Below are positions 1-64,000 of a stretch of DNA of 64,000 nucleotides, one piece after another. The notes under the pieces were generated by a model. That model made no database searches, was not told where the DNA came from, and saw only the letters and a list, made by a program, of their open reading frames with translations. The DNA lies in contig JAGOOK010000002.1 of the NCBI GenBank assembly GCA_017992555.1, forward strand, positions 21,180-85,179, given 5' to 3'. This DNA comes from Caldisericia bacterium (lineage in GTDB: Bacteria; Caldisericota; Caldisericia; JAAYUI01). The position numbers and the translations under genes were made by a program. Numbering within the stretch: position 1 is the first letter of the stretch; the number at the start of each line of letters is the position of its first letter.

Positions 1-1186
1 CATCCAGCAGTGTTTCAACAGAACCCTTGATGGAAGTGACAGGCGTTCTTAGCTCGTGGGAAACATTTGCTACAAATTCTTTCCTCATTCTCTCGAACAT
101 CCTGAGTTTTGTTACGTCCGAGAGGACAATTACTGCCCCGAATATCTTCGAGTCCCTGCCCCTTATTGTCGTCCCGGTGGCCATGATGTATTTTTCGCCA
201 TCAACCCCTGACAGCACAAAATCCTCTTCTACCGGTGAATCTGAAACCAGTGTTTTGCGGACAATTTTTATCAGAGAGGAATTTCTTATGGCCTCGTGTA
301 TGGATTTACCAGCCTGCTTTTCATCAATTCCGAGCAACACCGCAGCATTTTTGTATATCCTGATTATTCTCTCGGAGCTGTCGATTGCGAGAACACCCTC
401 CATCATTGATGACAGGATTGCTTCCTGTTGTACGGCACCGGCATTTGCTGAACGTACCATCGCCTGGACTGCTTCTCCAGTGGTGTTTACAGCTCCAGAG
501 AGCATCTCGAATTCAGCCGGGGCGTCAATATAGAGTTTTGATTTTCCGCCTTCTTCAGCCATTTCTTTGATTTTTCCAGAAATTTGCATCAATGTTCCTG
601 CAATCTTTAATGACGTGGCTCTGGAAATCATGAAGAGTGCAAGAAAAAAAACAAGATAGCATGCAATAAAAAAGACAAAAACCACCAAAATAAGGCTCTC
701 CATTGAATAGAGGGATTGCGAGAACCTTAGCACTCCGATAACTTTTCCATCTGCTTCAAGAGGCACGGCCAGATAGGCCATGTCTTTGCCCAGCGTATAG
801 CTCGACCTGATGTCCTTTCCTGCTTGTCCTAAAATGGCACTCTGGAATTCAGGTCTTGTTTTGTGGTTTTCCATCTGGCCAGGGTTGGCCTGGCTATCCG
901 AGATTACGTTGCCGTCTGTCCCAATGACTGTTATTCTTGTTTGAGAATTGGTGCCTGCCTGCAAAACATCCTGTCTCAACTCCCAGACGCTTTCACTCTT
1001 CAACAATTTTGCATATCTTGCCTGGACAATTCTTGCTTCCGATTCGAGAGAACCAAATATCGTGTCTTCATAACGATTCACGAGGAATATTGAAGTGATG
1101 ATGGACAGCAAGATAATAAAGACCAACCCCGCAATTGCATTTGGCCAGAACAGAGAAAAAAAGATGCCCTTCGTTTTTCTAGTCAT
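1..1186 (-). CDS. sensor histidine kinase (PhoR-like), partial; the C-terminal catalytic part lies beyond the window start
   Basis: The minus-strand frame starts at ATG 1186, forming an ATGA overlap with the response-regulator stop. It encodes an N-terminal TM segment, and the HisKA motif ANVSHELRTPVTSIKG reads from the reverse complement of bases 1-70. The + strand ORF 27..533 is its shadow. Confidence 0.8.
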   Translation of the reverse strand, partial: MTRKTKGIFFSLFWPNAIAGLVFIILLSIITSIFLVNRYEDTIFGSLESEARIVQARYAKLLKSESVWELRQDVLQAGTNSQTRITVIGTDGNVISDSQANPGQMENHKTRPEFQSAILGQAGKDIRSSYTLGKDMAYLAVPLEADGKVIGVLRFSQSLYSMESLILVVFVFFIACYLVFFLALFMISRATSLKIAGTLMQISGKIKEMAEEGGKSKLYIDAPAEFEMLSGAVNTTGEAVQAMVRSANAGAVQQEAILSSMMEGVLAIDSSERIIRIYKNAAVLLGIDEKQAGKSIHEAIRNSSLIKIVRKTLVSDSPVEEDFVLSGVDGEKYIMATGTTIRGRDSKIFGAVIVLSDVTKLRMFERMRKEFVANVSHELRTPVTSIKGSVETLLD

Positions 1187-1872
1187 AGTTCCCTGAAGCG
1201 GTAACCCACCCCCCTGACGGTTTCGATGTAGTCCCCATATTCTCCAAGTTTTTTCCTGAGGCCAACAACCTGGACGTCGACCGATCTGTCTGTTACAGGA
1301 TAATCAAGTCCCTTTATTGCGTCTATGATTTGGTATCTTGTGAACACCCATCCAGGTTTTTTGGCGAGAAAATGGAGGATTGAAAATTCCGTATGGGTTA
1401 GTTCCACCAGAGAACCTTTTACAAATACCTTGAATCTTCCTGGATCAATCTCCATCTCGTCGTATCTGAGCGGGGCATTTTCGTCGGTTACAGTCTTGCC
1501 ACGTCTTCTGAGTACTGCCCTGATCCGTGAGACAAGCACCCTTGGACTGAATGGTTTTGTGACATAGTCATCAGCGCCAAGCTCAAGGCCTGCAACGATG
1601 TCTGCTTCCTCACCTTTTGCAGTGAGCATTATGATTGGTATTGACGATATAGACTGGTTTTTTTTGAATTCTTTACAGACATCCAGACCATCAATTCCCG
1701 GCAGCATGAGATCAAGCAGAATTATGTCAAAAGTTTTTGTTTTGATTATTTTGAGCGCGTCTTCCCCAGAAGTTGCAGTGGTCACATTAAAACCATTTTT
1801 TGCAAGGTTGTATCTAAGCAGTTCCAGAATGTCTTCTTCATCGTCCACAATAAGTATGTTTTCCCTGGGCAT
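1183..1872 (-). CDS. OmpR/PhoB-family response regulator (receiver plus winged-helix)
   Basis: Receiver motifs LIVDDEEDI, DIILLDLMLPGIDG and LTAKGEE are present, followed by a C-terminal winged-helix ending VRGVGYRF. The gene is translationally coupled to the downstream kinase. Confidence 0.9.
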   Translation of the reverse strand: MPRENILIVDDEEDILELLRYNLAKNGFNVTTATSGEDALKIIKTKTFDIILLDLMLPGIDGLDVCKEFKKNQSISSIPIIMLTAKGEEADIVAGLELGADDYVTKPFSPRVLVSRIRAVLRRRGKTVTDENAPLRYDEMEIDPGRFKVFVKGSLVELTHTEFSILHFLAKKPGWVFTRYQIIDAIKGLDYPVTDRSVDVQVVGLRKKLGEYGDYIETVRGVGYRFREL

Positions 1873-2009
1873 TTCCTACCTTCCGGTTCTTTGATGGCCC
1901 CAATTATTATTGATAATTGTAAGAAAAATGTGAGGAAATTAATAATATCTTTTTATTACTTTTTGAGTCAAACTGGTAAAAACCCGCCAGGTAATGGTTT
2001 TGGGTTGGC

Positions 2010-2234
2010 CTAGCGCTTTTTTCGGAGTGAATGTGCCCTGTTCACAAAAGCACAGCCTCTATTCCCTCTTCGCCTTGAAATCCAGAGCTTTTCGGAGACA
2101 CCGCCGGAGTTTGCCATGCAGATCTTGCATCCCCAATATGTGGTCGTCCACCATTTTGGCAGGGCAGCAGTCCTCACGCTGTCACAGATGTGCAGGGCGG
2201 TTGCTCTCTGGATTGAAGCTGGTTTTTTCTTCAT
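2010..2234 (-). CDS. small basic 74-aa protein with four Cys (putative zinc-binding), co-transcribed with the nitroreductase
   Basis: The nitroreductase TAA stop is followed by AAAGGAGACAAG and then ATG, a canonical Shine-Dalgarno with 5-nt spacing. The protein has Cys17, Cys37/Cys40 (CKIC) and Cys61. Confidence 0.45.
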   Translation of the reverse strand: MKKKPASIQRATALHICDSVRTAALPKWWTTTYWGCKICMANSGGVSEKLWISRRRGNRGCAFVNRAHSLRKKR

Positions 2235-2246
2235 CTTGTCTCCTTT

Positions 2247-2837
2247 TTAGCTGTCTTGAAGCGGTTTTGTGCGCTCAAGCTTTGGGTCAAATTTGTCAAT
2301 GCTTGCTATCTCATCGTTTGGGAGCCTCTCCGGCCTTGTTTTTTCATCTGCAATCTGTTTTTCGGACATAACCGAGTTGAGCTCTGCCGCGTGTTTCCCT
2401 ACATTGACCAGCGTAACGACTTGCCAGTCATCAGGTATCCCCAGAACTGCCCTGGTTTTTTTGGGGCTGTATCCTGCAATCGGGTGAGCAACCAGTCCGA
2501 GTTCTGTGGCCCTGAGTATCATGAATGCTACTGCCATGCCGGTGTCGAAGAGGTGATATTCCCTATCGTATATTACGCAGTCATTTTCCTTTTTGGACAG
2601 TACCACAACAATCATCGAATCTTTGAACGTCCATTCATTGCCCTTTGACATCACCTGCTGCATTTGAAGAAGTACATCCGGGTTTTTCACGAAAATAAAG
2701 CGCCATGGCTGATTGTTAAAGCATGACGGCGCAAGTTTTAGAAAACCAATCAGATCTTCGATGAGTGCATCAGTTATCTCTGCTTTTTCCAGCGATCTGT
2801 AAGCCCTTCTTGCCAAAATTGCGTCTTTTACATCCAT
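2247..2837 (-). CDS. nitroreductase-family protein
   Basis: Its length, the motifs RRAYRSL and NNQPWRFIFV, and a conserved C-terminal region are typical of the NADH-oxidase/nitroreductase fold. Confidence 0.7.
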   Translation of the reverse strand: MDVKDAILARRAYRSLEKAEITDALIEDLIGFLKLAPSCFNNQPWRFIFVKNPDVLLQMQQVMSKGNEWTFKDSMIVVVLSKKENDCVIYDREYHLFDTGMAVAFMILRATELGLVAHPIAGYSPKKTRAVLGIPDDWQVVTLVNVGKHAAELNSVMSEKQIADEKTRPERLPNDEIASIDKFDPKLERTKPLQDS

Positions 2838-3283
2838 TTTCCAAGCTCCCCAATTATCTCCGCAATATCAGGAAGTTCCGATATGGGATAGATTTTGATG
2901 AACCTTATGATTCCTTTTTTATCGACAATAATGTTTGCTCGCTCTGAGAAACCGTCATCTTTCCTGAATATGCCAAGCAGCGAGGCGAAATACCCATGGG
3001 GCCAGAAATCTGACAAGAGCGGTATTTTTTCTATTCCGAGTTTTTTTGCCCAGGCGTGTTTGCTAGGAACAGTGTCAACGCTCAGGCCGAGTGCAACGAC
3101 GCCCATCTTTTCAAAATCATTTGCATGTTCCTCCAGCGATTGCATCTGCTGGGCACAAACTTTTGTCCATGCCAGCGGGTGCCACGAGAGGAGGACCATT
3201 TTCCCTTCCAGCAATTTTTTGCTCCATTCTTTTTTGTTGTGGTCAGTCAGTGTGAAATCTGATAGTGTATCTCCAGTGTTCAT
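2828..3283 (-). CDS. thioredoxin-fold peroxiredoxin-like protein (AhpC/TSA/redoxin family)
   Basis: It is 151 aa with a WTKVC active-site-like motif in a redoxin-type context and overlaps the downstream nitroreductase by 10 nt. Confidence 0.55.
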   Translation of the reverse strand: MNTGDTLSDFTLTDHNKKEWSKKLLEGKMVLLSWHPLAWTKVCAQQMQSLEEHANDFEKMGVVALGLSVDTVPSKHAWAKKLGIEKIPLLSDFWPHGYFASLLGIFRKDDGFSERANIIVDKKGIIRFIKIYPISELPDIAEIIGELGKWM

Positions 3284-3468
3284 TTCTCCTCCTTTGGGTG
3301 GATTATATGGTATTAGTCTTGATTATCAAATTCATATTTATTTATATGTTGTAGCAGGTTTTTTGGAATATTCCATTTTTCTTGCTTAGATGTGTTTATT
3401 TGCATTAAAGCAATATGGTCTCCAAATATTTTATTGTCAAAATGCTCAAGCGGTGTATCTAACTTCCC

Positions 3469-5118
3469 GTGAGTTACATACATCATGAAAAGATAAGCTA
3501 CTGGTTTGACGCATTGCTGGCCTTCGCGCTGGGCGGCCTTGCATGTCTGGCCGTTTACGGGTTTCAGTTGACACTGAGTCTTGGTAGCTACTTCAATCCT
3601 GAAAAAATGAGTGCCATCTGGGTCATTGCCATCCCGTCATTGAGCGGCCTCATCGTTGGATCAGTTTCATATTTCCTTGGAATAAGTGGTGCCGGGGCCG
3701 TTGTTGATACAATAGCTGGAGCAAACCTCAAGAGAAGGATACTTGCAAAGCCTTCGTCACTTCTCAAGCCAGTACTTGCCGCGATCTCGATTGTCGGTGG
3801 CAATCCTGTTGGTTCTGGAACAGTCATAATGCTTGGCGGTACGGTTGCTGCATTTATTGGACAATATCTAAACATACCGCACAGGAGAAGGCGCTTATTG
3901 ATTGGGTGTGGCGCTGCAGCAGGTATTGCATCAGTATTTCTTTCCCCTTTGGCAGGCATTGCTTTTGTGATTGAGGTTGTCCTGATGGAATATAGCCCGT
4001 ATACCTTCTCAATGCTTGCGCTGTCTAGTGGCAGCGCTTTCCTGTTCTCCAAGATAATTGGCATTAAACCACTTTTCCCAATCCCATCTTTTCTTGCACC
4101 AAGGACAATCCACCTGATAGTATTCGCATTGATAGGTATTTCCTGCGCGATTGTATCTTTTATATGGGCCAAGTTTATGTCCTATCTGGAAAGAAACAGA
4201 AACAAAGTCAAATACTGGCAGATATTTGGTCCACTCATTGGTGGCCTTGTGACTGGAACTATCGCTATTTTCATACCAGAAATCTGGGGCCCTGGTTTTG
4301 GAGCGATTGGAGAAGCGCTTGAAACCGTGAAGCCTGTACTGATTTCACTTTGCATTGTTGGCGTCAAAATTGTTGGCTCATCAGTCGTTCTTGGGCTTGG
4401 TGGGGCTGGCGGTGACCTTGCCCCTGCAATATTTATTGGTGCTTTCATCGGTGCCGCTTTTGCCCCGATTGCCCCGGCCTATCTGCCAGCTTTTGTTTTC
4501 GCGGGCATTTGTGCCCAACTGGCATCAGCTTTTCATGCCCCACTAACATCAGTTCTGCTCGCACTTGAAATGACCGGCCAAATGACGCTCATAGTTCCTG
4601 TTGTAATGGCTACTTCTGTGGCATCACTCCTCTCAATAAAGCTCTCTCCAAGGTCAATATACCAGGAAGGGCTCCACAAGAGGGGAATACAGAGCAAACT
4701 CGGTCAGTTCCAGAACCCCTCCGAAACGAAGATTACTGATGTCATGTCATCTAACCTGATAACAATTGACCAGCAGGAGTCTGTAAAAAAAGCCATCGAT
4801 CTGATGAGAAACAGTCATCTCTCTGGACTCCCAGTTCTTGATGGGAGGAACCTTTTTGGGGTGATAACGCTTTCTGATCTAAGAAGTAATGTCACGACAG
4901 CTGACCTGGAAAAACCTGTAGGGTCATTTTGCTCAACCGATCTTGTCACTATAACACCCGACGCAGTCCTCTCGGACTGTGTTGCCGAGATGTCTGAGAA
5001 CGAGATTGGCAGATTGCTTGTTGTGTCTTCATCCAATCCGAAGAAGCTCCTTGGGATTGTTTCAAAGAAAGACCTTTTGGAGTTGGCCACAAGGCGCTAT
5101 GCTCAAATAGATGAATAA
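3469..5118 (+). CDS. ClC-type chloride channel family protein with C-terminal CBS-domain pair
   Basis: A polytopic Gly-rich TM core (GSGTVIMLGG and similar) is followed by two CBS-like modules (SDVMSSNLITI...GLPVLD, GIVSKKDLLE). The start at 3469 is GTG, and the true start is uncertain (possibly the ATG at 3604). Confidence 0.6.
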   Translation: MSYIHHEKISYWFDALLAFALGGLACLAVYGFQLTLSLGSYFNPEKMSAIWVIAIPSLSGLIVGSVSYFLGISGAGAVVDTIAGANLKRRILAKPSSLLKPVLAAISIVGGNPVGSGTVIMLGGTVAAFIGQYLNIPHRRRRLLIGCGAAAGIASVFLSPLAGIAFVIEVVLMEYSPYTFSMLALSSGSAFLFSKIIGIKPLFPIPSFLAPRTIHLIVFALIGISCAIVSFIWAKFMSYLERNRNKVKYWQIFGPLIGGLVTGTIAIFIPEIWGPGFGAIGEALETVKPVLISLCIVGVKIVGSSVVLGLGGAGGDLAPAIFIGAFIGAAFAPIAPAYLPAFVFAGICAQLASAFHAPLTSVLLALEMTGQMTLIVPVVMATSVASLLSIKLSPRSIYQEGLHKRGIQSKLGQFQNPSETKITDVMSSNLITIDQQESVKKAIDLMRNSHLSGLPVLDGRNLFGVITLSDLRSNVTTADLEKPVGSFCSTDLVTITPDAVLSDCVAEMSENEIGRLLVVSSSNPKKLLGIVSKKDLLELATRRYAQIDE

Positions 5119-5144
5119 CTAAGTGGCAGGAAGGGAGGAGCAAA

Positions 5145-6392
5145 ATGAAAAGCAATATTTTTACAAAAGCCATCTTGCTGGTTCTGCTCTGTTCAACAAT
5201 CGCAGGTTGCGGTTTATATGACCTGCCAGTAAAACGATTGAGCAGAAACAGAATAAAAGGCGACCTAATTGGATACTTTCTTAATTATGATAGAGATAAA
5301 CATGATCTGGTAAATTTTATAAAACCAATCACGCTCGAAAGGTCTACCGTTTATGCTTATGATGATCCTGGGCTGAACAGCGTGCGGGAGATTCTTACCG
5401 TTGGAGGCAAGGTTGTTTCACGGCTGGTATCTCCAAAGACAGATCTTGACTTGTACTTCTTGCATGATATTGGCAATTCAAGATATTTAGCTAGATATAG
5501 CATTTCTGGTGAAAAAATATTTGACGTGCCAGTTCCAAAAGAAAACACCACAATTATTGGAAACAACTATAAAAGATCATACTATGAAGACGACCTTGTT
5601 TTCTGCCAGACAGATGACAGAAAAGCAGTTCATGTATATCGAAATGGGAAACTTGCCAATAAAATAATCTTCAAAAGGCCAATGTATTTTCTTCCTGGAA
5701 TTTTCATGGCTTATGATGGTGAAAATCTCCACAGGTTCTCGCAGACGAAAGAGCTAAAGGAAATCCAGGTCATAAGTTTGGGTCAGGTTGGCGATCTGTC
5801 AAAAGCAATCCTTGATACACAGCCATATGCAAGCTTTGAGGAAATGCCAAAAGCCATTTCGATATATGATGGCAAATCAGTTTTCTATTTCGATTATGAT
5901 GATAACGACAATCTTTTCCTTGCCTTGAAAAGGGACATCAAAGTGCTTGGCAAGAGCGCAGATTACAGAGCTTTCCCAACAGATGATGGTATTTTCACAA
6001 TAGAACCAAGGGCTAGGGTTTCTAATCTCTTTCCAAAACCAAATCCTAAACGCATTGATAAGTGCTATTTCAATCTCCTGATTCCCGAATTAAAGGATTA
6101 TGTCCCTGTAACAACACTTGATATGGAACCATGTATATACCCTCACCCAAATCTATTTCAGAAAAAATCTGGCAGATACACAAATTTGTCAATCTTGTCT
6201 GATTACGGTGAGCAATATTTATTGCTTTACAATATTTGGCCCATAAAGGATGAAATAATTGCTGTTGCTGGTTACGACATTTATTTGTATCTATTCTGTA
6301 AAAATGGTGTGTATCTTGTAGAATATAGCAAGTACGGGTCTAATCGAGATAAGCTAGAAATTATTGATATGTTGCCCAGAAATATCCCGTGA
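5145..6392 (+). CDS. hypothetical lipoprotein
   Basis: A signal peptide with lipobox LCSTIAGC is present, and a GGAGG ribosome-binding site lies upstream. Confidence 0.6.
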   Translation: MKSNIFTKAILLVLLCSTIAGCGLYDLPVKRLSRNRIKGDLIGYFLNYDRDKHDLVNFIKPITLERSTVYAYDDPGLNSVREILTVGGKVVSRLVSPKTDLDLYFLHDIGNSRYLARYSISGEKIFDVPVPKENTTIIGNNYKRSYYEDDLVFCQTDDRKAVHVYRNGKLANKIIFKRPMYFLPGIFMAYDGENLHRFSQTKELKEIQVISLGQVGDLSKAILDTQPYASFEEMPKAISIYDGKSVFYFDYDDNDNLFLALKRDIKVLGKSADYRAFPTDDGIFTIEPRARVSNLFPKPNPKRIDKCYFNLLIPELKDYVPVTTLDMEPCIYPHPNLFQKKSGRYTNLSILSDYGEQYLLLYNIWPIKDEIIAVAGYDIYLYLFCKNGVYLVEYSKYGSNRDKLEIIDMLPRNIP

Positions 6393-6482
6393 AAAGTGTT
6401 TGACTGATACTATCATTTAGCGAATAATTTGTTAAAACGGTTATGTCTTTTAGAGTGTCCAATCAGGCAGGAGGCAATAATT

Positions 6483-7241
6483 ATGGAAAAAGATGAAATA
6501 AAGCAGGTCATACAAAAGCACTACAGTGAAATTGCGGCCAAAAACGGGTCCGGGTGCTGCGGAAGCAGCTGTGGTTGTGGCGCCAACATCACCAACGCAC
6601 AGATTGCAAAAAGCCTTGGATATACTGATTCGGAGATAGCATTCGCTTCGGAGGCCAATCTTGGCCTTGGCTGTGGCAATCCAACCGGAATGGGGAACAT
6701 CAAGGAGGGCGAAACTGTCCTTGATTTGGGTTCTGGTGCTGGTTTTGACTGTTTCCTGGCCGCAAAAAAGGTTGGCGATAAAGGCCATGTGATTGGTGTT
6801 GACATGACCCAGGAAATGATTGACAGGGCAGGTCAGAATTCCAGAAAGAATGGTTTTGGCAATGTCGAATTCAGGCTCGGAGACATAGAAAAATTGCCTG
6901 TTGAAAGTAACTCCGTTGACGTTGTCATAAGCAATTGCGTTATTAATCTTGCCCCGGACAAGCTAAAAGTTTTCAGTGAGGCCTTCCGGGTCCTTAAAAA
7001 GGGTGGCAGGATGTATATCTCAGACATTGTCTTGCTGAAGGATCTCACACCAGAGCAAAAGAGAAGTGAAGAACTGATAGCAGGATGCGTGGGTGGGGCC
7101 CTGCTGAGGGACGATTACCTGAAAATAGTCAAAAAAGCAGGTTTTGAAGTCAATATTCTTTCAGAGGACAAGGGCATCAGTGAAAGGCAGTATCAAAGCA
7201 TTCCTCTGGAGAGCCTCAAGATAGAAGCCAGGAAGATATAG
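6483..7241 (+). CDS. arsM: arsenite S-adenosylmethionine methyltransferase (ArsM-like)
   Basis: An N-terminal Cys cluster (CCGSSCGCG), the LGLGCGNP motif, the SAM motif VLDLGSGAGFD and SNCVINL...VLKKGG are present. The ribosome-binding site GGAGG lies 8 nt before the ATG at 6483, and the track ORF begins upstream at 6429. Confidence 0.85.
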   Translation: MEKDEIKQVIQKHYSEIAAKNGSGCCGSSCGCGANITNAQIAKSLGYTDSEIAFASEANLGLGCGNPTGMGNIKEGETVLDLGSGAGFDCFLAAKKVGDKGHVIGVDMTQEMIDRAGQNSRKNGFGNVEFRLGDIEKLPVESNSVDVVISNCVINLAPDKLKVFSEAFRVLKKGGRMYISDIVLLKDLTPEQKRSEELIAGCVGGALLRDDYLKIVKKAGFEVNILSEDKGISERQYQSIPLESLKIEARKI

Positions 7242-7274
7242 GATTCATTTCTCAACTCCCAAGCAAGCTTTGTT

Positions 7275-8564
7275 TTATGGCAATTCGCATCCACAAATAT
7301 TTAACTCTTCGTAATCACTGCCACTGGATTGTCTCCACCTTGTCCACATCGCATACTTGTTGTCAATAAAAATATTGAGGCATTGTGTGCTGTTTTCATC
7401 CAGCTGGAGATTGTTTTGAGTGCTTAGGTCGTAGAGGTATGGAATACCCGTAGAATTCTTCAGTTCACCTTTTCTCCAGCCAACATACGATTGGGTAACC
7501 ATATCGGGAGCTTGATGATAATCAAGCGTATTTGTATCAGTGACAAATGTTGACTGGCTGTCACTGACTTTTTTGTAGGCAACGGCCCAGAAAGTTCCAT
7601 TGTTATTTGTCACTTTTTCATCCCAGCAGACATAGGTGTCGTCTGCATTTGAACCACTTGATATGCGAGCTTCATTGATCTCGTTTGTTGTGATTGTCGT
7701 TGTGGTCTTGTTTTGAAGGTCAAAAACGTAAACTCCCAAATTATTATGATCTGTTGCTGTTTCAGCACCCTTGAATAGAACGTATCTGTCATTCATGAAA
7801 AATCTGGATTGGCTTCCTGGTGTTGTTACAATCGGAAATTCCTGCTGTTTTGACATGTCGTAGCCATAGATGTCAAGACCCGCGGTTTCCTGGTTTCTGA
7901 AATCAACCCAGCAGATATAGTTGCCATATTTTTTGGGCGACGTGGCATAAACAGATTCCGGGGTTATTCTTTTTGAGGTCTTTGCATTGATGTCGTACAG
8001 ATAGATTGAACTAATGTCTTCGCCATCTTCTTTTGCGTATACAATATAGTCTCCATTTATCCATGGTTTGTATACGGTGATTGTGCTTGGGTATGGGTGT
8101 GATTCAATGGTTGTCTCTATTTTTGTCCTGTAGTCATACATTCTTATTGTGTCATATCTTCCCTTGCCGACTAGCTGGTCATGTTTTTCATCCCATACAA
8201 CTCTTTCTCCATCGGCCATATAACTTGAAACCATGCTCAGGACAGACTCTTCGGTTTCATGGATTGCCATGCCAAAGGTGTCTGGATCACGCAAGTTTAG
8301 TTTGTTGATATCAAGCGTAAACCCCATCCATCCGCCGTTTTTGGTGCTAACGGTTTCAGTAACCAGCGCCCTGTGCGAGTTGTCTTTGAATAGATCGATC
8401 ATCTCTGTGCCATTTCTTCTGTATTCCCACACAAAATGTTCACCGACTTTTCTTGTGTCCAGATATGGTTTTGTGCCAGAGTTGCCATGTACCACAAAAA
8501 TGACTTCTCCAACTGCAATGACAAGTATAGACGTAGCCAATACCCACAATATTTTTCTTTTCAT
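7275..8564 (-). CDS. membrane-anchored secreted beta-propeller repeat protein (TolB/WD40-like repeats)
   Basis: An N-terminal TM segment after MKRKILWV is preceded by an AGGAGG ribosome-binding site before the ATG at 8564. Repeated hydrophobic/aromatic blade-like segments follow. Confidence 0.5.
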   Translation of the reverse strand: MKRKILWVLATSILVIAVGEVIFVVHGNSGTKPYLDTRKVGEHFVWEYRRNGTEMIDLFKDNSHRALVTETVSTKNGGWMGFTLDINKLNLRDPDTFGMAIHETEESVLSMVSSYMADGERVVWDEKHDQLVGKGRYDTIRMYDYRTKIETTIESHPYPSTITVYKPWINGDYIVYAKEDGEDISSIYLYDINAKTSKRITPESVYATSPKKYGNYICWVDFRNQETAGLDIYGYDMSKQQEFPIVTTPGSQSRFFMNDRYVLFKGAETATDHNNLGVYVFDLQNKTTTTITTNEINEARISSGSNADDTYVCWDEKVTNNNGTFWAVAYKKVSDSQSTFVTDTNTLDYHQAPDMVTQSYVGWRKGELKNSTGIPYLYDLSTQNNLQLDENSTQCLNIFIDNKYAMWTRWRQSSGSDYEELNICGCELP

Positions 8565-8769
8565 GCCCCCTCCTTGATGTTTTAAGTTCATGATAGCGGC
8601 CTGCAGTTGAATGCGCAAATCTGACAATCATCTTGCCCTTTGCAGTCAAACTCCCTTTATATAATGTAAAAGCTAGCTCCCTTAATGGGGGGGATGCCAA
8701 ACCAGTTGTTAACATTTCGCCAAGTTTCGGCAGTTTATTGGTAGTATTGTTGTAAAATCTTAGTTGGTT

Positions 8770-9930
8770 CTATAATTCCAGATAAACATCTATCTTGATG
8801 GAGTCAGCGTATTTCTGGTACCAATTATTTTCTGCCTCTATCTTCTTGATTGTGTAAAGGTAGTTTACGACGTCTTTCCAGACAGCCTCAAAGTTGGGCT
8901 TCGGTTTCTTGCCGCCATCAGTGAAGAAATAATCCCAGGCGTAGGTCTCGTAGTCCAGCTTCAGTATTACAAAACTGCCATTGGCCTCAATTACATCCGA
9001 AATTTCGCCAATCTTCAACGAGAACGCCACTTTTTCCATTTGTGGAGGGAGATAGCCCTTTGGCATCAGCTGTGACATCCTGCCGCCATTCTGGCCACTT
9101 TCCATATCCTCGGAGTACATTGTCGCCACATCTGCAAAGGTCTTGTCTTTCCCGATCATCGCCTTCAGACTCTCGGCATATTTTTTTGTCGGTTCGTAGA
9201 GCTCCTTGCCGTCGATCTTCTCGTCGTAAAGCACCACTATTTGTGAAAGACCGAGCAGTTTTGATTCAAAAAATTCTTTTGCCTGGTCTTTTGTTACTTT
9301 CAGGTTTTTAGTCACGTTGTCTGACACCTTTTGCCTGATCACTTGCCTGAGAAATATTGGATCACCCTTGATTGTTTCCTTGAGTCCCTCGATCCCGCCG
9401 AGATCGGTGAGCTGTTTCTCGAGCGATTGCCTTGAGCCTGCTTCATGGATTCTTGCATCTATTTCCGAGGCAATAGCTGCATCAATTTCTTTTGATGTCG
9501 GCAAGATACCATTTTTTTTTGCATAGTTTTCGTAAACAGCGTATTCTACAAGCTGATTCAGCGCGTCTTCCCTGGCTGCTTGCAGTATGGAGGTGTTTTT
9601 TGGGTCATCGATATCTGTTCCTTCAGCGAGAGCCTGTTGTCTGGTGGTGTTGACCAGCTGTGAAAAAACTGACAATGGTACTTCAATGTCCCCGACCTTT
9701 GCCACCACACCCGTCGGGCCTTTAATTTTTGGCTGGGAGACAGGTCTTTCCACTGTTTTTGTATTTTCTGTGGTCTTATTCTTAAAGTATTCTACCAGCG
9801 TAAGCGTCGCACCGGCCATAAGCCCTAGGGCTATGACGGACAGAATGATTATCCTGAGATAGTTCTTTTTCACGGAAGTGATTTTACATTCAGGATGCCG
9901 GTTGTCAAAGGGCTTTATGGAAACTGGCAA
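8770..9930 (-). CDS. parvulin-type peptidyl-prolyl isomerase (SurA/PrsA-like)
   Basis: An N-terminal TM/signal segment and a SurA-like helical region are followed by the PpiC rotamase signature FSLKIGEISDVIEANGSFVILKL. Confidence 0.65.
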   Translation of the reverse strand: MPVSIKPFDNRHPECKITSVKKNYLRIIILSVIALGLMAGATLTLVEYFKNKTTENTKTVERPVSQPKIKGPTGVVAKVGDIEVPLSVFSQLVNTTRQQALAEGTDIDDPKNTSILQAAREDALNQLVEYAVYENYAKKNGILPTSKEIDAAIASEIDARIHEAGSRQSLEKQLTDLGGIEGLKETIKGDPIFLRQVIRQKVSDNVTKNLKVTKDQAKEFFESKLLGLSQIVVLYDEKIDGKELYEPTKKYAESLKAMIGKDKTFADVATMYSEDMESGQNGGRMSQLMPKGYLPPQMEKVAFSLKIGEISDVIEANGSFVILKLDYETYAWDYFFTDGGKKPKPNFEAVWKDVVNYLYTIKKIEAENNWYQKYADSIKIDVYLEL

Positions 9931-9952
9931 GATTTTCAGTTAATATCTGATT

Positions 9953-11734
9953 ATGGATACCCGCTATTACAAAGGAGACCAGAACCTTTCGTGGGACGCT
10001 CTTCTTGTGGCAAAGGCACTGCTTGATCTGGCTGGCAGTGCGACATTCTTTATACAAGATGAAAAGCTTGGAACAGCCGATTACAAACTGGAGTATGACA
10101 GTAAATTTGCCCTCACGACAGACTATTGCGGAAAGCTTACGGGTGCCGTGTGGATCCACCAGGATACGTCTTCAGGCCCGTTTTATGCCTTGCCTGTGGA
10201 GCCTTATATTTATAAAAGGTTTGGGTTTTCACTCAAAAGGGTGGCTGATTCATACGAAAGAGTCGCACAACTCTTTGAAATGGAAAAGGATCTTGGCGAT
10301 CTCGGCATCAATTTGAGGCCTGGCCAGATATTGAGAGGCCTTACTGAAGGCGAAAGATATGTAGGCATTGTGCCAACAACGCATGATGAAAAATCCATAT
10401 CATCTTACAGACTCGCTGATGATGGTCTCCTGGAGAAATATTATTTTATGTTCCTTGCCTGTTACAGAGGCGCCATTCAGTCAATCCCTAAGGAGAAGTG
10501 GTCAGATGTGAGGGCAAGGGCGAAAAAAATACTTGGCATTACAAAAGATCTTCTTTCATCAAAACCAGAAGCCACAATCTCGGATTTGCAAGAGACCTTC
10601 TGGAGGTTTGGCTTTTCAGAGTTTTTCAATGTTGCTCCGCCTAAGATAATGAGGGCATCAGAGGTTTTTGATGTAAAGGGCGATATAAACCATATCGTGC
10701 TCCTCACTCTTCTAAGAAACACAGAAGCGTTTGTTGAAAGCTACAACGAGGCACTCAACAAGACCCATCTTCCCCTGAAAAGGCTCAAGCTCAGGGATGG
10801 TGTAATGGAGCTCCCCTATTACATTGAGTGCGAATACGAGGGACGTCTTGTCAGATGGCACATCAGGGCGCATTTCGGTGAGAAACTTATCCTGAAAATG
10901 ACTTATCGCAATGCTGAGCCAAAAATAATGACCATTTCAAATCCTCCTTCATTTGATGAGCTCAAAAATGGCCTCGTTGGACTTTTTGGTTGCCACACCC
11001 TCATTGGCAAGGCTGGCCCGCTTCTTGCTGAATTGAGTAGGCCACCAAAAATTATTTCTCTACCTGAACAGGGCTCGAAGTATGCTCCGATGGTAGGCTA
11101 TCTCACGAGGGGTTTGCAGTTAAGGGGTATAAATTATCCCGACGGGGAATTTATGAGGATAGGATTGCGTGCAATTGACACAATGGAGCTCCTTGGTGAT
11201 GAAGAGATTTTTCTCCCGCCATTTTTGAGGGCGTTTTGGGGAGAGGCAAGAACTGCTTCCTGGATTGCCAGACACTGGAAAGAGGAGGCAACGGCGGCAA
11301 AAGAGATGCTTGAGAGCCTCCACCTTGACGAAGGGCAATTGCTTACGCTGGCAAAATATGCCATTTATGAATACGAAGATACCTTGCCGAATCCTGTTAC
11401 GCCAAAGATGATGAAATTGGGTAATGTAGCCGGGATATCAAAACCCCTTACAGCGCGAACATATATAAAGCTGAAAGAGTTGATTGAAACAAGGGAAGTC
11501 CTCCTCGCCGAACGCAGAGAAAAAATGGCAGATTTTCAAAAAAATGGAGAACTCCTTGATGTTGAAATGGCAATAAAGCTTGTATCAGTTGGCATCTTGA
11601 AAAGGTTTGAGCAACTGACCTCGCTTTTCTATGTAAACAACAGGCCGTATGCAATCAGTTTCTATCTGGCATTCGGTCCGGAAATCCTAAACAGGATTGC
11701 ACAGGACGCCATAACCAGGAGGGAGCCATGCTAA
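9953..11734 (+). CDS. hypothetical 593-aa cytoplasmic protein
   Basis: This long ORF has coding-like composition, no motif I recognise, and overlaps the following lipoprotein gene by 7 nt. Confidence 0.5.
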   Translation: MDTRYYKGDQNLSWDALLVAKALLDLAGSATFFIQDEKLGTADYKLEYDSKFALTTDYCGKLTGAVWIHQDTSSGPFYALPVEPYIYKRFGFSLKRVADSYERVAQLFEMEKDLGDLGINLRPGQILRGLTEGERYVGIVPTTHDEKSISSYRLADDGLLEKYYFMFLACYRGAIQSIPKEKWSDVRARAKKILGITKDLLSSKPEATISDLQETFWRFGFSEFFNVAPPKIMRASEVFDVKGDINHIVLLTLLRNTEAFVESYNEALNKTHLPLKRLKLRDGVMELPYYIECEYEGRLVRWHIRAHFGEKLILKMTYRNAEPKIMTISNPPSFDELKNGLVGLFGCHTLIGKAGPLLAELSRPPKIISLPEQGSKYAPMVGYLTRGLQLRGINYPDGEFMRIGLRAIDTMELLGDEEIFLPPFLRAFWGEARTASWIARHWKEEATAAKEMLESLHLDEGQLLTLAKYAIYEYEDTLPNPVTPKMMKLGNVAGISKPLTARTYIKLKELIETREVLLAERREKMADFQKNGELLDVEMAIKLVSVGILKRFEQLTSLFYVNNRPYAISFYLAFGPEILNRIAQDAITRREPC

Positions 11735-12180
11735 AAAAACGTTTATTTTTCTTTTTGCTTGCCGCCACTTTCGTTGTTGCAGGATGTGGCCAACCAAGCC
11801 TCAAGCTTGTAAAGGCCGAGTTTGCAGAGTCGGTGAAGGGGCTGAATGATTACGTGGCCGCGAAAAAGACAACCTTCAAATCCGGGGAGACCCTCAATGT
11901 CTACGTCCAGGTCCAGGGGTTCCAGTCCAATTCGGATGGAGACAAGTTCACAAGCTGGCCTATGGAAACCATCAAGGTCAGGGACAACAAAGGCAAATTG
12001 ATTTTCACCCAAAAAGTATTTTCCGACATGAAAACGTACGATGAAAAACAAACAGAGTTTGCTCTTCCATTCCAGGTCACGCTCACCGGTGAAAAAGGCC
12101 CGTATCGAATCGAGGGCATTGTAGAGGACGGAATAACCGGAGAGAGACTCACGTTTGAGCTTGGTCTGACGCTTGAGTAG
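11728..12180 (+). CDS. hypothetical lipoprotein
   Basis: A signal peptide with lipobox VVAGCG is present, and the gene is translationally coupled to the upstream gene. Confidence 0.6.
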   Translation: MLKKRLFFFLLAATFVVAGCGQPSLKLVKAEFAESVKGLNDYVAAKKTTFKSGETLNVYVQVQGFQSNSDGDKFTSWPMETIKVRDNKGKLIFTQKVFSDMKTYDEKQTEFALPFQVTLTGEKGPYRIEGIVEDGITGERLTFELGLTLE

Positions 12181-12481
12181 AGTTGAAAGGCCAATCATGA
12201 AAAATGGTGATGGCCTCACCTCAATACCAGGTGTTGGCAAAAGCATCGCAGGAGATTTGATTGAGCTTGGAATAAACAGAGTGTCCGATTTGAAGAATCG
12301 CGACCCGCAGGAGCTCTATGATCTGCTTTGTGCTAGAAAAGGCCATCAGGACAGGTGCCTGTTGTATGTTTTCAGGTGTGCCGTATATTTTGCCAGCAAT
12401 ACCAGCCACGAGCCAGAGCTCTTGAAGTGGTGGAACTGGAAGGATGTGGTTGGATCGAAAGATGTAAAGAGGGCCAAATGA
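12173..12481 (+). CDS. helix-hairpin-helix DNA-binding domain protein
   Basis: The HhH motif LTSIPGVGKSIAGDLIELG is present. Confidence 0.55.
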   Translation: MSRVERPIMKNGDGLTSIPGVGKSIAGDLIELGINRVSDLKNRDPQELYDLLCARKGHQDRCLLYVFRCAVYFASNTSHEPELLKWWNWKDVVGSKDVKRAK

Positions 12482-12831
12482 AAGATTGTTTTATCTACGT
12501 CGAGTGGTACGTTACAAACATTGAAAAAGCTGTTAATTTCTACAAGGGAATGTTTAACTGGAAATTTGAGAAATCCACCGACGATTACATGATGTTTGAA
12601 ATGCCAAATGGAGAGAGTGGTGGAATCACGGAGGTTGAAAAAGTCAACCCTGGCAATTCTCCAGCTTTCTACATTCATGCTGACCACATAGAAAACTATC
12701 TCGAAAAGGCTCCTAGCCTTGGTGGATCTGTTACAACCGGAAAAACTGAACTGCCTGGAATGGGTTTTTACGCTTTTCTTGCTGACCCTGATGGTAATAA
12801 AATAGGTCTTTACGAAGACTTAAAACAGTAA
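12478..12831 (+). CDS. VOC-family protein (glyoxalase/bleomycin-resistance fold)
   Basis: The ATG at 12478 overlaps the upstream stop as ATGA, and the pattern ...YKGMFNWKF...GFYAFLADPDGNKIGLYE is typical of VOC proteins. Confidence 0.7.
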   Translation: MKDCFIYVEWYVTNIEKAVNFYKGMFNWKFEKSTDDYMMFEMPNGESGGITEVEKVNPGNSPAFYIHADHIENYLEKAPSLGGSVTTGKTELPGMGFYAFLADPDGNKIGLYEDLKQ

Positions 12832-12935
12832 TAAGATAGTTGCCAACGACCTTGTTGGGGAATGACAAAGAACGATTATTATTTTTAAATAAATTTTTGC
12901 AACGAAAACATTTTTTGTGTGTCCAAGGAGTTGCC

Positions 12936-13427
12936 ATGGGTAAGAAAATTTTGGTGTGTTATGCAACGAGGTGTGGTTCAACTGGTGAAGTTGCTGAAAG
13001 AATTGCCAGCATCATCGAGTCTGACGGCCACACTGTTGATGTGTCACAAGTCAAAAGAAATATCGATATTGACGATTACGATGCTGTGGTTGTCGGGAGC
13101 GCAATAAGGATTGGAAAATGTCTTGGTGAGGCAGTAGAATTTGTAAAGCAAAGAAAACCTGATCTGCAAAAGAAAAAACTTTTTTATTTCGGCGTTTGTT
13201 TGATGATTACCATGCCAGATAAATTACAGGAAGTTCAGACATATCTTGATTCCATGATTGCCGAGTGCGAACCAGTTGCCAATGAAATATTTGCAGGCAA
13301 GGTAGATTTTAGCAAACTTTCATTTCCTATAAGGTTGCTCATGAAGCAAATGAAGACCCCAGAAGGTGATTTTGTAGAGTGGCAAAAAGTCGAATCTTGG
13401 GCCAAAATGATATCAAAAAGTATCTAA
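12936..13427 (+). CDS. flavodoxin-like protein
   Basis: An AAGGAG ribosome-binding site lies 6 nt before the ATG, and the N-terminus KILVCYATRCGSTGEVAE is a flavodoxin FMN-binding loop. Confidence 0.7.
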   Translation: MGKKILVCYATRCGSTGEVAERIASIIESDGHTVDVSQVKRNIDIDDYDAVVVGSAIRIGKCLGEAVEFVKQRKPDLQKKKLFYFGVCLMITMPDKLQEVQTYLDSMIAECEPVANEIFAGKVDFSKLSFPIRLLMKQMKTPEGDFVEWQKVESWAKMISKSI

Positions 13428-13958
13428 TATCATTTAATATATTGTTATCTAATGTAATAATAAAATTTATACATTTAGAGGCATATTAAATTATTAATTA
13501 AGCATATTTGTTAATAAAACGGCTATTTGATATATGTTAGTAATCTTAAAAATACAAAAATAGAATTATGTCATTTTTAATAGACTTATTATCTCTTATT
13601 GAATCAAAAAATGATATTTATATCTAAATAGTAATATGTTAGATATTAATTATATAAAGCACAATTTATAGTTATAAGAATTGATTAAGTTGTATTCAAG
13701 TTGTTTATTGGTTATGTTTTTGTTCCTATGCTACTGATTTGGGAATCTTTTTATAGCGTATGGCTTATAAAATACCTGGCACAGTTATTTCAAATTAATC
13801 TCAATAATAAAATATGTTGCATTTTACAATGTTTGTCGTCTTAACCTTGAAAGTTGACTCGCAATTGAAATGGTTTAAAATTTTTAAGCTGTTATAAATG
13901 CAAGGCAGAGCTAGGGCAGCCTCTAACAAAATCCAAACCAAAGCCCCCAGGAGGAGCA
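13428..13958. promoter_or_regulatory. extremely AT-rich 530-bp intergenic region upstream of the Ca-ATPase gene
   Basis: Composition is far below the window average, there is no ORF, and a GGAGGA ribosome-binding site lies at its 3' end before the GTG start. Confidence 0.4.
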
Positions 13959-16541
13959 GTGTCTTACATAGACATAACTAAGTTAAGAGGACTTTCACAG
14001 GAAGAGGCCGTAAAAAGATTGGCAACTGACGGACCAAATGAGTTACCATCTTCCAAAAGACGCAGTATTTTTCTCATTGTCTTTGAAGTTGTCAAGGAAC
14101 CAATGTTTCTTCTTCTTGTCTCTTGTGGGACCATATATCTTCTTCTTGGCGATCTCCAGGAAGCCATCATGCTTCTTTTCTTTGTGTTTGTTGTTATGGG
14201 AATAACAATTTTTCAGGAAAAGAAGACTGAGAGGGCGCTTGAGGCCCTTCGTGATCTTTCCAGCCCCAGGGCGCTCGTAATAAGGGGTGGCGCACAGCAA
14301 AGAATCGCAGGAAGAGATGTGGTAAGGGGTGATTTCCTCATTCTCCAGGAGGGCGACAGGATCCCAGCAGACTGCATTTTAATATCGTGCATAAACCTAA
14401 CTGTCGACGAATCGCTCTTGACTGGTGAATCAGTCCCTGTGAGAAAAACAAATTGCGATAATGAAGACGAGCCAATGGGTAAACCCGGCGGTGACGATCA
14501 GCCTTATGTTTTCTCTGGTACACTTGTTGTTTCAGGTCAGGGAGTGGCAATCACAAAGTCAACGGGTTCCAACACTGAAATAGGAAAAATTGGCAAGGCA
14601 TTGCAGAAGCTTGACAAGAATGATGACACAAGACTCCAGCACGAAATCTCAAGACTGGTCAGGAATGTTGCCTTCTTTGGCTTGGCCCTCTGTGTTGTTG
14701 TTTTTGCAATGTATGGGTTCACAAAAACTGACTGGCTTGGAGGACTCCTCGCTGGATTGACACTTGCCATGGCAGTGTTGCCGGAAGAATTTCCGGTGGT
14801 TTTGACAATATTCATGGCCCTGGGTGCATGGAGGATGTCAAAAAAAGACGTTCTCACAAGGAAGATGCCAGCAATAGAGACCCTTGGATCAGCAACCGTC
14901 TTGTGTGTTGACAAAACAGGGACATTGACACAGAACAAGATGACCGTTGTTGAGCTTATGACTGGTGGGAAGATCATTGGCCTCAAGGGCGATGAAAAGG
15001 AATTGCCCGAGGATTTCCACAGCCTTGCGGAATTTGCTGTCCTGGCCTCCGAAAAAAACCCTTACGAGCCAATGGACAGGGCGATCCGTGAACTTGGTGC
15101 AAAACATCTTGGTGGAACAGAACACCTCCATGATGATTGGGAATTTGTCCAGGAATACCCACTTTCGAAGGAACTATTTGCCATTTCCCAGGTGTGGAAA
15201 TCCACAAAAGGCGGGGGTTATGTTATTGCTGCAAAGGGTGCTCCCGAGGCCATTGCTGATTTGTGCCACCTGGACAAGCAGGCAGTTGAAGATATAAGCT
15301 CCCAAGTTTTCAAAATGGCCTCAGAAGGCCTGCGCGTTCTTGGTGTTGCAAGGGCCCATTTTGTGGAGTCCGGTTTGCCAAAAGTACAGCATGGTTTTGA
15401 TTTTGAATTCCTTGGGCTTGTTGGTTTCTTTGATCCTGTCAGGGAGAGTGTGCCCCAGTCAATCAAGGAATGCTATGAGGCAGGCATAAGGGTTGTAATG
15501 ATCACTGGTGACTATCCAGTAACTGCGTGCAAAATTGCAAGATCGATTGGCCTTGAAAATTCTGGTGAATATATCACTGGTCATGAACTTGACGAGATGT
15601 CCGATGAAGCATTGAACGAAAGAATTGGCAAGGTCAATGTTTTTGCTAGGGTTGTTCCAGAGCAAAAATTGAAGCTTGTCCAGGCGCTTAAAGCCAAAGG
15701 CGAGATCGTCGCAATGACGGGTGATGGTGTTAATGATGCTCCAGCCTTAAAAGCCGCAGACATTGGCGTTGCAATGGGTGGAAGGGGCACCGATGTCGCA
15801 AGAGAGGCGTCATCATTGGTGCTTTTAAAGGATGATTTTTCGTCGATCGTCGACTCTGTGAGAATGGGGCGAAGGATATACGAGAATATACAGAAGGCCC
15901 TTGCATACATAGTTGCAATACATGTTCCGATAGCTGGCATATCATTACTTCCAGTGCTTTTGAAATGGCCGACACTTTTTACACCAATGCATATCGTGTT
16001 CATGGAGCTTGTAATTGATCCAGCCTGTTCGATTGTTTTTGAGGCTGAACAGGGGGAAAAGAATTCCATGAAAAGACCACCAAGAAATCCAAATGCACCA
16101 CTTTTTGGAACGGGTGTTTTCATGCTTAGTGCGTTCCAGGGTGTTGGTGTTCTTCTGGTTATCTTGCTGGTCAATTTTGTCGCCCTGAGGATGGGGGGGG
16201 AAATGGAAGCAAGAACTCTCACTTTCACAACGCTTGTTGTCTCCAACCTTGCCCTTATTTTGGTCAACAGATCGTGGAACAAGGCCGCTTTTGAGATAGT
16301 AAAATCAAAAAACCAGGCTTTCTGGTGGGTATTCTTTGGGGCCATCGTCTTCTTGGGTCTTGTCCTTTACGTTCCGTTCCTTCAAAACCTCTTCAAATTT
16401 ACTACACTTCACGCCAGCGATATTTTGATCTGCTTTTGCGCTGGACTCCTGAGCGTTGTTTGGTTTGAAGTGTTTAAAAAGCTTCGGACCAGGAAAAGAA
16501 AGCTTGATGCCAAAGATAACAAAACTGGAGCAGTTCAATGA
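13959..16541 (+). CDS. calcium-translocating P-type ATPase (PMCA/SERCA-like, P2)
   Basis: It starts at GTG with GGAGGA upstream and carries the motifs CVDKTGTLT, MITGD and TGDGVNDAPALK, with a 10-TM architecture. Confidence 0.85.
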   Translation: MSYIDITKLRGLSQEEAVKRLATDGPNELPSSKRRSIFLIVFEVVKEPMFLLLVSCGTIYLLLGDLQEAIMLLFFVFVVMGITIFQEKKTERALEALRDLSSPRALVIRGGAQQRIAGRDVVRGDFLILQEGDRIPADCILISCINLTVDESLLTGESVPVRKTNCDNEDEPMGKPGGDDQPYVFSGTLVVSGQGVAITKSTGSNTEIGKIGKALQKLDKNDDTRLQHEISRLVRNVAFFGLALCVVVFAMYGFTKTDWLGGLLAGLTLAMAVLPEEFPVVLTIFMALGAWRMSKKDVLTRKMPAIETLGSATVLCVDKTGTLTQNKMTVVELMTGGKIIGLKGDEKELPEDFHSLAEFAVLASEKNPYEPMDRAIRELGAKHLGGTEHLHDDWEFVQEYPLSKELFAISQVWKSTKGGGYVIAAKGAPEAIADLCHLDKQAVEDISSQVFKMASEGLRVLGVARAHFVESGLPKVQHGFDFEFLGLVGFFDPVRESVPQSIKECYEAGIRVVMITGDYPVTACKIARSIGLENSGEYITGHELDEMSDEALNERIGKVNVFARVVPEQKLKLVQALKAKGEIVAMTGDGVNDAPALKAADIGVAMGGRGTDVAREASSLVLLKDDFSSIVDSVRMGRRIYENIQKALAYIVAIHVPIAGISLLPVLLKWPTLFTPMHIVFMELVIDPACSIVFEAEQGEKNSMKRPPRNPNAPLFGTGVFMLSAFQGVGVLLVILLVNFVALRMGGEMEARTLTFTTLVVSNLALILVNRSWNKAAFEIVKSKNQAFWWVFFGAIVFLGLVLYVPFLQNLFKFTTLHASDILICFCAGLLSVVWFEVFKKLRTRKRKLDAKDNKTGAVQ

Positions 16542-17058
16542 GGATGATTTAAACAGTGTCTTGGTGGGTTATACTTCTACCAGAAAGTACACGATTGAAA
16601 AAACGGAGACAAAAAACCAGATAACATTTAGACTTGATCTGGTCCCACTCGAAAGAGTTTATGTAAAAAAGTGGTTTTTGACCAATGAGGTTGATCATTA
16701 CAGGAGGATAGTGCCAACAGGATACTCCATTGGTGCGTATGTCGATGGCAAGATTGTTGGAATGGCTATTGCTGAGAATCTTGACTGGAACAAAAGTTTG
16801 TTTATTTGGGAGTTCCATGTCAAGGAGGGCCATAGAAGACAAAGGATTGGCACTCGCATGATGATGGAGCTTGAGAAAGAAGCAAGACAGGCAAATCTGA
16901 GGATCATGGTTTGCGAGGCACAAAATACAAATGCGGATGCAATTGATTTTTACAAACATTGCGGATTCTCAGTCGAGGGCATAGACCTTCACTACTACGA
17001 TGACCTTGATTCACGTAACGAGTTTGCCATCTACATGAAAAAAATCATAGGTGAGTAA
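16507..17058 (+). CDS. GNAT-family N-acetyltransferase
   Basis: The acetyl-CoA-binding motif RRQRIGTRMM is present. The start at MPKITK overlaps the ATPase 3' end. Confidence 0.75.
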   Translation: MPKITKLEQFNEDDLNSVLVGYTSTRKYTIEKTETKNQITFRLDLVPLERVYVKKWFLTNEVDHYRRIVPTGYSIGAYVDGKIVGMAIAENLDWNKSLFIWEFHVKEGHRRQRIGTRMMMELEKEARQANLRIMVCEAQNTNADAIDFYKHCGFSVEGIDLHYYDDLDSRNEFAIYMKKIIGE

Positions 17059-17180
17059 AACTGGGTCGGCATTTCATGGATAGAGTGGTTGCAAAGCGAA
17101 TAATTTTTGGACCATGCACTTGGGCATACACGGGGTGTTTATATTTTCTCAGAAACAAGTTATCATTTTACTGGTGAAAC

Positions 17181-17531
17181 ATGGAAGAAAACTTTCTTGG
17201 TGAATTCGAGCTTTCTTTAAAAGTGAACGACCTTGTGAGGTCAATGGATTTCTACCACAAACTTGGTTTTGAGAGGGTAGATGGAGAACCTGCAAAAGGG
17301 TGGGCTGTTCTCCGCTGCGGTGATCTAAGACTTGGCCTCTACCAGGGTCATCTTGAAACAAACCTCATGTCTTTCTTGGGTGGCAATGTCAAATCTATTG
17401 CACAGGATCTCAAATCAAAAAAAATTGAGATGTTTTCTGATGCCACACAGGAAAAAGACGGCAGTATGGGTGCAAAACTTGTCGACCCTGATGGAAACAT
17501 CATCTATTTCAACAGCTTTACAGACGAATAA
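17181..17531 (+). CDS. VOC-family protein
   Basis: It is 116 aa, and the glyoxalase-like pattern ends ...LVDPDGNIIYF. Confidence 0.65.
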   Translation: MEENFLGEFELSLKVNDLVRSMDFYHKLGFERVDGEPAKGWAVLRCGDLRLGLYQGHLETNLMSFLGGNVKSIAQDLKSKKIEMFSDATQEKDGSMGAKLVDPDGNIIYFNSFTDE

Positions 17532-17542
17532 ATGAGGTTACC

Positions 17543-18052
17543 ATGCCTAATTTTATTGAGAAATGCAGGATTTACGGCGCCAACAGAGTAGAAGTATCGA
17601 AAATCGCAAAATCACCGGCCGACTGGGAAAAACTTTGGCGTGAGCCTGAGTTTGGTTTCCCATTTAGATGGGGATCATGCTGGAAGCAGTGTTGCGAGTA
17701 TTTTGTATCCGATTTTGAGGCCGAGGTCGGGTTTTTTACAGATGTTCTTGGTTTTGAGTGCAATGCCTTGAGTCAGGATTATGCAATGTTCACCAGCCCT
17801 GCAAGGGATTTTTTTATTGCCTTCTATAGGGCAGAACCTGATGGGGCAACAGCACCTGGAGCCATAAAGATCGCTTTTATGATTGAAGATATTGACCAGA
17901 CTGTTAAAAAACTGAAAGACAGAGGTGTTGAATTTATAGATGATCCCCAAAGTGTTGCTGAAGATTCACCGCTTGCAAAGGCATCTTTTGCAACACCAAA
18001 CATGATAGAATGCATCCTTTGGGGCTTCTTAGAGGAGAAAGATGTCTGCTGA
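17543..18052 (+). CDS. VOC/glyoxalase-like domain protein
   Basis: It is 169 aa with a VOC-like beta-alpha-beta-beta-beta unit, and it overlaps the next gene by 11 nt. Confidence 0.5.
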   Translation: MPNFIEKCRIYGANRVEVSKIAKSPADWEKLWREPEFGFPFRWGSCWKQCCEYFVSDFEAEVGFFTDVLGFECNALSQDYAMFTSPARDFFIAFYRAEPDGATAPGAIKIAFMIEDIDQTVKKLKDRGVEFIDDPQSVAEDSPLAKASFATPNMIECILWGFLEEKDVC

Positions 18053-18605
18053 AAACAACAACGTACCAATGCACTATGTGACCACTCATGGTGAGGCCAG
18101 AGAAATTGCCAAGGGCAAGAAACATTACTGGGTTTCCGATTGTGGATGCAGAAAGGGTAACGAGAGTGGGTGCAAGAGATCGCCAGTTGACGTTTGCCTT
18201 TGCTGGGCAGGTCCTTATGGCTCTACTGAAGAGAATGTCAGAGAGTTAAACGAAAAAGAGCTTGAGAAACTCTTTAAACTGGCTGAAGAAAAGCACCTTG
18301 TCACAAGACCATTCAGGAAATGGGACCCGGAAACAAAATCTGTCATTGATGAAACTGATGGTGTTTGTTTTTGCTGTGATTGTTGCTGCGCATATTTTAT
18401 CGAGCCAGGCGAGGCTTGTGACAAGGGACCATCAATAGAAAAGACAGACAAGGATTCATGCACGGATTGTGGTGCATGTGTCGACGTTTGCTATTTTAAA
18501 GCCAGAAAAATGGAGAACGGAAAGCTTGAAATAGTAAGCGACAATTGCTATGGGTGTGGTTTGTGCGCTGATGTTTGTTCTTGCATAACCATGGCCAAGA
18601 GGTAA
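18042..18605 (+). CDS. Cys-rich iron-sulfur (2x4Fe-4S ferredoxin-motif) protein
   Basis: Two ferredoxin-type motifs (CTDCGACVDVC and CYGCGLCADVC) are present together with an extra CFCCDCCC cluster. Confidence 0.6.
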   Translation: MSAENNNVPMHYVTTHGEAREIAKGKKHYWVSDCGCRKGNESGCKRSPVDVCLCWAGPYGSTEENVRELNEKELEKLFKLAEEKHLVTRPFRKWDPETKSVIDETDGVCFCCDCCCAYFIEPGEACDKGPSIEKTDKDSCTDCGACVDVCYFKARKMENGKLEIVSDNCYGCGLCADVCSCITMAKR

Positions 18606-18879
18606 TCTATCTGGCAATCATATTCAAGAAACTCTCTAAAATGCGTTGTTTTTTGTAAAAAAGTTTTTGGTTAAATTGTCTCGAAAGCATTGGTTGACAA
18701 AGTCATCCGGAATGTTAAATTGGTATTGCTCCAAGAAGGAGCAGAAGGAGAATTCAAAATTATGGACGGTAGCAACAGTAACAACCCAAACCCGTTGCCT
18801 AGTGGCAAACAACCGCCCATAAGCTCCAAGTAGGTGTTTTTGCGCGCCCCTTGGTGCCTATGGGCAAAGGAGGCGCAGC

Positions 18880-19317
18880 ATGAAAGAAATCATCACCACA
18901 AATCGCAGGGTAACAAACCCGATCCTTTCAGTTATTTTTGGAAGGACTGCATTCCACAACAAAACTAAAGGCAACGCTTTTCTTGTGCTTTGGGATGAAA
19001 AGGAAGCAAAAAGACTCCAGGGAGAGCTTTCCATGAATGGCTGGAATGTCAGGCTGGAAACTAAAGACAGCTTCAGGGCCTACAGCAACATCAAGAGCAC
19101 ACAGCCGGACGTTGTGGTAATTGACTCCAGGGACAGCGAGCACTCATTCAATGAACTCGCAGGAGCACTCCGCTCAATCAAGGCAACTAGGCAAACGCCA
19201 ATTGTTGCGATGAATTGCGGCGATGAGGCAAAGAGCCATTTTGCCGATGCTCATTCGACAAGCGAAGGAATTTTGGAGACCATCTCCAGGTTTCAGAGAC
19301 AAGATCTGAACCAATAA
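18880..19317 (+). CDS. stand-alone CheY-like receiver-domain protein (atypical acidic pocket)
   Basis: The topology FLVLWDE...DVVVIDSRD...TPIVAM matches the receiver fold, but with non-canonical residues. Confidence 0.35.
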   Translation: MKEIITTNRRVTNPILSVIFGRTAFHNKTKGNAFLVLWDEKEAKRLQGELSMNGWNVRLETKDSFRAYSNIKSTQPDVVVIDSRDSEHSFNELAGALRSIKATRQTPIVAMNCGDEAKSHFADAHSTSEGILETISRFQRQDLNQ

Positions 19318-19399
19318 AAACTCCAAACACAATCTGATCCAACGGTTTTGGCCTTGGTGCAAACCAGGGCCAAATATTTGTCATACCTGTGAGGTCAAG

Positions 19400-22024
19400 A
19401 TGGCAAACTTCGTTCTTCCAATCGGCAAGAAAATAGCAAACAATTACCAGATGCCGCCAAAAGCTTTGGAAAGGCTAACGCAGGCGGCAACGCTTGAGTC
19501 ATCGGATCTTCTAGATCTCCTTGACTCGAATATTGAAATTGGTCTTCACAGTTATGAGGCCAGAGACAGACTAAAGGAATACGGGCCCAACGAGGCTGTT
19601 GTTGAGCGAAAGCAAAACTGGATAAAAAAGCTTTTCAAAGCGTTTTATAACCCTCTTGTAATTTTGCTTCTCGGCCTTTCGGTTGTCTCCCTGTTTATTA
19701 AGGACATGAAATCCGCCTACATGATGATAATCATGGTCATTCTTGGTGTGAGCCTCAAATTTTTTCAGGAGCTCAAGGCAGACAGGGCTGTGGAAGCGCT
19801 TAAAGCGATGGTCCAAACTACTTCAACTGTTATTCGCGAGGGCAAACCCGAGGAAATAACGCTAAGCAATCTCGTTCCTGGGGATATCATCAAATTGTCT
19901 GCCGGAGACATTGTCCCGGCGGATGTCAGAATTTTGCAGGCAAAAGACCTTTTCTTAAACCAGGCCACATTAACAGGAGAGGCATTGCCAGTTGAGAAAT
20001 TTCCTGCCAGCGAAAAGTTTTCAACAAAAAATCCTCTTGAGTTCAACAATATTTGTTTTATGGGAACAAACATCGAAAGTGGGACTGCTTTGGCTGTGGT
20101 TGCAACAACAGGTTTTGACACTTTCTTTGGCAACCTTGCAAAGAGCGTTTCCCAGTCAGAGCAGAAAACCAACTTTGACAAAGGGATATCGCAAGTAACC
20201 TGGTTAATGATAGGCTTTATGGCGTTCCTTGTCCCTCTGGTGTTCCTGGTAAATTTCTTTGGCAAGGGAAACTGGCTGGAGGCTTTCCTCTTCTCGGTGT
20301 CTGTTGCTGTTGGCCTGACCCCGGAAATGCTCCCAATGATTGTCACAGTCAATCTTTCAAATGGTGCTATTGCAATGTCCAGAAAGCATGTGATTGTAAA
20401 AAAGCTTGGCTCAATCCAGAATTTGGGAGCAATGGACGTGCTCTGCACTGATAAAACCGGGACAATAACCCAGGGAAGAGTAGTACTCGAACAACACCTG
20501 GATGTTGATGGTGAAGATTCCGATGAAGTTCTGGAGTATGGTTTTCTAAACAGCTATCATCAGACTGGACTCAAGAGTATTCTTGATCAGGCCGTACTTG
20601 AGCACACTGAAATTGAGGAAAAGCTCCATGTAAAGGAAAATTTCAAAAAGGTTGATGAAATACCCTTTGATTTTGTGAGAAGGCGAATGTCGGTTGTTGT
20701 TGAAGACGCCTCCGGCAAACAAATAATAATATGCAAGGGTGCCGTTGAAGAGATATTTTCTGTGTGCACACAAATCCAGACCCAGGGTGTAGTTGAAAAA
20801 CTTGGCCTGGAACACATGCAAAAGGCAAAAGAACTTGTCGAGTGGTCAAACTCAAATGGTTTCAGGGCGCTTGGGCTGGCATACAGGGAAATGCCAGAAC
20901 ACCAGGAGGTTTATTGTGTCTCTGATGAAAGGGAAATGACCCTCCTTGGTTTCCTCACTTTCCTCGACCCGCCAAAAGTAACGGCAAAACAGGCCATAAA
21001 AGATCTCAGGGACCTTGGAGTAAGCGTAAAAATCCTCACGGGTGACAATGATCTTGTAAGCAAGAAAATATGCTCCCAGGTCGGGCTGGAAACAGGCTCG
21101 ATTGTCCTTGGTAGTCAGCTTGAAGAGATGGATGAATCCCAGCTCATCGAGATTGTGGAAAAAACAAATGTGTTTGCAAAACTTGCCCCATCGCACAAGG
21201 AACGAATCATAACAATCCTGAAGAAAAAAGGCCATGTTGTCGGTTTCATGGGCGATGGAATCAACGACGCACCGGCCCTCAAGGCCGCAGACGTGGGAAT
21301 ATCGGTTGACACTGCCGTTGATATTGCAAAGGAATCCTCGGACATCATTTTGTTAGGGGAGAGCCTGACTGTTCTTCAGGATGGACTAATAGAGGGCAGG
21401 AGGGTTTTTGGAAACATAATCAAATATATAAAAATGGCCGCTTCGTCCAATTTTGGAAACATGTTCAGCATACTTGGTGCGAGCTTCTTCATCCCCTTCC
21501 TCCCGCTGTTGCCCATCCAGATCCTCACAAACAACCTTCTTTATGATTTTTCGCAGACAGCCATCCCAACAGACAGGGTGGACGAGGAATGGATCCAGAA
21601 GCCAAGGAAATGGACCATAGGCAGCATCAGGCAATTTATCATCTTCATCGGACCAATCAGCTCGATATTTGATTATCTGACGTTTTTTGTGATGATATTT
21701 GTCTTCGGCGGCCTGGGAAAACCTGAACTCTTCAGGACAGGCTGGTTTGTCGAGTCGCTTTTGACCCAAACGCTCATCATACATGTCATCAGGACCAACA
21801 AGGTTCCATTCCTGCAAAGCAGGGCTAGCCTTCCCCTCACGATCACCTCGATTGTCATTGCCCTGGCAGGTATATACCTCCCATACTCACCGCTTGCCGG
21901 AGCACTTGGCCTTGTTGGCCTGCCGCCGCTCTACTGGCCAATCGTTTTCGCAATGCTGGTGTGCTATATTGTGCTCACCCAGGCGGTCAAAACCTGGTTC
22001 ATAAAGAGGTACCCAGAGCAGTAG
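19400..22024 (+). CDS. mgtA: magnesium-importing P-type ATPase (MgtA-like, P3B)
   Basis: It is 874 aa with an MgtA-type N-terminus and the motifs CTDKTGTITQG, ILTGDN and MGDGINDAPALK. A GAGGT ribosome-binding site precedes the start. Confidence 0.85.
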   Translation: MANFVLPIGKKIANNYQMPPKALERLTQAATLESSDLLDLLDSNIEIGLHSYEARDRLKEYGPNEAVVERKQNWIKKLFKAFYNPLVILLLGLSVVSLFIKDMKSAYMMIIMVILGVSLKFFQELKADRAVEALKAMVQTTSTVIREGKPEEITLSNLVPGDIIKLSAGDIVPADVRILQAKDLFLNQATLTGEALPVEKFPASEKFSTKNPLEFNNICFMGTNIESGTALAVVATTGFDTFFGNLAKSVSQSEQKTNFDKGISQVTWLMIGFMAFLVPLVFLVNFFGKGNWLEAFLFSVSVAVGLTPEMLPMIVTVNLSNGAIAMSRKHVIVKKLGSIQNLGAMDVLCTDKTGTITQGRVVLEQHLDVDGEDSDEVLEYGFLNSYHQTGLKSILDQAVLEHTEIEEKLHVKENFKKVDEIPFDFVRRRMSVVVEDASGKQIIICKGAVEEIFSVCTQIQTQGVVEKLGLEHMQKAKELVEWSNSNGFRALGLAYREMPEHQEVYCVSDEREMTLLGFLTFLDPPKVTAKQAIKDLRDLGVSVKILTGDNDLVSKKICSQVGLETGSIVLGSQLEEMDESQLIEIVEKTNVFAKLAPSHKERIITILKKKGHVVGFMGDGINDAPALKAADVGISVDTAVDIAKESSDIILLGESLTVLQDGLIEGRRVFGNIIKYIKMAASSNFGNMFSILGASFFIPFLPLLPIQILTNNLLYDFSQTAIPTDRVDEEWIQKPRKWTIGSIRQFIIFIGPISSIFDYLTFFVMIFVFGGLGKPELFRTGWFVESLLTQTLIIHVIRTNKVPFLQSRASLPLTITSIVIALAGIYLPYSPLAGALGLVGLPPLYWPIVFAMLVCYIVLTQAVKTWFIKRYPEQ

Positions 22025-22115
22025 AATTTTGGGCGATTATTGCCATGCTGTTTTCAGGTGCATATAATCCTGAAAACACAATTGCTGTTGGCTTGGGAAG
22101 GAGCAAACACAACCA

Positions 22116-22727
22116 GTGGAAAAGATCGACCTCAAAAAACAGTTTGCAGGCCTCTACAACCCGCCAAAAACGCCAGTGATGGTGGAAGTTCCGCAGTTCA
22201 ACTTCATCATGGTGGACGGAAAAGGCGACCCGAACACATCCGAGGAGTACCAGAACGCTATGCAGGTGCTCTACTCGCTCTCATACACCCTCAAGTTCAT
22301 GGCCAAAAAAGCGCTGGAAAAGGACTACACGGTCATGGCGCTGGAGGGCCTGTGGTGGGCGGAAAATATGGATGATTTCCTGAATGGAAACAAATCAGAC
22401 TGGCTCTGGACAGCCATGATTATGCAGCCGGACTTCATCACAAGGGAGCATTACGAGGCAGTCCTCTCAGAGGTAAAAAAGAAAAAGCCCAATCCGTCAC
22501 TTGAGAAGGCAAGGTTCGAGGCGTTCAGGGAGGGGCCGTCAGCCCAGGTAATGCACATCGGACCTTATTCTGCCGAGAGGTCAACAGTGGCCGCGCTCCA
22601 TGAATTCATCGACAAAAGCGGAATGAAACCACGCGGCAAGCACCACGAGATATATCTTGGCGACCCCAGGAAGGCCGACCCTGCAAAGCTGAAAACTGTT
22701 ATCAGACAGCCAGTGGAGAAGGTTTAG
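22116..22727 (+). CDS. GyrI-like small-molecule-binding domain protein
   Basis: It is about 200 aa with HEIYLGDPRKADPAKLKTVIRQPV at the C-terminus, which is typical of GyrI-like/AraC effector-binding domains. Confidence 0.6.
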   Translation: MEKIDLKKQFAGLYNPPKTPVMVEVPQFNFIMVDGKGDPNTSEEYQNAMQVLYSLSYTLKFMAKKALEKDYTVMALEGLWWAENMDDFLNGNKSDWLWTAMIMQPDFITREHYEAVLSEVKKKKPNPSLEKARFEAFREGPSAQVMHIGPYSAERSTVAALHEFIDKSGMKPRGKHHEIYLGDPRKADPAKLKTVIRQPVEKV

Positions 22728-22783
22728 GAGAATAGTCGACGATAATTTGCAAAATAAATGCAAAATGATAATGTATTATCGGG

Positions 22784-23938
22784 ATGAAAACAAAATTTGA
22801 CAAATTGCCTAAAGGGGATTCATTTGTTTGGATAATCGTTGTTTTGGCTGTTGTTTTTGCAATATGTTTTATTTTTGTCCCCCAAGACAAAAAACAGTAT
22901 AATGATATTGTCAGTTACTTCTTTTCTGCCGCACCACAAACAATGGGGGCGATACTTGGGATTGCATTATCGGCTTTATACATAATGATACCAAATTTAG
23001 CAAAAGGTGCTTTGTCTGAGCCCTTAAAAAAACTGTTGTTTTCAGATTATTGCTTAAAGAATTCGGTCAAATTTGGATTGGTTCCCATTTCTTCAATAAT
23101 TTTTATCCCTTTCAGCTCACTAAAAATGCCGCTTATTGTGGAAAAGATATCAATATCGTTAAGTTTATCATTGGTTTTTGCTTGTGGCATTTTGTCGATT
23201 TATTACCTGACAAAATTCATTACTGATCGGTACGAGCTTTATTCAAATTATAGGAAAATGTTGAATTCAGATCTAAATAAAACAGCTGATAGAAAAAGAA
23301 ATATCTTATTAATAGAACTAAAGATACTCCTTTTTATCGAAGGAAAAGAAGATGATGAAATTAGTACGTCAGAACAAGATGATGTTATAAAAGACATACT
23401 TAATCATCTAGAAAAATGGGATGACATAATTGTAGTTTCCCAGATAGCCTCAGATATAGTAAACAGTATAAAAAATAATAAAAAAGATATAAGTAGCTCT
23501 ATACAAAAGATTTATTACAAATTTACTGATTTAATTAGAAAAATAGATGTGCAAAAAAATAAGAGTTTTGAATATAAGAAAAATCATATTGATGATTACA
23601 TCGATGTTGCGATCAATTTTTGTTACCATATTGTTTCCCCTCGATTAGAAAATAGTATAGGAATTATTAATAAAATACCTGAAGATTTATATATAAGATC
23701 ACATAACCCAATAACAAATTACATTGAATTCCTAAGCCACTCATTTATTGATTTGTTTGATTTAAAGATGTATTTTGAAATAAATAAAAAAATAGAAAAT
23801 CATCATAAAGATAAATTGAGATATATCGCTTCGTATTTAAAAAAATTACAGGATCATGAAAAAGAAAGAATCTCAGTAGAAGTATACCAAGAATATATGA
23901 GCATATTAGATAAGCTTTTAGCTGACAAAAACCAATAA
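22784..23938 (+). CDS. hypothetical membrane protein (very AT-rich, Lys/Ile/Asn-rich); first gene of the AT-rich island
   Basis: Four N-terminal TM segments are followed by a long charged, helical cytoplasmic region. Composition is atypical versus the flanks. Confidence 0.5.
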   Translation: MKTKFDKLPKGDSFVWIIVVLAVVFAICFIFVPQDKKQYNDIVSYFFSAAPQTMGAILGIALSALYIMIPNLAKGALSEPLKKLLFSDYCLKNSVKFGLVPISSIIFIPFSSLKMPLIVEKISISLSLSLVFACGILSIYYLTKFITDRYELYSNYRKMLNSDLNKTADRKRNILLIELKILLFIEGKEDDEISTSEQDDVIKDILNHLEKWDDIIVVSQIASDIVNSIKNNKKDISSSIQKIYYKFTDLIRKIDVQKNKSFEYKKNHIDDYIDVAINFCYHIVSPRLENSIGIINKIPEDLYIRSHNPITNYIEFLSHSFIDLFDLKMYFEINKKIENHHKDKLRYIASYLKKLQDHEKERISVEVYQEYMSILDKLLADKNQ

Positions 23939-24099
23939 CAAAAAAGTAACTGACCAGATATAAACTGTCTACCTGCTGAACTATTATAAACCAGCGCTGG
24001 AAAACACGATCAAGTCGTGAATTTATAATTTATAAGTTTGTCCATTCATCTTGGATCGCATATACTTTTAAAAAGAGTATTTTATTATATTATAACAAC

Positions 24100-24531
24100 A
24101 TGTGGAAGAAAATCCTTGTTCAAGGCGTTTTACTAGCGCTTATGATATTGGCGTTTTTTCGCCTATATCTCTTTGCTTTCAACAAAGATGTCATATACGC
24201 TTACACCAGCATGAAGGAGTTTGCTGGTTTTATCCTGATTGCCGTTGTACTCAATTATCCTGTTTGTTATTTGTACAAGCGAATTTTCAAGAAACAAATT
24301 GAAAAAGACCAGGCATCACTCTATTCTAAAAGCTGGTTTGTCAGATTGGTTTGCGGGTTTGTTGTCATATTACTTGATTTATTTGTAATATATTTGTTCA
24401 ATGGTTTTGAACAAACAACTTTTGTTGCAGTATTGGTTATTTTTGTCGTATCATATGGGCTATTTGCCATATACGCCGTAATCCTTGAGTTAATAACAAA
24501 TATCTTGATGGTGGTAGAGAAAAGTAGTTGA
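24100..24531 (+). CDS. small 3-TM membrane protein, tandem paralog 1 of 4
   Basis: It carries the MWKKILV start and the shared core YLYKRIFKKQIEK...LYSKSWFVRLVCGFV...LFNGFEQT. Confidence 0.6.
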   Translation: MWKKILVQGVLLALMILAFFRLYLFAFNKDVIYAYTSMKEFAGFILIAVVLNYPVCYLYKRIFKKQIEKDQASLYSKSWFVRLVCGFVVILLDLFVIYLFNGFEQTTFVAVLVIFVVSYGLFAIYAVILELITNILMVVEKSS

Positions 24532-24532
24532 T

Positions 24533-24593
24533 CTTTGTAAAACCTCACGGCCCAACACAAAAACATGATTGAACCGTGAGTCCGCAAATTGCC
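24533..24593. repeat. hairpin-containing repeat copy A (GATCTTTGTAAAACCTCACGG...CCGTGAGTCCGCAAATTGCC) fused to the stop codon of paralog 1
   Basis: A near-identical copy lies at 26065..26126, and the inverted-repeat arms are CTCACGG/CCGTGAG. Confidence 0.7.
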
Positions 24594-24658
24594 TTCCCTT
24601 CATTGTAGATCTTATGTTTGCTATTTTATAAAAAGAGGATTTTTTTATAATAAAAAAC

Positions 24659-25072
24659 ATGGGGAAGAAAAAAATCTTTCAATATGTTTTCTCGATATTT
24701 TTGATACTGGCACTTGTAATTGCTTATTTTCTTATCTTCAAACCGGCATCCCACATAAGCCTTAAGAACATCCTTTCTGACATTCTTTTTATAACGATTT
24801 ATCTTGCCATCTACTATTTGTATAAGCTAATCTTTAATGTAAAAATTGAACAGGGCCGTGTTCCGCTTTACTCCAGAAGATGGTTTATCAGGCTCGTTTG
24901 TGGATTTATTACCATTGCGTTTGCTTCGTTTCAGATATATCCATTGTTTAATGGTTTTGAGCAAACAAGTATCGACACAACCTTGATTGCTTTTGCCGCA
25001 TCATACGGATCGTTTATTTTCTTTGTTGGAGTTCTTGAGTTGATTTATTTGGAGATGAAAAGGAGTAATTAA
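24659..25072 (+). CDS. small 3-TM membrane protein, tandem paralog 2 of 4
   Basis: It carries the shared core LYSRRWFIRLVCGFITIAF...LFNGFEQTS. Confidence 0.6.
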   Translation: MGKKKIFQYVFSIFLILALVIAYFLIFKPASHISLKNILSDILFITIYLAIYYLYKLIFNVKIEQGRVPLYSRRWFIRLVCGFITIAFASFQIYPLFNGFEQTSIDTTLIAFAASYGSFIFFVGVLELIYLEMKRSN

Positions 25073-25095
25073 ATGTTTTTTTCAATCTCTACCCT

Positions 25096-25117
25096 CTATT
25101 GCAGGTATTGTAGAAAG
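25096..25117 (+). promoter_or_regulatory. conserved 22-mer CTATTGCAGGTATTGTAGAAAG, promoter-like, upstream of paralog 3
   Basis: An identical 20/22-mer lies at 25578..25599. It is followed by TATATAAT about 8 nt before the ATG. Confidence 0.45.
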
Positions 25118-25131
25118 TATATAATAAAAAC

Positions 25132-25554
25132 ATGTGGAAAAAAATTCTTGTTCTAAGCGCTTTTATTATAATTTCGATACTAATACTTTACTTCATTAGG
25201 TATTTCATTTTCGCACTTTGTCTCACGTTTCTCCAAATTTGCGTAAAAAATGTCTTTTTTATTGCTATTGCCATGCTGATTTATTTCCCAATTTACTGTT
25301 TATACAGAGTAGTTTTCAAGATAAAAGATGAACAGGGCCACGTGCCACTTTATTCCAGGAGCTGGTTTATAAAGCTTGTTTGTGGGTTTGTTACTATCGC
25401 GTTTGATTTATTTTTTATCCATCCGCTATTTAATGGTTTTAAGCACTTGTATATTAAAATTAGTTTAATTGTTTTTGTCACGATTTATATTTTGTTTATT
25501 ATATATGTTGGAGCTTTTGAGTTGGTTTGTTGGGTGATGAAAAAGAGCAATTAA
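25132..25554 (+). CDS. small 3-TM membrane protein, tandem paralog 3 of 4
   Basis: It carries the MWKKILV start and LYSRSWFIKLVCGFVTIAF...LFNGFKH. Confidence 0.6.
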   Translation: MWKKILVLSAFIIISILILYFIRYFIFALCLTFLQICVKNVFFIAIAMLIYFPIYCLYRVVFKIKDEQGHVPLYSRSWFIKLVCGFVTIAFDLFFIHPLFNGFKHLYIKISLIVFVTIYILFIIYVGAFELVCWVMKKSN

Positions 25555-25577
25555 GCATTTTTTTGAATTCCCACCTT

Positions 25578-25599
25578 TTATTGCAGGTATTGTAGAAAG
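25578..25599 (+). promoter_or_regulatory. second copy of the conserved TTATTGCAGGTATTGTAGAAAG element, upstream of paralog 4
   Basis: It is identical to the core at 25096..25117, and a TATAAT box lies at 25611..25616 just before the ATG at 25623. Confidence 0.45.
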
Positions 25600-25622
25600 A
25601 GAATATTTTGTATAATAGCAAT

Positions 25623-26066
25623 ATGTGGAAAAAAATCCTTGTTCTAAGCATTTTATTGGCGATTGTTCTTATGGCATTTTTGAATTTATGTGGCCGTGCT
25701 TTATTTAATGATGACGTATATGCTTGTATTAGAACAAATGAATTTCCTGTTTTTATACTGTTTGCCGTTTTATCCGGTTGTCCCACTATCTATCTATACA
25801 AGCGAATTTTCAAAAAAAAGATTGAAAAAAATCCAACATCGTTTTATTCCAAAAGTTGGTTTATAAAGCTTGTTTGCGGGCTTGTTGTTATATCGACTGA
25901 TATAATTTTGATCTATCTCTTACGCAGTCATCGACATCCCATTTTTACAGAGATATCATGGGTTATCTTTATATTATCGTATGGGTTATTTGCCACATAC
26001 ACCATAATGACTGAGCTGATAAATAATATTTTGGTGACGCTAGAGGCCATAGAGAAAAATGGCTGA
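25623..26066 (+). CDS. small 3-TM membrane protein, tandem paralog 4 of 4
   Basis: It carries the MWKKILV start and FYSKSWFIKLVCGLVVIS. The track ORF starts upstream at 25608. Confidence 0.6.
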   Translation: MWKKILVLSILLAIVLMAFLNLCGRALFNDDVYACIRTNEFPVFILFAVLSGCPTIYLYKRIFKKKIEKNPTSFYSKSWFIKLVCGLVVISTDIILIYLLRSHRHPIFTEISWVIFILSYGLFATYTIMTELINNILVTLEAIEKNG

Positions 26067-26126
26067 TCTTTGTAAAACCTCACGGTCCAACCATGTTTTT
26101 GTGTTGGACCGTGAGTCCGCAAATTG
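26065..26126. repeat. hairpin-containing repeat copy B (perfect 13-bp stem CTCACGGTCCAAC/GTTGGACCGTGAG) fused to the stop codon of paralog 4
   Basis: It is near-identical to copy A and closes the paralog array. Confidence 0.7.
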
Positions 26127-26160
26127 CCCCTTTTGGTTGGTTTGAGCACTTCCTACATCG

Positions 26161-26451
26161 TCACGGCTGTCCTTCGAGCCCCTCGCCTTCCTCTGTTTCC
26201 CCCTCCTCGTTGCGGATCCTGTATCTGTACTGATTGCCTTCGCCTTCCTCGTTCTCTTCACCTTCTTCACCAGGCGGCATCTGGAATTCCTGGCCATTCT
26301 GGAAACCTCCTGGTGGCCTTCCTCTTCCTTCGCCACGTTCTCCAGAACTCCAGAAACCAACAACTTGTGCCAGCTGGATCAATCCAATGAAAAGAACAAC
26401 AAAAAGAATTCCTGCGATATAAGGCTTTATTTTCATTTTTTCACCATCCAA
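26161..26451 (-). CDS. small membrane-anchored protein with Gly/Glu-rich acidic tail
   Basis: An N-terminal TM helix is followed by low-complexity EGEENEEGEGN...EEGETEEGEG. It overlaps the 5' end of the NapH-like gene, suggesting an operon. Confidence 0.4.
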   Translation of the reverse strand: MDGEKMKIKPYIAGILFVVLFIGLIQLAQVVGFWSSGERGEGRGRPPGGFQNGQEFQMPPGEEGEENEEGEGNQYRYRIRNEEGETEEGEGLEGQP

Positions 26452-27223
26452 TCTTGAAGCTGAGGGCTGTCGGGCATTCTTCCACGCACTTCATGCAGCT
26501 GATGCACTGGCCCCTGTCTATTTTTGTTTGTCTGCTGATTGGTATCTGCTTTGGGCAGACCTCTTCACAACTCTTGCATGACGTGCAGTCTTCATTTGAG
26601 TGCACAACACCCGTTGCCGAGAGCTTTGCAAACGGGAGAATGACTGCGCCAAGCGGGCAAAGGTATCTACAGAAGAACCTTTCGATAAACATCGAACCGA
26701 TTAGGATGAGCACCAGGACGACAAGGCCAACGGCAAACACCCTACCGAATGAGAAGAGGTTCAGGAACGGGTCGACTGTGCCAAACACCAGAAAGCCAAT
26801 CGAGAAGGTCATATAGAGGATGGCCGCAAGGACGACATACCTGAACCAGACCAGAACATTGTGCAACTTTTCTGGAACAATTATTCTTTTTTTCCAGAAA
26901 ACCCTTCTCAGCATGAAAAGCCATTCTGTGATCGAACCCACAGGGCAAACCCAGCCACAGAACGCCCCGCCAAACGCCAACACAGACAGCAAGAGTGCTA
27001 TCAGCATGACAAAGTTTGACAGGCCTGTTTCATGGACAAACTTTAGACCCCCAGAAGCAAGAAATGTTGGCAATGTCTCTACCCCACCGAAGGGGCAGAT
27101 TCCATGTAGCTCGATTCCCCTGACCCCAGGAAAAATGAATCGCCCCAGAGTGTAATACAGAATCAGAAGTACAAAGCCAATTTGGGAGAGATGACGGATG
27201 AGCGCATACTTTTTTTGTTTCAT
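26441..27223 (-). CDS. NapH/MauN-like polyferredoxin membrane protein (4Fe-4S binding)
   Basis: It has four or more TM helices, two CxxxCP motifs (CGWVCPVG, CRYLCPLG) and two ferredoxin motifs (CTSCKSCEEVCP, CISCMKCVEECP). Confidence 0.7.
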   Translation of the reverse strand: MKQKKYALIRHLSQIGFVLLILYYTLGRFIFPGVRGIELHGICPFGGVETLPTFLASGGLKFVHETGLSNFVMLIALLLSVLAFGGAFCGWVCPVGSITEWLFMLRRVFWKKRIIVPEKLHNVLVWFRYVVLAAILYMTFSIGFLVFGTVDPFLNLFSFGRVFAVGLVVLVLILIGSMFIERFFCRYLCPLGAVILPFAKLSATGVVHSNEDCTSCKSCEEVCPKQIPISRQTKIDRGQCISCMKCVEECPTALSFKIGW

Positions 27224-27497
27224 GCTACAAAAATTCCTCCTGACTTTTTATTAATAAAATCGCCATGATTTCTAATACTACGATTTATAGTAAAAAGTCA
27301 GGGTGGTCGAGTTAACCTTGGTTGTAACAAAATTTCAATCAATTTATTGGGTGGTGTCCAATCTTTGAAGTCGGAACATTAATAAGGTTAAAGAAATCCA
27401 GAATAATAATTATCATAATATTTAATTTAATTTAATGATCAATTCTTGATGCCAAATAACGTCATGGTACTCGTTTAGACAGAAAGGAGGTGGAGAG

Positions 27498-27686
27498 ATG
27501 CCTTATCAGCACAATATAAATTCAATAAAGGTATCAGTTGAAAGTGGCTTTGTCAATACGGAAATCATGGAACCCATTTCTGGCTTGTCAGTTGTCTGGA
27601 TAGACCAACAAAACTACAATCCTGCTACCATGGAAGTCTGTGCGTGTCCAAATTACAGGTGCTGGACCAATAATGCAATGGTCTGA
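27498..27686 (+). CDS. candidate RiPP precursor peptide (62 aa, Cys-containing C-terminal core ...TMEVCACPNYRCWTNNAMV)
   Basis: A strong ribosome-binding site AAGGAGGTG lies 6 nt before the ATG. It is small, has a leader-like N-terminus, and sits immediately upstream of the rSAM/SPASM enzyme. Confidence 0.55.
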   Translation: MPYQHNINSIKVSVESGFVNTEIMEPISGLSVVWIDQQNYNPATMEVCACPNYRCWTNNAMV

Positions 27687-27693
27687 TGGGATT

Positions 27694-27740
27694 AATACAA
27701 AAAGAGGGGGAGGTATTTATCCCCCCTCTTTTTGTATTGA
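27694..27740 (+). terminator. intrinsic terminator/attenuator hairpin between precursor and rSAM gene
   Basis: A 17-bp stem AATACAAAAAGAGGGGG/CCCCCTCTTTTTGTATT has a GC core and a trailing TTTTTGTATT. It is followed by the GAAGGAGG ribosome-binding site of the next gene. Confidence 0.7.
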
Positions 27741-27749
27741 AGGAGGATC

Positions 27750-29084
27750 ATGGGCTTTAGGTTTTCAAAATTTATTATTGCCAAAGAATTGGATGAAAAT
27801 AAATATGTTTTGATGTCTACAATATCCGGTTCCATAGTCGTAATTGATAAAAAGCTGATCGGTCTTATAAACAGTGGCAATTTACCGGAAGAAGAGAAAA
27901 TATACAAGGAATTGTCAAATGCGTTCCTGTTAGTTGACGAAAATTTTGATGAAAAATCTTTTCTGCTTAAAAAATTTTCCAGAGAAACATGGAAAAATGA
28001 TACCCTTGATGTAACGATAGCTCCATCTTTTGCGTGTAATTTTGCTTGTCCGTACTGTTATGAGGCTAGAGATGATCGCGTCATGGATGAAGGAACATTA
28101 AAAAATCTGGTCAAGTTCATTCAAAATCATTTAAAAGAGTTTGATATTGGTTATTTTGTCATGGCTTGCTATGGCGGGGAACCTCTTTTATTTTCTGACC
28201 ATTTCCAATATATCTATGAGGAAATTTCAAAAACGAATCCTTCGGTAAAGATATCTCCGAGAATGACCACCAATGGGTCGTTGCTGGGGAAAAAGCTTGG
28301 TGGATTCATGGAAGCTGTGCCATTGGAAAGGGTACAGGTGACAATACACGGGGACAAAAAGAACCATGATTCAAAAAGGTTCTACATAGATGGAAAACCA
28401 TCCTATGAAGATGTTGTGAATGGAATAGGGGAGGCAATCAATAGAAAGATCCCAAATATTGAGATCAGGGTGAATATTGATCTGGAGAATGTCGCATCAT
28501 TGGAAAACCTCTTGACGGACTTGGGTAGAAGGGGGTTTTCAAACCATGAAAATTTGCGTGTTTACGCTTATCCTGTTGTCCACATGACTCCGGAATCCCT
28601 CGGATACGAAAACAAGTGCCTGTCTATTGACAGTTACTTTGAAAAGATAACTGGAATCATTGAAATAATCAATTCTTATGGTTTTTGTGGGGGAGCTAAA
28701 CATATAAAAAAATACATAAAAAATCTTGTGTTGTCAAATCTTTGTGGTGTTGGCACAAAGGGTTTTTATACAGTATCACCCGATGGCGCAATCGGGACTT
28801 GCTGGGAATTTATTGGGAGAGAAGGTTTTGATATAGGAAATGTGAATTTCAGCGTGCCCATTGACTGCATGAAAGAAAAGGTGTGGATTGATGCAAGGAT
28901 CTCAAAGGTCAAGCGTTGCTTGGATCTTGAATGTCCTCTTGTTCCAAGTTGTGCTGGTGGATGTGTGGCACAGAGTTTTTCTGAAAGAGGAAGTTTAGGC
29001 GAACCTGCTTGTTTTAAAAAACCGGAACAGATCGCAGAATATCTTAGATTCTATGTGGATATGAGCATGAAATATCCAATCTGA
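27750..29084 (+). CDS. radical SAM enzyme with N-terminal RRE-like extension and C-terminal SPASM/twitch Cys-rich domain (peptide-modifying maturase)
   Basis: The CxxxCxxC motif (CNFACPYC) is at about residue 95 rather than the N-terminus, and the ~90-aa N-terminal region is PqqD/RRE-like. C-terminal Cys clusters are present (CGVGTKG...GTCWEF, CLDLECPLVPSCAGGCVAQ). Confidence 0.8.
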   Translation: MGFRFSKFIIAKELDENKYVLMSTISGSIVVIDKKLIGLINSGNLPEEEKIYKELSNAFLLVDENFDEKSFLLKKFSRETWKNDTLDVTIAPSFACNFACPYCYEARDDRVMDEGTLKNLVKFIQNHLKEFDIGYFVMACYGGEPLLFSDHFQYIYEEISKTNPSVKISPRMTTNGSLLGKKLGGFMEAVPLERVQVTIHGDKKNHDSKRFYIDGKPSYEDVVNGIGEAINRKIPNIEIRVNIDLENVASLENLLTDLGRRGFSNHENLRVYAYPVVHMTPESLGYENKCLSIDSYFEKITGIIEIINSYGFCGGAKHIKKYIKNLVLSNLCGVGTKGFYTVSPDGAIGTCWEFIGREGFDIGNVNFSVPIDCMKEKVWIDARISKVKRCLDLECPLVPSCAGGCVAQSFSERGSLGEPACFKKPEQIAEYLRFYVDMSMKYPI

Positions 29085-29101
29085 TTTTTATTTAATGGTT
29101 T

Positions 29102-29560
29102 TTACCCCACCTCCTCCACCTTGCCATCCTTGTGGAGCATAAGTTTGATGCCTTTGTTGATGAAGACCTCCTTGATCAGCTCGCTGTGCGGGTAGTCGTC
29201 ATGGTAATGGAGCTCTTCAAGGTTTGGAAAAGTGTTTGCAATGACTTTTGCACAGTGAAAGCACGGCAGTGTTGTGCAAAAAATCTGGGTAATGTCTTTT
29301 CTTGGCCCCTCATATCTCGAGATTGCATTGATTTCGGCGTGAATGACCGGGCATTGCCAGAGGTCTGATCCGGAAGCCAGGAGCTCCCTCTGACATGTGT
29401 CGCAGTGGGTCATTCCTGCCACAACACCGTTGTAGCCAGTGGCCTTTATGTTGCCGTCTGAATCCACCAGCATACAGCCGACCTGGCGCCTGAGACATGT
29501 TGACCTTTTGGCAACGATGTCCGTTATCATCATAAAATATGTTGGTTTGTCTGGTCTCAT
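29102..29560 (-). CDS. dCMP deaminase (ComEB-like cytidine/deoxycytidylate deaminase family)
   Basis: The zinc-binding motifs HAEINAI and PCFHCAK are present. The likely start is MRPDKPTYFMMI at 29560, whereas the track ORF begins at 29608. Confidence 0.8.
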   Translation of the reverse strand: MRPDKPTYFMMITDIVAKRSTCLRRQVGCMLVDSDGNIKATGYNGVVAGMTHCDTCQRELLASGSDLWQCPVIHAEINAISRYEGPRKDITQIFCTTLPCFHCAKVIANTFPNLEELHYHDDYPHSELIKEVFINKGIKLMLHKDGKVEEVG

Positions 29561-31206
29561 GGTTTTGCCGGATACGTTATCACTACTGTTTTGGTTGCCG
29601 CTTTCCATTCAATGGATGCGCCAAGCGCCTCTGTTATGAATCTTGTCGGTACAAATGTCGAGCCACCAATGACTTGTGGCGGAGGACTGACTGAAACCGG
29701 TTTCCCGTCTACGGATGCAGTTGTCTTGCCAATCCACATCTCTACTTTCTTGCCCTCAAGCATGTATGTGACTTTTTTGGTCTGGTCGTCCCAGCCGATG
29801 TCTGCGCCCAGGCTTTCACCAAGAAAGCGGAAAGGAACAAATGTCTTGCCGCTTATGATGACTGGCGCCTGAGGCAGGGCATTCTTTTTCTCTTCGCCAT
29901 TTACCCAGGCATTTTTGGAGCCAACCATCAGGATCACGGTGGTGTAGGCGGAGAAACTGACCTTGTATGTGAATTTTGTCTGGTTGCCACCCGGGTCAAA
30001 TACTATGACGGTGATTGTGTTGGAGCCGACCCTTAGCACTGTTTTGGCCTGGAATTTGCCATCCGGGTCAATTATTGCAAGTTCCCCGTTTACGATTATC
30101 TGGGAGTTTGGCTCGGCAACGCCAGTCACATCCAGCACCTGCGTCCTTGTGACCAGCCCATCCTTGAGGTTGACGACGGGTTTTATTGGGTTTGGCATGA
30201 CCATTATCTCGTTTGAGGCATCGGAGAGGTTGCCATTCTGGTCGACCGACTTGATTGTGTAGTAATAGATCAGGCCGTTGGTGACATTTGGATCGGTGTA
30301 TTGCGTGCCAGTGACATAGAAATCGGTTATTGCAACATCCGTATAGATTCCTGGGTTATTTGACCTGAATATGTAGTAGCCAACAACATTTGGTGATGCG
30401 ATTGGCTTCCAGAATAGGTGGGCCCTGCCATCTCCAGGGTAGCCAACGAATATTTCTGGTATGGATGGTGCAGGAGAACCAGCGATTACAGTCAGTTTGA
30501 CTGGAACTTCAATGACCGGCTGTTTTTCATCATTGGATGTCACGATGATTGTTGCGAATTGGTCGCCTGGCGGTAGACCTTTTGCCGACGCTTTTATCTG
30601 TATTCCTGTATTGTTGCCCGGGGAGACTATGCCGTTTGTTGGATTGTATGAAAGCCAATCCTTGATTGTTGTTGTGGCCACCTGGAGAATGACCGGCACC
30701 TGAACAAGGCCAGCATTTGATGCCAGAATGACGTTTCCCCTGTAAAGCTGTCCTGTGACCATCCCGTCGAGTTTGACGGTCACTGTGACAGAAACAACCG
30801 TTTTATCGATATTGCGTATAAGACATTTTATCCATTCTACATCACTTGAGGCCGTGACCTGGAGATATTGCTCCGTTGGGGCCGTGCATGTAACGGTTTG
30901 TGATACCTCGCCTTTGGGTGGCACAGTTCCGAAATCCAGGAAACTGGGATAAACCAGCATGTTCCCATCTGGCGATGCCAGAGGCTGTGTTTTTGCCTTG
31001 CTGTAGGACTTTGAGAGCGAAAACAGGAGGGAGCTGGAACCCCTGTTGAAGATGCCCATTGTGGCTGTTGCCGTTTCACCCTGCTTCGCAACGATGTTGA
31101 TTTCTTTTGGAGAAAGCTCGATCAGTTTGTCATCCTGAGAGAGGGCAGTTTGAAAACACGGCATTATTACCAGAGCACACAACAAAAAAGCTGTCAGTTT
31201 CTTCAT
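29557..31206 (-). CDS. secreted cell-surface protein with fibronectin-III-like module and two C-terminal copper-amine-oxidase-N-terminal-like (stalk) repeats
   Basis: A signal peptide is present, and the duplicated motif TFVPFRFLGESLGADIGWDDQTKKVT / TFVPTRFITEALGASIEWKAATKTVV is typical of Firmicutes wall-associated domains. Confidence 0.6.
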   Translation of the reverse strand: MKKLTAFLLCALVIMPCFQTALSQDDKLIELSPKEINIVAKQGETATATMGIFNRGSSSLLFSLSKSYSKAKTQPLASPDGNMLVYPSFLDFGTVPPKGEVSQTVTCTAPTEQYLQVTASSDVEWIKCLIRNIDKTVVSVTVTVKLDGMVTGQLYRGNVILASNAGLVQVPVILQVATTTIKDWLSYNPTNGIVSPGNNTGIQIKASAKGLPPGDQFATIIVTSNDEKQPVIEVPVKLTVIAGSPAPSIPEIFVGYPGDGRAHLFWKPIASPNVVGYYIFRSNNPGIYTDVAITDFYVTGTQYTDPNVTNGLIYYYTIKSVDQNGNLSDASNEIMVMPNPIKPVVNLKDGLVTRTQVLDVTGVAEPNSQIIVNGELAIIDPDGKFQAKTVLRVGSNTITVIVFDPGGNQTKFTYKVSFSAYTTVILMVGSKNAWVNGEEKKNALPQAPVIISGKTFVPFRFLGESLGADIGWDDQTKKVTYMLEGKKVEMWIGKTTASVDGKPVSVSPPPQVIGGSTFVPTRFITEALGASIEWKAATKTVVITYPAKP

Positions 31207-31267
31207 TTAAAGGCCACACTCCTTCCCATGCACTTCTATCACCATCTTAGGCGCTTTGGGTGCCATG

Positions 31268-32038
31268 TCAAAATCTTTCTACTTTACCTATTTCGATACC
31301 CAGCAGCTTGCTTGCGAGTTCAAAAAATTTCCCCGGATCGCCGGAGGTCCACAGACTGACCCTGCCGTTGCCTTCCAGTATGTTGTTTTGCATTATTACC
31401 CTTGCAAGCTGTTTGGCAACTGGCGGGCCAGTATCGATAATGTTGACTTTCGAGGGGAGTATTTTTCTGAGCGCACCGGCAAGGAAAGGGTAATGTGTGC
31501 ACCCAAGCACCAGCTGGTCAAAACCTGTTGTCATATACGGCAACAGTATTTCCGAGAGGCGTTCCTCAACCTCTTCGCCCTCGTATTTCCCCTGCTCTAC
31601 AAGCTCCACAAGGCCGCTTGAGGGTATCATTATTATGTCCTTGTCCTGGGCAAAGAGGTTTACAAGCTGGAGAAAACGTTCTCCAAGAGATGTTGCCTTT
31701 GTTGCCAGAACAGCTATCTTGCCGCTTTCGGTCAGTGTTGTTGCTGGTTTTACTCCTGGCTCGACACCAATGAATGGTATACTGGGAAATTCTAACCTCA
31801 GTGTAGAAATTACGTTCACGGTCGCTGTGTTGCAGGCAACCACGATGACCTTTGCGTCGAGTGAAATGAGTTTTTTTGTAATCAACCTGCTCCTCTCGAT
31901 TATGAACTCTTTTGGTTTCTCACCCCACGGGCAGTATGCCTCATCGCCAAAATAGGCATAATCGTGATTTGGGAGTATTTCTAGCGCGTTTTTGAGGATG
32001 GAGAGCCCACCAACCCCTGAATCAAAGAAACCTATCAT
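31268..32038 (-). CDS. murI: glutamate racemase
   Basis: The motifs FFDSGVGGLS and VVACNTA and the catalytic GCTHYP are present. Confidence 0.85.
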   Translation of the reverse strand: MIGFFDSGVGGLSILKNALEILPNHDYAYFGDEAYCPWGEKPKEFIIERSRLITKKLISLDAKVIVVACNTATVNVISTLRLEFPSIPFIGVEPGVKPATTLTESGKIAVLATKATSLGERFLQLVNLFAQDKDIIMIPSSGLVELVEQGKYEGEEVEERLSEILLPYMTTGFDQLVLGCTHYPFLAGALRKILPSKVNIIDTGPPVAKQLARVIMQNNILEGNGRVSLWTSGDPGKFFELASKLLGIEIGKVERF

Positions 32039-33162
32039 TTCAGGGTCCCTCCCTCACATTCCGGAACTCCGGCAGATGTTTCGACTTCATTTTCATTCTG
32101 AGGAGGTGCACAAATAGCTGGTTTCACTTTTTTGCCAAGCGCCCAGAAGGCGATCGGCAAGCCGACGAGCATGTTCAGATGGTAGTCTATTAATCTGTAA
32201 ACGAGCACGAACGGTGAAAGGTTACCGGGGTTTGCAATGAGTCCCTTGAAGAGAGCCCCGAGGCCTATTTCCACACCGCCAGAAGCACCTGGTGTTGGTA
32301 CCCAGATTGTAATCAGTTGGGATATTATTGATGTTGCAACAACAATCATCAGTGGAACATTCTCGCCAAAAGAAAGCAAAACAAAAAATGGGACGGTTTT
32401 TAGAAGAAACCATGAGACAAGGCTCGTAAAAATTGTCAGGGCAAGATAAACTTTGTTCCCCCCGAAGATCATCTTTGAAGAATTTTTCACCGAATCGAGG
32501 AACCTGTAGCCTTTTGCCATACACTCATCAACCGTGGACACTTTGACGAGTTTTCTCACCAGCCTGATTCGCGAGGCGATATTGATCAAAAAGGAAAAAA
32601 ACTTTGGATTGAGGAGTGCGGCAATGCCCATTGCGATCAGTGCTATCATCATTATCAGGGTCAAAGCGAACGTCCACCCGATAAAGCTTGACAGGTTGCT
32701 GTCAAACCCGAACAAAACTGCCACAGCTACTGCAAGGACAAGAAATATTCTTGTTGATACAGATATTATTCCTCTGGCAATTACCATTACGGTTCCCTCT
32801 GCAATAGAAAAGCCCTGATCGAGCAAGAAGTATATCTGGAAAGGTTTTCCGCCAGATGTTGCAGGTGTGACATTCGAAAAGAAGTTGCCTATAAAAAATA
32901 TCAGCATCATTCCCCAAAAGCTCGGTTTTTTCCCAAGCGTTTTGGCAAGCAGGTAAAGTTGTAGGGCCTCTGTAAAGTACGCAGAGACGTTCATTGCAAT
33001 GGCAGCAAGGATGAACCACAGATTTGTTCTGCCAAGTGATTTTAAGGCAGATCCGAAATCAAGCCCTGTTGCAAACTGCATTACAAAGAGAACGGCAATG
33101 ATTGAAAGTGCTCCTGCATAGAGCATGTAACGAATGATTTGTGCCTTTGTAATTTTTACCAT
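32035..33162 (-). CDS. UPF0104/flippase-like (MprF C-terminal-like) polytopic membrane protein, paralog A
   Basis: It has 8-10 TM helices and the motif IGNFFSNVTPATSGGKPFQIYFL. Confidence 0.55.
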   Translation of the reverse strand: MVKITKAQIIRYMLYAGALSIIAVLFVMQFATGLDFGSALKSLGRTNLWFILAAIAMNVSAYFTEALQLYLLAKTLGKKPSFWGMMLIFFIGNFFSNVTPATSGGKPFQIYFLLDQGFSIAEGTVMVIARGIISVSTRIFLVLAVAVAVLFGFDSNLSSFIGWTFALTLIMMIALIAMGIAALLNPKFFSFLINIASRIRLVRKLVKVSTVDECMAKGYRFLDSVKNSSKMIFGGNKVYLALTIFTSLVSWFLLKTVPFFVLLSFGENVPLMIVVATSIISQLITIWVPTPGASGGVEIGLGALFKGLIANPGNLSPFVLVYRLIDYHLNMLVGLPIAFWALGKKVKPAICAPPQNENEVETSAGVPECEGGTLK

Positions 33163-33234
33163 TTTTTCAACTAGAACATTATAACAAAAAAAGCCCCAAA
33201 ATCATTGGAGCTTTTTTTGTTTGATTTCCCTGCC

Positions 33235-34392
33235 TCAATTTACCTTGTGCTCTGAGGCAAGTTCTTCTTGGGCCATCTTTTCTTTTTCTTCCTCCATTTT
33301 CTGGCTTATTTGGCTGGTTAATGCTGATAAATCGGTATTACTTGTATTTTTCCCAAGCTTCTTGGACAAAAGCCTCAAAGCTATGGGTGCACCAACAAGA
33401 ACATCCATATGGTAATCCATCAGCCTGTAAATAAATACGAACAGTCCTATATTTCCGGGAGTCTGCATGGTTGATGCAAATGCAAGCATCCCGGTTTCTA
33501 TTCCTCCAACTGCACCGGGTGTTGGCACCCATGCGGTGGCGAGTTGTGAGATCACACCTATTGCAAAAATAACAAATATATTTGGGTGCTCGTTTAGGGC
33601 AAGCATGATAAAAAATGGCATGGTTTTCAGGAGCAGCCATGTCAGGATGGAATTGAAAATCGCACCAATCATCCATATCTTTTTCCCTTGAATGAGCAGC
33701 TTTGCTGATGATCTTATTTCGCCAAGGAAAAGCTCGCCTTTTTGAATAAATTGCTCGGGATCTTGTATTTTTGCCAGTTTGCGGATCCAGCGGAACCTTG
33801 AAAAGAATTTGACCAGAAACGAAAAAATATGTGGGTTTGTAATAACTATGAATCCAGCTACCACAAGGAGCGTAAAGGCTGCCAGGGTGATGTAGAAAAT
33901 CAAGTCAAATGTGAAATTAAGGTTCAACCTGAAAATTCCCAATGCTATCAGGGCTACCGTTACAAGCACATAGAGGATCCTCACCATTACGGATATGAGG
34001 CCCCTTACTGCCACCATGACCATTCCTTCTGCCACAGAGAAGCCGTCGTCCATCATAAAGTAAATCTGGAAAGGCTCACCACCCGACGTCGAAGGTGTGG
34101 CGTTTGAGAAAAAATTGCCCACAAAATAAATTTGCATCATCCGCCAGAAACCTGGTTTTTTACCTAATGCCCTGGAAAGAAACCAGAGCTGGAAAGCCTC
34201 GCAGAAAAATGATGCAACATTACAAAGTGCTGCTGCGAGTATCCACCACCAGTTTGCTTTTGAAACCGCTTCGCCCATTTTTGAGAAGTCGAAGCCAGTT
34301 GAAAATTGCATGATGATGAAGATGATTACAAAAGACATCAAACCGGCAACAACAATATATTTTGTTAGAGTTTTGGCAGTCATTTTGGCCAT
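33235..34392 (-). CDS. UPF0104/flippase-like polytopic membrane protein, paralog B
   Basis: It shares a clear paralogous motif set with 32035..33162 (VGNFFSNATPSTSGGEPFQIYFM). Confidence 0.55.
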   Translation of the reverse strand: MAKMTAKTLTKYIVVAGLMSFVIIFIIMQFSTGFDFSKMGEAVSKANWWWILAAALCNVASFFCEAFQLWFLSRALGKKPGFWRMMQIYFVGNFFSNATPSTSGGEPFQIYFMMDDGFSVAEGMVMVAVRGLISVMVRILYVLVTVALIALGIFRLNLNFTFDLIFYITLAAFTLLVVAGFIVITNPHIFSFLVKFFSRFRWIRKLAKIQDPEQFIQKGELFLGEIRSSAKLLIQGKKIWMIGAIFNSILTWLLLKTMPFFIMLALNEHPNIFVIFAIGVISQLATAWVPTPGAVGGIETGMLAFASTMQTPGNIGLFVFIYRLMDYHMDVLVGAPIALRLLSKKLGKNTSNTDLSALTSQISQKMEEEKEKMAQEELASEHKVN

Positions 34393-34410
34393 GTGTCTAG
34401 TCCTCCTGTT

Positions 34411-35445
34411 TTAGATTCTGCATTCGCCGCCGGAAGCGGAAACAATGAAGGCTTCGTCACCTGGCTGGATCATTTCATTTTGTGATGGATTTACCATCAT
34501 ATTGCCACTCCTTATGAGCGCAACCACAATCATTTCTGATTGACCATAAAGTGCCATGACGAGTTCCTCATATCGTTTCCCATGAAAAGACGCAGGGACA
34601 GATATTCTTCCAAGCGAACCGGGTGATTCGGTTTTTAGCAATATTTGCATCAATTCTGCCACACCAGGATTAGACACGGAACGCGACAAAAGGTCTCCCG
34701 CCACCCCTGACCTGACAATAATCTCGTCCACTCCTGCATGACGCAGGTATTCCGCGTCTTCCTCAAGTAAAACTTCGCAGATGACCCTGCACCTGTTTTT
34801 GGAAACCCTCTTTACTGCGAGTGCCGTAAGTATGACTTTTGAGTCGGTGTTTCTGGCGTTGATTTCAAAATCAGCCAGCACAACGGCTGCTTTTGCATGT
34901 TCTGCAGATGCTCTGTCAAGGTTTTCAAGTCTTGTTGGATCACCTTTAATGAAGTATGTATCTTGCTGGATTGAAGATGGTGGTTCAATGTCTGCCATTA
35001 CAACGATTCCTATCTGTTTTTCCTGGCATTCCCTGTAAAGGTCTCCGATGATTCTCAGGCCATTCTCGTTCCACCCCAAAATCAACACATGATCCCTAAA
35101 TCTTTCGACCTTATTCTGATTCATTCTTTTGACCACCCTTTCAATCAGGGTGCTGGCCAATGTGGCAGTGAGGCCAGCTATCATGATTATTCCGGAGAAC
35201 ATGGCAAGAATGGCTATTACTCTGCCAATTGATGTTACTGGGACAACATCTCCATATCCAACAGTGGACATCGTGACGACAGTCCACCACACTGCATCAA
35301 GGAAATTTTTTATTGAGGAACCTGGTAGCCCGCCTTCAGCTATGTAGATTGCCGAGGCAAGGATGAAAATTGGAACAATAACAATTCCCAGCCATATAAA
35401 AACCCTTTTTGTGGCTTTTTTAAGAAGGCTAGATTTTTTCGCCAC
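34411..35445 (-). CDS. MthK-like Ca-gated potassium channel (2TM pore plus RCK/TrkA-N and TrkA-C)
   Basis: The selectivity filter TVGYGD is present with RCK motifs [11 protein letters not shown] and a TrkA-C region. The start is uncertain: GTG 35445 is proposed, whereas the track ORF extends to 35619 and would overlap the upstream gene by 190 nt. Confidence 0.75.
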
Positions 35446-36457
35446 AGTTCGGGCAGAACTTTGCGCCTTCCGGTACAGACTGGCCGCATTTCTTGCAGTT
35501 TGACTGAAGGTTTTTCCCACAATTGGGGCAGAATTTGGTGTTTTGCTGTATGGGTTTGCCGCACTCAGGGCAGATCTCATTTGAAACCTTTGCGTCGGTT
35601 CCATTTGAGAGGTTCTCAACTATCTTGCCACCCATTACAAATCCTGCACCTATTTGAGTAGCTGCACCCATCATTCCTTCGCCGCCCTTTTCCATGCCCT
35701 TTGCGGCCTTGTATGACAGATAGGCATTCATGTCTTTTATGACGCCCATTCCAGCCCTCTCGTCTATTGCGGTTTCGACTTCTGGAGGGAGCCCTATTGA
35801 TTCAATAAATGCCGTTGGGCAGGAGAGGCCGAATTTGGCCACTTCGCTGTTTATGGATTTTGAAAGCTGGTCGCCGATTTCCTGGTAGATTTTTGGAAGA
35901 TCAAAGACGGTGATCAGTGTTTCACCGAGCATGTCGGTAAATTTTGAGGCCACGATGCCGCGCATGAAATCTTCAATCTTGCCGCGGGTCATGAAACCCT
36001 TTGTGCCTACTATTTCAGTAACAAATTTTCTTGGGTCATCCACTCTCAGGGTGTAATTACCAAATGCCCTTACCCTTACAACACCGAGCTCTTTATCGCG
36101 GAATGGTATCGAATCAGGTGTTCCGAACTTGAAGCCCGGCATCTGGACTGTAGAAATGAAAAGCACTTCTGCCCTGAAAGGAGACTTGAAGCCGTAAGGA
36201 AGGGAAAGCAGCTGGGTCAGTATGGGAATGTTCTCGGTGGAAAGCGTGTACTTGCCTGGGCCGAACATGTCGGCCACTTTGCCATTGGACATGAAGATGG
36301 CAAGCTGGCCCTCTCGAACAATGAGTTGGGCACCCATCTTGATGTCTGCAGAACCCTGCGGTGGTTCCCTGTGGAGCAGTTCGACGCCGGAGTTGTCCAG
36401 CCATTCAATTATTTCAAGAAATATCCCCACTTTGCCTCCTGAGTTGAGGGAATGCAA
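35429..36457 (-). CDS. SPFH/Band-7-like domain protein with C-terminal double zinc ribbon
   Basis: The C-terminus CPECG...CPNCG...CKKCG...CPNCG is a double zinc ribbon. An N-terminal Band_7_1-like region is present; the start is TTG 36457 or GTG 36430. Confidence 0.5.
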
Positions 36458-37877
36458 GAACTTCCCTTATTGAAACCTGGTCTGTTAAAAGCATAACAAT
36501 CCTGTCAATGCCTATTCCAAGTCCTCCAGTTGGCGGCATGCCAACTGCTAGTGTTTCAACAAAGTCTGTATCGGTCTGATGCGCTTCTTCATCTCCACTG
36601 CTTCTGGCTTTTTCCTGGCCCTCAAACCTGCTCAACTGGTCTTGCGGATCATTGAGTTCGGAGAAGGCGTTTCCTACCTCGTAACCTGCGATGACTGGCT
36701 GGAACCTCTCAACCCACATGGTCTCGCCTGGGATGAGCTTTGCTAGTGGCGAAAGCTCTATCGGATAATTGTAGATAAAGGTTGGATTCTTGATTTTTGG
36801 CTCGACAAGTTTCTTCAGCGTTTCGTCGCAGAAACCGCCAAAACCAGGCTTCTTTTCCATCTTGACGCCATTTTCCTGAAGGAAAGCAAATGCAAACTTT
36901 GCGTCCCTGAGTTTTTCAATCTCGACGCCAGCGTATTCCTTGAATGCCTCAGCCATTGTCAATCTTTTCCATGGCGGCGTCAGATCGATTTCCTCACCCT
37001 GGAAATTGATAACAAAGGACCCAGTGATTGTTTTTGCGACAGAAGAAACCATTCTCTCAGTGATGTCCATCATGTCGTGATAGTCTGCCCAGGCCTGGTA
37101 AAGTTCCATAATCGTGAACTCCGGGTTATGGACAAGCGATATGCCTTCATTCCTGAAAGCTTTGCCGATCTCGAATACTTTTGGCATTCCACCAACAATG
37201 AGTCTTTTGAGGTAGAGCTCCGGGGCAATCCTGAGGTAAAGGTCCATATCAAGCGCATTGTGGTGGGTCATGAATGGTTTTGCCAGTGCACCACCATAGA
37301 GCGGCTGAAGTGTCGGAGTTTCGACTTCCTCAAAACCCTCATTCCACAAAAACTCTCTTATTGCTCTGATTATCTTGGTTCTTTTGCTGAAGCGCTCCCT
37401 GACCTCCGAATTTGCAATCATGTCCAGATGGCGTTTCCTGTATCTTATTTCGGAGTCTTTCAGGCCGTGCCATTTTTCTGGTAGCCCTTCCAGCGCCTTG
37501 GTTGCCCACATGAATTCTTTTGTGTGGATGGTTACTTCGCCAGTCCTGGTTTTGAACACCGAGCCTGTCACTACAACGAGGTCGCCAACATCGAGCGCAT
37601 CTCTTATCAAGCCATAGATTTCTTCGCCTACGTCATCAACTCTGACGTAAAGCTGTATTGGGCCGGTATCATCTGCTACAACAAGGAACATGGCCTTGCC
37701 GTGGCCGCGTTGGGCAGTTATCCTGCCAGCTATTGTTACAGTCTGGTTTTCAAATTTTTCAAAACCGACCTTTACTGTCTCTGCCTCGGAAGTTGGTTTC
37801 GGGACCCTTGGCGGGTATACGTCTTTTCCGGCCTCGCGCAGCTTGGCCAGCTTCGCCATCATTGATTCATTGAACAT
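36414..37877 (-). CDS. lysS: lysyl-tRNA synthetase, class II
   Basis: It has an N-terminal OB anticodon-binding domain and class II motifs (FRNEGIS..., [13 protein letters not shown]). Confidence 0.9.
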
Positions 37878-37881
37878 TGTC

Positions 37882-38400
37882 TTATCCTCTGAATATCTTC
37901 AGTATTCTGTATTTTACGTCACCCTTTGGGGTAACAACGCGGACAACATCGCCGGTCTCGTGGCCGAGCAGTTCCCTGCCAAGTGGAGACACATTCGAAA
38001 TCTTGTCCTCTTGCGGTTTTGCCTCGTATGTGCCAACGATTGTCACTGTCATGTTTTCATGGGTGCTAAGATTGACGACTGTTACGGTGCAGCCAATATT
38101 GACTTCGTGCAAATCTACGTCTTCGGATTCAATTATTTCACAGTCTGAAAGGATGTTTTCAAGCTGTTGTATTCTGCCCTCGATGAATGCCTGGTCTTTT
38201 TTGGCCTCATCATATTCGGCATTTTCCGATATATCTCCGAAGGTTTTTGCCTGCCTAATTCTTTCGGCAATCTCCTGCCTTTTGTTGTTTTTCAGGTCTT
38301 CTAGCTCAGCATACAGTTTTTTGTAGCCTTCTCTTGTCAGAAGGTGCTCGCTGCCATGTTTTATCTGCGGTTTTGCTTCTTCATTCTGCTTTGTGCTCAT
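37882..38400 (-). CDS. greA: transcription elongation factor GreA
   Basis: An N-terminal coiled-coil with the acidic tip residues (ISENAEYDEAK) and a C-terminal FKBP-like domain are present. Its position upstream of lysS is typical. Confidence 0.85.
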   Translation of the reverse strand: MSTKQNEEAKPQIKHGSEHLLTREGYKKLYAELEDLKNNKRQEIAERIRQAKTFGDISENAEYDEAKKDQAFIEGRIQQLENILSDCEIIESEDVDLHEVNIGCTVTVVNLSTHENMTVTIVGTYEAKPQEDKISNVSPLGRELLGHETGDVVRVVTPKGDVKYRILKIFRG

Positions 38401-38412
38401 GATGTCCTCTCC

Positions 38413-39312
38413 TTAGAGCATAACTATATTTGGTTTTTGGATGCCCAGTTTGCCAATAAGGTCCTGGTATTCTTTTTCAGTTGTTTCTTGGGGGTGTTTG
38501 CCAAGTATCGAAGCGAAAACTGCTTCCAAAACATTTGCCCCAAATGTTCTTCCATTCATGTCAGGAGTGAATGTTACAACAGCCTTTACACCCCTCTCTT
38601 TGAATTCGTCAAGGTTTTTCTTCGTTGTTGTGTTTGTGCAGATTATTTTGCCCTTCATGTCTGGAGGCATGTTTTTCCTTATATAATGAAGGTCTCCAGC
38701 TACGACATCTGCCCATGCGAAGAACCTGTTTGGTTTATTTTTCATTTTTTCCTGGCTTGAGCCGAGTGGGTAGAGCCAGTGATAAGGGAGCTTGGTTATG
38801 ATTGGCAGGAGTGTTGTTCCAAGAAACCTTATTGTCCCCAAACTGGTAACTCCAAGTGGTATTCCCAGTGAAAATGGCATATCGCCAAAAACACATCTGC
38901 ATCCTTCATCTGCAAAAGCCTTTGCAAGAAAATACCTGTCTACTGCCGTCATTACAAGTACCTTCATGTCTTTTTTTAAAAACCCCTGCTGGAACAGGTT
39001 ATGAATGACCAGAGGTTCCATTACGGCTTTAAAGTATGCGCCATCGCAAACGGGTTTTGTTGGCGCAGCTTTAGACCATTTGTAAGGTTCACGGAGGACG
39101 TATGTTTTGTTGCCAGGGCGAAGGTATATGTCTCCACCACCCATACCAAAAGCGCTGACTTCAGGATCAAGCTTTTTGAATAGCTCTACCATCTTGTCGA
39201 CATCGCCATCGGTTCCAACCCTTGAGATTTCAAATTTTTCTCCAAGAAGTTCGGTCGTATAGGCATGGTCGCGTGATGACGAACCTAAACTGACAGAAAC
39301 AATCTTTTTCAC
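38413..39312 (-). CDS. conserved hypothetical protein
   Basis: A 299-aa ORF with no motif I can assign confidently. Confidence 0.45.
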   Translation of the reverse strand: MKKIVSVSLGSSSRDHAYTTELLGEKFEISRVGTDGDVDKMVELFKKLDPEVSAFGMGGGDIYLRPGNKTYVLREPYKWSKAAPTKPVCDGAYFKAVMEPLVIHNLFQQGFLKKDMKVLVMTAVDRYFLAKAFADEGCRCVFGDMPFSLGIPLGVTSLGTIRFLGTTLLPIITKLPYHWLYPLGSSQEKMKNKPNRFFAWADVVAGDLHYIRKNMPPDMKGKIICTNTTTKKNLDEFKERGVKAVVTFTPDMNGRTFGANVLEAVFASILGKHPQETTEKEYQDLIGKLGIQKPNIVML

Positions 39313-39440
39313 AAGGCCTCCTTGAACAAACTGATATTATATCTTAAAAGCCGTTAAGGTAAATATAAAAACTGGGCCACCATTGTGACTTGGTTCTTTA
39401 GACTGTTTCTTCTTTAAATAATTACAGGTGAATTGGCTTT

Positions 39441-39950
39441 TTAGGTGTGTCTTGTTACCTTGAAACGCTGTAGCTGGACTGGGCCATCATCATATATTCC
39501 AGCTTTTCTCCTGGCTATCGCCACCTGCTGTTCTGCTGTGTCAATGCCCTCGAGGTCAGGCAGGAGAAGGCCCCTTCTTGGTCCCCTGTAGACTATCACC
39601 CCATAGGTCTTTGGATCAAGCTGTGCAATGTTGTCTATTGGCTCAGGCGAGCTAAGCACATCGACATTTATTTCAAGTTTGTCCAGCTCGTTTGGCCTGA
39701 CAGGCATGAACCTTGGGTCCTGGGAACATGCCTCAATAGCCATCTCGATTATCTCGTGGGCGATATTGGCTGTTGTTGGCAGGAAGGTCCCTATACATCC
39801 CCTCAGATCGCCATCTTCGTGTATTGAAACGAAGACACCAGCTCTCCCCTTCATGTTTTCGGGGATTGGTGCCGGTGTCTCTATTGCCTTTTTTTCGAGG
39901 ACCCATGTTCTTACTGCTTTTCTGGCCAGCTCTACAAACTCATCTGGCAT
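39441..39950 (-). CDS. AMMECR1-domain protein
   Basis: The LRGCIG motif is present at the expected length. Confidence 0.8.
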   Translation of the reverse strand: MPDEFVELARKAVRTWVLEKKAIETPAPIPENMKGRAGVFVSIHEDGDLRGCIGTFLPTTANIAHEIIEMAIEACSQDPRFMPVRPNELDKLEINVDVLSSPEPIDNIAQLDPKTYGVIVYRGPRRGLLLPDLEGIDTAEQQVAIARRKAGIYDDGPVQLQRFKVTRHT

Positions 39951-42604
39951 TATTTTATAAACCTCTCTACGTGAACAACCTTGAGTTTTCCCATTCTTTC
40001 CGGGAGACGCGCGGTTGTTATATAGAACTCTGACCTCGTTTTTTCCGCCACAACAAGTGCCCTTCCAACTTCCTCAAATACCCCGAGCTCTGACGAGATT
40101 TTGTTTGCTCTCTCGGCATCCTTGCCCATTATTGGAATCCTCTCGAATCTTGGATCTATTGATAACTCGCCCGGAAGCAGTGAAGAAGCTGTGTGGGCAA
40201 TGGATATTTTTGAAAGAAGTTGCAACAAACCTTCCTTGTGCAATCTCATTATTGCACCAGGATCAGCGACGACACCCATTTTGTTCATCTGGTCTGCGAG
40301 CTGTGCTACTGCTTCAGATATAACTGACGGCTGGGCTATTTCTGATTCTGTGACATCTATCTCTGGCTCTTCAGATTCTTTTGTCTCCTGGACCATTGGT
40401 GATGGCATGACCATCGATACCTCTTCATGCTTTTCCTCTGCTGGGGATGGAGGTGTCTCGTGGTTACAAGGAGCTTCTTCCTTTGCCGTAGTTTCGTTGC
40501 TGGAGTTTATAGAATTGGCTGCTTCTTGTGAAAGGAATTTTGAGAGATTAGGGAGCCTCAGTTTTGGGGTTCTCATGTTTTCCCCGGGCTGTTTTGTGGT
40601 TGTTTGCTGGGCTTGTGTCTGCCTTGTTGCTTCCTGCTTCGGCCAGTTTTCTGAAAAATCTTTTTCTTCGGCCTTTTCCTCAGATTCTGAAGCGGGCTCT
40701 TTGCCAAGCTCTTCAAGCGCCTCAAAATCTACTCTTGCCTGACTAGTACTGTCATCCTGATACAAAGGTTGGGTAGTGTTATCTTCTTTTGCCTCTGTTT
40801 TTTCCTCGTCTTCATCATCAGCATCATCTTCTGGGCCATGCTTCGATCTTCTCCAGAGAAGGACTGCGATGGCTATCAGGACAAGTGCCGCAAAAAGAAG
40901 AACAAGTGAAAATTGCATCGGGTTTTCAGTTGGGTTTGTCAATGTTTTCCAGAGGCTGGTAAAGAAATTTTCATTTGGCTGTTCCTGTTTGCCTGGTTCT
41001 CCCCCTGGGGAAACTGGCGATTCCGGCATCCAGGTCGACCCTTCCGGTGCAGCTTCTGGATCTGAAAGAGTGAATATGACACTCTTGTCTTTTATTGGGG
41101 GGACCTGATACAGCAGGGCCGTATCGTCAGGGTTTGCGTCCAGAATGACAGCGTACTGGTTGGTTTGGGCCAGTATAGGAGAGAACTCTGTTGTGACACT
41201 CACCAGCGATGTTGACATCGGGCTCGATGGAAGCGGTGGGAAGATCCTTCTTTCAGTTGGCGATGACAGTGTGGTTTTCGAGTAAGGTGCTATGAGAACA
41301 ACATTCCTGTTGGAAGGGTTTTTTGGGTCAATTGGCCCGGAGACCGTGTTCCAGCGTTTTGACAGCAGTTTGCCATCAACACCCGGGAGGAAGGTTGCGC
41401 CGTGGCCACCCTGGGTTCCCATTGCCAAAACGGTTATCGGCTTGTTTGAAGTTATTGTTGTGGCGTTGTAAATTTCACTTTTTTTGATCAAAGGCGATTT
41501 TGTTTCAAGCCTTTGCATCTGCCCTGCAGAGGTGAGCTCGAATTTTTGTGGTGGGATTGTTGGGTCAGACCATGTGACGAACAGTTCGGTGTTGTTCTGG
41601 TGGGCAACAATTGCGGTTGGACCAAGTGGAAGATAGGAGTAAACAAGACCTTTTTGTGGGACCGAGAAGAATGAGTAAGAGCTTGCGGTGCCATACTGGA
41701 TGGCGCAATCATAGTCTGATTGTATTTTGCGCATTCCTGCAGGCAGATTGTCAAAAACAAGCGTTTGGTTTGAGTTCAGGACAGCCTTCTTTGCCAACTC
41801 CCCCCTGTTGAATACCGACACATTGTTTCCATCCCTGAGGCTTGTGATGGCCAAAAATGATGGCACAAAAACGAGAGCCTCGCCAGAGATGAATGCTGTG
41901 CAATCGGTCTCTTCTTTTGCGAAGTTCCCCATTGCCACAGAACACAGGCCAGTGCTTTGTATTCTGATCACTGTCGGGTTTTCGGGTTTGAAGCTTCGTA
42001 TCCCTCCAGCGGGGTAGGTTTCAGGGCTTATCGTTCTTCCAAAAACATCTTTTATATAATTACCAGCGACGTCAGTGACGGTTATTTTGTTGTCTTTTGA
42101 GTAGGAGCAGATTTTGACTTCGCCTATTGCCAGTGAAACAAAATCATTGCCTATCATGTTCTCGGAGCCGACAAAGACCCTTTGCGGCGGCTGGGCTTGT
42201 GGGTTTCCGTAATAGATGTAAAAAGCTTTTCTGCCGTTTGGCTCGAGATCTACAGGTATCCTTACGGTTACCTTTCCATTCTCTATTGAGACAATCTGGT
42301 ATGGAAGGAGAGTACCCTTGTTGTCGGTCAGTCTTAGGTCAGAGGCTGTATCAGCAAGCTCCGATTTTGAAAGCGCAAGGTCGATGGCGTAAGATTTTCT
42401 GGAAACACCACCCTTCTCATACACCGTGAGCGTCCGCCTGTACTGCCAGACGCCAGTTTTAGTGGCCGCATCTGGTGTAGGTGTGGCAGCACCAACGGTG
42501 ACAAGAAGAAGAGCAATTAAGAGACCAAGCGCCCTTTTTTTCATTTTCAGGCTCCCTTTGGCCTGTCCGTTATTCTCGAAGCGCAATAGGGGCAAATGTG
42601 CCAT
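39950..42604 (-). CDS. large secreted/membrane-anchored protein with long acidic low-complexity region
   Basis: It has a signal peptide, a mid-protein TM (LVLLFAALVLIAIAVLLW) and an Asp/Glu-rich segment DDADDEDEEKTEAKED. Confidence 0.5.
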   Translation of the reverse strand: MAHLPLLRFENNGQAKGSLKMKKRALGLLIALLLVTVGAATPTPDAATKTGVWQYRRTLTVYEKGGVSRKSYAIDLALSKSELADTASDLRLTDNKGTLLPYQIVSIENGKVTVRIPVDLEPNGRKAFYIYYGNPQAQPPQRVFVGSENMIGNDFVSLAIGEVKICSYSKDNKITVTDVAGNYIKDVFGRTISPETYPAGGIRSFKPENPTVIRIQSTGLCSVAMGNFAKEETDCTAFISGEALVFVPSFLAITSLRDGNNVSVFNRGELAKKAVLNSNQTLVFDNLPAGMRKIQSDYDCAIQYGTASSYSFFSVPQKGLVYSYLPLGPTAIVAHQNNTELFVTWSDPTIPPQKFELTSAGQMQRLETKSPLIKKSEIYNATTITSNKPITVLAMGTQGGHGATFLPGVDGKLLSKRWNTVSGPIDPKNPSNRNVVLIAPYSKTTLSSPTERRIFPPLPSSPMSTSLVSVTTEFSPILAQTNQYAVILDANPDDTALLYQVPPIKDKSVIFTLSDPEAAPEGSTWMPESPVSPGGEPGKQEQPNENFFTSLWKTLTNPTENPMQFSLVLLFAALVLIAIAVLLWRRSKHGPEDDADDEDEEKTEAKEDNTTQPLYQDDSTSQARVDFEALEELGKEPASESEEKAEEKDFSENWPKQEATRQTQAQQTTTKQPGENMRTPKLRLPNLSKFLSQEAANSINSSNETTAKEEAPCNHETPPSPAEEKHEEVSMVMPSPMVQETKESEEPEIDVTESEIAQPSVISEAVAQLADQMNKMGVVADPGAIMRLHKEGLLQLLSKISIAHTASSLLPGELSIDPRFERIPIMGKDAERANKISSELGVFEEVGRALVVAEKTRSEFYITTARLPERMGKLKVVHVERFIK

Positions 42605-43200
42605 TCCGGGTCAAGGAGTTTACCGCAGGATGGACAGACTTTCTTGAGTTCCTTGTAGCAGCTTGGGCAGACCTGGTAATCAGGTTGTACCGGTGTTCCG
42701 CAGACGCCACAGATGTACTTTTCTTTTGTGAGAACGTACTGGTAATACTCTTTCTCTATTCTCCTGAGGTTTGCATCTGCCTCGATTAGTTTTGTTTCTT
42801 CAATGGTATAAGGTGGCCTGCAGGCAAGGTATATCAGCCATGGCACGACAAGCAGGGATGCGATTCCCCATAACCAACCGTAATTGGTGCGCCTGGACGC
42901 GTCAAAGTATACCCACATGGCGATAAAGATCACTGAGGCAAGGAGCGCCCATGGAACCATCGGGATGAGTGTATCAAAGAATTTGGCAATCGATGAAAAA
43001 AAGTCTGGTTCGCTTACGGTTTCGGATACCCTTGGATCACCAAGCTGTATTGTATCGACAGCAGAAGGATCACCATCCACTGCAAGAACATTTACGACGG
43101 GTCCGAAGACCATCATGGCCACGAACGCCAGAACGATAATTTTTTTCACAATGTCCTCCAAGCAAAGATTATTGATTATTCTGTTATTTTGCAAGTGCAA
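42547..43200 (-). CDS. membrane protein with C-terminal double zinc ribbon
   Basis: TM helices are followed by CGVCG...CPSCY...CPSCG...CPYC. The start is uncertain, as the gene overlaps the folC 3' end. Confidence 0.5.
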   Translation of the reverse strand: MHLQNNRIINNLCLEDIVKKIIVLAFVAMMVFGPVVNVLAVDGDPSAVDTIQLGDPRVSETVSEPDFFSSIAKFFDTLIPMVPWALLASVIFIAMWVYFDASRRTNYGWLWGIASLLVVPWLIYLACRPPYTIEETKLIEADANLRRIEKEYYQYVLTKEKYICGVCGTPVQPDYQVCPSCYKELKKVCPSCGKLLDPEWHICPYCASRITDRPKGA

Positions 43201-44494
43201 ACTGGCCTAAAAGTGTTCTCATTTCACCAACAAGGTATAGTGAGCCTGTCACTAGCACTGCGCCACCCTTCGGGGTCGATTCGATGGCCTTTACTACCGC
43301 ATCGGCAGGGTTGTCTATTGAATCGCACTCGAACAATCTTCGCCTGAAACGCATACATAGCTTGTCAGAGGAGAGTTTCCTGTAGTAACTTGGTGTGGTC
43401 GCAATGATTTTGTTGGCCATTGGGGCCAGGGCCCTTATGAACCTTGTGGTGTCCTTGTCCCTGAGGAGTCCGACCACCATTGTCAGCGAGTTGTATTTGA
43501 AGTGACGCCTAAGGGCATGAGCAAGTGCATCGGCAGATGCACCATTGTGGGCGCCATCCAGAATGATTGTTGGTTCTCCCGGAAATACTTCCAGCCTGCA
43601 TGGCCAGAAAGAGTTTTTTATGCCTTCTCTTATTGTATCTTCTGACATTTTTAGCCCCACGTTCCTGGAAGTCACTTCAGCGGCTCTTATTGCAATGGAG
43701 GCATTTTGGAGCTGATGTTCACCAAGAAGTGGAACAAAAATATCTTTTATGGTGCCAAAATCCGAGTGATAGTCCATTGTTTGCCCAATGCCGTTGGCGG
43801 CCCCTCTGTCGATATAGTCAAAATCTTTCCCCTGAATTGAAACGGTTGCGTTACGGTCTTTTGCTATTCCAAGGAGTATTTCGAGGGCCTTTGCCGGTTG
43901 TTTTGCGCAAATAAGTGGGCAGTTTTTCTTTATGATTCCAGCCTTTTCCTTGGCGATGCGCTCGAGGGTGTCGCCAAGTATTCCCATGTGGTCATACGAA
44001 ATTGCGGTTATCACCGAACAAGCCGGTTTCTCAACAACATTTGTTGCATCCAGCCTCCCACCAAGGCCAACCTCAAAGATCCCAACATGGGCGCCTGCAT
44101 TTTTGAAATGGAGCATTGCCATAGCGGTCATCACTTCAAAGAAAGTTGCTGGTCCAAGCTCGCTATCGAGCCCTTCTGCCACTTGCGAAACCGTGTCAAC
44201 AAGGTTGGAGAATTCTCCCGTTGTTATCAATTCTCCATTGACTCTTATCCGTTCCCGCAGTGATTGGAGGTGTGGGCTGGTGTAGAGACCAACCTTATAT
44301 CCAGAGGCCTGCATTATGTTTGAAATCAAAAGGGAAGTCGAGCCTTTCCCTTTTGTGCCTGTCACATGAATGTATGGATAGCAATACTGGGGACCTCCAA
44401 CCGATTCAAGCAGTGGAATCATTCTTCCAAGCCCCAACCTGGAACCGAGGTAGTGAAGGCTTCCGAGTTTGTCAAGCGCTTCACAGTAGTTCAT
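43184..44494 (-). CDS. folC: folylpolyglutamate synthase/dihydrofolate synthase (Mur ligase family)
   Basis: The P-loop HVTGTKGKGST and a Mur ligase middle/C domain are present. The start is proposed at MNYCEALDKL (44494), 1 nt after the valS stop. Confidence 0.85.
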   Translation of the reverse strand: MNYCEALDKLGSLHYLGSRLGLGRMIPLLESVGGPQYCYPYIHVTGTKGKGSTSLLISNIMQASGYKVGLYTSPHLQSLRERIRVNGELITTGEFSNLVDTVSQVAEGLDSELGPATFFEVMTAMAMLHFKNAGAHVGIFEVGLGGRLDATNVVEKPACSVITAISYDHMGILGDTLERIAKEKAGIIKKNCPLICAKQPAKALEILLGIAKDRNATVSIQGKDFDYIDRGAANGIGQTMDYHSDFGTIKDIFVPLLGEHQLQNASIAIRAAEVTSRNVGLKMSEDTIREGIKNSFWPCRLEVFPGEPTIILDGAHNGASADALAHALRRHFKYNSLTMVVGLLRDKDTTRFIRALAPMANKIIATTPSYYRKLSSDKLCMRFRRRLFECDSIDNPADAVVKAIESTPKGGAVLVTGSLYLVGEMRTLLGQFALAK

Positions 44495-44495
44495 T

Positions 44496-47111
44496 TCAGG
44501 CTCCAAGCGAAAGTGCCAGTTCATTGAGGGCAGATAGTTCGGCAGAAAGCTCTTCCTGCCTTGCCCTGTTCTTTTCAACAACCTCTGGTTTGGCCCTCTT
44601 TGCGAAGTCGGGATTTGAAAGGAGAGTCTGGATTTTGTCCATCTCTGCTCTCGTCTTTTCGATTGAGCCTGCGACCCTCTTTTTCTCCTCGACTACATCT
44701 ATTCTTCCCGAGAGATCAAGGAAGAATTTCATGTCCTTGAACACTGCAACAACAGTGCCTTCCGGCTGTGACTGCACGAGATTGAACCCCTCAATCCTGG
44801 CAAGCTTTATCACGAAGTCTTTTTCCCTCTCAAGGACCATTGCATCGTTGCCTTTTGCCATGAATGAACATGGAACAATTGCCTGGTGCACCCTGAGGCT
44901 TGCCTTGAGGTTCCTGATTGATTTTACAGCCCCCTGAAGAATATCCATCTCTTCCATAGACTGCTTGTCAAAGGTGAAATCTTCAGGTTTTGGCCAGCTT
45001 GCCACAATGAGGGCTTTTCCCTCATGCGGCAGTTTTTGCCATATCTCTTCGGTCACGAACGGAGCTATTGGATGGAGTATTCTGAGGGTATTGTCCAGTA
45101 CGAGCTTCAGGACTCTCTGTGTCCTCTCCTTGTCCTTCCCGCCAGACTGCAACGGGAGCTTCGACATTTCGACGTACCAGTCGCAGAAGTCTGTCCAGAA
45201 GAAATCATAGATCGTCCTTGCAGCTTTGGCGAAATCGAAGCAATCAAACGAGGCTGTTACTTCCTTGATGGTGTCCGACAGTTTTGAAATGATCCACCTG
45301 TCGGCAAAAGTAGGGTTCTCAATTGGTCCAGGTGTGTATCCTTCAAGGTTCATTATGGTGAACCTTGAGGCGTTCCAGACCTTGTTTATGAAGTTCCTGC
45401 CTTCAGTCAGCGCTTTGTCGCCGAGGTTTATGTCCTGCCCGCCGAGTGTCGAGAGGTATGTGAGGGTGAATCTGAGCGCGTCTGCGCCGTATTTGTCAAT
45501 AACTTCAATCGGGTCGATTGCATTTGCAAGAGATTTGCTCATCTTTCTTCCATGCTCGTCCCTTATGAGACCAGTCAGATAGACGTCATCAAACGGTTTC
45601 TTCCCGACAAGCTCCAGCCCGGAGAAGATCATTCTGGCTACCCAAAGGAATATGATGTCGTATGCGGTCAGGAGGAGCGAACCGGGGTAGTAGTATTCAA
45701 AATCCTCGGTTTTGTATGGCCAGCCAAGTGTGGCAAAAGGCCAGAGAGCGGACGAGAACCACGTATCAAGGGCATCTTCGTCCTGGTGCACCTTTCCGCC
45801 ACATTTTGGACAGGTGTCCACATCGACCCTTGAGGTAAATTCATGGTTGCATTTTTCACAGGTGAAAATTGGAATCCTGTGGCCCCACCAGCACTGCCTG
45901 GAGATGGGCCAGTCGAGGATGTTTTCCATCCAGTCAAAATAGACCTTTGTGTATCTCTCCGGCGTGAACCTGACGCCCTTTTCCCTGACGATGTCGATGG
46001 CTGGCTGGGCCAGCTCCTTCATTTTCAGGAAGAGCTGTGGTGAGAGGAGTGGTTCAATTACTGTCTTGCACTTGTCGTGGTGGCCAACAGCGTGTGAATG
46101 GGGTTCAATTTTTATGAGATAGTTTTTTTCCTCGAGTTCGGCAACGATTTTCTTCCTTGCCTCAAGCATTGTGAGGCCAACAAATCTTTCAGGGACGTCG
46201 ATCATCCTGCCATCAGGCCCCATGACAACCGGCATAGGGAGATCATGCCTCCTGCCAACCTCAAAGTCATTCGGGTCATGGGCCGGTGTGATCTTCACGG
46301 CGCCACTGCCAAACTCCCTGTCCACATATTCATCGGCAATGATCGGGATGTCTCTTCCGGCAATCGGGAGGATGACTTTTTTTCCGACGAGGTCCTTGTA
46401 TCTCTCATCGCTGGGGTTTACAGCAACAGCCGTGTCTCCAAGCATGGTTTCCGGTCTTGTCGTGGCAACAATGATCCCGTCCTCAGGATTGTCGGCAAAC
46501 GGGTATTTTATGTGCCAGAGGTTGCCCTGCGCGTCCTCGTGTTCCACCTCGATGTCTGATATGACAGTCTGGCACCTCGGGCACCAGTTGATTACCTTCT
46601 TACCCCTGTAAATGAGGCCTTTTTCGTAGTAGTGGCAGAAAACCTCGCGCACCGCTTTCTGGTAGGGTTCGTCCATGGTGAAACGGAAGTGCGACCAGTC
46701 GCATGAAATGCCAAGGCGCTTCTGCTGGTTGACAATGGTATTGCCGCACCTTTCCTTCCACTGCCAGACCCTTTTCACAAACTCTTCCCTGCCGATGTCA
46801 AACCTTGACTTGCCCTCGGTTTTGTAGAGTTCCTTCTCGACGACGATCTGGGTCGCAATGCCGGCGTGGTCAACACCGGGCAGATAAAGGGCGTTTTCAC
46901 CCTTCATCCTGTGGTATCTCGTGCAGAGGTCCTGCAGGCCATTGTTCAGAGCGTGGCCGGTGTGCAGGACGCCGGTAACGTTTGGAAGAGGCATCATGAT
47001 GACAAAGGGTTTTTTTGTCTTGTCAGGGTGCGACTCAAAAAATCCGCCGTCCATCCAGAATTTGTATATCTTTTCTTCAACCTGCCCCGGGTTGTAGGCC
47101 GCGTCCATCAT
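44496..47111 (-). CDS. valS: valyl-tRNA synthetase
   Basis: It has the HIGH-type motif LHTGHALN, KMSKS, an editing domain and a C-terminal coiled-coil. The valS-folC adjacency is classic. Confidence 0.9.
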   Translation of the reverse strand: MMDAAYNPGQVEEKIYKFWMDGGFFESHPDKTKKPFVIMMPLPNVTGVLHTGHALNNGLQDLCTRYHRMKGENALYLPGVDHAGIATQIVVEKELYKTEGKSRFDIGREEFVKRVWQWKERCGNTIVNQQKRLGISCDWSHFRFTMDEPYQKAVREVFCHYYEKGLIYRGKKVINWCPRCQTVISDIEVEHEDAQGNLWHIKYPFADNPEDGIIVATTRPETMLGDTAVAVNPSDERYKDLVGKKVILPIAGRDIPIIADEYVDREFGSGAVKITPAHDPNDFEVGRRHDLPMPVVMGPDGRMIDVPERFVGLTMLEARKKIVAELEEKNYLIKIEPHSHAVGHHDKCKTVIEPLLSPQLFLKMKELAQPAIDIVREKGVRFTPERYTKVYFDWMENILDWPISRQCWWGHRIPIFTCEKCNHEFTSRVDVDTCPKCGGKVHQDEDALDTWFSSALWPFATLGWPYKTEDFEYYYPGSLLLTAYDIIFLWVARMIFSGLELVGKKPFDDVYLTGLIRDEHGRKMSKSLANAIDPIEVIDKYGADALRFTLTYLSTLGGQDINLGDKALTEGRNFINKVWNASRFTIMNLEGYTPGPIENPTFADRWIISKLSDTIKEVTASFDCFDFAKAARTIYDFFWTDFCDWYVEMSKLPLQSGGKDKERTQRVLKLVLDNTLRILHPIAPFVTEEIWQKLPHEGKALIVASWPKPEDFTFDKQSMEEMDILQGAVKSIRNLKASLRVHQAIVPCSFMAKGNDAMVLEREKDFVIKLARIEGFNLVQSQPEGTVVAVFKDMKFFLDLSGRIDVVEEKKRVAGSIEKTRAEMDKIQTLLSNPDFAKRAKPEVVEKNRARQEELSAELSALNELALSLGA

Positions 47112-47249
47112 GGGGACCTCCTGTTAGTGTGCGTCATAACCAATGGATTTTGCCAGCAAGGACCAGCCAAGTCAAGAATTTGTTGCTAATAAAGGGCAAA
47201 AAAATGTCTATATTTTTTCTGGATCGATTTTCTTGTGAAATTACAAGCT

Positions 47250-48380
47250 TTAATTGCTCATCGGGGCAAAGAACCTGGCAACCAGGGCTGTATTGTCAGT
47301 TTTTCTGTAATGACAGTTGGCCTTGAGGAGCTTGCAAACATCAAGAAATGGAACAAAAGGCCCGGTGTCTGTCATGAATGGGGGCTCGGACAATTCAACT
47401 TCCTTGCCATTAACAAGTGCCTTTTTGCTGTCCTTGGTCAATGTCAGCTTTACCAGTTCAACCTCTGTGGTTTTGATATTGCACAACCTTTGGATTGTAT
47501 ATGTTTCACCATCACCCGTCATTGGTGCAAAGAGCACATCGGAAAGAAATTGTAGATCAATGAATGGCGTGTTGCTTTCGGACAACACGAGTGCGAAATC
47601 AGTGTAGGCATACTCAACAGTGTTGATTACTACTTTTGGATCTTTTGCGCTGAGCCAGAGATACCCGGCACCACTTTGACGGTTTATATATGATGCCTCA
47701 CCAAGCATTGCAAGACCTGGAATTTTGTAATAGTCATAGCATTCAGGATTGAGTGCTTCCCTCCGTTCCACCTGGTATTTGTACCCGTGGTATGCCTGCA
47801 CCTCAAAGTTGTAGTCCTCATCAAGGTAACTGATTGAACCAACTGGATAGATCTTGTCCGATCCCGAGATATAGTGGTTCATTGGGCCATTTCTATCAAT
47901 ATCTTTTCCAAAAAGATTATATCTCCATTTGTAATAACTGTCATCTTCTTGGAAGAACATTCCCAAAGCAATCCGGCCCTGTGGGCCATCAAGCTTGCCA
48001 AAAAGCCGCCCACTGGTAATTATCTTTTCAGCTTTTTTTACGATGTCCTTGTCTGCCGGATCAACCTTGACCGGTGATCCATATTCATCCAGAATGGGTG
48101 AATAGTGTTTCCCGGTCTCGTCTTCTACAACTTCAAATTCATAAAATGTGAGTTTGCCTTTTTCATACGAAAGCATTGGCGTGGGTTTTTTGAAAGACCA
48201 GAATGAACCACCAGAAAATGACCTATATTCATATGCGATTATCGTAAAAGGGTCCTGTGGCCAGATCATTTTCTGGATGCCAAAACTGGGTCTGGAATAT
48301 GGGATGGCAATAATTGAAAAGACAATTAGAACCAGAATAGATTTCCTTAAATTAATAATTGCAATCATTTTGCCCTCCAT
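47250..48380 (-). CDS. secreted hypothetical protein, tandem paralog A (C-terminal copper-amine-oxidase-N-like stalk domain)
   Basis: A signal peptide is present, and the conserved C-terminus reads ...CKLLKANCHYRKTDNTALVARFFAPMSN. Confidence 0.5.
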   Translation of the reverse strand: MEGKMIAIINLRKSILVLIVFSIIAIPYSRPSFGIQKMIWPQDPFTIIAYEYRSFSGGSFWSFKKPTPMLSYEKGKLTFYEFEVVEDETGKHYSPILDEYGSPVKVDPADKDIVKKAEKIITSGRLFGKLDGPQGRIALGMFFQEDDSYYKWRYNLFGKDIDRNGPMNHYISGSDKIYPVGSISYLDEDYNFEVQAYHGYKYQVERREALNPECYDYYKIPGLAMLGEASYINRQSGAGYLWLSAKDPKVVINTVEYAYTDFALVLSESNTPFIDLQFLSDVLFAPMTGDGETYTIQRLCNIKTTEVELVKLTLTKDSKKALVNGKEVELSEPPFMTDTGPFVPFLDVCKLLKANCHYRKTDNTALVARFFAPMSN

Positions 48381-48474
48381 GGACTATTGGTTTCCAATGT
48401 ATTAAACGAACCAGAAGGCAAAACAGTTCGAAGAAATTTTTGTTGAAGCACTTATCTATATTACATTGAGGGGT

Positions 48475-49590
48475 TCATTCACGCATTGGGGCAAAAAACC
48501 TGGCGATAAGGACTGCCCCGTCAGTACCACGAATATGACAATTGGCCTTAAGAAATTTGCATGCATCAGCAACGGGAACATATAGTCTATCGTTTATTAT
48601 TGTGGGAGCTTCTGATAAATCTTTCTCGACACCATTTACCAGCACTTTTTTGCTATCTGCAGTGAATTTCAACTCAACAAGCTCAATTTCGGAACTTTTG
48701 AGTTGGCACAATCTTTTTATGGTGCAGGATTTGCTGTCATTATAAATCATTGGAGAAAAAAGCACTTCCGAGAGAAAGCGAATATCAATCAGCATTTCAC
48801 CGCTCATCTCCCTTCTTGATGTTAACGCGTTTTCGGCCCATTCGCGTTGTTGCCCGGCGAGACAATATTTGCCAGGCCCATATCCTGTTTGAAGATAGCC
48901 CTGGCCAAAATCATATCTACTATAAGATATTTCAGCCATTCCATCCAGACCAGGATATTCATGAATATTGCACAAATCGGGATTAAATGCCTCGGCCCTT
49001 GTTCTTTGGTGCATTACGCCATAGTATTCGTAGACCTCAAAATTGAAGTCATTGTCTACGATTGAGAAAGTGCCGTAGGGATATATTTTATCGCGCATGG
49101 AGCCTGCTCGATTGAAGTAATGATGCTCTGGAAAATCCAGTGAATATCTAATATATTCCCAACCCCTGTCGCCCAGGAAAATCCCAAGTGCCACTTCCTT
49201 AAAGTTTTTGCTATTGTTGCCAATCTTTGCATTTATCATGGGAGACAAACAGAGCAGGATTTTTTCAATAATCTTGGGATCATTTTGTTTGATTTTGATA
49301 GGGTTGCCATTTTCATCGAATTTTGGGGCTACAATATTTGTCCCATCTTGATCTTTTATCTCGAATTCAAAAAAAGTTATGGCTCCTTCATAATACCTGA
49401 AAAGTGGCGATGGCTCCTTGTACTCGATTTTTTGTGGCCCATCATACCCGTATGCCACAATATCAAAATACCTGTCGCGAGTGTTGAAATATTTTTCACT
49501 CAAACTGGCAGTTTTGCCGGCACCTGTTGGATTGAGCACAAAAAACATTGAAATTACAATGGCAATCAGAATACTTACAATTTTTCTCAT
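48475..49590 (-). CDS. secreted hypothetical protein, tandem paralog B
   Basis: It is alignable to paralog A throughout and ends ...CKFLKANCHIRGTDGAVLIARFFAPMRE. Confidence 0.5.
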   Translation of the reverse strand: MRKIVSILIAIVISMFFVLNPTGAGKTASLSEKYFNTRDRYFDIVAYGYDGPQKIEYKEPSPLFRYYEGAITFFEFEIKDQDGTNIVAPKFDENGNPIKIKQNDPKIIEKILLCLSPMINAKIGNNSKNFKEVALGIFLGDRGWEYIRYSLDFPEHHYFNRAGSMRDKIYPYGTFSIVDNDFNFEVYEYYGVMHQRTRAEAFNPDLCNIHEYPGLDGMAEISYSRYDFGQGYLQTGYGPGKYCLAGQQREWAENALTSRREMSGEMLIDIRFLSEVLFSPMIYNDSKSCTIKRLCQLKSSEIELVELKFTADSKKVLVNGVEKDLSEAPTIINDRLYVPVADACKFLKANCHIRGTDGAVLIARFFAPMRE

Positions 49591-49727
49591 CGTTCCTCCT
49601 GTAATTCCCAGTTTTTTCAGACATGTTTATTATAAGCAAAACCTTGCTGTTGCAATATCGAAAATATCCTCACAGTCATATATAACAAAACCTTCTAATA
49701 CTTTATGATAGTTTTTTAATCAGTGGA

Positions 49728-52709
49728 TCAATCTGTTTCTTTGTAACAGACCAGATTTTTACCCTCAGAATTGAAGATAATTCCATCAATGACGCATGGT
49801 GTTTTGAGCTCCCCAATGGGAATGTTAAAAGCCCCTCTTTTCCTTGTTTCTATAATTTTTTGCATATTGAGCCAGCCTGTTTTGCGCAATTTCCATTTTG
49901 TTTTGCCAGTTGATGCATCTATTGATTGTAGGTAACTGCCATTTTTTATAAAAATGCTGTTGCCAAACCATTTTGGAACATCATTTTCAAATCTATCTTC
50001 CCCAGATGTGCATTCCTCAAGTTCAGCATTGCCAAGGGGTTTGCCATCAAAAAACCATGAAAGATAGTTTTCGCTTATAAAAATTGTTTTCTGCCCAATT
50101 ACTCTTGCTTCACCTCTGCCTGTTGCTTTCCAGATAAGCTCCCATTTTTTCATATCAATGCAAAACACATCGACGAATTGACCTTGGTCATCATATTGCA
50201 GGTCATTGATAAAAAGATTATTGTTTTCAGTACTCCATCTCACGTACCAATTGAATTCTTTTTTAAAGAGAGCTTTCCCATTTTTCGGATCTAAAACATA
50301 AAGGTCAATTCCACCAGCTTTATCGTCACCATTGCTGTTCCGGTATATTATGAAACCATTTAGAATATCTGCGCTCAATATTATTTTATGGGATTTCTCT
50401 TGCCAGATAACCGATCCATCCTTGTTGTTTAGGCAATAAATACCATATGTGTCAAAAAAATATAGCATGGTGTCGCTTTCGTTTATTGCCTCAGGTATGC
50501 CGATAATTTCGAATGACCATAAAACTTTTCCTGTGACTGGATCAATTCTTACAAGCTTATGCTGCTTCGTTTCTTCTTTTTGAAAATCATCGCTGATGTT
50601 TATATCAGTTAAGTATAAATTTTTGCATTTCCCCTGCCCTAGATAGTCAAGATAAAATCTTTTTGTTTTCCAGAGAATCTTCCCCTTGGCGTCGTAACAA
50701 ACTGTTTCTTTCAATTCGTCTTCACTGCAATCAAATTTTAAAAAATATTTGCCATTCTTTATAAATACAGGAGTTACATAAGCATAATCTGGAACTTTTA
50801 CTGAAGAGCATAATGTTTTTCCTGTATCCAGACTGAAATAGGTTACAACGCGATTTTCATTGGACAGATATTCATCTTCTGCCCATGGCTCCCCGCCGTT
50901 TCTTTTCCATTTGAGTTTGCCATTTTTTGTATCAATAGATACCCATAAATCATCTTTGCCTTCAGCTTTCAAACGGAGAACCAGATTGACTCCATGCATT
51001 ATTACATCCTCTATTGGCATGTTTTTTGGGGCTACTTGGCTTAGTTTCAAGGACCACGCTTGTTTGCCAGTTTTAAAGTTCACAGACTCAATGGTTTTAT
51101 CTAGAGCTTTAAGATCAGATTTGATATTTACAAGATTACTCCCAAACAAATGAAAATTAAAACCCTCTGTTTCCCATATTTTCTTCAATTTTTCTTTGCA
51201 ATCGGTTTTTCTTGTTGTTTGGATGGCCAGTTTGATTTCCTGGTTACAATTTGTGGTCACCGTTATTTCCTCTGTGGATATGTCCGGTTCGTCCTTTTTT
51301 GCACAATATCTGACCATTATTGTTTTTTCATTCTCAGGATTCAGCGTTACTGATATTTCGCTCAATATGACATGATCGGAGGAGGATTTTAATGAACACT
51401 CAACAATTGCCGATGGATTGTCATTCTTTAGAACAAAATTTGCCTGTTCTTCTTCAAAAGGGCACACCTCAAGATTGATTGTGTCGTTTTTGGTTTTTTC
51501 CCAAAATGTTTCGATCTTGCATTTGCATGGATTGCAAAGAGAATATTTTGCAAAAGAATGTTTTTTCGCCATATAAATATTGTCGTTTTTGATTAGTGTT
51601 TTTTCTATATCTCGTTCCGCAATAGAGCTTAATTTCTCACCATTCTCTATGTTATAAATATAGATGTCATTTTTTTGAATGTATAAATATTTGTCATCCA
51701 AAGACAATATTTTCCCATAGGGGTTATCTATCTCCCACAATTTTTCCTCATTCTTGAAAGAGAAGAGGACCAATGATTCCCGTGAGTCGTAAACTATATG
51801 TTTCTCATTGTATACGATTTGTCTATCATAAAGCGTATCGAATTCTATGGAAAACTTTTTGAGACCATCTTCAGTTGAATAACATTCTAGTAAATTATCA
51901 TTTTTTGCCGCCAGAATCCATGAATCAGTTGATTGCATCCACAAGAGCAAATTCAGATATGTAATGTCTGAAAAATCATCTTCAAAACGAAATACTTCTG
52001 ACCATGCTTCTTTCAGGTTGTTGTTTTCATCAATATCAAAACAGCGAAGATGATTTTTCTTCCCGATGACAATCTTATTGTTTAATACTTTTATGGTATT
52101 GTAATCCAACCCCTCCTTACGAGTTTGTTTTATGTCGGGCGCTTTATTTGTTGAAATTGAATTTAGATCAATTGTTTTGATTTCGCTCCCAGATTCTGCA
52201 TCGATAAAGGTTATTTTTTCATCACAATACACAAGTAGGTTATTTCCTCTTCTTTCAAAAAAAGGATATGTTTTTTGGGGTTTAATTTCTTTTTGCCACA
52301 TTTTTTTGCCATCAAGGGTGTAGCAAATAACAGTTATATTGTTGGATCCCATTAAAGTCATATTCATTGCTACAACATAATTATTGATAATGATTGGTTG
52401 CCAGCTAACTCCAAAAGAATCGAATTTTTCTTTGCTAGACCATTTGATCTTTCCATTCTCAATGCACATTAGTGCATTGTCTGCTCCACCCCAAAAATCA
52501 TCATTAATTCCATAAACAAGTCCATCATCGGATACAGTAGGAATAAGACTTATATATTCCTCACTGCTTGTCTCCCAATCTTTTATTGCTCCTAGATCAC
52601 TTGCCGAGATTGGGCTGATGGTTTGAATTCCACACAATTGAAAAGTGAAAATAATCAAAATTATTTTGGTAATAAAACCTTTTCCTGCACCCATATCAAT
52701 CCTCCGCAT
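49728..52709 (-). CDS. very large (993 aa) secreted beta-propeller repeat protein (PQQ/BamB-like repeats)
   Basis: A signal peptide is followed by multiple repeats of the type ...YCLNNKDGSVIWQEK / ...ILWKTKR. Confidence 0.45.
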   Translation of the reverse strand: MRRIDMGAGKGFITKIILIIFTFQLCGIQTISPISASDLGAIKDWETSSEEYISLIPTVSDDGLVYGINDDFWGGADNALMCIENGKIKWSSKEKFDSFGVSWQPIIINNYVVAMNMTLMGSNNITVICYTLDGKKMWQKEIKPQKTYPFFERRGNNLLVYCDEKITFIDAESGSEIKTIDLNSISTNKAPDIKQTRKEGLDYNTIKVLNNKIVIGKKNHLRCFDIDENNNLKEAWSEVFRFEDDFSDITYLNLLLWMQSTDSWILAAKNDNLLECYSTEDGLKKFSIEFDTLYDRQIVYNEKHIVYDSRESLVLFSFKNEEKLWEIDNPYGKILSLDDKYLYIQKNDIYIYNIENGEKLSSIAERDIEKTLIKNDNIYMAKKHSFAKYSLCNPCKCKIETFWEKTKNDTINLEVCPFEEEQANFVLKNDNPSAIVECSLKSSSDHVILSEISVTLNPENEKTIMVRYCAKKDEPDISTEEITVTTNCNQEIKLAIQTTRKTDCKEKLKKIWETEGFNFHLFGSNLVNIKSDLKALDKTIESVNFKTGKQAWSLKLSQVAPKNMPIEDVIMHGVNLVLRLKAEGKDDLWVSIDTKNGKLKWKRNGGEPWAEDEYLSNENRVVTYFSLDTGKTLCSSVKVPDYAYVTPVFIKNGKYFLKFDCSEDELKETVCYDAKGKILWKTKRFYLDYLGQGKCKNLYLTDINISDDFQKEETKQHKLVRIDPVTGKVLWSFEIIGIPEAINESDTMLYFFDTYGIYCLNNKDGSVIWQEKSHKIILSADILNGFIIYRNSNGDDKAGGIDLYVLDPKNGKALFKKEFNWYVRWSTENNNLFINDLQYDDQGQFVDVFCIDMKKWELIWKATGRGEARVIGQKTIFISENYLSWFFDGKPLGNAELEECTSGEDRFENDVPKWFGNSIFIKNGSYLQSIDASTGKTKWKLRKTGWLNMQKIIETRKRGAFNIPIGELKTPCVIDGIIFNSEGKNLVCYKETD

Positions 52710-52750
52710 TTTATGTTCTTATCACCTACAGATTGTACTTGCAATAATTT

Positions 52751-53182
52751 TTATACAATATCCTTATCTTTACCGTTTTGGCTGAAATTCATTTCTTCAA
52801 AGATTTTCCTGGCGATTTGTCTGTTGGCCTCTTTAGTTTGCATCTTGAAAGTAAAGAGATCGAGCAAAACAAAAACAGAAAAAAATAAATTGAGTATCAT
52901 GTAGATTATTGCCAATGTTGAATTATCTAAGTTGTAAGGTGTTAATTTGATGTATATACGCACCAGGGCCGCTCCAAGATAAATAAATCCAATTATTGGT
53001 TTTCGGAGATAAAATTTATGGATTCCCAGTCCGCCTAAAAAGAAACATACCCAGAATGTTACCCAATGGTTGAGTCTTGATTCCAGATATCTGATTTTAA
53101 ACTCATCACGCCTGTCAAATGCAACATTTTGAATATTTTCATCAATAATTTCACTATCAATCCTATTAATGATGTCTTCCAT
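52751..53182 (-). CDS. TM2-domain membrane protein
   Basis: The TM2 signature GGLGIHKFYL lies between two TM helices. Confidence 0.6.
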   Translation of the reverse strand: MEDIINRIDSEIIDENIQNVAFDRRDEFKIRYLESRLNHWVTFWVCFFLGGLGIHKFYLRKPIIGFIYLGAALVRIYIKLTPYNLDNSTLAIIYMILNLFFSVFVLLDLFTFKMQTKEANRQIARKIFEEMNFSQNGKDKDIV

Positions 53183-53263
53183 GATTTAAATCTCCCCTTT
53201 TCTCAACAAATTAAAAACCCAATCTAATATTGGTGTTATGCAATACGATCATTTTGTTTTTTT

Positions 53264-53290
53264 CTCAATCCCGCTTGAAGCGGGATTGAG
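53264..53290. repeat. perfect inverted repeat CTCAATCCCGC-ttgaa-GCGGGATTGAG between the two TM2 genes
   Basis: An 11-bp perfect stem is flanked by a T-run (5') and an A-run (3'). It lacks a trailing U-tract on either strand, so it is probably not a canonical terminator. Confidence 0.5.
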
Positions 53291-53309
53291 AAAAAGGGCT
53301 ATTTTTTTA

Positions 53310-53776
53310 TTACAGGCCTGATGAAATTGTTTTAGCTATTTCTGTGTTGGCCTCTTTGGTCTGTTTTTTGAATGTGCAGATATCAACAAGAATCAGTATT
53401 GCAAGAACTAGGGCGAGCAAACCACCCAAGACAAAGAAGATGGAGCCAGCAAAAAGGTTCCCAAACATCATATTACCATAATTGCCACTCTCAAACATTT
53501 CCATCCTGAAACCGCTAAACATGCTTGCAATCAATACGAAGTAACCAATTATAAAGAATAAAATTGAGCCAAGGCCCATCCCCAGATAAACAAAACCAGC
53601 ATTTTTCTGGCCAAGATAAAATTTGTGGATGCCGTAGTATCCTGCGGCAAGGCATATGCCAGATTTATCCAGTGGTTTTTCCTGTGTCCATAATATTCAA
53701 CCTTGAATTTCATCTGCTGGTCTTCTGGCAGAGAACTTGCGTATTGCTGAATGATGTCCTGATCAATATTGTCCAT
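53310..53776 (-). pseudogene. TM2-domain paralog interrupted by a -1 frameshift near 53655-53668
   Basis: Two overlapping ORFs (53549..53776 and 53310..53579) align collinearly to the neighbouring TM2 protein. Inserting a single nucleotide near the ...HWINL codons (53655-53668) restores ...HWINLGICLAAGYYGIHKFYLG. Confidence 0.6.
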
Positions 53777-53916
53777 GTACCCTCCGTTTAGGTTAAGATT
53801 TATATTTTTATATTAGGGTCATTTTTGATGCTGTCAAACCTTATGCTTGAGACAAACATGTCAATTTTCCAACAAGTTAAAAACTTTTTTCTCTTCAAAC
53901 TGTCAAATAGTATTGC

Positions 53917-54897
53917 ATGGACAAAAATGCACGCGACCTCCTAGATAGTGCGGTTCTGCAAAAGGGCTTCGCGCAATTTGGTCTGGATCCAGGATCGGCC
54001 AGACCTTGCGAGGCCTGCGAAAATTTTGTTTACGACTACGATGGCAAAATAATTGCGAGGTTTACCCACTCAAGCCACAGGACGCTTGAGCAGGTGCTTT
54101 CCGAGCTCGATTTTGTCTCTTATCTTTCTTGCAATGGGGTGCCTTGCTCCAGTCCTGTTCTCGGAGTGGATGGCAGATTGGGATACAGGATTGATGCAGG
54201 AGATTCCTATTTTGCAGTTTCTGCTTTTGAAAAAGCCAGGGGAGTGTCTCCTTCCAGGGAAAACACAACAAAGGAAGTAATATCAAGGCTTGGGCAGGTC
54301 ATAGGGATGACCCACAGGCTGGCCAAATCTTATATTCCATCCCCGGGGATTGAAAAGAGACCACATCTTTTTGAAGATGAATACTACCTGAATCCAGAAA
54401 AACATTTCCTTGAGGGCGACATAGAGATGCTTCAGGCCTTCAGGAAGAATATGGACAGATGCAGGCTGATCGAAGCATCAACCGACAATTTTGGGCTGGT
54501 GCACACTGATTTCCATCAGGGGAACTTTTTTGTCGAAGATGGCGAAATAACGGTTTTTGATTTTGACGATTCGGCATATTTTTATTTTGCCGATGACCTT
54601 GCAATGCCGCTTTTTTACCGCATGTCCGGAGTAAGTGAAAACAGGGCCCAGATTGCGACAGAATTCTTTGCCAGCCTGATTGAGGGGTATAACAAGGAAA
54701 ACATTTTAAGTGCAAACCAGCTTTATCTCATGGGTGATTTCTTTGCTCTCAGGGAGACCCTCCTTTTTGGCCTGATTGGAAGGTTTGTTGATTTGCAGAA
54801 TATGAGTCCCGATAAAAAGGCCAAATTGATGGAACGGAGAAGCGCGATACTTTCTGGCAGGCCTTTCCTCGACATTGATTTCAGGCAATTTGCGTAA
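53917..54897 (+). CDS. aminoglycoside/small-molecule phosphotransferase-like kinase (APH family)
   Basis: Brenner-type catalytic motifs LVHTDFHQGNFF and VFDFDD are present. Confidence 0.65.
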   Translation: MDKNARDLLDSAVLQKGFAQFGLDPGSARPCEACENFVYDYDGKIIARFTHSSHRTLEQVLSELDFVSYLSCNGVPCSSPVLGVDGRLGYRIDAGDSYFAVSAFEKARGVSPSRENTTKEVISRLGQVIGMTHRLAKSYIPSPGIEKRPHLFEDEYYLNPEKHFLEGDIEMLQAFRKNMDRCRLIEASTDNFGLVHTDFHQGNFFVEDGEITVFDFDDSAYFYFADDLAMPLFYRMSGVSENRAQIATEFFASLIEGYNKENILSANQLYLMGDFFALRETLLFGLIGRFVDLQNMSPDKKAKLMERRSAILSGRPFLDIDFRQFA

Positions 54898-54956
54898 GGT
54901 TTCCAAAACATAAAAAAACTGGTAAAATCTTTCCACCAAAAATTGGAGGAGAGAAA

Positions 54957-55748
54957 ATGGACAAGGACAATTTAAGACAGATTATCAATGTCGTTGCCAC
55001 AGCGGCGATGATTTTTGTTAATTATCTTGCCAATGCACTCCCACTGGGTGGAAAAAATACTGGTGAACTTGCCGGTCTTTATTACAACGATCCGGTCAAG
55101 GTGTCCATCATCCCTTCACCCTATGCGTTTGCGATATGGGGGCTAATCTACCTCCTACTCGCTTTTTTTGTCGTCTACCAGGCGCTTCCGTCCCAAAAGG
55201 GAAATGAAATCTCCAGAAAGATTGGCTGGTGGTATTCTGTAACATGCCTGTTCAATATAATGTGGATTTTTTTCTGGCATCTGCTCGACCATGCATACTC
55301 CATTATTCCGATGCTGCTTTTGCTGCTTTCGCTAATAATGCTCTACCAGAAACTCGAAACAGGGAAAGCCGGAGTTTCGCTTGTGGACAGGCTGGCCTAC
55401 AAGGCACCATTTTCCATATACCTTGGCTGGATAACAGTGGCAACCGTTGTCAATGTTTCGGTTTTTATTGTCACGGTTCCATCGCTCCACCAGTTCTTTC
55501 TTTCCATTGCTTCTGCCGGAATCTGGTCGATCCTGATCTTGGTTGTGGCTACACTCATTGGCTCAGCGACGGCATTCATTAAAAAGGATTATCTCTACCC
55601 GCTTGTGCTGGTCTGGGCGCTTTTTGCAATTGCAATCAGGAACGATTTTTCTTCAATCATTGGCATAACTTCTATAATATGTGCATCATTGATGCTTATC
55701 GATTCAATAGTTGTTGTTATATTAAGGGTACGGAACAAGACGATCTGA
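54957..55748 (+). CDS. polytopic membrane protein, possibly TspO/MBR-related
   Basis: It has Trp-rich TM helices (AFAIWGLIYLL) and an AGGAGAG ribosome-binding site. Confidence 0.35.
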   Translation: MDKDNLRQIINVVATAAMIFVNYLANALPLGGKNTGELAGLYYNDPVKVSIIPSPYAFAIWGLIYLLLAFFVVYQALPSQKGNEISRKIGWWYSVTCLFNIMWIFFWHLLDHAYSIIPMLLLLLSLIMLYQKLETGKAGVSLVDRLAYKAPFSIYLGWITVATVVNVSVFIVTVPSLHQFFLSIASAGIWSILILVVATLIGSATAFIKKDYLYPLVLVWALFAIAIRNDFSSIIGITSIICASLMLIDSIVVVILRVRNKTI

Positions 55749-55884
55749 AGATGCATTGCTTGTTGTTATATAGAATTTAACCAGAAACCAATTCAAGCTT
55801 GATTTGACGATTTTGAAGGCTTGTTGACTGGTATTCTGGCAGTAATATACTCATTCACAACAATGTAACCAAGGAAGGTGTTTT

Positions 55885-58617
55885 ATGACATCCAGGTCTG
55901 TCATCAGGATCATGACGGTTTTAATGGTGTGTGCATCGATATTGGCACCTAGTTTTTCTGTAATCTCTCCTGGCACAGTTCAGGCGGCTATCAAACCAAG
56001 TTATCAAATTACTGCCTACACCATTGCGATGTCGCAAAACTTGAAGGATAACACCACCGACATTGTTTGCGAGATTGAATTCAAGGCCTTCCAGGACATC
56101 AAAAATGTTTACCTTTACATGGACCCGATATTCAAAGTGAAATCTGTAAAAGGATTGTCAGATTTCATCCAGGAAAAAGATCTGCTGATAATACCAGTCC
56201 AGGGCAAAAAAGACAAAACGTTTACAATTTCAATCAATTATGTTGCCAGATTGGCTGGAACAGAATATCCGGGCAGGGCATGGAATTATGTTGGGCAGGA
56301 TGGGATTTACTTTTTCCAGTGGTGGTATCCTGTAACACTCTTTACCATAGCTGCTGGTTATTCCGATGTTATTTCAATGAATATAACTGCCAATCTGCCA
56401 ATTGGATGGAAGGCTGCTTCTTCGGATATCATTTCAGAACAGATAAGCAAAGACAAAGCTTTCAATGAGATAAAAATCCAGTCCAGAGATCCATCCTTCT
56501 TCTACCATTTCATCGCAGGTCCATACGAAATACTGAAGATAGAAGATCCAAAGAAAGTTATTTCCAAGACTACATTCTTTGGCGCGAAGGACAAGCTTGA
56601 TCGTGGAAAAGAAATATCATCTGCGATTTTCGATCTTCTGGCATACTACGAGTCTGTTTTTGGCACCCCTGCGCCAAAAAATTATATGGTCATCCAGATG
56701 CCTGATAAGTTTAAAACAGTTATTGCTGAAAGGGCGTCTCTCTTCATTCCAACAGCAGCTTTTGCCAAGGTTGAAGAGAAGGACAAAAAAGACAAAAAAA
56801 TCCTTGATCTGGCCGATCCTGAATATCTGGCAGAAAGAGTTGCCTCCTCCTGGTGGGGTGGCACTGTATTCGGTGTTGGGCCGGAAGCCGAATTTCTTAA
56901 CACATCGCTTTCAACGTATTCTGGGATCCTCTATATAGGCCAGAAACTTGGCGAATCAAAGATGATCGAGATGCTGAGGAAGGCAAGAGTCGAGTATTTT
57001 GAAAAAGTGCAGCCAAAGGATGAAAAACCGCTTTCCTCAATCACCCAGGAAGACAAACTGGATATCTATTTCAGGAAAAAAGGCCCACTGGTGTTCCACA
57101 TGCTGCGCCAGGTAATCGGAGAAGCATCATTCTTCAAAGGACTCAAAAATTACGCAGGCAAGTTTGCTGGAAAGTTTGCCACCATATCTGACATCTCGCA
57201 GGAGTTGTCAAAGGCTTCTGGAATGAAGCTGGATTGGTTCTTTGAGCAGTGGGTAAATCAAGCTGGAAGGTTGACTTATAATATTGATTTTGTTCTCACC
57301 CCTGGTAAAAATCCTTACAAATACAAAATAACGCTGGAATCAAAAACTCCTTTCAAGATGCCTTTCAAGATTGATGTGATAATGACCGATCGAACAGTTG
57401 AGAGCTTTGACTGGGACCTCAATGATCCTGATATGGAAAAAATCCTTTCATCCAAGAAAGAACCTGTTGGAGCAAGGATCCACAACCCGGAAGGTTATAT
57501 TCTTACAGACGAATCAATAGTCAACACTCTAACTAAAGGCCCAATTTCAAACTTCTTCTACCTTGGCAATTTCATCATTGCAGAAGGAACATGGCAGGGA
57601 AATGAGCTCATGGTGAAGGCTGCCGATGCCAGGGCGCAGTTCTACAAAAAGATGCTAAAAAAGTATTACAATCTTGATGTGCCAATAGTTTTGGACAAAG
57701 ACCTCAATGCAGAAGATCTTAAAAAATATAATCTGATCCTGATTGGATGCACTGGTTGCAACAGCATCCTATACTATTTCTCGGACAAAATACCTGTCAA
57801 ACTGAACCAGGAAGGCATGCATGTTCATGACACAATGATTCCAAACCCAGAGCGCGAAGGCGTTTATATCGTTCCCAATCCTTCAAACCCGTGGAGTATC
57901 GTACTTGCAGATGAATTTTTCTATTCTACCGACAATTTTGATACGCACAATCTGAATGTTGACTATTACCTGAGGAACCTTAAAACAGGAGACTCTACAA
58001 AGGGTTATTTCCACAAGTTTGACAAGAACCTCTGGGAAGCCCCTGTTACACCTGGAGTAAAACTGGATTCTCCAAAAAATAACCAGATTGAGATGTTTGA
58101 AAACACATTTACGCTCAAGGGTAATGCAACAACTGACTTCTACATCACTTATAATCAGGGAAACCCCAGGGTATTTGGCACTCCACCAAACAGAGAATTT
58201 ATACCGGCAGGACCTTTTGAAAAGAAGATAGATTTTCTGAGGGGTAAAGAGTTTATAAATGATAGCCTTATAATTGACTCAAAGACCCAGTTTGCGACGT
58301 ATACCAGAGTGCTGAAACTGGATTTCAGGGGAGAGATTGAACCTCCGAAAATCAAGCTCCCGCAGGTTGTCAGAAGGTTTAAACTGGGCCAGGATGTTGT
58401 GATAGACTGGGAAGCAACTGACAATGAAACCTTCGAGTCTGACATTCAATTTGCATGGTCTATTGATCGTAGTTCACCAACCCAGTTTGCAAAAGGCAAA
58501 AGGGCGACACTCAAAGGAATTAAGGTAGGCAAGCACACATTCAAGCTTTATGGAATCGATGCCAGGGGCAATATCAATGCATCAGTTCCGCCAGTTTCAT
58601 TTGAGGTAGTCAAATAA
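55885..58617 (+). CDS. secreted 910-aa protein with M1-aminopeptidase-like region lacking the HEXXH zinc motif, plus C-terminal Ig/FN3-like domain
   Basis: A signal peptide is present. The segment EYLAERVASSWWGGTV aligns to the M1 HELAHQWFGNLVT region but has no His residues. Confidence 0.4.
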   Translation: MTSRSVIRIMTVLMVCASILAPSFSVISPGTVQAAIKPSYQITAYTIAMSQNLKDNTTDIVCEIEFKAFQDIKNVYLYMDPIFKVKSVKGLSDFIQEKDLLIIPVQGKKDKTFTISINYVARLAGTEYPGRAWNYVGQDGIYFFQWWYPVTLFTIAAGYSDVISMNITANLPIGWKAASSDIISEQISKDKAFNEIKIQSRDPSFFYHFIAGPYEILKIEDPKKVISKTTFFGAKDKLDRGKEISSAIFDLLAYYESVFGTPAPKNYMVIQMPDKFKTVIAERASLFIPTAAFAKVEEKDKKDKKILDLADPEYLAERVASSWWGGTVFGVGPEAEFLNTSLSTYSGILYIGQKLGESKMIEMLRKARVEYFEKVQPKDEKPLSSITQEDKLDIYFRKKGPLVFHMLRQVIGEASFFKGLKNYAGKFAGKFATISDISQELSKASGMKLDWFFEQWVNQAGRLTYNIDFVLTPGKNPYKYKITLESKTPFKMPFKIDVIMTDRTVESFDWDLNDPDMEKILSSKKEPVGARIHNPEGYILTDESIVNTLTKGPISNFFYLGNFIIAEGTWQGNELMVKAADARAQFYKKMLKKYYNLDVPIVLDKDLNAEDLKKYNLILIGCTGCNSILYYFSDKIPVKLNQEGMHVHDTMIPNPEREGVYIVPNPSNPWSIVLADEFFYSTDNFDTHNLNVDYYLRNLKTGDSTKGYFHKFDKNLWEAPVTPGVKLDSPKNNQIEMFENTFTLKGNATTDFYITYNQGNPRVFGTPPNREFIPAGPFEKKIDFLRGKEFINDSLIIDSKTQFATYTRVLKLDFRGEIEPPKIKLPQVVRRFKLGQDVVIDWEATDNETFESDIQFAWSIDRSSPTQFAKGKRATLKGIKVGKHTFKLYGIDARGNINASVPPVSFEVVK

Positions 58618-58618
58618 A

Positions 58619-58744
58619 ATGGGATTTGATGACTGGGCAAGATTTGTAGTCATAGGAGCACTAGGCATTGCAGTAGTTTTTCTTGTCGTGCTGCTAGTTG
58701 TTGAAAGAATCAAAGGCACCAACAAGGGCAAGCAAAAAAAATAG
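58619..58744 (+). CDS. 41-aa single-TM small protein co-transcribed with the upstream gene
   Basis: Its ATG lies 1 nt after the upstream TAA. The protein has a hydrophobic core and a Lys-rich tail and is followed by a terminator. Confidence 0.4.
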   Translation: MGFDDWARFVVIGALGIAVVFLVVLLVVERIKGTNKGKQKK

Positions 58745-58770
58745 CAAAAAGGCACAAGAAAGCCAATTAA

Positions 58771-58806
58771 AAAAGCCCAGAAACTAATTAATTCTGGGCT
58801 TTTTTA
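58771..58806 (+). terminator. rho-independent terminator
   Basis: The stem AAAAAGCCCAGAA-ctaattaa-TTCTGGGCTTTTT is followed by TTTTTAATTT. Confidence 0.8.
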
Positions 58807-59025
58807 ATTTGGGTAATAGAGTTTATCTTCCCAACCCTATTTCTTATCATTGTTATGAAGGAATTCTGATCTTTAGAGGAGTATTTAAATTCCCCCTAAG
58901 AAATTATTTGGAATGCAATAGACTTGTTTTGACAAAGCTAATAGATCTTTACCCCCACCCCAGCAAATCTTGTTTTTTGTTTGAAGCGAAACTGAATTCC
59001 CACAACCCCACGCCGCATGTGCAAT

Positions 59026-59058
59026 AAAAAAAGACGCCCCCTTTGGGGCGTCTTTTGC
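59026..59058 (-). terminator. bidirectional rho-independent terminator (serves the minus-strand PQQ-repeat gene)
   Basis: The stem GACGCCCC-ctttg-GGGGCGTC has a 5' A-run and a 3' TTTT. Confidence 0.8.
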
Positions 59059-59082
59059 TTGATTATTTTGAAGGGTTTTTGA

Positions 59083-60270
59083 TTACCAGACTTTCGCACC
59101 AGTGGAAGCTTTGAGACAAATTGTCTCCTGACCTACAGTGGCAGTGCTTCTTGATGTCACTACAACGTAGTCATTGGTGGTGGCTGGCCTGCAGGACGTT
59201 ATGCCGCCAACGCTTGTTTTCCAGACTTCTTTGAGATTCTGGTCAAGACAGTAAATGATGCCGTTATCAGTTCCAAAGACAATGTTCGAGCCCTGGACAG
59301 CAGATGGCGAGCTATTTACGTAATCATCAGTCTTGAAGTATTCGAGTTTGGCGCCTGTTGAAGCATCCAGGCAGTACATTCCGTTACCTTTGTCGCTTAC
59401 AGCCTGCGCACCAATAAAGACTCTTCCATTAATGACCAGTGGTGTTGATTTGCACCATCTGACATTGTTGTCGTAGAAGCTCCATACCTTTGTGCCTGAG
59501 AGAGCGTCAACCTTATATACACAACCATCGAGGGAGCCAAAATATAGATAGTAATTGTCGCCTTCCTTGACAAGGTTTGTGTCACATTCAATTGGCCCAC
59601 CGTCATTGTATGGGTTTGCTGGATTGGGCCCCTTTCCGTCGGTCTCAAAAAAGGCGTTTTTCCATATTTTGGCGTTTTTGCCAGTTGCAAAGGTTATAGG
59701 ATAAACTTTTCCTCTAATTGATCCTGCAAGCACAACATCTATTTTGTCAGTTTTAAGCCTTGCCGGTGTTCCATAAATCCATCCCTCGCCATCTTTCCAT
59801 TCCCAGACAAGTTTTCCATTCATATCAAAAGACATGATTGTGCCCTTACCAGAGTTGAAGCCGGTGGTACCCAAAATTATTCCGTCATCAAAAACCATAG
59901 GTCTGCTGTAATGAGCCTTCTCGACCTTGGCTTTCCAGACTTCCTTGCCAGTTGCAAGCTCCAGGCAAACCAGGAACCTGTATGGAGCTTCTGCCAGTGT
60001 TAAAACCTGGTAGACTTTGTCTCCGTGTATGGTTGGTGAGGTGTAAACCCTGTCAACCGTCTGGTAGGGTTGTGGCCATGCTGGACTTTTATCGCTAAGC
60101 TTGAATGCCATTATTCCTGTTTCGCCCTTTACACCAACAACGATGTCTCCTGAAATGGCAGGGTTTGTTGACTGCCAGAAGCCACCAGCATCAGTGAAAT
60201 TGCCTGTTGGAACGATAGTTAGCGCTGTGAGCGCAATGATCGCAATTATAAGGGAAGCGGTCTTTTTCAT
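59083..60270 (-). CDS. secreted PQQ-repeat beta-propeller protein
   Basis: A signal peptide and repeated KVW/EVWK blade motifs are present. Confidence 0.5.
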   Translation of the reverse strand: MKKTASLIIAIIALTALTIVPTGNFTDAGGFWQSTNPAISGDIVVGVKGETGIMAFKLSDKSPAWPQPYQTVDRVYTSPTIHGDKVYQVLTLAEAPYRFLVCLELATGKEVWKAKVEKAHYSRPMVFDDGIILGTTGFNSGKGTIMSFDMNGKLVWEWKDGEGWIYGTPARLKTDKIDVVLAGSIRGKVYPITFATGKNAKIWKNAFFETDGKGPNPANPYNDGGPIECDTNLVKEGDNYYLYFGSLDGCVYKVDALSGTKVWSFYDNNVRWCKSTPLVINGRVFIGAQAVSDKGNGMYCLDASTGAKLEYFKTDDYVNSSPSAVQGSNIVFGTDNGIIYCLDQNLKEVWKTSVGGITSCRPATTNDYVVVTSRSTATVGQETICLKASTGAKVW

Positions 60271-60481
60271 TTACAATGCCTCCAATTTGGACTTTTAACG
60301 ATTTTAAGGGTGAAAATTGTCACGTCAACTTGACCAGCGTAAATTCAAGGGAAAGCTAAAGATTTATGTAAAGTTTTTTACTTTTGATTTTGGACATTTT
60401 TCTGCTAATAGGCTTGGTTTAAGATTGTTTTTCGACACTCTGCCTTGAGTTTTTGACCCATATTTGGCAAAATGCAAAACC

Positions 60482-61861
60482 ATGAGTACTCTTTCGGGTT
60501 ATAAAGGTAAAGCGTTGTCTGTCCTCACCTCTTTTAACGCAAGAGTTTGGGCGGACGTTGAAATTGAGACCGATAAAGGCAACTTTAGAGGCATCATCTT
60601 GCCAAGATCGGAACAAGCCGACGACCTGCACGTTGTCGTCAAACTCCAGACCGGCTACAACATCGGCCTCGCGGTTGATGGCATAAAAGCGGTCAAGGAG
60701 ATTGGCTATAAGGAAGCCAAATACAAAATCCCGGAACAGGAATTCCCGTTTGACCCAAAAAAGCCAAACGTGACGCTACTTGGGACTGGCGGAACAATTG
60801 CATCCAGGCTTGATTACAGAACTGGTGCCGTTATCCCGGCTTTCACACCTGGCGAGCTTTATGGTGCAGTTCCCGAGCTTGCCGACATCTGCAACATGAA
60901 GACAGTAAAGCTCTTTGGTGTGTTCTCGGAGAATATGGGTCCAGAGCAGTACATAACACTTGCCGAGGCAATTGGCAGAGAAATATCAAACGGGGCTGAT
61001 GGGATTGTCATTGGCCACGGAACAGACACAATGCACCATACAGCGGCTTGCCTTTCATTCATGGTGCAAGACTCCCCGGTTCCGATTGTAATGGTCGGTT
61101 CGCAGAGATCATCTGACAGACCCTCATCTGATGCGGCATTTAACCTAAGGTGTGCAAGCCATGCGGCATCCCGCGGCCCTATTGCCGAGGTGATGGTCTG
61201 CATGTTTGGCCCAACCTCTGACTCATACAACCTCCTCCACAGGGGCACAAGGGTGCGCAAGATGCACAGTTCCTACCGCTCAACTTTCAGAACAGTGTCC
61301 GATATTCCGCTTGCAATGTGCACGCCAGACAGCGTGACCCCGCTCAAAAAGGAATACAAGAGAAGAAGGTCAGACCGCAACGTCAAAGTGGACGCAGTTT
61401 TCGATGACAAAGTGGCGATTGTTTATTACTATCCGGCAATGAAGCCCGACATCATCGATTCCCTTGTTGAAAATGGCTACCACGGCATAGTTATTGCCGG
61501 AACAGGTCTTGGCCATGTCAATAAACCGCTTTATGAGCCGCTCAGAAGGGCCGTTCAAGCCGGTGTGCATGTCTTCATGACCGTACAGACACTTTGGGGT
61601 TTTGCACAGATGTACGTTTATGACACCGGCAGGGACCTCATGGAGCTTGGCGTAATTCCGGCCGCCAACATGCTTCCAGAAGTTGCGTATATCAAACTCG
61701 GCTGGACACTTGGCCACACAAGGGACAGGGATGAGGTCATGAAAATGATGCTCACCCCAATAAATGGTGAAATCACAGAACGTGAGCCGCATGACGGTTA
61801 TCTCATTTTCCAGGGTGGACTGCCGGAAATTGAAGACTTCTTGGGCAAATATATCAGATAG
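60482..61861 (+). CDS. L-asparaginase type I family protein with GatD-like N-terminal domain (Glu-tRNA(Gln) amidotransferase subunit D-like)
   Basis: Asparaginase signatures LLGTGGTIAS and GIVIGHGTDTM are preceded by a ~90-aa N-terminal domain resembling archaeal GatD. The track ORF starts at TTG 60464. Confidence 0.6.
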   Translation: MSTLSGYKGKALSVLTSFNARVWADVEIETDKGNFRGIILPRSEQADDLHVVVKLQTGYNIGLAVDGIKAVKEIGYKEAKYKIPEQEFPFDPKKPNVTLLGTGGTIASRLDYRTGAVIPAFTPGELYGAVPELADICNMKTVKLFGVFSENMGPEQYITLAEAIGREISNGADGIVIGHGTDTMHHTAACLSFMVQDSPVPIVMVGSQRSSDRPSSDAAFNLRCASHAASRGPIAEVMVCMFGPTSDSYNLLHRGTRVRKMHSSYRSTFRTVSDIPLAMCTPDSVTPLKKEYKRRRSDRNVKVDAVFDDKVAIVYYYPAMKPDIIDSLVENGYHGIVIAGTGLGHVNKPLYEPLRRAVQAGVHVFMTVQTLWGFAQMYVYDTGRDLMELGVIPAANMLPEVAYIKLGWTLGHTRDRDEVMKMMLTPINGEITEREPHDGYLIFQGGLPEIEDFLGKYIR

Positions 61862-61876
61862 CGCAAAAAAGCAATT

Positions 61877-61925
61877 TATATCTCCTTATATGCTGATTTA
61901 TATCATATAAGGAGATATAAATTAT
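61877..61925. repeat. 18-bp perfect AT-rich palindrome TTTATATCTCCTTATATG...CATATAAGGAGATATAAA
   Basis: It lies immediately downstream of the gatD-like stop, within a 280-bp AT-rich spacer. Confidence 0.6.
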
Positions 61926-62143
61926 CTTAGGCAATTTATTTCGTCTAATAATCACTTATAAGTATATTTTATAATTAATGATATTGTTAGAGAGCTTATA
62001 TCCACTATTAGAATGAATAGTAAATATTTATAGCTAATAAGATACTATTATCCACTTTTCATTTGATTAGAGATGTAATATTCCTAATTTAGTATAATCA
62101 GGTTTTCGATGATTTTTTAACATTTTTTCTTATAATCACCCTC

Positions 62144-63382
62144 GTGAAAAGGATTCTTGTTTTTTTGATTTGTGGATTGATAGTGTTGACTGTGTCGGCA
62201 AACTCTGGCATTTGCATTGCTCCTCCGGTTTCAAAAAAAGACATCGCAAAACCAGTCCCCAAAGAGACCCAGAAGAAAATCTGGAAACTGGGCGACAGGA
62301 TTGTTCCTGGCCCCATCCCGCCATCACTTGGAGCACCGGAGCCAGCGCTGGACATCTGGCGCGGAGAGGTTTTTGGCAGGGAAGCCGGTCTTTCGCTCCA
62401 GCTCGATGTCATAAAGCCAAAAGCCTGCAGGGGCCAGACAGTCCCGATTGCGGTTTATTTCCATGGCGGTGGATGGCGGAGTGGCAACAGGTATGGAATC
62501 TACAATACAATAAGAGTCGAACGCAAACTCCTGTACCAGATGGGTTTTGCAATAGCAAGCGTCGACTACAGGCTCTCCCAGCAGGCAAAGCACCCGGCGC
62601 AGATCAATGACTGCAAGCTTGCGATCCGCTATCTTCGCAAAAATGCAAAGAAATTCGGCATTGATCCGAACCGGATTGGTGTCTGGGGCCATTCTGCAGG
62701 CGGCCACCTGGTTGCTTTCCTTGGAACGGCCAACGAAAAAGACGGGCTTGAGGGCCCAGGCCTCCCAGGAATCTCAAGCAAACCCCAATGTGTTGTAGAA
62801 CTGTATGGCCCGACCGACCTCACCCAGCCAGTGGGCGAAAATGGCTGGAGGGGCATAACCGAGGAACTGCTTGGGTGCAAGCCCAAGGTTTGCCTGGAAA
62901 AGGCCATCAATGCGTCGCCTGTCACCTATGCCGATAAAGATGACCCGCCAGAGCTGATAATCCACGGCGAAAATGACTCGGCAATCCTGTATCTTCAGGG
63001 TGAGTTGTTCGCAAGAAAATTGAAACAGGTTGGTGTCACATGCGCGCTGATAAAGGTCAAGAACGCGGAGCACCAGTTCACGCCGTACCCTGGCTATCTG
63101 AAAATCAGTCCTCCGCTGGCGAGGATCCGCTGGGTGATTGCCGCGCAGTTCTTCCGCTATCTGGAACCGGCGCTAAAGGGTGACCTGGATGTCGATGGAA
63201 GGGTCAACCTGAGGGACTTTGTCCTGATGTGCAAACAGAGCGGCTCTGTGGGCGCCGGAATGGACGGTTCGCCCGGGCCGGAGTGGTGGAACCCGATGGC
63301 CGATTTGAATTCAGACGGGCTGATTGATTTGAAAGATATGACGCTACTGCTGGGGATTGCTCTGCATACATCTGTAAAATAA
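62144..63382 (+). CDS. secreted alpha/beta-hydrolase esterase/lipase with C-terminal dockerin-like domain
   Basis: A signal peptide, the oxyanion motif HGGGW and the nucleophile elbow GHSAGG are present. The C-terminus carries two Ca-binding loop repeats, [10 protein letters not shown] and [12 protein letters not shown]. Confidence 0.7.
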
Positions 63383-63529
63383 TTCTGGAAAACCTACAAA
63401 AAAACCTAGAATATTCTTTTTTTATGAACCCTATATTTTTATTGTAATGCATTTTGATGGTATTGGGAAGAAGAGGAAAAACTTCTATTGCAGGTGAATA
63501 TCATCCGCAGGCGGTTTAGAATTGCCAAA

Positions 63530-63562
63530 AATAAAGGCCGTCAAAAAACGGCGGCCTTTTCA
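63530..63562 (-). terminator. GC hairpin terminator (bidirectional-type) downstream of the fasciclin gene
   Basis: AAAGGCCG-tcaaaaaa-CGGCGGCCTTTT; on the minus strand it is followed by TTTATTTTT. Confidence 0.6.
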
Positions 63563-63601
63563 AAAAGATGCACATGCACAAACTTAAAGCAAAAACTAAA
63601 A

Positions 63602-64000
63602 CTATTTGGGCATGATCACCGTGTCAATGGCGTGGATCAAACCGTTGTCGCTGGCAATGTCTGCCTTGACAACATGCGCGTCATTGACCTTTACCCCATC
63701 TTTTGTGTGGATGTGGATGTTTTGTCCTTCAACAGTTTTGAGCGTCTCAACCTTCGCAATTTCGTGTGAATCATGTTTTCCAGAGACAACATGATAGGTC
63801 AATATTTTCTTAAGTTGCGTTGGATCTTTCAGAAGGCTCTCAACTGTGCCTTTCGGCAATTTTGCAAATGCCTCGTCGGTTGGAGCAAAAACTGTGAATG
63901 GCCCCGGGCCTGCAAGCGTATTGTCTAAACCTGCCGTTTTCACTGCCTCAACGAGTGTCTTGAAATTCCCTGCCTTTGTTGCTGTTTCTATTATGTTAGA
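63602..64000 (-). CDS. fasciclin (FAS1) domain protein, partial (N-terminus beyond window)
   Basis: The FAS1 motifs [11 protein letters not shown] and [13 protein letters not shown] are present, and the frame stays open to the window edge. Confidence 0.75.

Follow-up and report, generated by a model that had tools for sequence, protein, structure and literature searches.

What does an AT-rich slot do when it is filled in every relative found, with contents that change from strain to strain? The segment in question lies at 22.74-26.13 kb of the window (the whole 64,000-nucleotide stretch of DNA that was analysed), which comes from an uncultured Caldisericales lineage whose habitat is anaerobic digesters. 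Its GC is the lowest of the window, at 0.28-0.34 versus about 0.45 elsewhere: the 1-kb bins across 23-26 kb read 0.275 (the window minimum), 0.336 and 0.307, and those on either side 0.44-0.49. The AT-richness is also seen in the codons, GC3 being 0.25 in a 384-aa gene and 0.33-0.39 in four small paralogs, against 0.69 in the GyrI-like gene and 0.52 in the ATPase gene (overall, 0.20-0.39 in the segment versus 0.52-0.69 in the comparison genes). This confirms the drop in composition that a sequence-only reading had placed between the GyrI-like and NapH-like genes, and the segment departs from the composition typical of the genome. These two genes mark the borders of the slot, with the GyrI-like gene on one side and a convergent 96-aa/NapH-like operon on the other. 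A second variable slot is found 1 kb away, so that the region resembles a hotspot for accessory cargo.

The junction falls immediately past the GyrI-like stop codon, where no repeats were noted. At the locus a search for tRNAs found none and no Rfam family matched; its neighbourhood holds no recombinase domain, and Pfam integrase, transposase and toxin domains are missing within ±10 kb of the syntenic loci, as the sequence-only reading had noted for integrase, tRNA and toxin-like genes. Of the marks of a horizontally acquired island, the locus shows deviant GC and GC3, but there is no recombinase, tRNA or repeat, and no relative was found with the slot empty. The relatives found span three genomes at GTDB species level, their flanks being about 88-98% identical, and in all of them the slot is AT-rich as well. 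The acquired module once suggested is not supported as a strain-specific island; the slot is always occupied in these relatives, and its content falls into at least seven haplotypes. Judged from these comparisons, the locus is a long-standing hypervariable accessory locus and not a fresh insertion.

All the predicted genes of the segment are present, the 384-aa gene being followed by four open reading frames on the same (+) strand: paralogs A (24100..24531, 143 aa), B (24659..25072, 137 aa), C (25132..25554, 140 aa) and D (25623..26066, 147 aa), the last of which is the terminal cassette. The start of D is taken at the conserved MWKK (25623), the mechanical reading frame opening at a TTG (25608). 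Paralogy is borne out by 40-52% pairwise identity and 25 invariant columns, which include the core YLYK...F...E...YS.WF..LVCG. This core stands as first described, but the LFNGF motif that had been ascribed to all copies is missing from D, where LLRSHRH is found instead. Three transmembrane (TM) helices had been proposed for each small protein, and this has to be corrected to four, as predicted both by hydropathy and by the helices of the AlphaFold models. When the DNA is compared, A/D and B/C are duplicate pairs, 3' flanks included.

Each paralog has a promoter-like box directly upstream of its ATG, on the + strand. A TATTAT box resembling a -10 element (24088..24093) precedes A by 6 nt, giving a leaderless-type start, and TATAAT boxes precede B by 7 nt (24646..24651), C by 6 nt (25120..25125) and D by 6 nt (25611..25616). 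Of the 20 cassettes compared, 18 carry TAnnnT at -12/-13 and lack a Shine-Dalgarno sequence; neighbouring genes use GGAGG. From the position of the boxes, 6-7 nt from the ATG, and the missing Shine-Dalgarno, we infer that each of the cassettes is transcribed as a separate, leaderless unit. The promoter block of the window's C cassette also stands before cassette A in haplotypes L002 and L007. Downstream of D, a perfect hairpin with a 13-bp stem (26079..26115) separates this gene from the convergent 96-aa/NapH-like operon, and is likely a bidirectional terminator; its folding energy is -26.7 kcal/mol (z -7.0) when the + strand is folded and -26.9 kcal/mol (z -5.5) for the - strand. A degenerate copy of it (24544..24580, + strand, -13.4 kcal/mol) has travelled with the A/D duplication, and its loop has the opposite orientation to that of the hairpin following D.

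The large protein (22784-23938, + strand, 384 aa) has the four TM segments and the long tail first attributed to it. Its N-terminal domain (residues 1-170; 22784..23293) contains four hydrophobic segments after a basic N-terminus and is conserved (85-87% in amino acids), the identity to those of L002 and L010 being 85-86% with a dN/dS of 0.16-0.25; even the 643-aa variant of L028, which is just 33% identical, keeps the motif FFSAAPQTMGAI. The Lys/Asn/Ile/Glu-rich tail (residues 171-384; 23294..23938) has a GC of 0.245 and a GC3 of 0.20, and is predicted to be all-helical, at low confidence. It shares 38% amino-acid identity with the L002 and L010 tails and its dS is saturated, versus 93-98% amino-acid identity for the flanks. 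Four to five unrelated tail types of 210-470 aa occur. The four TM helices and the basic N-terminus would place the tail in the cytoplasm, and this prediction counts against the large protein being a secreted toxin. No Pfam domain is detected in it or its variants, and domains for trafficking or toxicity, such as LXG, Rhs, CdiA and PAAR, are absent. Tail type and neighbouring paralog do not vary together across the compared haplotypes: C1 is followed by A, C2 by B, C2' by A, C3 by D'' and the 643-aa variant by B. The distance from the stop codon of the large gene to the first paralog is 8-18 nt in L010 and L013. The large gene is missing or replaced in two haplotypes: its position in one common haplotype is taken by an HSDR_N protein (restriction-enzyme N-terminal, nuclease-like), and the array is kept without it in L027 and L030.

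The paralog family had been suspected of being undescribed, and for both families the searches agree. Neither matches Pfam, NCBIfam, PADLOC, PHROGs, PDB or phage and plasmid collections. A word-indexed search of 5.8 billion proteins yielded 16 paralog and 5 large-protein clusters, to which one remote homolog, P0023, was added when 1.84 billion representatives were searched exhaustively with profiles. Scanning GTDB returned four loci in three Caldisericales/Caldisericota MAGs, and all named matches of both families come from Caldisericales/Caldisericia MAGs. The phage link once proposed finds no support here, as there are no relatives on IMG/VR viral contigs or in phage and plasmid records. None of the 16 paralog-family members matches DUF443 of Pfam at E<=1, and a scan against the bacteriocin immunity profiles of Pfam and NCBIfam (EntA_Immun, CPBP/Abi, colicin immunity and others) produced nothing beyond hydrophobic matches below threshold, to unrelated TM regions. 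PADLOC-DB v2 has no match for the paralogs, for the large-protein variants (window, L002, L013 and L028 types), or for the HSDR_N-like protein, p341 and p353. By these searches, they are two new membrane-protein families restricted to one lineage.

Within the slot, the conserved flanks enclose one to four cassettes of types A to D, arranged as ABCD, BA, ABD', D'', C(frameshifted)D or CBD'', and upstream, in most haplotypes, lies the large gene with its conserved N-domain and unrelated tails; otherwise the HSDR_N-like gene takes its place or it is absent. Strains with near-identical flanks differ in cassette number, order and alleles. Paralog A is 90-99% identical to its orthologs in L001, L007 and L010 (dN/dS 0.15), and B is 88-100% identical to those in L001, L002, L010, L027 and L028. 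Intact versions of C occur in L001 and L027, the L016-type haplotype having a frameshifted one, and D is 98% identical to the L016 copy, 63-65% identical to those of L010, L013 and L027, and frameshifted in L001. Frameshifted copies recur across many independent assemblies (34 index blocks for P0016, the C copy of the L016 type, and 59 for P0024). Every haplotype retains one or more intact copies. The allele P0012 is a mosaic, with residues 1-60 being 98% identical to P0010 and residues 61-147 100% identical to the L027 D allele, which is consistent with exchange via conserved sequence blocks. Both in this mosaic and where the promoter has been swapped, the junctions are conserved blocks, namely the 5' MWKKIL start together with the promoter block before it, and the central YLYK...WF.RLVCGF block; through such blocks cassettes could be gained and lost. 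As the haplotypes derive from metagenome assemblies, some mosaics, for example P0012 on its 1-kb contig, could be assembly chimeras.

Coding constraint on the paralogs is looser than on the flanks (dN/dS 0.15-0.39 versus 0.04-0.11), and the ratio is never clearly above 1 for the paralogs or their regions. It is distributed unevenly, at 0.04-0.19 in the cytoplasmic loop and 0.3-1.0 in TM1, TM2 and outer loop 3. On these ratios, purifying selection acts on the intact paralog copies; other copies carry frameshifts or have been deleted. For the D alleles of L010, L013 and L027 dS is 0.73, versus 0.26-0.28 for the adjacent NapH-like gene, which makes the alleles older than the flanks. Together with at least seven haplotypes in one slot, this points to frequency-dependent selection on inner-membrane proteins.

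Several known systems look similar. The immunity proteins of pore-forming colicins and peptide bacteriocins are small inner-membrane proteins with 3-4 TM helices and about 110-180 aa. The paralogs resemble them in size and polytopic inner-membrane topology, and also in that specificity is thought to be seated in the membrane and on its outer face. However, a Pfam scan detects no homology to them; here the genes form a tandem multi-copy array, and the Caldisericota locus has neither a colicin or bacteriocin gene nor a plasmid context. Lambda RexB, the membrane component of an abortive-infection/exclusion type of system, has 144 aa and 4 TM helices. Size, four-helix topology and an accessory, AT-rich and variable neighbourhood are shared with RexB, but there is no homology, no RexA-like partner and no PADLOC match, and the Caldisericota genes are in tandem arrays. 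The streptococcal blp locus is a mosaic bacteriocin-immunity region. The esaG and tipC genes form recombining tandem immunity arrays (PMC9484751), and like these arrays and blp the present locus has conserved homology blocks bordering variable segments; EsaG and TipC, however, are soluble or lipid-anchored and their toxins are known, whereas the Caldisericota paralogs are membrane proteins with no known toxin.

[quoted passage not shown] There, the polymorphic toxin gene has downstream of it strings of 2-16 tsaI genes, which encode non-identical polytopic membrane proteins for immunity, and these paralogs have one conserved block with the remainder variable (PMC9484751). The Caldisericota locus likewise shows a larger polymorphic protein followed by same-strand polytopic paralogs that vary in copy number by strain and keep one conserved block. 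Were it of this type, the large protein would be a toxin with an N-terminal delivery or anchoring domain and a variable C-terminal toxin, and the paralogs would be cognate and orphan immunity proteins. The conserved N-domain before a C-terminus of several unrelated types and the short gap to the non-identical paralogs in L010 and L013 argue for this (compare PMC9484751), but we consider it quite unlikely. The tail is predicted to be cytoplasmic and its type is independent of the adjacent paralog, trafficking and toxin domains are missing, the large gene is missing from, or replaced in, two haplotypes, there is no LXG/T7SS context, and the four-TM paralogs do not match DUF443.

An anti-phage role is also improbable, though less so. 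The large protein would then be a membrane-anchored sensor or effector with a cytoplasmic tail that has diversified under pressure from phages in an arms race, and the four-TM proteins would be effectors or exclusion factors. The polymorphic tail predicted to be cytoplasmic, the HSDR_N protein at the large-gene position, the hotspot-like region with its second slot and the AT-rich composition fit this, but PADLOC is empty for both families, viral and plasmid records hold no relatives, the array survives without the large gene, and known defence systems typically lack tandem arrays of 2-4 divergent effector paralogs. Still less credible, indeed very unlikely, is self-immunity to a RiPP, in which a Cys-rich precursor of 62 aa (27498-27686) and a radical SAM/SPASM maturase (27750-29084) would yield a membrane-active peptide from which the four-TM proteins, D especially, shield the producer. 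The maturase does match CefB, TIGR04463 and PapB-type RiPP maturases, all below family cut-offs, there is a strong GGAGG site for the precursor, and a hairpin of -30.7 kcal/mol lies 5' of the maturase. A D-type copy is intact in all four haplotypes carrying the pair, and D is frameshifted in the near-identical strain L001, which has lost it. However, intact D-type copies in 4/4 with the pair versus 1/3 without is not significant, and physical linkage as well as shared ancestry confound it; the precursor is nearly invariant, with a single A/S change in its core, whereas identity among D alleles is 63-98%, arrays occur without the pair (L002, L016), and a native convergent operon separates the two. 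It is also rather unlikely, to about the same degree as anti-phage defence, that there is no conflict role at all, the paralogs being fast-evolving, dispensable, lineage-specific membrane proteins (e.g., of envelope, stress or transport) diversified by relaxed constraint and tandem-repeat recombination in an AT-rich, recombination-prone region. Their looser constraint with dN/dS never above 1, the common pseudogenes and deletions and the lack of linked conflict-system genes are as expected, but the intact copy kept in every haplotype and the tight constraint on the cytoplasmic loop are not, and simple relaxed drift does not explain alleles older than their flanks (dS 0.73 vs 0.27).

The account that we tentatively favour, at a little less than an even chance, is a recombining set of membrane proteins of the immunity type, without a toxin gene close by. 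The immunity-array likeness proposed earlier stands as regards variable copy number, order and alleles and the polymorphic gene upstream, and fails as regards a linked toxin, bacteriocin, secretion, export or phage gene. In such a repertoire the small four-TM proteins would be protective, their conserved basic cytoplasmic loop and TM3 forming a common scaffold or partner contact, and the variable TM1, TM2 and outer loops would fix specificity against membrane-acting antagonists. These may be bacteriocins or toxins from kin strains, possibly phage proteins, and frequency-dependent selection would make repertoires differ between strains. The cognate antagonist would not be encoded in cis: toxin, bacteriocin precursor, export and secretion genes are missing from the island and within ±10 kb, as are toxin and bacteriocin genes within 10 kb in the related loci, where a search for them had been proposed, and the intergenic regions hold no plausible small peptide ORFs. 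No sequence match connects the paralogs to known immunity families. The large protein would be a polymorphic partner in its own right, with its tail in the cytoplasm, and not a secreted toxin. It is conceivable, but again unlikely, that the locus is a self-contained new Caldisericota conflict system, with an anchored protein whose interchangeable cytoplasmic tail is a sensor or toxin and with shuffled leaderless four-TM cassettes as immunity proteins or pore-type effectors. Such a system would be a new toxin-immunity or abortive-infection architecture in which all families lack known relatives.

Should the immunity reading hold, these communities must contain an undiscovered membrane-acting antagonist; otherwise the locus keeps its use as a strain marker and as an instance of fast ORFan turnover. 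General importance is limited by the narrow distribution and the putative function. Caldisericota are nevertheless abundant in anaerobic digesters and almost wholly uncultured, and their strain-level conflict and accessory biology is essentially undescribed. With one slot, at least seven haplotypes and near-identical flanks, the locus is a natural experiment and a compact case of cassette evolution. The window also retains what is left of a second locus belonging to the same family (63204..63452, - strand), recognised by comparison with relatives that are 95% identical here and carry at this position a tandem pair, made up of a P0023/P0024-type gene and a 175-aa gene, which is deleted in the window.

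The AT-rich island at 22.74-26.13 kb of the window, which carries a 384-aa membrane protein (N-domain, residues 1-170; polymorphic tail, residues 171-384) and four same-strand small paralogs, A, B, C and D (143, 137, 140 and 147 aa), is not a recent acquisition but a hypervariable array of cassettes. When the syntenic contigs are sorted into haplotypes by tblastn, all have common flanks (92-100% amino acid identity): a P-type ATPase and a GyrI-like gene on the left, and on the right a convergent operon made of a 96-aa and a NapH-like gene, then a cytidine-deaminase gene. The window (H1) has the N-domain with tail type C1 and the array A B C D. In L001 (H1'), whose slot is 98.4% identical to the window in nucleotides, the large gene is the same and A B C come with a frameshifted D. 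Tail C2 goes with the array B A in H2 (L002-L009), tail C2' with A B D' in H3 (L010-L012), and a divergent N-domain plus tail C3 with D'' in H4 (L013-L015), D' and D'' being D-type alleles. In H5 (L016-L019, L025 and L029) a minus-strand HSDR_N-like gene replaces the large gene and the array is a frameshifted C, then D; H6 (L027 and L030) has C B D'' and no large gene, and H7 (L028 and L026) has a 643-aa large-gene variant with B ... D''. Every haplotype keeps at least one intact small-family copy, and pseudogenes are frequent. The acquired module suggested by the sequence-only reading is thus not upheld, as relatives share the slot with the same flanks. On the refuting condition that this reading had set, synteny across the lineage, the outcome lies in between: slot and family are kept, but the content varies. 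The slot is ancient and its content mosaic, and the island is no recent strain-specific insertion.

The H5 replacement gene (L016, 8402-9577, minus strand; also in L017-L019, L025 and L029) encodes a 391-aa protein with an HSDR_N domain (type I restriction R-subunit N-terminal, nuclease-like) and a Gln/Glu-rich linker, for which PADLOC gives no match. The 96-aa gene (26161-26451, minus strand) runs in the same direction as the NapH-like gene, with whose end it overlaps. Its product has a single TM helix at the N-terminus and then a Gly/Glu/Pro-rich low-complexity tail; amino acid conservation is 94-98% across all haplotypes, and there is no family match. In relatives, a 408-aa ammonium-transporter gene lies between the acetyltransferase and glyoxalase genes (L002, 1853-3079), and it is missing from the window (~17060-17540) and from L001.

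The sharp drop in composition noticed earlier is borne out by GC profiles. In 1-kb steps, GC is 0.46 at 22-23 kb, drops to 0.275, 0.336 and 0.307 over 23-26 kb, and is back at 0.488 in the next step; 0.275 is the lowest value of the whole window. The small genes have a GC3 of 0.33-0.39 and the 384-aa gene one of 0.25, with 0.20 for its tail part, against 0.69 in the GyrI-like and 0.52 in the P-type ATPase gene, so the drop is at the codon level. All five island ORFs are found where the sequence-only reading had placed them, and the small proteins are indeed paralogs: they are 40-52% identical, and 25 alignment columns are invariant. The shared core holds in these columns, but the LFNGF motif claimed for all four copies is missing from D. 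By hydropathy and the AlphaFold model, each small protein has four TM helices instead of the three first proposed. At the DNA level, A/D and B/C are the duplicate pairs, with a 3' flank common to each pair. As had been remarked, no tRNA, integrase or toxin domain is found nearby, nor any Rfam family near the island. The window has further low-GC patches at 13001-14000 (0.31), where ~530 nt upstream of a P-type ATPase gene have no ORF of 60 aa or more and no Rfam match, and at 49001-54000 (0.33-0.38), which spans a 993-aa beta-propeller/Cu_amine_oxidN1 surface-type protein.

Both island families are undescribed, as the earlier reading had thought possible for the paralogs, and are orphans of one lineage: searches of Pfam, NCBIfam, PADLOC and PHROGs with the five island proteins and all 16 small-family members bring up nothing that rises above noise, and the other large-protein variants have no meaningful profile-library match either. 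The four-paralog profile retrieves only 16 clusters from 5.8 billion proteins, all orthologs of A to D, and the 384-aa protein retrieves five. Exhaustive HMMER against 1.84 billion representatives adds a sole true remote homolog of the paralogs, P0023 (E 7e-8); the other match, P0022, was dismissed as a spurious repetitive translation. Wherever a source is named, it is a Caldisericales/Caldisericia MAG, and the GTDB scan agrees, its 4 loci lying in 3 such genomes out of 185,579 species; a metagenome scan yields at least three further loci. No relatives of the island proteins are found on IMG/VR viral contigs, GenBank phages or PLSDB plasmids. By hhalign, the paralogs are unrelated to the N-domain of the large protein. 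The AlphaFold2 models have a pLDDT of 60 (paralog) and 53 (large protein). The sole PDB match, between the tail and a MotA/ExbB-like chain (profile 8vvi_F, E 0.005, alignment accuracy 0.70), was rejected as coiled-coil composition.

P0023 and a 175-aa paralog form a further AT-rich tandem pair (GC 0.35 vs 0.46 in the flanks) adjoining a carboxylesterase gene; the strains that carry it share 95% identity with the window over 54-63.4 kb. In L020-L024, P0023 or its frameshifted counterpart P0024 and the 175-aa paralog are placed after methyltransferase and YkoF-like genes. The window has only a remnant of this pair on the minus strand (63204-63452, with a deletion scar to 63490), which makes tandem organization and dispensability properties of the small family; past 63490, a fasciclin-like ORF is present instead.

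The intact paralogs are real genes and evolve under purifying selection, which is more relaxed than on the flanks (dN/dS 0.15-0.39 vs 0.04-0.11). Values are 0.04-0.19 in the basic TM2-TM3 loop, which is predicted to be cytoplasmic by the positive-inside rule, and reach 0.3-1.0 in TM1, TM2 and the short outer loop 3. Between D and D'/D'', amino acid identity is 63-65% and dS 0.73; for the adjacent NapH-like gene, the same comparison gives 95-98% and 0.26-0.28. The alleles are older than their flanks. In the large protein, the 4-TM N-domain is 85-87% identical in amino acids between haplotypes, the tail only 38% with saturated dS, and 4-5 tail types of 210-470 aa are present. In P0012, residues 1-60 are 98% identical to P0010 and residues 61-147 are 100% identical to the L027 allele, with the junction inside the conserved central block; one caveat is that the source of P0012 is a 1-kb metagenome contig. 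Upstream of cassette A in L002 and L007 lies the exact promoter block found before C in the window. This mosaic and this block swap both point to recombination. Decay is visible as well, since frameshifted copies recur: C (P0016) in 34 index blocks and the second-locus member P0024 in 59.

Just beyond the NapH-like gene, a second variable slot reaches to the cytidine-deaminase gene (window 27224-29101; L001 13289-14724; L002 12252-13515; L016 12099-13362). Its cargo, always AT-rich and without a family match, is a RiPP pair, a 74-aa 2-TM protein with a 329/341-aa N-terminally anchored one, or a 100-aa plus 353-aa pair, and it is swapped even where the flanks are 98.4-99.7% identical, as they are between the window and L001. 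The s74, p100, p341 and p353 proteins of this slot are unrelated to the small family or the large protein. The likely RiPP pair (27498-29084, plus strand) consists of a 62-aa ORF and a maturase of the radical SAM/SPASM type (444 aa). The maturase is most similar to CefB, TIGR04463 and PapB-type RiPP maturases, in each case under the family cut-off. The 62-aa ORF has a strong GGAGG site and a C-terminal end ...EVCACPNYRCWTNNAMV, and is near-invariant across haplotypes; a -30.7 kcal/mol hairpin (27692-27740) separates it from the maturase gene. No exporter or protease is found near the pair.

Tentatively, the best explanation for the island is an immunity-type repertoire of membrane proteins with no toxin encoded in cis, because its features match those of known membrane-immunity repertoires. 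These are a tandem array of polytopic paralogs that differ from one another, a copy number and order that change from strain to strain, allelic lineages of long standing, an inner face that is conserved where the membrane and outer face vary, and at least one intact copy maintained in every haplotype amid frequent pseudogenes. The immunity-array analogy raised at the outset fits the behavior of the array, but no toxin or antagonist gene is found in cis, and the intergenic spacers hold no credible small bacteriocin-like ORFs. In the closest documented case, the TspA toxin of S. aureus, itself polymorphic, is followed by strings of 2-16 tsaI copies; the related esaG and tipC arrays are recombination-driven (PMC9484751). 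In its behavior the locus fits a known kind, the recombining immunity-type array, but it is made of new protein families. What is new here is two protein families from a poorly known phylum, with a narrow distribution and solid comparative evidence.

A TspA/TsaI-like toxin locus, with the large protein as the toxin, is improbable: this protein has no trafficking or toxin domain, its tail types and the adjacent (first) cassettes do not vary together, its gene is dispensable (H5 and H6), and the tail is predicted to be cytoplasmic. The variable tail, predicted to be cytoplasmic, would speak for phage defense or exclusion, as would the HSDR_N-like gene in the place of the large gene in H5 and the nearby second slot, swapped between strains 98-99.7% identical. 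Against it, the PADLOC search is negative, and known defense systems do not usually have effector paralogs in arrays; this role is rather unlikely. Much the same doubt attaches to a non-conflict role, in which the genes would serve a fast-turnover ORFan function. That the array confers immunity to the neighboring RiPP is very improbable: although the linkage is weakly suggestive, D being intact in 4/4 haplotypes with the RiPP pair and frameshifted in L001, which has lost it, the precursor core is invariant while the D alleles are 63-98% identical, and RiPP and D show no significant co-variation.

Many window genes have a GGAGG-type Shine-Dalgarno sequence, which is missing from all five island genes. 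Instead, 18 of 20 cassettes (9 loci) have, at -12/-13 relative to the ATG, a hexamer of the form TAnnnT, which is TATAAT in most. In the window, these TATAAT-like boxes end 6-7 nt before the ATG (24088-24099, 24646-24658, 25120-25131 and 25611-25622), and the other 16 cassettes are in other loci. From this geometry we infer that the cassettes are probably transcribed as leaderless mRNAs, each from its own promoter. The signal comes from position-specific inspection and not from the generic promoter/terminator scan, in which promoters are not enriched over shuffles. Two other window genes, starting at 9953 and 62144, share this geometry. After D, between the convergent units, lies a hairpin with a perfect 13-bp stem (26079-26115; -26.7 kcal/mol, z -7.0). 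Its degenerate counterpart after A (24544-24580), a relic of the A/D duplication, has the loop inverted. The two have identical stems and direct flanks, and their loops are reverse complements (ACAAAAACATG vs CATGTTTTTGT), which suggests palindrome-mediated loop inversion or a template switch later than the duplication.

What the first reader, a model, noticed from the sequence alone, without database searches (positions are those of the whole stretch)
27484..29084. Compact RiPP-like module: Cys-containing precursor peptide, attenuator hairpin, then rSAM/SPASM maturase with RRE-like N-terminus
**What the sequence shows.** A 62-codon ORF (27498..27686) is preceded by a near-perfect Shine-Dalgarno (AAGGAGGTG, 6-nt spacer) and ends in a Cys/aromatic-rich core (TMEVCACPNYRCWTNNAMV). 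It is followed by a 17-bp GC-cored hairpin with a trailing T-tract (27694..27740) and then GAAGGAGG plus ATG for the next gene. That gene encodes a 444-aa radical-SAM protein whose CxxxCxxC box (CNFACPYC) sits about 95 aa from the N-terminus, behind a PqqD/RRE-like beta-sheet-plus-helix region, and which ends with extra Cys clusters typical of SPASM/twitch auxiliary Fe-S domains.

**What established knowledge adds.** In sactipeptide and ranthipeptide clusters the rSAM maturase carries an N-terminal RRE that binds the leader peptide, and a partial terminator after the structural gene sets the precursor-to-enzyme stoichiometry.

**Inference.** This two-gene unit likely makes a thioether or other Cys-crosslinked peptide. 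The core does not match known families (SCIFF has six Cys, and subtilosin, thuricin and sporulation-killing-factor (SKF) cores look different). No transporter or protease is adjacent, which is unusual.
Basis: partly seen in the sequence, partly recalled or inferred. Interest (0 to 1): 0.85.

Follow-up and report, generated by a model that had tools for sequence, protein, structure and literature searches.

The report
Orphan radical-SAM peptide cassette, Caldisericota
This is a real two-gene unit, a small cysteine-containing peptide plus the radical-SAM enzyme that most likely cross-links it, and it belongs to a well-known kind of system but to a peptide family not yet catalogued and so far seen almost only in Caldisericota bacteria.

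Summary
A 62-codon ORF (27498-27686), a strong terminator-like hairpin (27692-27740) and a 444-aa radical-SAM/SPASM gene (27750-29084) are all present.

The small ORF is a real gene:
- dN/dS is 0.02-0.07 against close relatives.
- A homologous 62-70-aa gene sits directly upstream of every enzyme relative at 35% identity or more whose upstream DNA was recovered. Flanking genes differ among lineages.

The enzyme has three supported parts:
- a radical-SAM CxxxCxxC box;
- a seven-Cys SPASM motif;
- an N-terminal domain whose predicted fold best matches known RiPP recognition elements (TbiB1, TfuB1, PbtF, PqqD).

Its closest solved structure is CteB. It reaches no curated equivalog cut-off; CefB is best, at 188 of 600 bits. 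The peptide matches no Pfam or NCBIfam model. A profile search of 1.84 billion proteins found about ten true members. Every locus whose organism I could determine is Caldisericota.

Two core types exist. Type A (here) is CxCPNYRCWxN. Type B is xxT[YF]C pentads. The enzymes group by core type.

The most likely mechanism is Cys thioether cross-linking of the core, guided by the leader binding the RRE, with the hairpin lowering enzyme transcription. The chemistry is inferred, not shown.

Verdict: a new member of a known kind, of moderate interest.

The parts
27371..27497 (+). Conserved 5' region (putative promoter or regulatory region) ending in the Shine-Dalgarno AAGGAGGTG (27484-27492). It contains a small palindrome, ATCAATTCTTGAT, at 27438-27450.
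   Evidence: The block is conserved in L001, L013 and L012. In L012 the sequence further upstream is unrelated. A weak promoter-like match lies at 27379-27407, but such matches are not enriched over shuffles. The promoter role is inferred.
27498..27686 (+). Precursor peptide gene (62 aa). The leader is roughly residues 1-46, with conserved M24, V32, W34, D36 and M45. The core is roughly residues 47-62.
   Evidence: Translation is. dN/dS is 0.02-0.07. Homologues lie upstream of every clade enzyme. The family alignments are A1 and A3. There is no Pfam or NCBIfam match.
27639..27671 (+). Core motif C48-A-C50-P-N-Y-R-C55-W-T-N58 (type A). It is the presumed site of modification.
   Evidence: CxCPNYRCWxN is unchanged in the window, L005, L006 and L014, although their enzymes are only about 36-41% identical to the window enzyme. 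The divergent member P0139 keeps CxxYRCWxN.
27692..27740 (+). Intrinsic-terminator-like hairpin between the precursor and enzyme genes. It is a presumed partial terminator or mRNA-stabilising 3' structure.
   Evidence: Predicted energy -32 kcal/mol, z -5.2. It is found by the terminator scan. Hairpins of unrelated sequence sit at the same position in L001, L012, L006, L014, L091 and L092, with z from -2.9 to -4.9. L005 has only a weak one, and type-B loci have none.
27750..29084 (+). Radical-SAM/SPASM peptide maturase (444 aa). Its Shine-Dalgarno GAAGGAGG lies at 27739-27746.
   Evidence: Family scans are. The AF2 model has pLDDT 94. The Foldseek top hit is CteB 5wgg, E 3e-17, over the full length. 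A PDB sequence search also gives CteB, E 1.6e-24.
27750..28004 (+). N-terminal RiPP recognition element (RRE) of the enzyme, about residues 1-85. Secondary structure: strands 9-13, 18-23 and 29-33, helices 34-42, 49-57 and 68-80.
28035..28058 (+). Radical-SAM cluster motif C96-N-F-A-C100-P-Y-C103.
   Evidence: The motif is invariant in 74 homologues.
28743..29012 (+). SPASM domain: C332-x13-G-x4-C351 ... C390-x4-C395-x5-C401-x3-C405 ... C421.
   Evidence: TIGR04085 scores 42.5 bits against a cut-off of 27. All seven Cys are invariant in 74 homologues. C290 is also invariant within the clade.

Best explanation
This is a self-contained two-gene RiPP cassette from a Caldisericales bacterium.

**Proposed steps**
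1. One promoter upstream of 27498 drives both genes.
2. Most transcripts end at, or are stabilised by, the hairpin at 27692-27740. The precursor mRNA therefore far exceeds the enzyme mRNA.
3. Read-through transcripts express the maturase.
4. The enzyme's N-terminal RRE binds the roughly 46-residue leader. The likely contact is the conserved V32-V-W-I-D36 stretch, docking as a beta-strand beside RRE strand beta3.
5. This places the C-terminal core C48xC50PNYRC55WxN58 in the active site.
6. The radical-SAM cluster cleaves SAM to give a 5'-deoxyadenosyl radical, which abstracts a hydrogen atom from a core residue.
7. A Cys thiolate, held near the SPASM auxiliary cluster, attacks the carbon radical to form one or two intramolecular thioether rings (sactionine or ranthionine type).

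**Likely role.** The core is almost invariant across enzymes only about 38-41% identical, and no immunity, transporter or protease gene travels with it. The product is therefore more likely a physiological peptide, such as a signal, as proposed for SCIFF, than an arms-race antibiotic.

**Shown versus inferred.** Shown here: gene reality, precursor-enzyme linkage, the rSAM, SPASM and RRE domains, and recurrence of the hairpin. Inferred: attenuation, the leader-RRE binding mode, thioether chemistry and biological role.
For: **The small ORF is a real gene.** It is under strong purifying selection.

**The peptide and enzyme travel together.**
- A homologous 62-70-aa gene lies directly upstream of each clade enzyme at L001-L014 and L091, and upstream of an rSAM N-terminal fragment at L092. 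Flanking genes differ among lineages.
- A profile of the family finds it in none of about 76 loci that encode more distant rSAM homologues.
- The enzymes form one clade and group by core type.

**Enzyme domains are as predicted.**
- Radical_SAM and SPASM models reach their cut-offs. The best full-length similarities are all to maturases of Cys-rich peptides: CefB 188 bits, TIGR04463 177, geopeptide 148, Clo7bot 144, PapB 123.
- The closest solved structure is the thioether-forming CteB.
- The seven SPASM Cys are invariant.

**Cys are the most conserved core residues.** C55 is invariant across the whole family. C50 is kept in all type-A members. Type B keeps three Cys at five-residue spacing.

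**The hairpin is a recurring feature.** Hairpins recur at the same position with unrelated sequences.
Against: - No experiment or mass data exist. Chemistry of rSAM-SPASM enzymes cannot be read from full-length similarity at this distance (PMC10288494).
- The second-best full-length structural neighbour, TigE, is a cyclopropylglycine synthase, not a thioether synthase (PMC10878394).
- All curated equivalog scores are far below their cut-offs.
- The invariant W56-x-N58 and Y53 fit three-residue cyclophane motifs as well as they fit thioether acceptors.
- Type-B loci and L005 lack a significant hairpin, so attenuation is not universal in the family.
- A separate weak promoter for the enzyme gene cannot be excluded.
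Confidence: 0.55

Rival explanations
1. The cassette and leader/RRE logic are the same, but the enzyme forms a non-thioether cross-link. One candidate is a C-C cyclophane from an aromatic ring to a side-chain carbon two residues on (W56-T-N58 or Y53-R-C55), as in triceptides. Another is an Arg/Trp or Arg/Tyr link as in ryptides or WprB products. In this reading the Cys serve as cluster ligands or form a disulfide.
For: - Y53, R54, W56 and N58 are as invariant as the Cys in type-A cores, including the divergent P0139.
- Type-B cores keep an aromatic residue next to each Cys.
- Close structural neighbours include enzymes that form C-C bonds: TigE and SuiB (PMC10878394).
- WprB links Trp to Arg (PMC11851443).
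- Full-length similarity is a poor guide to rSAM chemistry (PMC10288494).
Against: - Cyclophane-forming families score much lower than the Cys-rich-peptide maturases: YhhB 60, FxsB 51 and AmcB about 49 bits against 123-188 bits.
- Regular Cys spacing is the one feature shared by both core types.
- The W-x-N motif is absent from type B.
Confidence: 0.2
2. The hairpin is simply the full terminator of a monocistronic peptide gene, shared as a bidirectional element or acting as an mRNA stabiliser. The rSAM gene would then have its own promoter, so no attenuation sets the stoichiometry.
For: - The stem is long (19+3 bp, -32 kcal/mol) and carries an upstream A-tract and a downstream T-tract, like a strong or bidirectional terminator.
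- Type-B loci manage without any hairpin.
Against: - Only 9 nt separate the hairpin from the ATG of the enzyme gene, and they hold its Shine-Dalgarno.
- No promoter-like match lies between the hairpin and the enzyme gene. The only + strand match inside the peptide ORF (27592-27620) lies upstream of the hairpin.
- The two genes stay adjacent and co-oriented in every locus.
Confidence: 0.2
3. This is not a RiPP system. The small ORF would be an unrelated small protein, or a spurious ORF. The rSAM enzyme would be a sulfatase maturase or a cofactor-biosynthesis enzyme.
For: - Neither Pfam nor NCBIfam recognises the peptide.
- Leader-like modules also occur at the N-terminus of larger bactofilin-like proteins that are not next to rSAM genes.
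Against: - dN/dS is 0.02-0.07.
- Peptide and enzyme stay adjacent in every locus recovered, although flanking genes differ among lineages.
- The enzyme has an RRE fold.
- anSME scores 62 of 349 bits, MoaA 48 of 325 and mycofactocin MftC 51 of 265.
Confidence: 0.03

Closest known systems
SCIFF / ranthipeptide cassettes (scfA-scfB; CteA-CteB, Tte1186a; PapA-PapB freyrasin)
   Same: - A small Cys-containing precursor lies next to one rSAM/SPASM maturase with an N-terminal RRE.
- No dedicated transporter, protease or immunity gene is present.
- The core is conserved across a taxon, which argues against an antibiotic role (PMC8326336).
- CteB is the closest solved structure by sequence and by fold.
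   Different: - The SCIFF maturase model scores 63 bits against a cut-off of 425. PapB scores 123 against 340.
- The peptide has 3 Cys, not 6.
- It has no Cx3D repeats and no SCIFF signature.
- The leader family is unrelated.
- The taxon is Caldisericota, not Clostridia.
Cys-every-fifth system CefA/CefB (NF038107) and the TIGR04463, Clo7bot and geopeptide maturase families
   Same: - These are the best full-length enzyme similarities (188, 177, 144 and 148 bits).
- Cys spacing of five residues (C50-x4-C55; type B Cx4Cx4C) resembles the pattern that gives CefA its name.
- A distant homologue locus, L062, carries CTGFSCGAFGCQNYNC.
   Different: - All scores are under a third to two-fifths of the curated cut-offs.
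- The precursors match no NCBIfam model at E<=10, apart from two chance beta-lactamase hits.
- The chemistry of these families is, to my knowledge, uncharacterised, so the resemblance gives no mechanism.
NxxcA/NxxcB (Cys-Asn C-beta thioether, Streptococcus)
   Same: The window core contains N52-Y-R-C55, an NxxC motif. NxxcB links Cys23 to Asn20 (PMC8326336).
   Different: - N52 is Ser in the divergent member P0139 and is absent from type-B cores.
- No NxxcB model appears among the 25 best of 62 NCBIfam matches shown.
Triceptide / three-residue cyclophane maturases (YhhB, FxsB, AmcB families)
   Same: The core has the aromatic-x-x motifs W56-T-N58 and Y53-R-C55. The enzyme is an rSAM/SPASM protein with an RRE.
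   Different: Scores to these families are weak, 50-60 bits against cut-offs of 370-445. Cys conservation is not a feature of triceptide cores.

Membership tests
Radical SAM superfamily | CxxxCxxC motif within a partial TIM-barrel domain (Pfam PF04055) | tested here: met
   C96-x3-C100-x2-C103. PF04055 scores 49.7 bits against a cut-off of 29.5. The motif is invariant in 74 homologues.
SPASM subfamily | C-terminal seven-Cys motif Cx9-15Gx4C ... CxxCx5Cx3C ... C that binds auxiliary Fe-S clusters (TIGR04085) | tested here: met
   TIGR04085 scores 42.5 bits against a cut-off of 27. The motif is C332-x13-G-x4-C351, C390-x4-C395-x5-C401-x3-C405, C421, and all are invariant. The first spacing is x4 rather than x2. 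Cluster binding itself was not tested.
RiPP recognition element (RRE / PqqD-like) | Winged helix-turn-helix fold: a three-stranded beta-sheet plus three helices | tested here: met
RiPP recognition element (RRE / PqqD-like) | Sequence match to Pfam PqqD (PF05402) | tested here: not met
   The window enzyme has no PqqD hit at E<=1. PqqD is also not among the 25 families that most of the 74 homologues match. RREs of rSAM enzymes are known to escape this model (PMC7470986 describes custom models).
RiPP recognition element (RRE / PqqD-like) | Binds the leader peptide | not testable with these tools
Testing needs AF-multimer or a binding assay.
RiPP biosynthetic cassette | Precursor gene co-occurs with the maturase across genomes, with a conserved leader and a distinct core | tested here: met
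   Every clade locus recovered with upstream DNA has the precursor directly upstream. This comprises about 11 distinct loci with flanking genes that differ among lineages, including 4 tandem copies in L007.
SCIFF (TIGR03973 peptide / TIGR03974 maturase) | Maturase reaches the TIGR03974 cut-off; peptide has six Cys in about 45 residues | tested here: not met
   TIGR03974 scores 63.4 bits against a cut-off of 425. The peptide has three Cys in 62 residues.
PapB-type ranthipeptide | Maturase reaches the NF047865 cut-off; core has repeated Cx3D/E motifs | tested here: not met
   NF047865 scores 123 bits against a cut-off of 340. The core has no Asp or Glu after E46.
Cys-every-fifth CefA/CefB | Maturase reaches the NF038107 cut-off; precursor matches the CefA model | tested here: not met
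   NF038107 scores 187.8 bits against a cut-off of 600. The precursors have no NCBIfam RiPP hit. The five-residue Cys spacing is shared.
Sactipeptide / ranthipeptide (class level) | Cys sulfur linked to the C-alpha (sacti) or C-beta/C-gamma (ranthi) of an acceptor residue | not testable with these tools
   This needs HR-MS/MS and NMR of the modified peptide.
Anaerobic sulfatase maturase | Reaches the TIGR03942 cut-off; no RRE; acts on a sulfatase | tested here: not met
   TIGR03942 scores 62.3 bits against a cut-off of 349. An RRE is present.
Intrinsic terminator / attenuator | GC-rich stem-loop followed by a U-tract, located between co-oriented genes | tested here: met
   It recurs in related loci.
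Intrinsic terminator / attenuator | Partial termination with measurable read-through | not testable with these tools
   This needs Term-seq, RNA-seq or RT-PCR.

The most novel reading that the evidence does not exclude
The near-invariant nine-residue core CxxYRCWxN may be the substrate for a cross-link not yet described for radical-SAM enzymes. One possibility is a Cys-S to Trp or Tyr ring linkage. Another is a combined thioether and cyclophane bicycle. The product would be a phylum-specific signalling or cofactor-like peptide of Caldisericota. The core is maintained across enzymes only 38-41% identical and is paired with a second core type (xxT[YF]C pentads) in the same genome.
Probability: 0.12. 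Interest if true: 0.75.

Novelty: new member of a known kind. Interest (0 to 1): 0.45.

Why it matters
It adds an uncatalogued precursor family and its dedicated maturase clade to the radical-SAM/SPASM RiPPs. The source is Caldisericota, a phylum with very few cultured members (my own knowledge); two paper searches that included Caldisericota terms returned no such paper.

The system is minimal, at two genes and about 1.7 kb. It comes in two natural core types with matched enzymes. That makes it a convenient pair for asking how rSAM/SPASM enzymes select their cross-link sites. The strongly conserved core hints at a physiological role rather than an antibiotic one.

It does not change how such systems are understood. 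Thousands of orphan rSAM RiPP clusters are already known (PMC10288494).

Tried and rejected
- **Known peptide family.** Pfam and NCBIfam scans of the window peptide and the eight other precursors of A1 gave nothing.
- **Pfam PqqD in the enzyme or its 74 homologues.** PqqD was not among the matches returned. The RRE had to be tested by fold instead.
- **Rfam scan of the whole window.** It gave no match, so the hairpin is not a known riboswitch or RNA family.
- **Literature searches.** Searches for 'Cys-every-fifth', CefB, TIGR04463, NF038107, OhkG, FlmE, geopeptide and Clo7bot gave only irrelevant hits. A search for Caldisericota with RiPP or radical SAM found no such paper. A search for a citable case of terminator read-through in bacteriocin operons gave nothing usable, so that precedent rests on my own knowledge (nisA-nisB, sboA-albA).
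- **Neighbouring genes as part of the module.** The divergent polyferredoxin gene (26441-27223) and the four tandem membrane-protein genes (24100-26066) were considered and rejected. They are absent from the contexts of L005, L006, L014, L007, L008, L010 and L091.
- **A second precursor or rSAM gene in the window.** None was found.
- **Leader-like modules in P0135 and P0136.** These proteins are not next to rSAM genes.
- **P0137 and P0140.** These hits from the profile search are repetitive proteins that match only a short VxWxD stretch. I treated them as false positives.
Full report

Yes. Reading 27300-29300 and translating gives these features:
- a 62-codon ORF at 27498-27686, MPYQHNINSIKVSVESGFVNTEIMEPISGLSVVWIDQQNYNPATMEVCACPNYRCWTNNAMV;
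- a hairpin at 27692-27740;
- GAAGGAGG at 27739-27746;
- a 444-codon ORF at 27750-29084 carrying C96NFAC100PYC103.

The hairpin folds at -32 kcal/mol. Shuffles average -16.8 +/- 2.9, giving z = -5.2, and 0 of 200 shuffles fold as well. The terminator scan recognises it. Its GC-rich core is followed by CUCUUUUUGUAUU.

**2. Is the small ORF a gene?**

Against the three closest relatives (L001, L012, L013), the ORF shows 9-11 synonymous and 1-3.5 non-synonymous differences. That gives dN/dS of 0.02-0.07. Against L005, synonymous sites are saturated (pS 0.90) while the peptide stays 82% identical. This is the pattern of a translated gene.

**3. Does it travel with the enzyme?**

A word-index search with the peptide alone found only a 95%-identical copy. 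The enzyme search was more informative. It showed a tight clade at 91, 79, 41, 35, 35 and 35% identity, then a drop to 31% or less.

Every clade member that could be placed on a contig has a homologous small gene directly upstream and on the same strand:

| Locus | Precursor coordinates |
|---|---|
| L005 | 5742-5930 |
| L006 | 5719-5910 |
| L007 | four tandem copies, one GTG-start copy uncalled by the source |
| L008 | 1021-1227 |
| L010 | 5683-5883 |
| L014 | 5752-5943 |

The flanking genes differ from lineage to lineage. Examples are an aminotransferase with 2-oxoacid:ferredoxin oxidoreductase, MraY with an HMA protein (shared by L006 and L014), a histidine kinase, an alpha/beta hydrolase, and GatD with SMC. 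The conserved unit is therefore the two genes alone.

An exhaustive profile search of 1.84 billion representative proteins gave 12 hits.
- Two short ones were new, divergent precursors. P0139 lies next to an rSAM 38% identical to the window enzyme. P0138 lies next to an rSAM N-terminal fragment.
- Two were larger bactofilin-like proteins with leader-like N-terminal modules that are not linked to any rSAM.
- Two were repetitive false positives.

The same profile found nothing in about 76 loci that encode more distant rSAM homologues. Only one precursor and one rSAM gene occur in the window.

**4. Organism and distribution**

Among one genome for each of 185,579 species, only three genomes carry a clade member. 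All three are Caldisericota:
- Caldisericales bacterium JAAYUI01, 91% identity;
- Caldisericota bacterium JAKPMO01, 89%;
- Caldisericia bacterium OY771555.1, 36%.

The next genome hit, at 28%, is an unclassified Firmicutes bacterium, followed by Collinsella. Neighbours of L006 and L008 are more than 90% identical to Caldisericia MAG proteins. The taxa of L010 and L091 are unknown. OY771555.1 carries two loci, one of each core type.

**5. The peptide family**

The leader is conserved: M-P-Y-x-H-[ND]-x-x-S-[IL]-K ... M24-E ... V32-[VC]-W34-[IVM]-D36-x-x-x-[FY]-[DN]-P-x-x-M45. Two core types exist.
- **Type A** is C-x-C-P-N-Y-R-C-W-x-N. It is found in the window, L005, L006 and L014. The divergent P0139 reduces the invariant set to C-x-x-Y-R-C-W-x-N.
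- **Type B** is two or three pentads x-x-[T]-[YF]-C, that is Cx4Cx4C. It is found in L007, L008 and L010.

C55 is the only core residue invariant across both types. A neighbour-joining tree places all clade enzymes together, with the type-B enzymes as a subclade. Enzyme and core therefore co-vary.

The type-A core is unchanged between enzymes only about 36-41% identical. That pattern is typical of peptides with a fixed physiological role, such as SCIFF, PQQ and mycofactocin, rather than of diversifying bacteriocins. This last point is an inference.

**6. The enzyme**

- *Family scans.* Pfam Radical_SAM and NCBIfam SPASM (TIGR04085, 42.5 against 27 bits) are met. The best full-length models are all maturases of Cys-rich peptides, but none comes near its cut-off: CefB 188/600, TIGR04463 177/525, geopeptide 148/400, Clo7bot 144/600, PapB 123/340, SCIFF 63/425, anSME 62/349. 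Other clade members behave the same way.
- *Conserved Cys.* In 74 homologues the invariant Cys are 96, 100 and 103 (rSAM) and 332, 351, 390, 395, 401, 405 and 421 (SPASM). Together with G346, they give C-x13-G-x4-C ... C-x4-C-x5-C-x3-C ... C. C290 is additionally invariant within the clade.
- *Full-length model.* AlphaFold2 with 74 sequences gives pLDDT 94. Foldseek against the PDB ranks CteB first (5wgg, E 3e-17, full length). Next come TigE, anSME, SuiB and ChlB. A sequence profile also finds CteB first, E 1.6e-24.

**7. The hairpin**

A significant hairpin occupies the same position in L001 (z -3.6), L012 (-4.7), L006 (-4.9), L014 (-2.9), L091 (-3.8) and L092 (-3.5). The stem sequences are unrelated. 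L005 has only a weak one (z 0.06). The type-B loci L007 and L008 have 20-32-nt spacers with no hairpin, and L010 has none either.

In the window, only 9 nt separate the hairpin from the ATG of the enzyme gene, and they hold its Shine-Dalgarno. No promoter-like match lies between them. The enzyme gene is therefore most simply expressed by read-through. Partial termination after the structural gene is well known in lantibiotic and sactipeptide operons (nisA-nisB, sboA-albA). That precedent is my own knowledge, as I found no citable text. No Rfam family matches anywhere in the window.

**8. Upstream region**

About 127 nt before the ATG (27371-27497) is conserved in L001, L013 and L012, even though L012's further-upstream sequence is unrelated. 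The control region appears to move with the cassette. I did not analyse it further.

**9. Mechanism, and what is inferred**

The best-supported reading has four steps:
1. The RRE binds the leader.
2. The core enters the active site.
3. The 5'-deoxyadenosyl radical abstracts a hydrogen atom from a core residue.
4. A Cys thiolate closes a thioether ring.

Support comes from three points. Cys conservation is the common denominator of both core types. The nearest characterised relatives, CteB and PapB, are thioether synthases. The nearest uncharacterised relatives all act on Cys-rich peptides.

Two cautions apply. PMC10288494 states that the chemistry of an uncharacterised rSAM protein cannot be predicted without very high identity to a known enzyme. 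TigE, the second-best full-length structural neighbour, makes cyclopropylglycine (PMC10878394).

The invariant Y53, R54, W56 and N58 would also suit cyclophane or Arg-aromatic cross-links (compare WprB, PMC11851443). N52-x-x-C55 resembles the NxxC motif of NxxcA, but N52 is not conserved in P0139.

I put thioether formation at about 0.55 and another cross-link type at about 0.2.

**10. Comparison and novelty**

The cassette works like a SCIFF/ranthipeptide unit: a two-gene module with an RRE-rSAM-SPASM maturase, a conserved core and no export or immunity genes. It fails the membership tests for SCIFF, PapB, CefB, TIGR04463, Clo7bot and the geopeptide family. Its precursor belongs to no catalogued family.

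It is therefore a new family inside a well-known class, not a new kind of system. Orphan rSAM RiPP clusters are numerous; PMC10288494 lists about 15,000 RiPP-associated rSAM proteins. A specialist would find it useful but not surprising. I score interest at 0.45.

Noticed in passing
window 24100-26066 (+): There are four tandem paralogous genes for predicted membrane proteins of about 140 aa (24100-24531, 24659-25072, 25132-25554, 25608-26066). They share the motif YS(R/K)SWFI(K/R)LVCGF...FNGF. The first three have no Pfam match and the fourth only a sub-threshold CitMHS hit. The array is absent from the otherwise syntenic close relative L001.
   Followed up: partly
window 26441-27223 (-) and 26161-26451 (-): A 260-aa membrane polyferredoxin (two Fer4_5 domains plus Fer4) is transcribed divergently from the precursor gene. 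It is followed by a 96-aa Gly/Glu-rich small protein. Both are conserved next to the cassette only in close relatives (L001-L003), not in L005, L006 or L014, so they are probably unrelated to the module.
   Followed up: partly
P0135 (L095 5001-5687) and P0136 (L094 2375-3577): These are larger proteins of 228 and 400 aa. Each begins with two copies of a module resembling the precursor leader, followed by bactofilin-like DGDxYG repeats. They are not adjacent to any rSAM gene. The leader may derive from, or share ancestry with, a small protein domain.
   Followed up: partly
L007 5349-5555 (+): A fourth precursor copy with a GTG start lies between the called precursor genes of the Caldisericia OY771555.1 type-B locus. 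The source annotation did not call it.
   Followed up: yes
window 27371-27497, palindrome 27438-27450: The 127 nt upstream of the precursor ATG are conserved even in L012, where the sequence further upstream is unrelated. The block contains the short palindrome ATCAATTCTTGAT, a possible operator. One arm is mutated in L012.
   Followed up: no
L008 2635-3822 (+): In one type-B locus, a 395-aa alpha/beta hydrolase (COesterase / Peptidase_S9-like) follows the rSAM gene on the same strand. It could be a leader peptidase, by analogy with the S9 protease WprP (bioRxiv 10.1101/2025.10.18.683210). It is not seen in other loci.
   Followed up: no
L062 5680-5835 (+): A distant homologue locus from Holophagae encodes a 51-aa peptide ending CTGFSCGAFGCQNYNCMVFEGFN. 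Its Cys fall at every fifth position, and its CQNYNC resembles the window's CPNYRC. The leader is unrelated and the rSAM is only 25% identical.
   Followed up: partly

Follow-up and report, generated by a model that had tools for sequence, protein, structure and literature searches.

An archaeal-type GatD in a Caldisericota bacterium, with a GatE partner encoded elsewhere in the genome

GatCAB is the amidotransferase expected of bacteria. Its GatA subunit does the same job as GatD, that of an ammonia-releasing glutaminase feeding a GatB/GatE-type tRNA-dependent kinase by a tunnel (PMC2330236), but it is a member of the amidase family, unrelated to GatD in sequence and fold, and needs GatC. Reviews as late as 2022 treat GatDE as confined to archaea, an 'archaeal signature protein', and name A1-U72 of archaeal tRNA(Gln) as the base pair that it reads (PMC2330236, PMC8762117, PMC9499178). 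The archaeal enzyme has no glutaminase activity unless Glu-tRNA(Gln) is present (PMC2330236). Here we analyse a 64-kb stretch of DNA from a Caldisericota MAG (the window) that encodes a predicted GatD. Type I L-asparaginases, among them the enzymes of P. horikoshii (1WLS) and T. kodakarensis (5OT0) and bacterial AnsA, have a core homologous to this protein (E 1e-36 to 1e-42) and matching active-site residues, but plain asparaginases lack the GatD N-terminal domain of about 90 aa that is present in it. The identity elements of tRNA(Gln) for GatDE also include D-loop features. Bacterial tRNA(Gln) normally carries U1-A72, so that the substrate rule of a bacterial GatDE would have to differ. The MurT/GatD lipid II amidotransferase of Gram-positive bacteria has only the name 'GatD' and the glutaminase role in common with the window protein; it is a class I glutamine amidotransferase, of a family unrelated to the window protein, and acts on peptidoglycan precursors (PMC6085368).

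The open reading frame of interest runs from an ATG at 60482 to a TAG at 61859-61861, the same range as in public gene calls, and an in-frame TTG at 60464 would give an alternative product of 465 aa. The peptide quoted in an earlier note on this DNA, KGKALSVLTSFNARVWADVEIETDKGNFRGIILP, corresponds to residues 8-41. The gene, its domains and its predicted active site are as follows.

60482..61861, + strand: gatD coding sequence from the ORF list, 459 aa, range including the stop codon
60554..60694, + strand: GatD_N domain, residues 25-71 (Pfam PF18195, 48.7 bits, cut-off 25.7)
60767..61339, + strand: Asparaginase domain, N-terminal catalytic, residues 96-286 (Pfam PF00710, E 3.3e-53)
60785..60796, + strand: TGGT motif, T102-T105, the same in both solved GatDs, codons verified
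61022..61027, + strand: T181-D182 in the HGTDT motif, part of the triad, conserved in 1zq1_A and 2d6f_A, codons verified
61259..61261, + strand: K260 in the RKMH motif, the triad Lys, conserved in both solved GatDs, codon verified
61409..61750, + strand: Asparaginase_C domain, residues 310-423 (Pfam PF17763, E 5.9e-32)

All three Pfam domains lie above their gathering scores, which is the architecture of archaeal GatD (1ZQ1, 2D6F). The N-terminal extension measures 94 aa with GatD_N inside it, and the alignment to M. thermautotrophicus GatD (2d6f_A) begins at residue 6, so that the N-terminal domain is covered. The protein scores 512 bits against the GatD equivalog NF003217 (NCBIfam, cut-off 310) and 510 bits against TIGR02153 (NCBIfam, cut-off 324). 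With the bacterial AnsA equivalog NF006998, whose members start directly at the catalytic domain, the score is only 133.6 bits where the cut-off is 376. The protein also passes the broad asnASE_I subfamily model (377 bits, cut-off 260.5), but the GatD models score far higher. Among solved structures the best match is P. abyssi GatD (1zq1_A, E 3e-122), followed by 2d6f_A (E 6e-119), whereas no plain asparaginase does better than E 2.5e-42; this similarity in sequence to the solved GatDs is far beyond chance. The earlier note had read the protein as GatD in architecture rather than AnsA, with an extension related to the GatD N-domain, and both points are borne out: judged by sequence, it is a true GatD of archaeal type. 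It is 46-48% identical to 1zq1_A and 2d6f_A, aligned full length, while the two solved proteins are 58% identical to each other, and relative to P. abyssi GatD it carries an extra 18-aa C-terminal tail past the alignment; the C-terminal tail is conserved (...FQGG.PE...).

The catalytic Thr and the Thr-Asp-Lys set are common to the window protein and the archaeal enzymes. Aligned with 1zq1_A, 2d6f_A and P. horikoshii asparaginase (1wls_A), T105 corresponds to T11 of the latter, T181-D182 to T83-D84, and K260 to K154. T105 is the predicted nucleophile, a role established for this Thr in both asparaginase and GatD (PMC2330236).

The surroundings of gatD are listed below.

59083..60270, - strand: PQQ-like beta-propeller gene, divergent neighbour of gatD (Pfam PQQ_2, Beta-prop_ACSF4)
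60271..60481, + strand: divergent intergenic region of 211 bp, 5' of gatD (sequence read directly)
61873..61923, + strand: hairpin with a perfect 20-bp stem and an 11-nt loop, 12 nt past the gatD stop (fold energy)
62144..63382, + strand: BD-FAE-type esterase gene, downstream of gatD (Pfam BD-FAE, E 8e-55)

The bacterial context claimed for the gene holds. In the window we find GreA (196 bits, cut-off 145), MurI (197 bits, cut-off 147), a bacterial-type ValRS (1156 bits, cut-off 704), a class II LysRS (lysS_bact, 586 bits, cut-off 428), and a PhoB/OmpR-type response regulator with a histidine kinase; the parvulin-type PPIase falls under every curated cut-off. The composition of gatD (GC 0.50, GC3 0.55) is close to that of lysS and valS, and its codon usage is the 11th most typical among 30 ORFs. 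A sigma-70-like match at 60317-60345 (+) agrees with 9/12 consensus positions and is weak evidence only, because the consensus scan gave 7 sites where 3.5 were expected. The hairpin folds at -24.6 kcal/mol (z -4.4), with 0/200 shuffles folding equally well, and is probably a transcript end or stabiliser; a simple terminator scan missed it because no T-run follows the stem. Such a strong hairpin directly after the stop suggests that gatD in the window is monocistronic. No gatE adjoins the gene, as had been stated before: three bacterial GatE proteins used as tblastn queries against the 64-kb window found nothing better than E 0.8. A 593-aa ORF at 9953-11734, about the right size for gatE, was set aside with zero Pfam matches.

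The proposal that gatD belongs to a GatDE pair whose other gene lies elsewhere in the genome is supported. The exact window GatD occurs on contig JBDKUR010000038.1 of assembly GCA_039679615.1, and contig JBDKUR010000068.1 of the same assembly encodes a GatE of 640 aa; as with archaeal GatD, a full-length partner is present. Three MAGs carry paired GatD/GatE accession series (MBP6926879 and MBP6927683, MCE5177497 and MCE5177235, MEN6377179 and MEN6377915), and one JGI metagenome holds both genes. The GatE of the window species (cluster P0126) shares 66% identity with the GatE of a Caldisericales locus (L011). It can be aligned from end to end with the two solved GatE chains (E 1.6e-101 and E 5e-97), and it retains H15, E157 and E184, the Mg2+-coordinating residues of M. 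thermautotrophicus GatE (PMC2330236). Four bacterial GatEs from gatD-linked loci, L011 included, score 490-566 bits against the GatE equivalog NF003107 (cut-off 456) and span its positions 6-618 of 630 or more, tail region included. The partner GatE of the window species looks functional, and the predicted catalytic residues are intact in both subunits, GatD and GatE. Contamination is a hazard of MAG bins, but the recurrence in three independent bins, and linkage on a single contig in a relative, speak against it here.

Why the two genes are apart may be seen from related genomes. On a 2.23-Mb Caldisericota contig (ERZ21869602:ctg94808c), gatD and gatE lie 4.2 kb apart in the order gatD - esterase - esterase - gatE, with the esterases in tandem, and L011 has a similar layout. 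In the window species, one esterase paralog lies beside gatD and the other immediately precedes gatE at its separate locus; the two are 47% identical, and were compared by tblastn with the esterases of L087 and L011. With one esterase kept beside each gene, the window locus has the look of one half of a divided cluster, and gatE would be absent from the window because an ancestral cluster in the order gatD - esterase - esterase - gatE came apart. A related Caldisericota genome (L100) likewise has the PQQ-like beta-propeller gene upstream of its gatD.

The earlier note called both a stand-alone GatD and a GatDE pair uncommon in bacteria, which is overstated. At least 594 stretches of GTDB species genomes encode close relatives. 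Bacterial labels are attached to 77 of the best 80 loci; 55 of the 80 have gatE immediately next to gatD in the same orientation, and in 63 the two lie within 10 kb of each other. Over 666 genome pairs, pairwise identities of GatD and GatE correlate with r = 0.87, at a median identity of 52% for GatE versus 79% for GatD; gatD and gatE are co-inherited as a pair across bacteria. Conservation within the bacterial-type GatD clade is unusually high: the median identity between phyla is 79% and 48% of positions are at least 95% conserved. Going by MAG labels, the carriers belong to many candidate and established phyla, and presence inside phyla looks patchy. Besides gatE there is no conserved neighbour, the largest other family occurring in 9/80 loci; an HMM built from GatE and applied to every ORF in the 80 loci, in search of GatB near gatD, matched GatE only, with no weaker GatB-like matches, and no tRNA-Gln gene was found in the window or in the 87 loci scanned. 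The very long 'GatD' ORFs of L041, L068 and L075 were rejected as fusions, their N-terminal parts being without domain, and look like over-extension in high-GC DNA. NCBI and IMG pipelines already give these genes GatD and GatE names automatically, and our search of the literature returned no report of bacterial GatDE and no biochemical data on any bacterial GatDE.

A phylogeny including asparaginases had been called for. In a rooted NJ tree the window protein falls within the GatDs, with asparaginases as outgroup to all of them. The bacterial-type clade, including the window GatD, is supported in 186/200 NJ bootstraps, is separate from the solved archaeal GatDs, and is nested inside archaeal GatD diversity beside a group that includes a Sigynarchaeota sequence. 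The tree favours a transfer by which gatDE would have reached bacteria from archaea, and the pair would ultimately be of archaeal descent and long resident in bacteria. Horizontal acquisition, as the earlier note proposed it, fits the tree with respect to ultimate archaeal origin; gatD is no recent arrival in this genome, however, since its composition and codon usage are native. Three of the best 80 loci (L032, L070, L084) are labelled Thermoplasmata or Thermoplasmatota, and ten genes near gatD in these loci have only domain-neutral Pfam assignments, for example NrdD, HypF, glutamine synthetase and sugar enzymes. A GatD (P0307) from a bin that bears the label Thermoplasmatota shares only 45% identity and is placed among archaeal sequences; with that protein divergent and on the archaeal side, the L032, L070 and L084 bins may be mislabelled or may be secondary recipients of the genes.

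We consider it likely that the product of gatD in the window serves a bacterial GatDE amidotransferase as its glutaminase/asparaginase subunit, with the partner GatE encoded on another contig; complex formation, the tRNA substrate and the place among host Gln-tRNA routes are what we infer beyond this. By analogy with the solved archaeal enzyme, a GatD homodimer would bind two GatE subunits, and GatE would bind misacylated Glu-tRNA(Gln) and phosphorylate its glutamyl side chain with ATP. GatD would hydrolyse Gln or Asn with Thr105 as nucleophile and Thr181-Asp182-Lys260 as the triad, and the ammonia would pass through an intramolecular tunnel to GatE, where the intermediate would become Gln-tRNA(Gln). 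The co-variation of the two proteins would give indirect support to an alpha2-beta2 complex of GatD and GatE that works only in the presence of Glu-tRNA(Gln). One possible departure is that the complex forms with a specificity or role unlike the archaeal one, acting also on Asp-tRNA(Asn), or on another tRNA- or carrier-bound acyl group, or serving as a redundant or conditional back-up to GatCAB or GlnRS and not as the main Gln-tRNA route. In its favour, the host has bacterial tRNAs while archaeal GatDE reads A1-U72 (PMC2330236); divergence is much faster in GatE, which reads the tRNA, than in GatD, a pattern that would fit adaptation to different host tRNAs; and the spread within phyla looks patchy by MAG labels. 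We nevertheless judge a different role improbable, as the four bacterial GatEs match the GatE equivalog nearly end to end, the partner of the window species keeps its kinase Mg2+ ligands, and no conserved neighbours hint at another pathway.

Co-option of GatD to work alone, independently of GatE, as an asparaginase or glutaminase, the other option raised before, is not supported and is less probable again. It would agree with a 64-kb window free of gatE, an apparently monocistronic gatD, intact asparaginase catalytic residues, and the name 'L-asparaginase 1' given to a cluster member in one source. Against this, the same assembly has a full-length gatE, the GatE of this species keeps its catalytic Mg2+ ligands, the split of a once-linked cluster accounts for non-adjacency, the GatD-specific N-terminal domain is kept, the archaeal enzyme depends on Glu-tRNA(Gln) for its glutaminase activity (PMC2330236), and GatD and GatE co-vary across genomes. 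That an archaeal fragment was mis-assembled or mis-binned into a bacterial contig is barely credible, even with reviews that call GatDE archaea-only (PMC8762117, PMC9499178) and with the three Thermoplasmata or Thermoplasmatota labels. The gene recurs with the same neighbours inside contigs of 70-104 kb in at least 6 independent assemblies (NCBI, JGI, Logan), shares its window with GreA, MurI and bacterial aminoacyl-tRNA synthetase genes, and has native composition; additionally, tmRNA genes adjoin gatDE in two other bacterial loci.

The right annotation for 60482-61861(+) is gatD, not asparaginase, with the partner elsewhere in the genome. This GatD is a known enzyme with an under-recognised host range, belonging to a large, tightly conserved clade of bacterial gatD-gatE pairs. 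Where an archaeal host has served as a mark of GatD, the host here is a Caldisericota bacterium in which gatE is unlinked; that mark is taxonomic, not molecular, and our data argue that it is out of date. If the bacterial enzymes are active, recognition of bacterial tRNA(Gln) by GatE, replacement of GatCAB or GlnRS by GatDE, and archaea-to-bacteria transfer of GatDE would all be directly testable. More tentatively, and as a possibility we would not yet call probable, a GatDE acquired long ago may serve as the Glu-tRNA(Gln) amidotransferase in actual use, and perhaps as the sole one, in Caldisericota and many other uncultured bacterial phyla, with GatCAB or GlnRS displaced, GatE re-adapted to bacterial tRNA(Gln) and GatD almost frozen. 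If true, the status of GatDE as an 'archaeal signature protein' would be overturned, and these bacteria would offer a natural experiment on why cells retain one or two tRNA-dependent amidotransferases.

Judged by its sequence, the product of the window gene at 60482-61861 is GatD by each molecular criterion tested, and the taxonomic one is the sole 'defining' feature that it fails.

gatD, the domains of its product and two of its near neighbours
60482-61861, + strand: gatD ORF, ATG at 60482, TAG at 61859-61861, 459 aa
Residues 25-71: GatD_N (Pfam, 48.7 bits against a cut-off of 25.7)
Residues 96-286: Asparaginase domain (Pfam, E 3e-53)
Residues 310-423: Asparaginase_C domain (Pfam, E 6e-32)
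59083-60270, divergent from gatD: PQQ-like beta-propeller gene
62144-63382: BD-FAE esterase gene

An in-frame TTG at 60464 is a possible earlier start (+6 residues); independent public gene calls chose ATG 60482. Among NCBIfam models, the protein reaches 512 bits on the GatD equivalog NF003217 (cut-off 310) and 510 bits on TIGR02153 (cut-off 324), and fails the bacterial AnsA equivalog (133.6 bits, cut-off 376). Its top two matches in a search of all solved structures are archaeal GatD subunits, 1zq1_A from Pyrococcus abyssi (E 3e-122) and 2d6f_A from Methanothermobacter thermautotrophicus (E 6e-119), with the best plain asparaginase at only E 2.5e-42. The 2d6f_A alignment starts at residue 6 and covers the N-terminal domain, which, together with the GatD_N match, relates the N-terminal extension to that of GatD; the earlier note had described the protein correctly. 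A three-way alignment with these archaeal GatDs gives 48% identity to P. abyssi and 46% to M. thermautotrophicus, with the TGGT motif, HGTDT motif and RKMH lysine all kept. T105, T181-D182 and K260 occupy the positions of the Thr nucleophile and Thr-Lys-Asp triad of GatD (PMC2330236); their aligned counterparts in the P. horikoshii asparaginase 1wls are T11, T83-D84 and K154.

The neighbourhood is bacterial, with GreA (196 bits, cut-off 145), glutamate racemase MurI (197, cut-off 147), a bacterial-type ValRS (1156, cut-off 704) and the class II LysRS lysS_bact (586, cut-off 428) all identified by NCBIfam, as are a PhoB/OmpR-type response regulator and adjoining histidine kinase; a parvulin-type PPIase falls under all curated cut-offs. 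Other near neighbours of gatD encode a fasciclin-domain protein, an M1-peptidase-domain protein, an APH-family kinase and a TspO-like membrane protein. The gene is not a recent import: its GC (0.50) and GC3 (0.55) are close to those of lysS and valS, and its codon usage ranks 11 of 30 long ORFs by typicality. A genome-collection scan matched the window to Caldisericota MAG JAKPMO010000007.1 at 99% protein identity. Assembly chimerism is not an issue, since the identical GatD, with the same neighbours, lies on 70-104 kb contigs of six or more independent assemblies from NCBI, JGI and Logan.

Elsewhere in the window, four tandem paralogous genes (24100-26066) in the lowest-GC stretch (0.32-0.37 at 22-26 kb) each specify a small, strongly hydrophobic protein of 137-152 aa, and the N-termini resemble one another (MWKKILV...). 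Domains of the PQQ-like beta-propeller, Ig-like and copper-amine-oxidase N-terminal ('stalk') types occur in several large secreted-looking proteins encoded at 47250-52709 and 29557-31206; among them, in a second stretch of low GC (0.35-0.39 at 48-54 kb), are adjoining paralogs (376 and 371 aa) and a 993-aa protein, and proteins akin to them are also found near gatE and on related contigs. The 593-aa ORF beside the PPIase gene (9953-11734) matches nothing in Pfam at E<=1e-3. A homolog of AmmeMemoRadiSam system protein A (39441-39950; 136 bits, cut-off 99) and a radical-SAM protein (27750-29084) are encoded 10 kb apart.

As had been noticed from the sequence, gatE does not adjoin gatD: tblastn of the 64-kb window with three bacterial GatE proteins gave a best E of 0.8. 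The suggestion that the partner is encoded elsewhere is supported. In the 80 best of at least 594 GTDB stretches, an ORF of ~640 aa usually lies directly beside gatD, and four such proteins, one from the Caldisericales locus L011, pass the GatE equivalog NF003107 (cut-off 456) with 490-566 bits. The L011 GatE as query retrieved P0126, a 644-aa cluster listed at NCBI as GatE of 'Caldisericia bacterium', and accession series of P0126 and the window GatD cluster are paired in three MAGs (MBP6926879/MBP6927683, MCE5177497/MCE5177235, MEN6377179/MEN6377915). Direct look-up placed the exact window GatD on contig JBDKUR010000038.1 of GCA_039679615.1 and GatE MEN6377915.1 on another contig of that assembly, JBDKUR010000068.1; both genes of the window species also occur in JGI metagenome 3300057060. 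Both solved GatE chains can be aligned with this GatE along its whole length, and it retains equivalents of M. thermautotrophicus GatE H15, E157 and E184, mutation of any of which abolishes kinase and transamidase activity (PMC2330236).

Related genomes offer a possible history for the separation. On a 2.23-Mb contig from a Caldisericota relative whose GatD is 80% identical, the order is PQQ propeller (-), gatD, KAP NTPase (-), esterases of 396 and 393 aa, and gatE, with gatD and gatE 4.2 kb apart on the same strand; L011 (GatD 78% identical) has gatD, a 482-aa gene (-), an esterase and gatE. The window species carries PQQ (-), gatD and a 412-aa esterase at one locus, and UbiA, a methyltransferase, a 393-aa esterase, a 70-aa ORF and gatE at the other, the two esterases being paralogs (47% identical). 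In Caldisericota, both gatD and gatE have BD-FAE-type esterase paralogs as neighbours (window 62144-63382, L087:4474-5655, L101:1578-3934), which are in tandem in one genome and divided between two loci in the window species. On the simplest reading, an ancestral linked cluster would have been broken between the tandem esterase genes in the window species. Here gatD looks monocistronic; its upstream spacer is 211 bp, and a perfect 20-bp hairpin lies 12 nt 3′ of its stop codon (-24.6 kcal/mol, z -4.4). The window esterase has a weak dockerin-like C-terminus (E 1e-3, under cut-off).

The best-supported role for the window GatD would be that of glutaminase subunit in a canonical GatD2-GatE2 amidotransferase converting Glu-tRNA(Gln) to Gln-tRNA(Gln). 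A stand-alone asparaginase or glutaminase, which the earlier note had also entertained, is a weak alternative given that gatE exists in the same assembly, that the GatD-specific N-terminal domain is kept, and that archaeal GatDE shows no glutaminase activity unless Glu-tRNA(Gln) is present (PMC2330236). Less probably, GatDE may have an altered specificity, or a back-up role, in this host. Bacterial tRNA(Gln) typically carries U1-A72. Archaeal GatDE, by contrast, reads A1-U72 (PMC2330236), a difference that speaks for such a departure. Behind the canonical reading stand family membership, the catalytic residues of both subunits, the presence of both genes in one genome, GatD-GatE co-variation, and the operon organisation of gatD and gatE in most pair-carrying bacteria. 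GatD and GatE would then form a GatD2-GatE2 complex with an ammonia tunnel between them and Glu-tRNA(Gln) as the tRNA substrate.

GatDE is not, as had been supposed, uncommon in bacteria. A protein search returned >100 GatD clusters at 72-98% identity, with source names including WOR-3, Zixibacteria, Deltaproteobacteria, Edwardsbacteria, Spirochaetes, Clostridiales and Acidobacteria, and a scan of species-representative genomes found at least 594 confirmed stretches encoding GatD relatives. Bacterial labels attach to 77 of the 80 best loci and Thermoplasmata-type labels to 3; the bacterial labels include Caldisericota, WOR-3, Stahlbacteria, Zixibacteria, Ignavibacteria/Melioribacter and other Bacteroidota, Aminicenantes, Aegiribacteria, Fermentibacteria, Krumholzibacteriota, Planctomycetota, Myxococcota and Calditrichia. 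On the same strand, gatE directly adjoins gatD in 55 of the 80.

Position of gatE relative to gatD by tblastn, 80 best of at least 594 GTDB stretches
Immediately upstream, same strand: 52/80
Immediately downstream, same strand: 3/80
Elsewhere within 10 kb: 8/80
Not in the flank examined: 17/80

At two loci, tmRNA genes lie beside gatDE. The three bins labelled Thermoplasmata/Thermoplasmatota (L032, L070, L084) have a bacterial-type GatD, 71-74% identical, and a distinct layout: gatE lies upstream in the opposite orientation, at a distance of 1.6-4.3 kb. In one of the three, a 5.16-Mb 'chromosome', a glutamine synthetase gene stands between gatE and gatD. They may be mislabelled bacteria or archaea that took up a bacterial-type gatDE pair; their neighbouring genes fit both origins.

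Across 666 genome pairs (loci with both genes, L009-L085), median identity is 79% for GatD and 52% for GatE, and GatD is the more conserved in all 666; the correlation of pairwise identities (r = 0.87) implies that the pair is inherited together. The gap could arise if glutaminase and tunnel are strongly constrained, or if GatE follows the differing tRNAs of its hosts. Of the GatD positions in 121 bacterial-type sequences, 48% show conservation of 95% or more. At E<=1e-30, 446 proteins in a library of 50%-identity representatives match GatD. The closest relatives beyond the core clade, P0269 and P0270, again come from bacterial contexts. P0269 (59% identity to window GatD) has gatE upstream, and a tmRNA gene separates this gatE from a two-component pair. 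P0270 (58%), a called protein in a context bacterial by appearance, is a 943-aa fusion (L099:9301-12132) in which a whole GatD is joined to the catalytic core of GatE (GatB_N, residues 24-304); its GatE part is ~490 residues against ~640 in full GatE, and it may lack the tail region. In an Aminicenantes MAG, a partial GatB_N in frame with GatD (L040:8633-11365) may represent a true fusion or else a frameshift; this MAG also carries a second, normal gatE-gatD locus (L034).

The closest named archaeal representatives (Sigynarchaeota, Thermococcus, Nitrososphaerota, Bathyarchaeia) are only 44-47% identical to window GatD. In a sparsely labelled neighbour-joining distance tree of 66 sequences, rooted on three Thermococcales asparaginases, the bacterial-type clade was recovered in 186 of 200 bootstraps, joined a small group holding the Sigynarchaeota sequence in 165, and was sister to all archaeal GatDs in none. 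This placement favours an archaeal origin of GatDE followed by spread in bacteria. The horizontal acquisition proposed earlier would thus hold as to source; as a recent event it is contradicted by the native composition and codon usage.

Reviews treat GatDE as confined to archaea (PMC2330236, PMC8762117, PMC9499178). NCBI and IMG pipelines already name bacterial proteins GatD and GatE, and full-text literature searches found no description of bacterial GatDE; the bacterial enzyme is therefore in databases yet unremarked. The window gatD is a known enzyme with an under-appreciated host range, and its locus is an ordinary housekeeping-type gene. The surprise for a tRNA-synthetase specialist lies in the broader bacterial GatDE pattern rather than in this locus.
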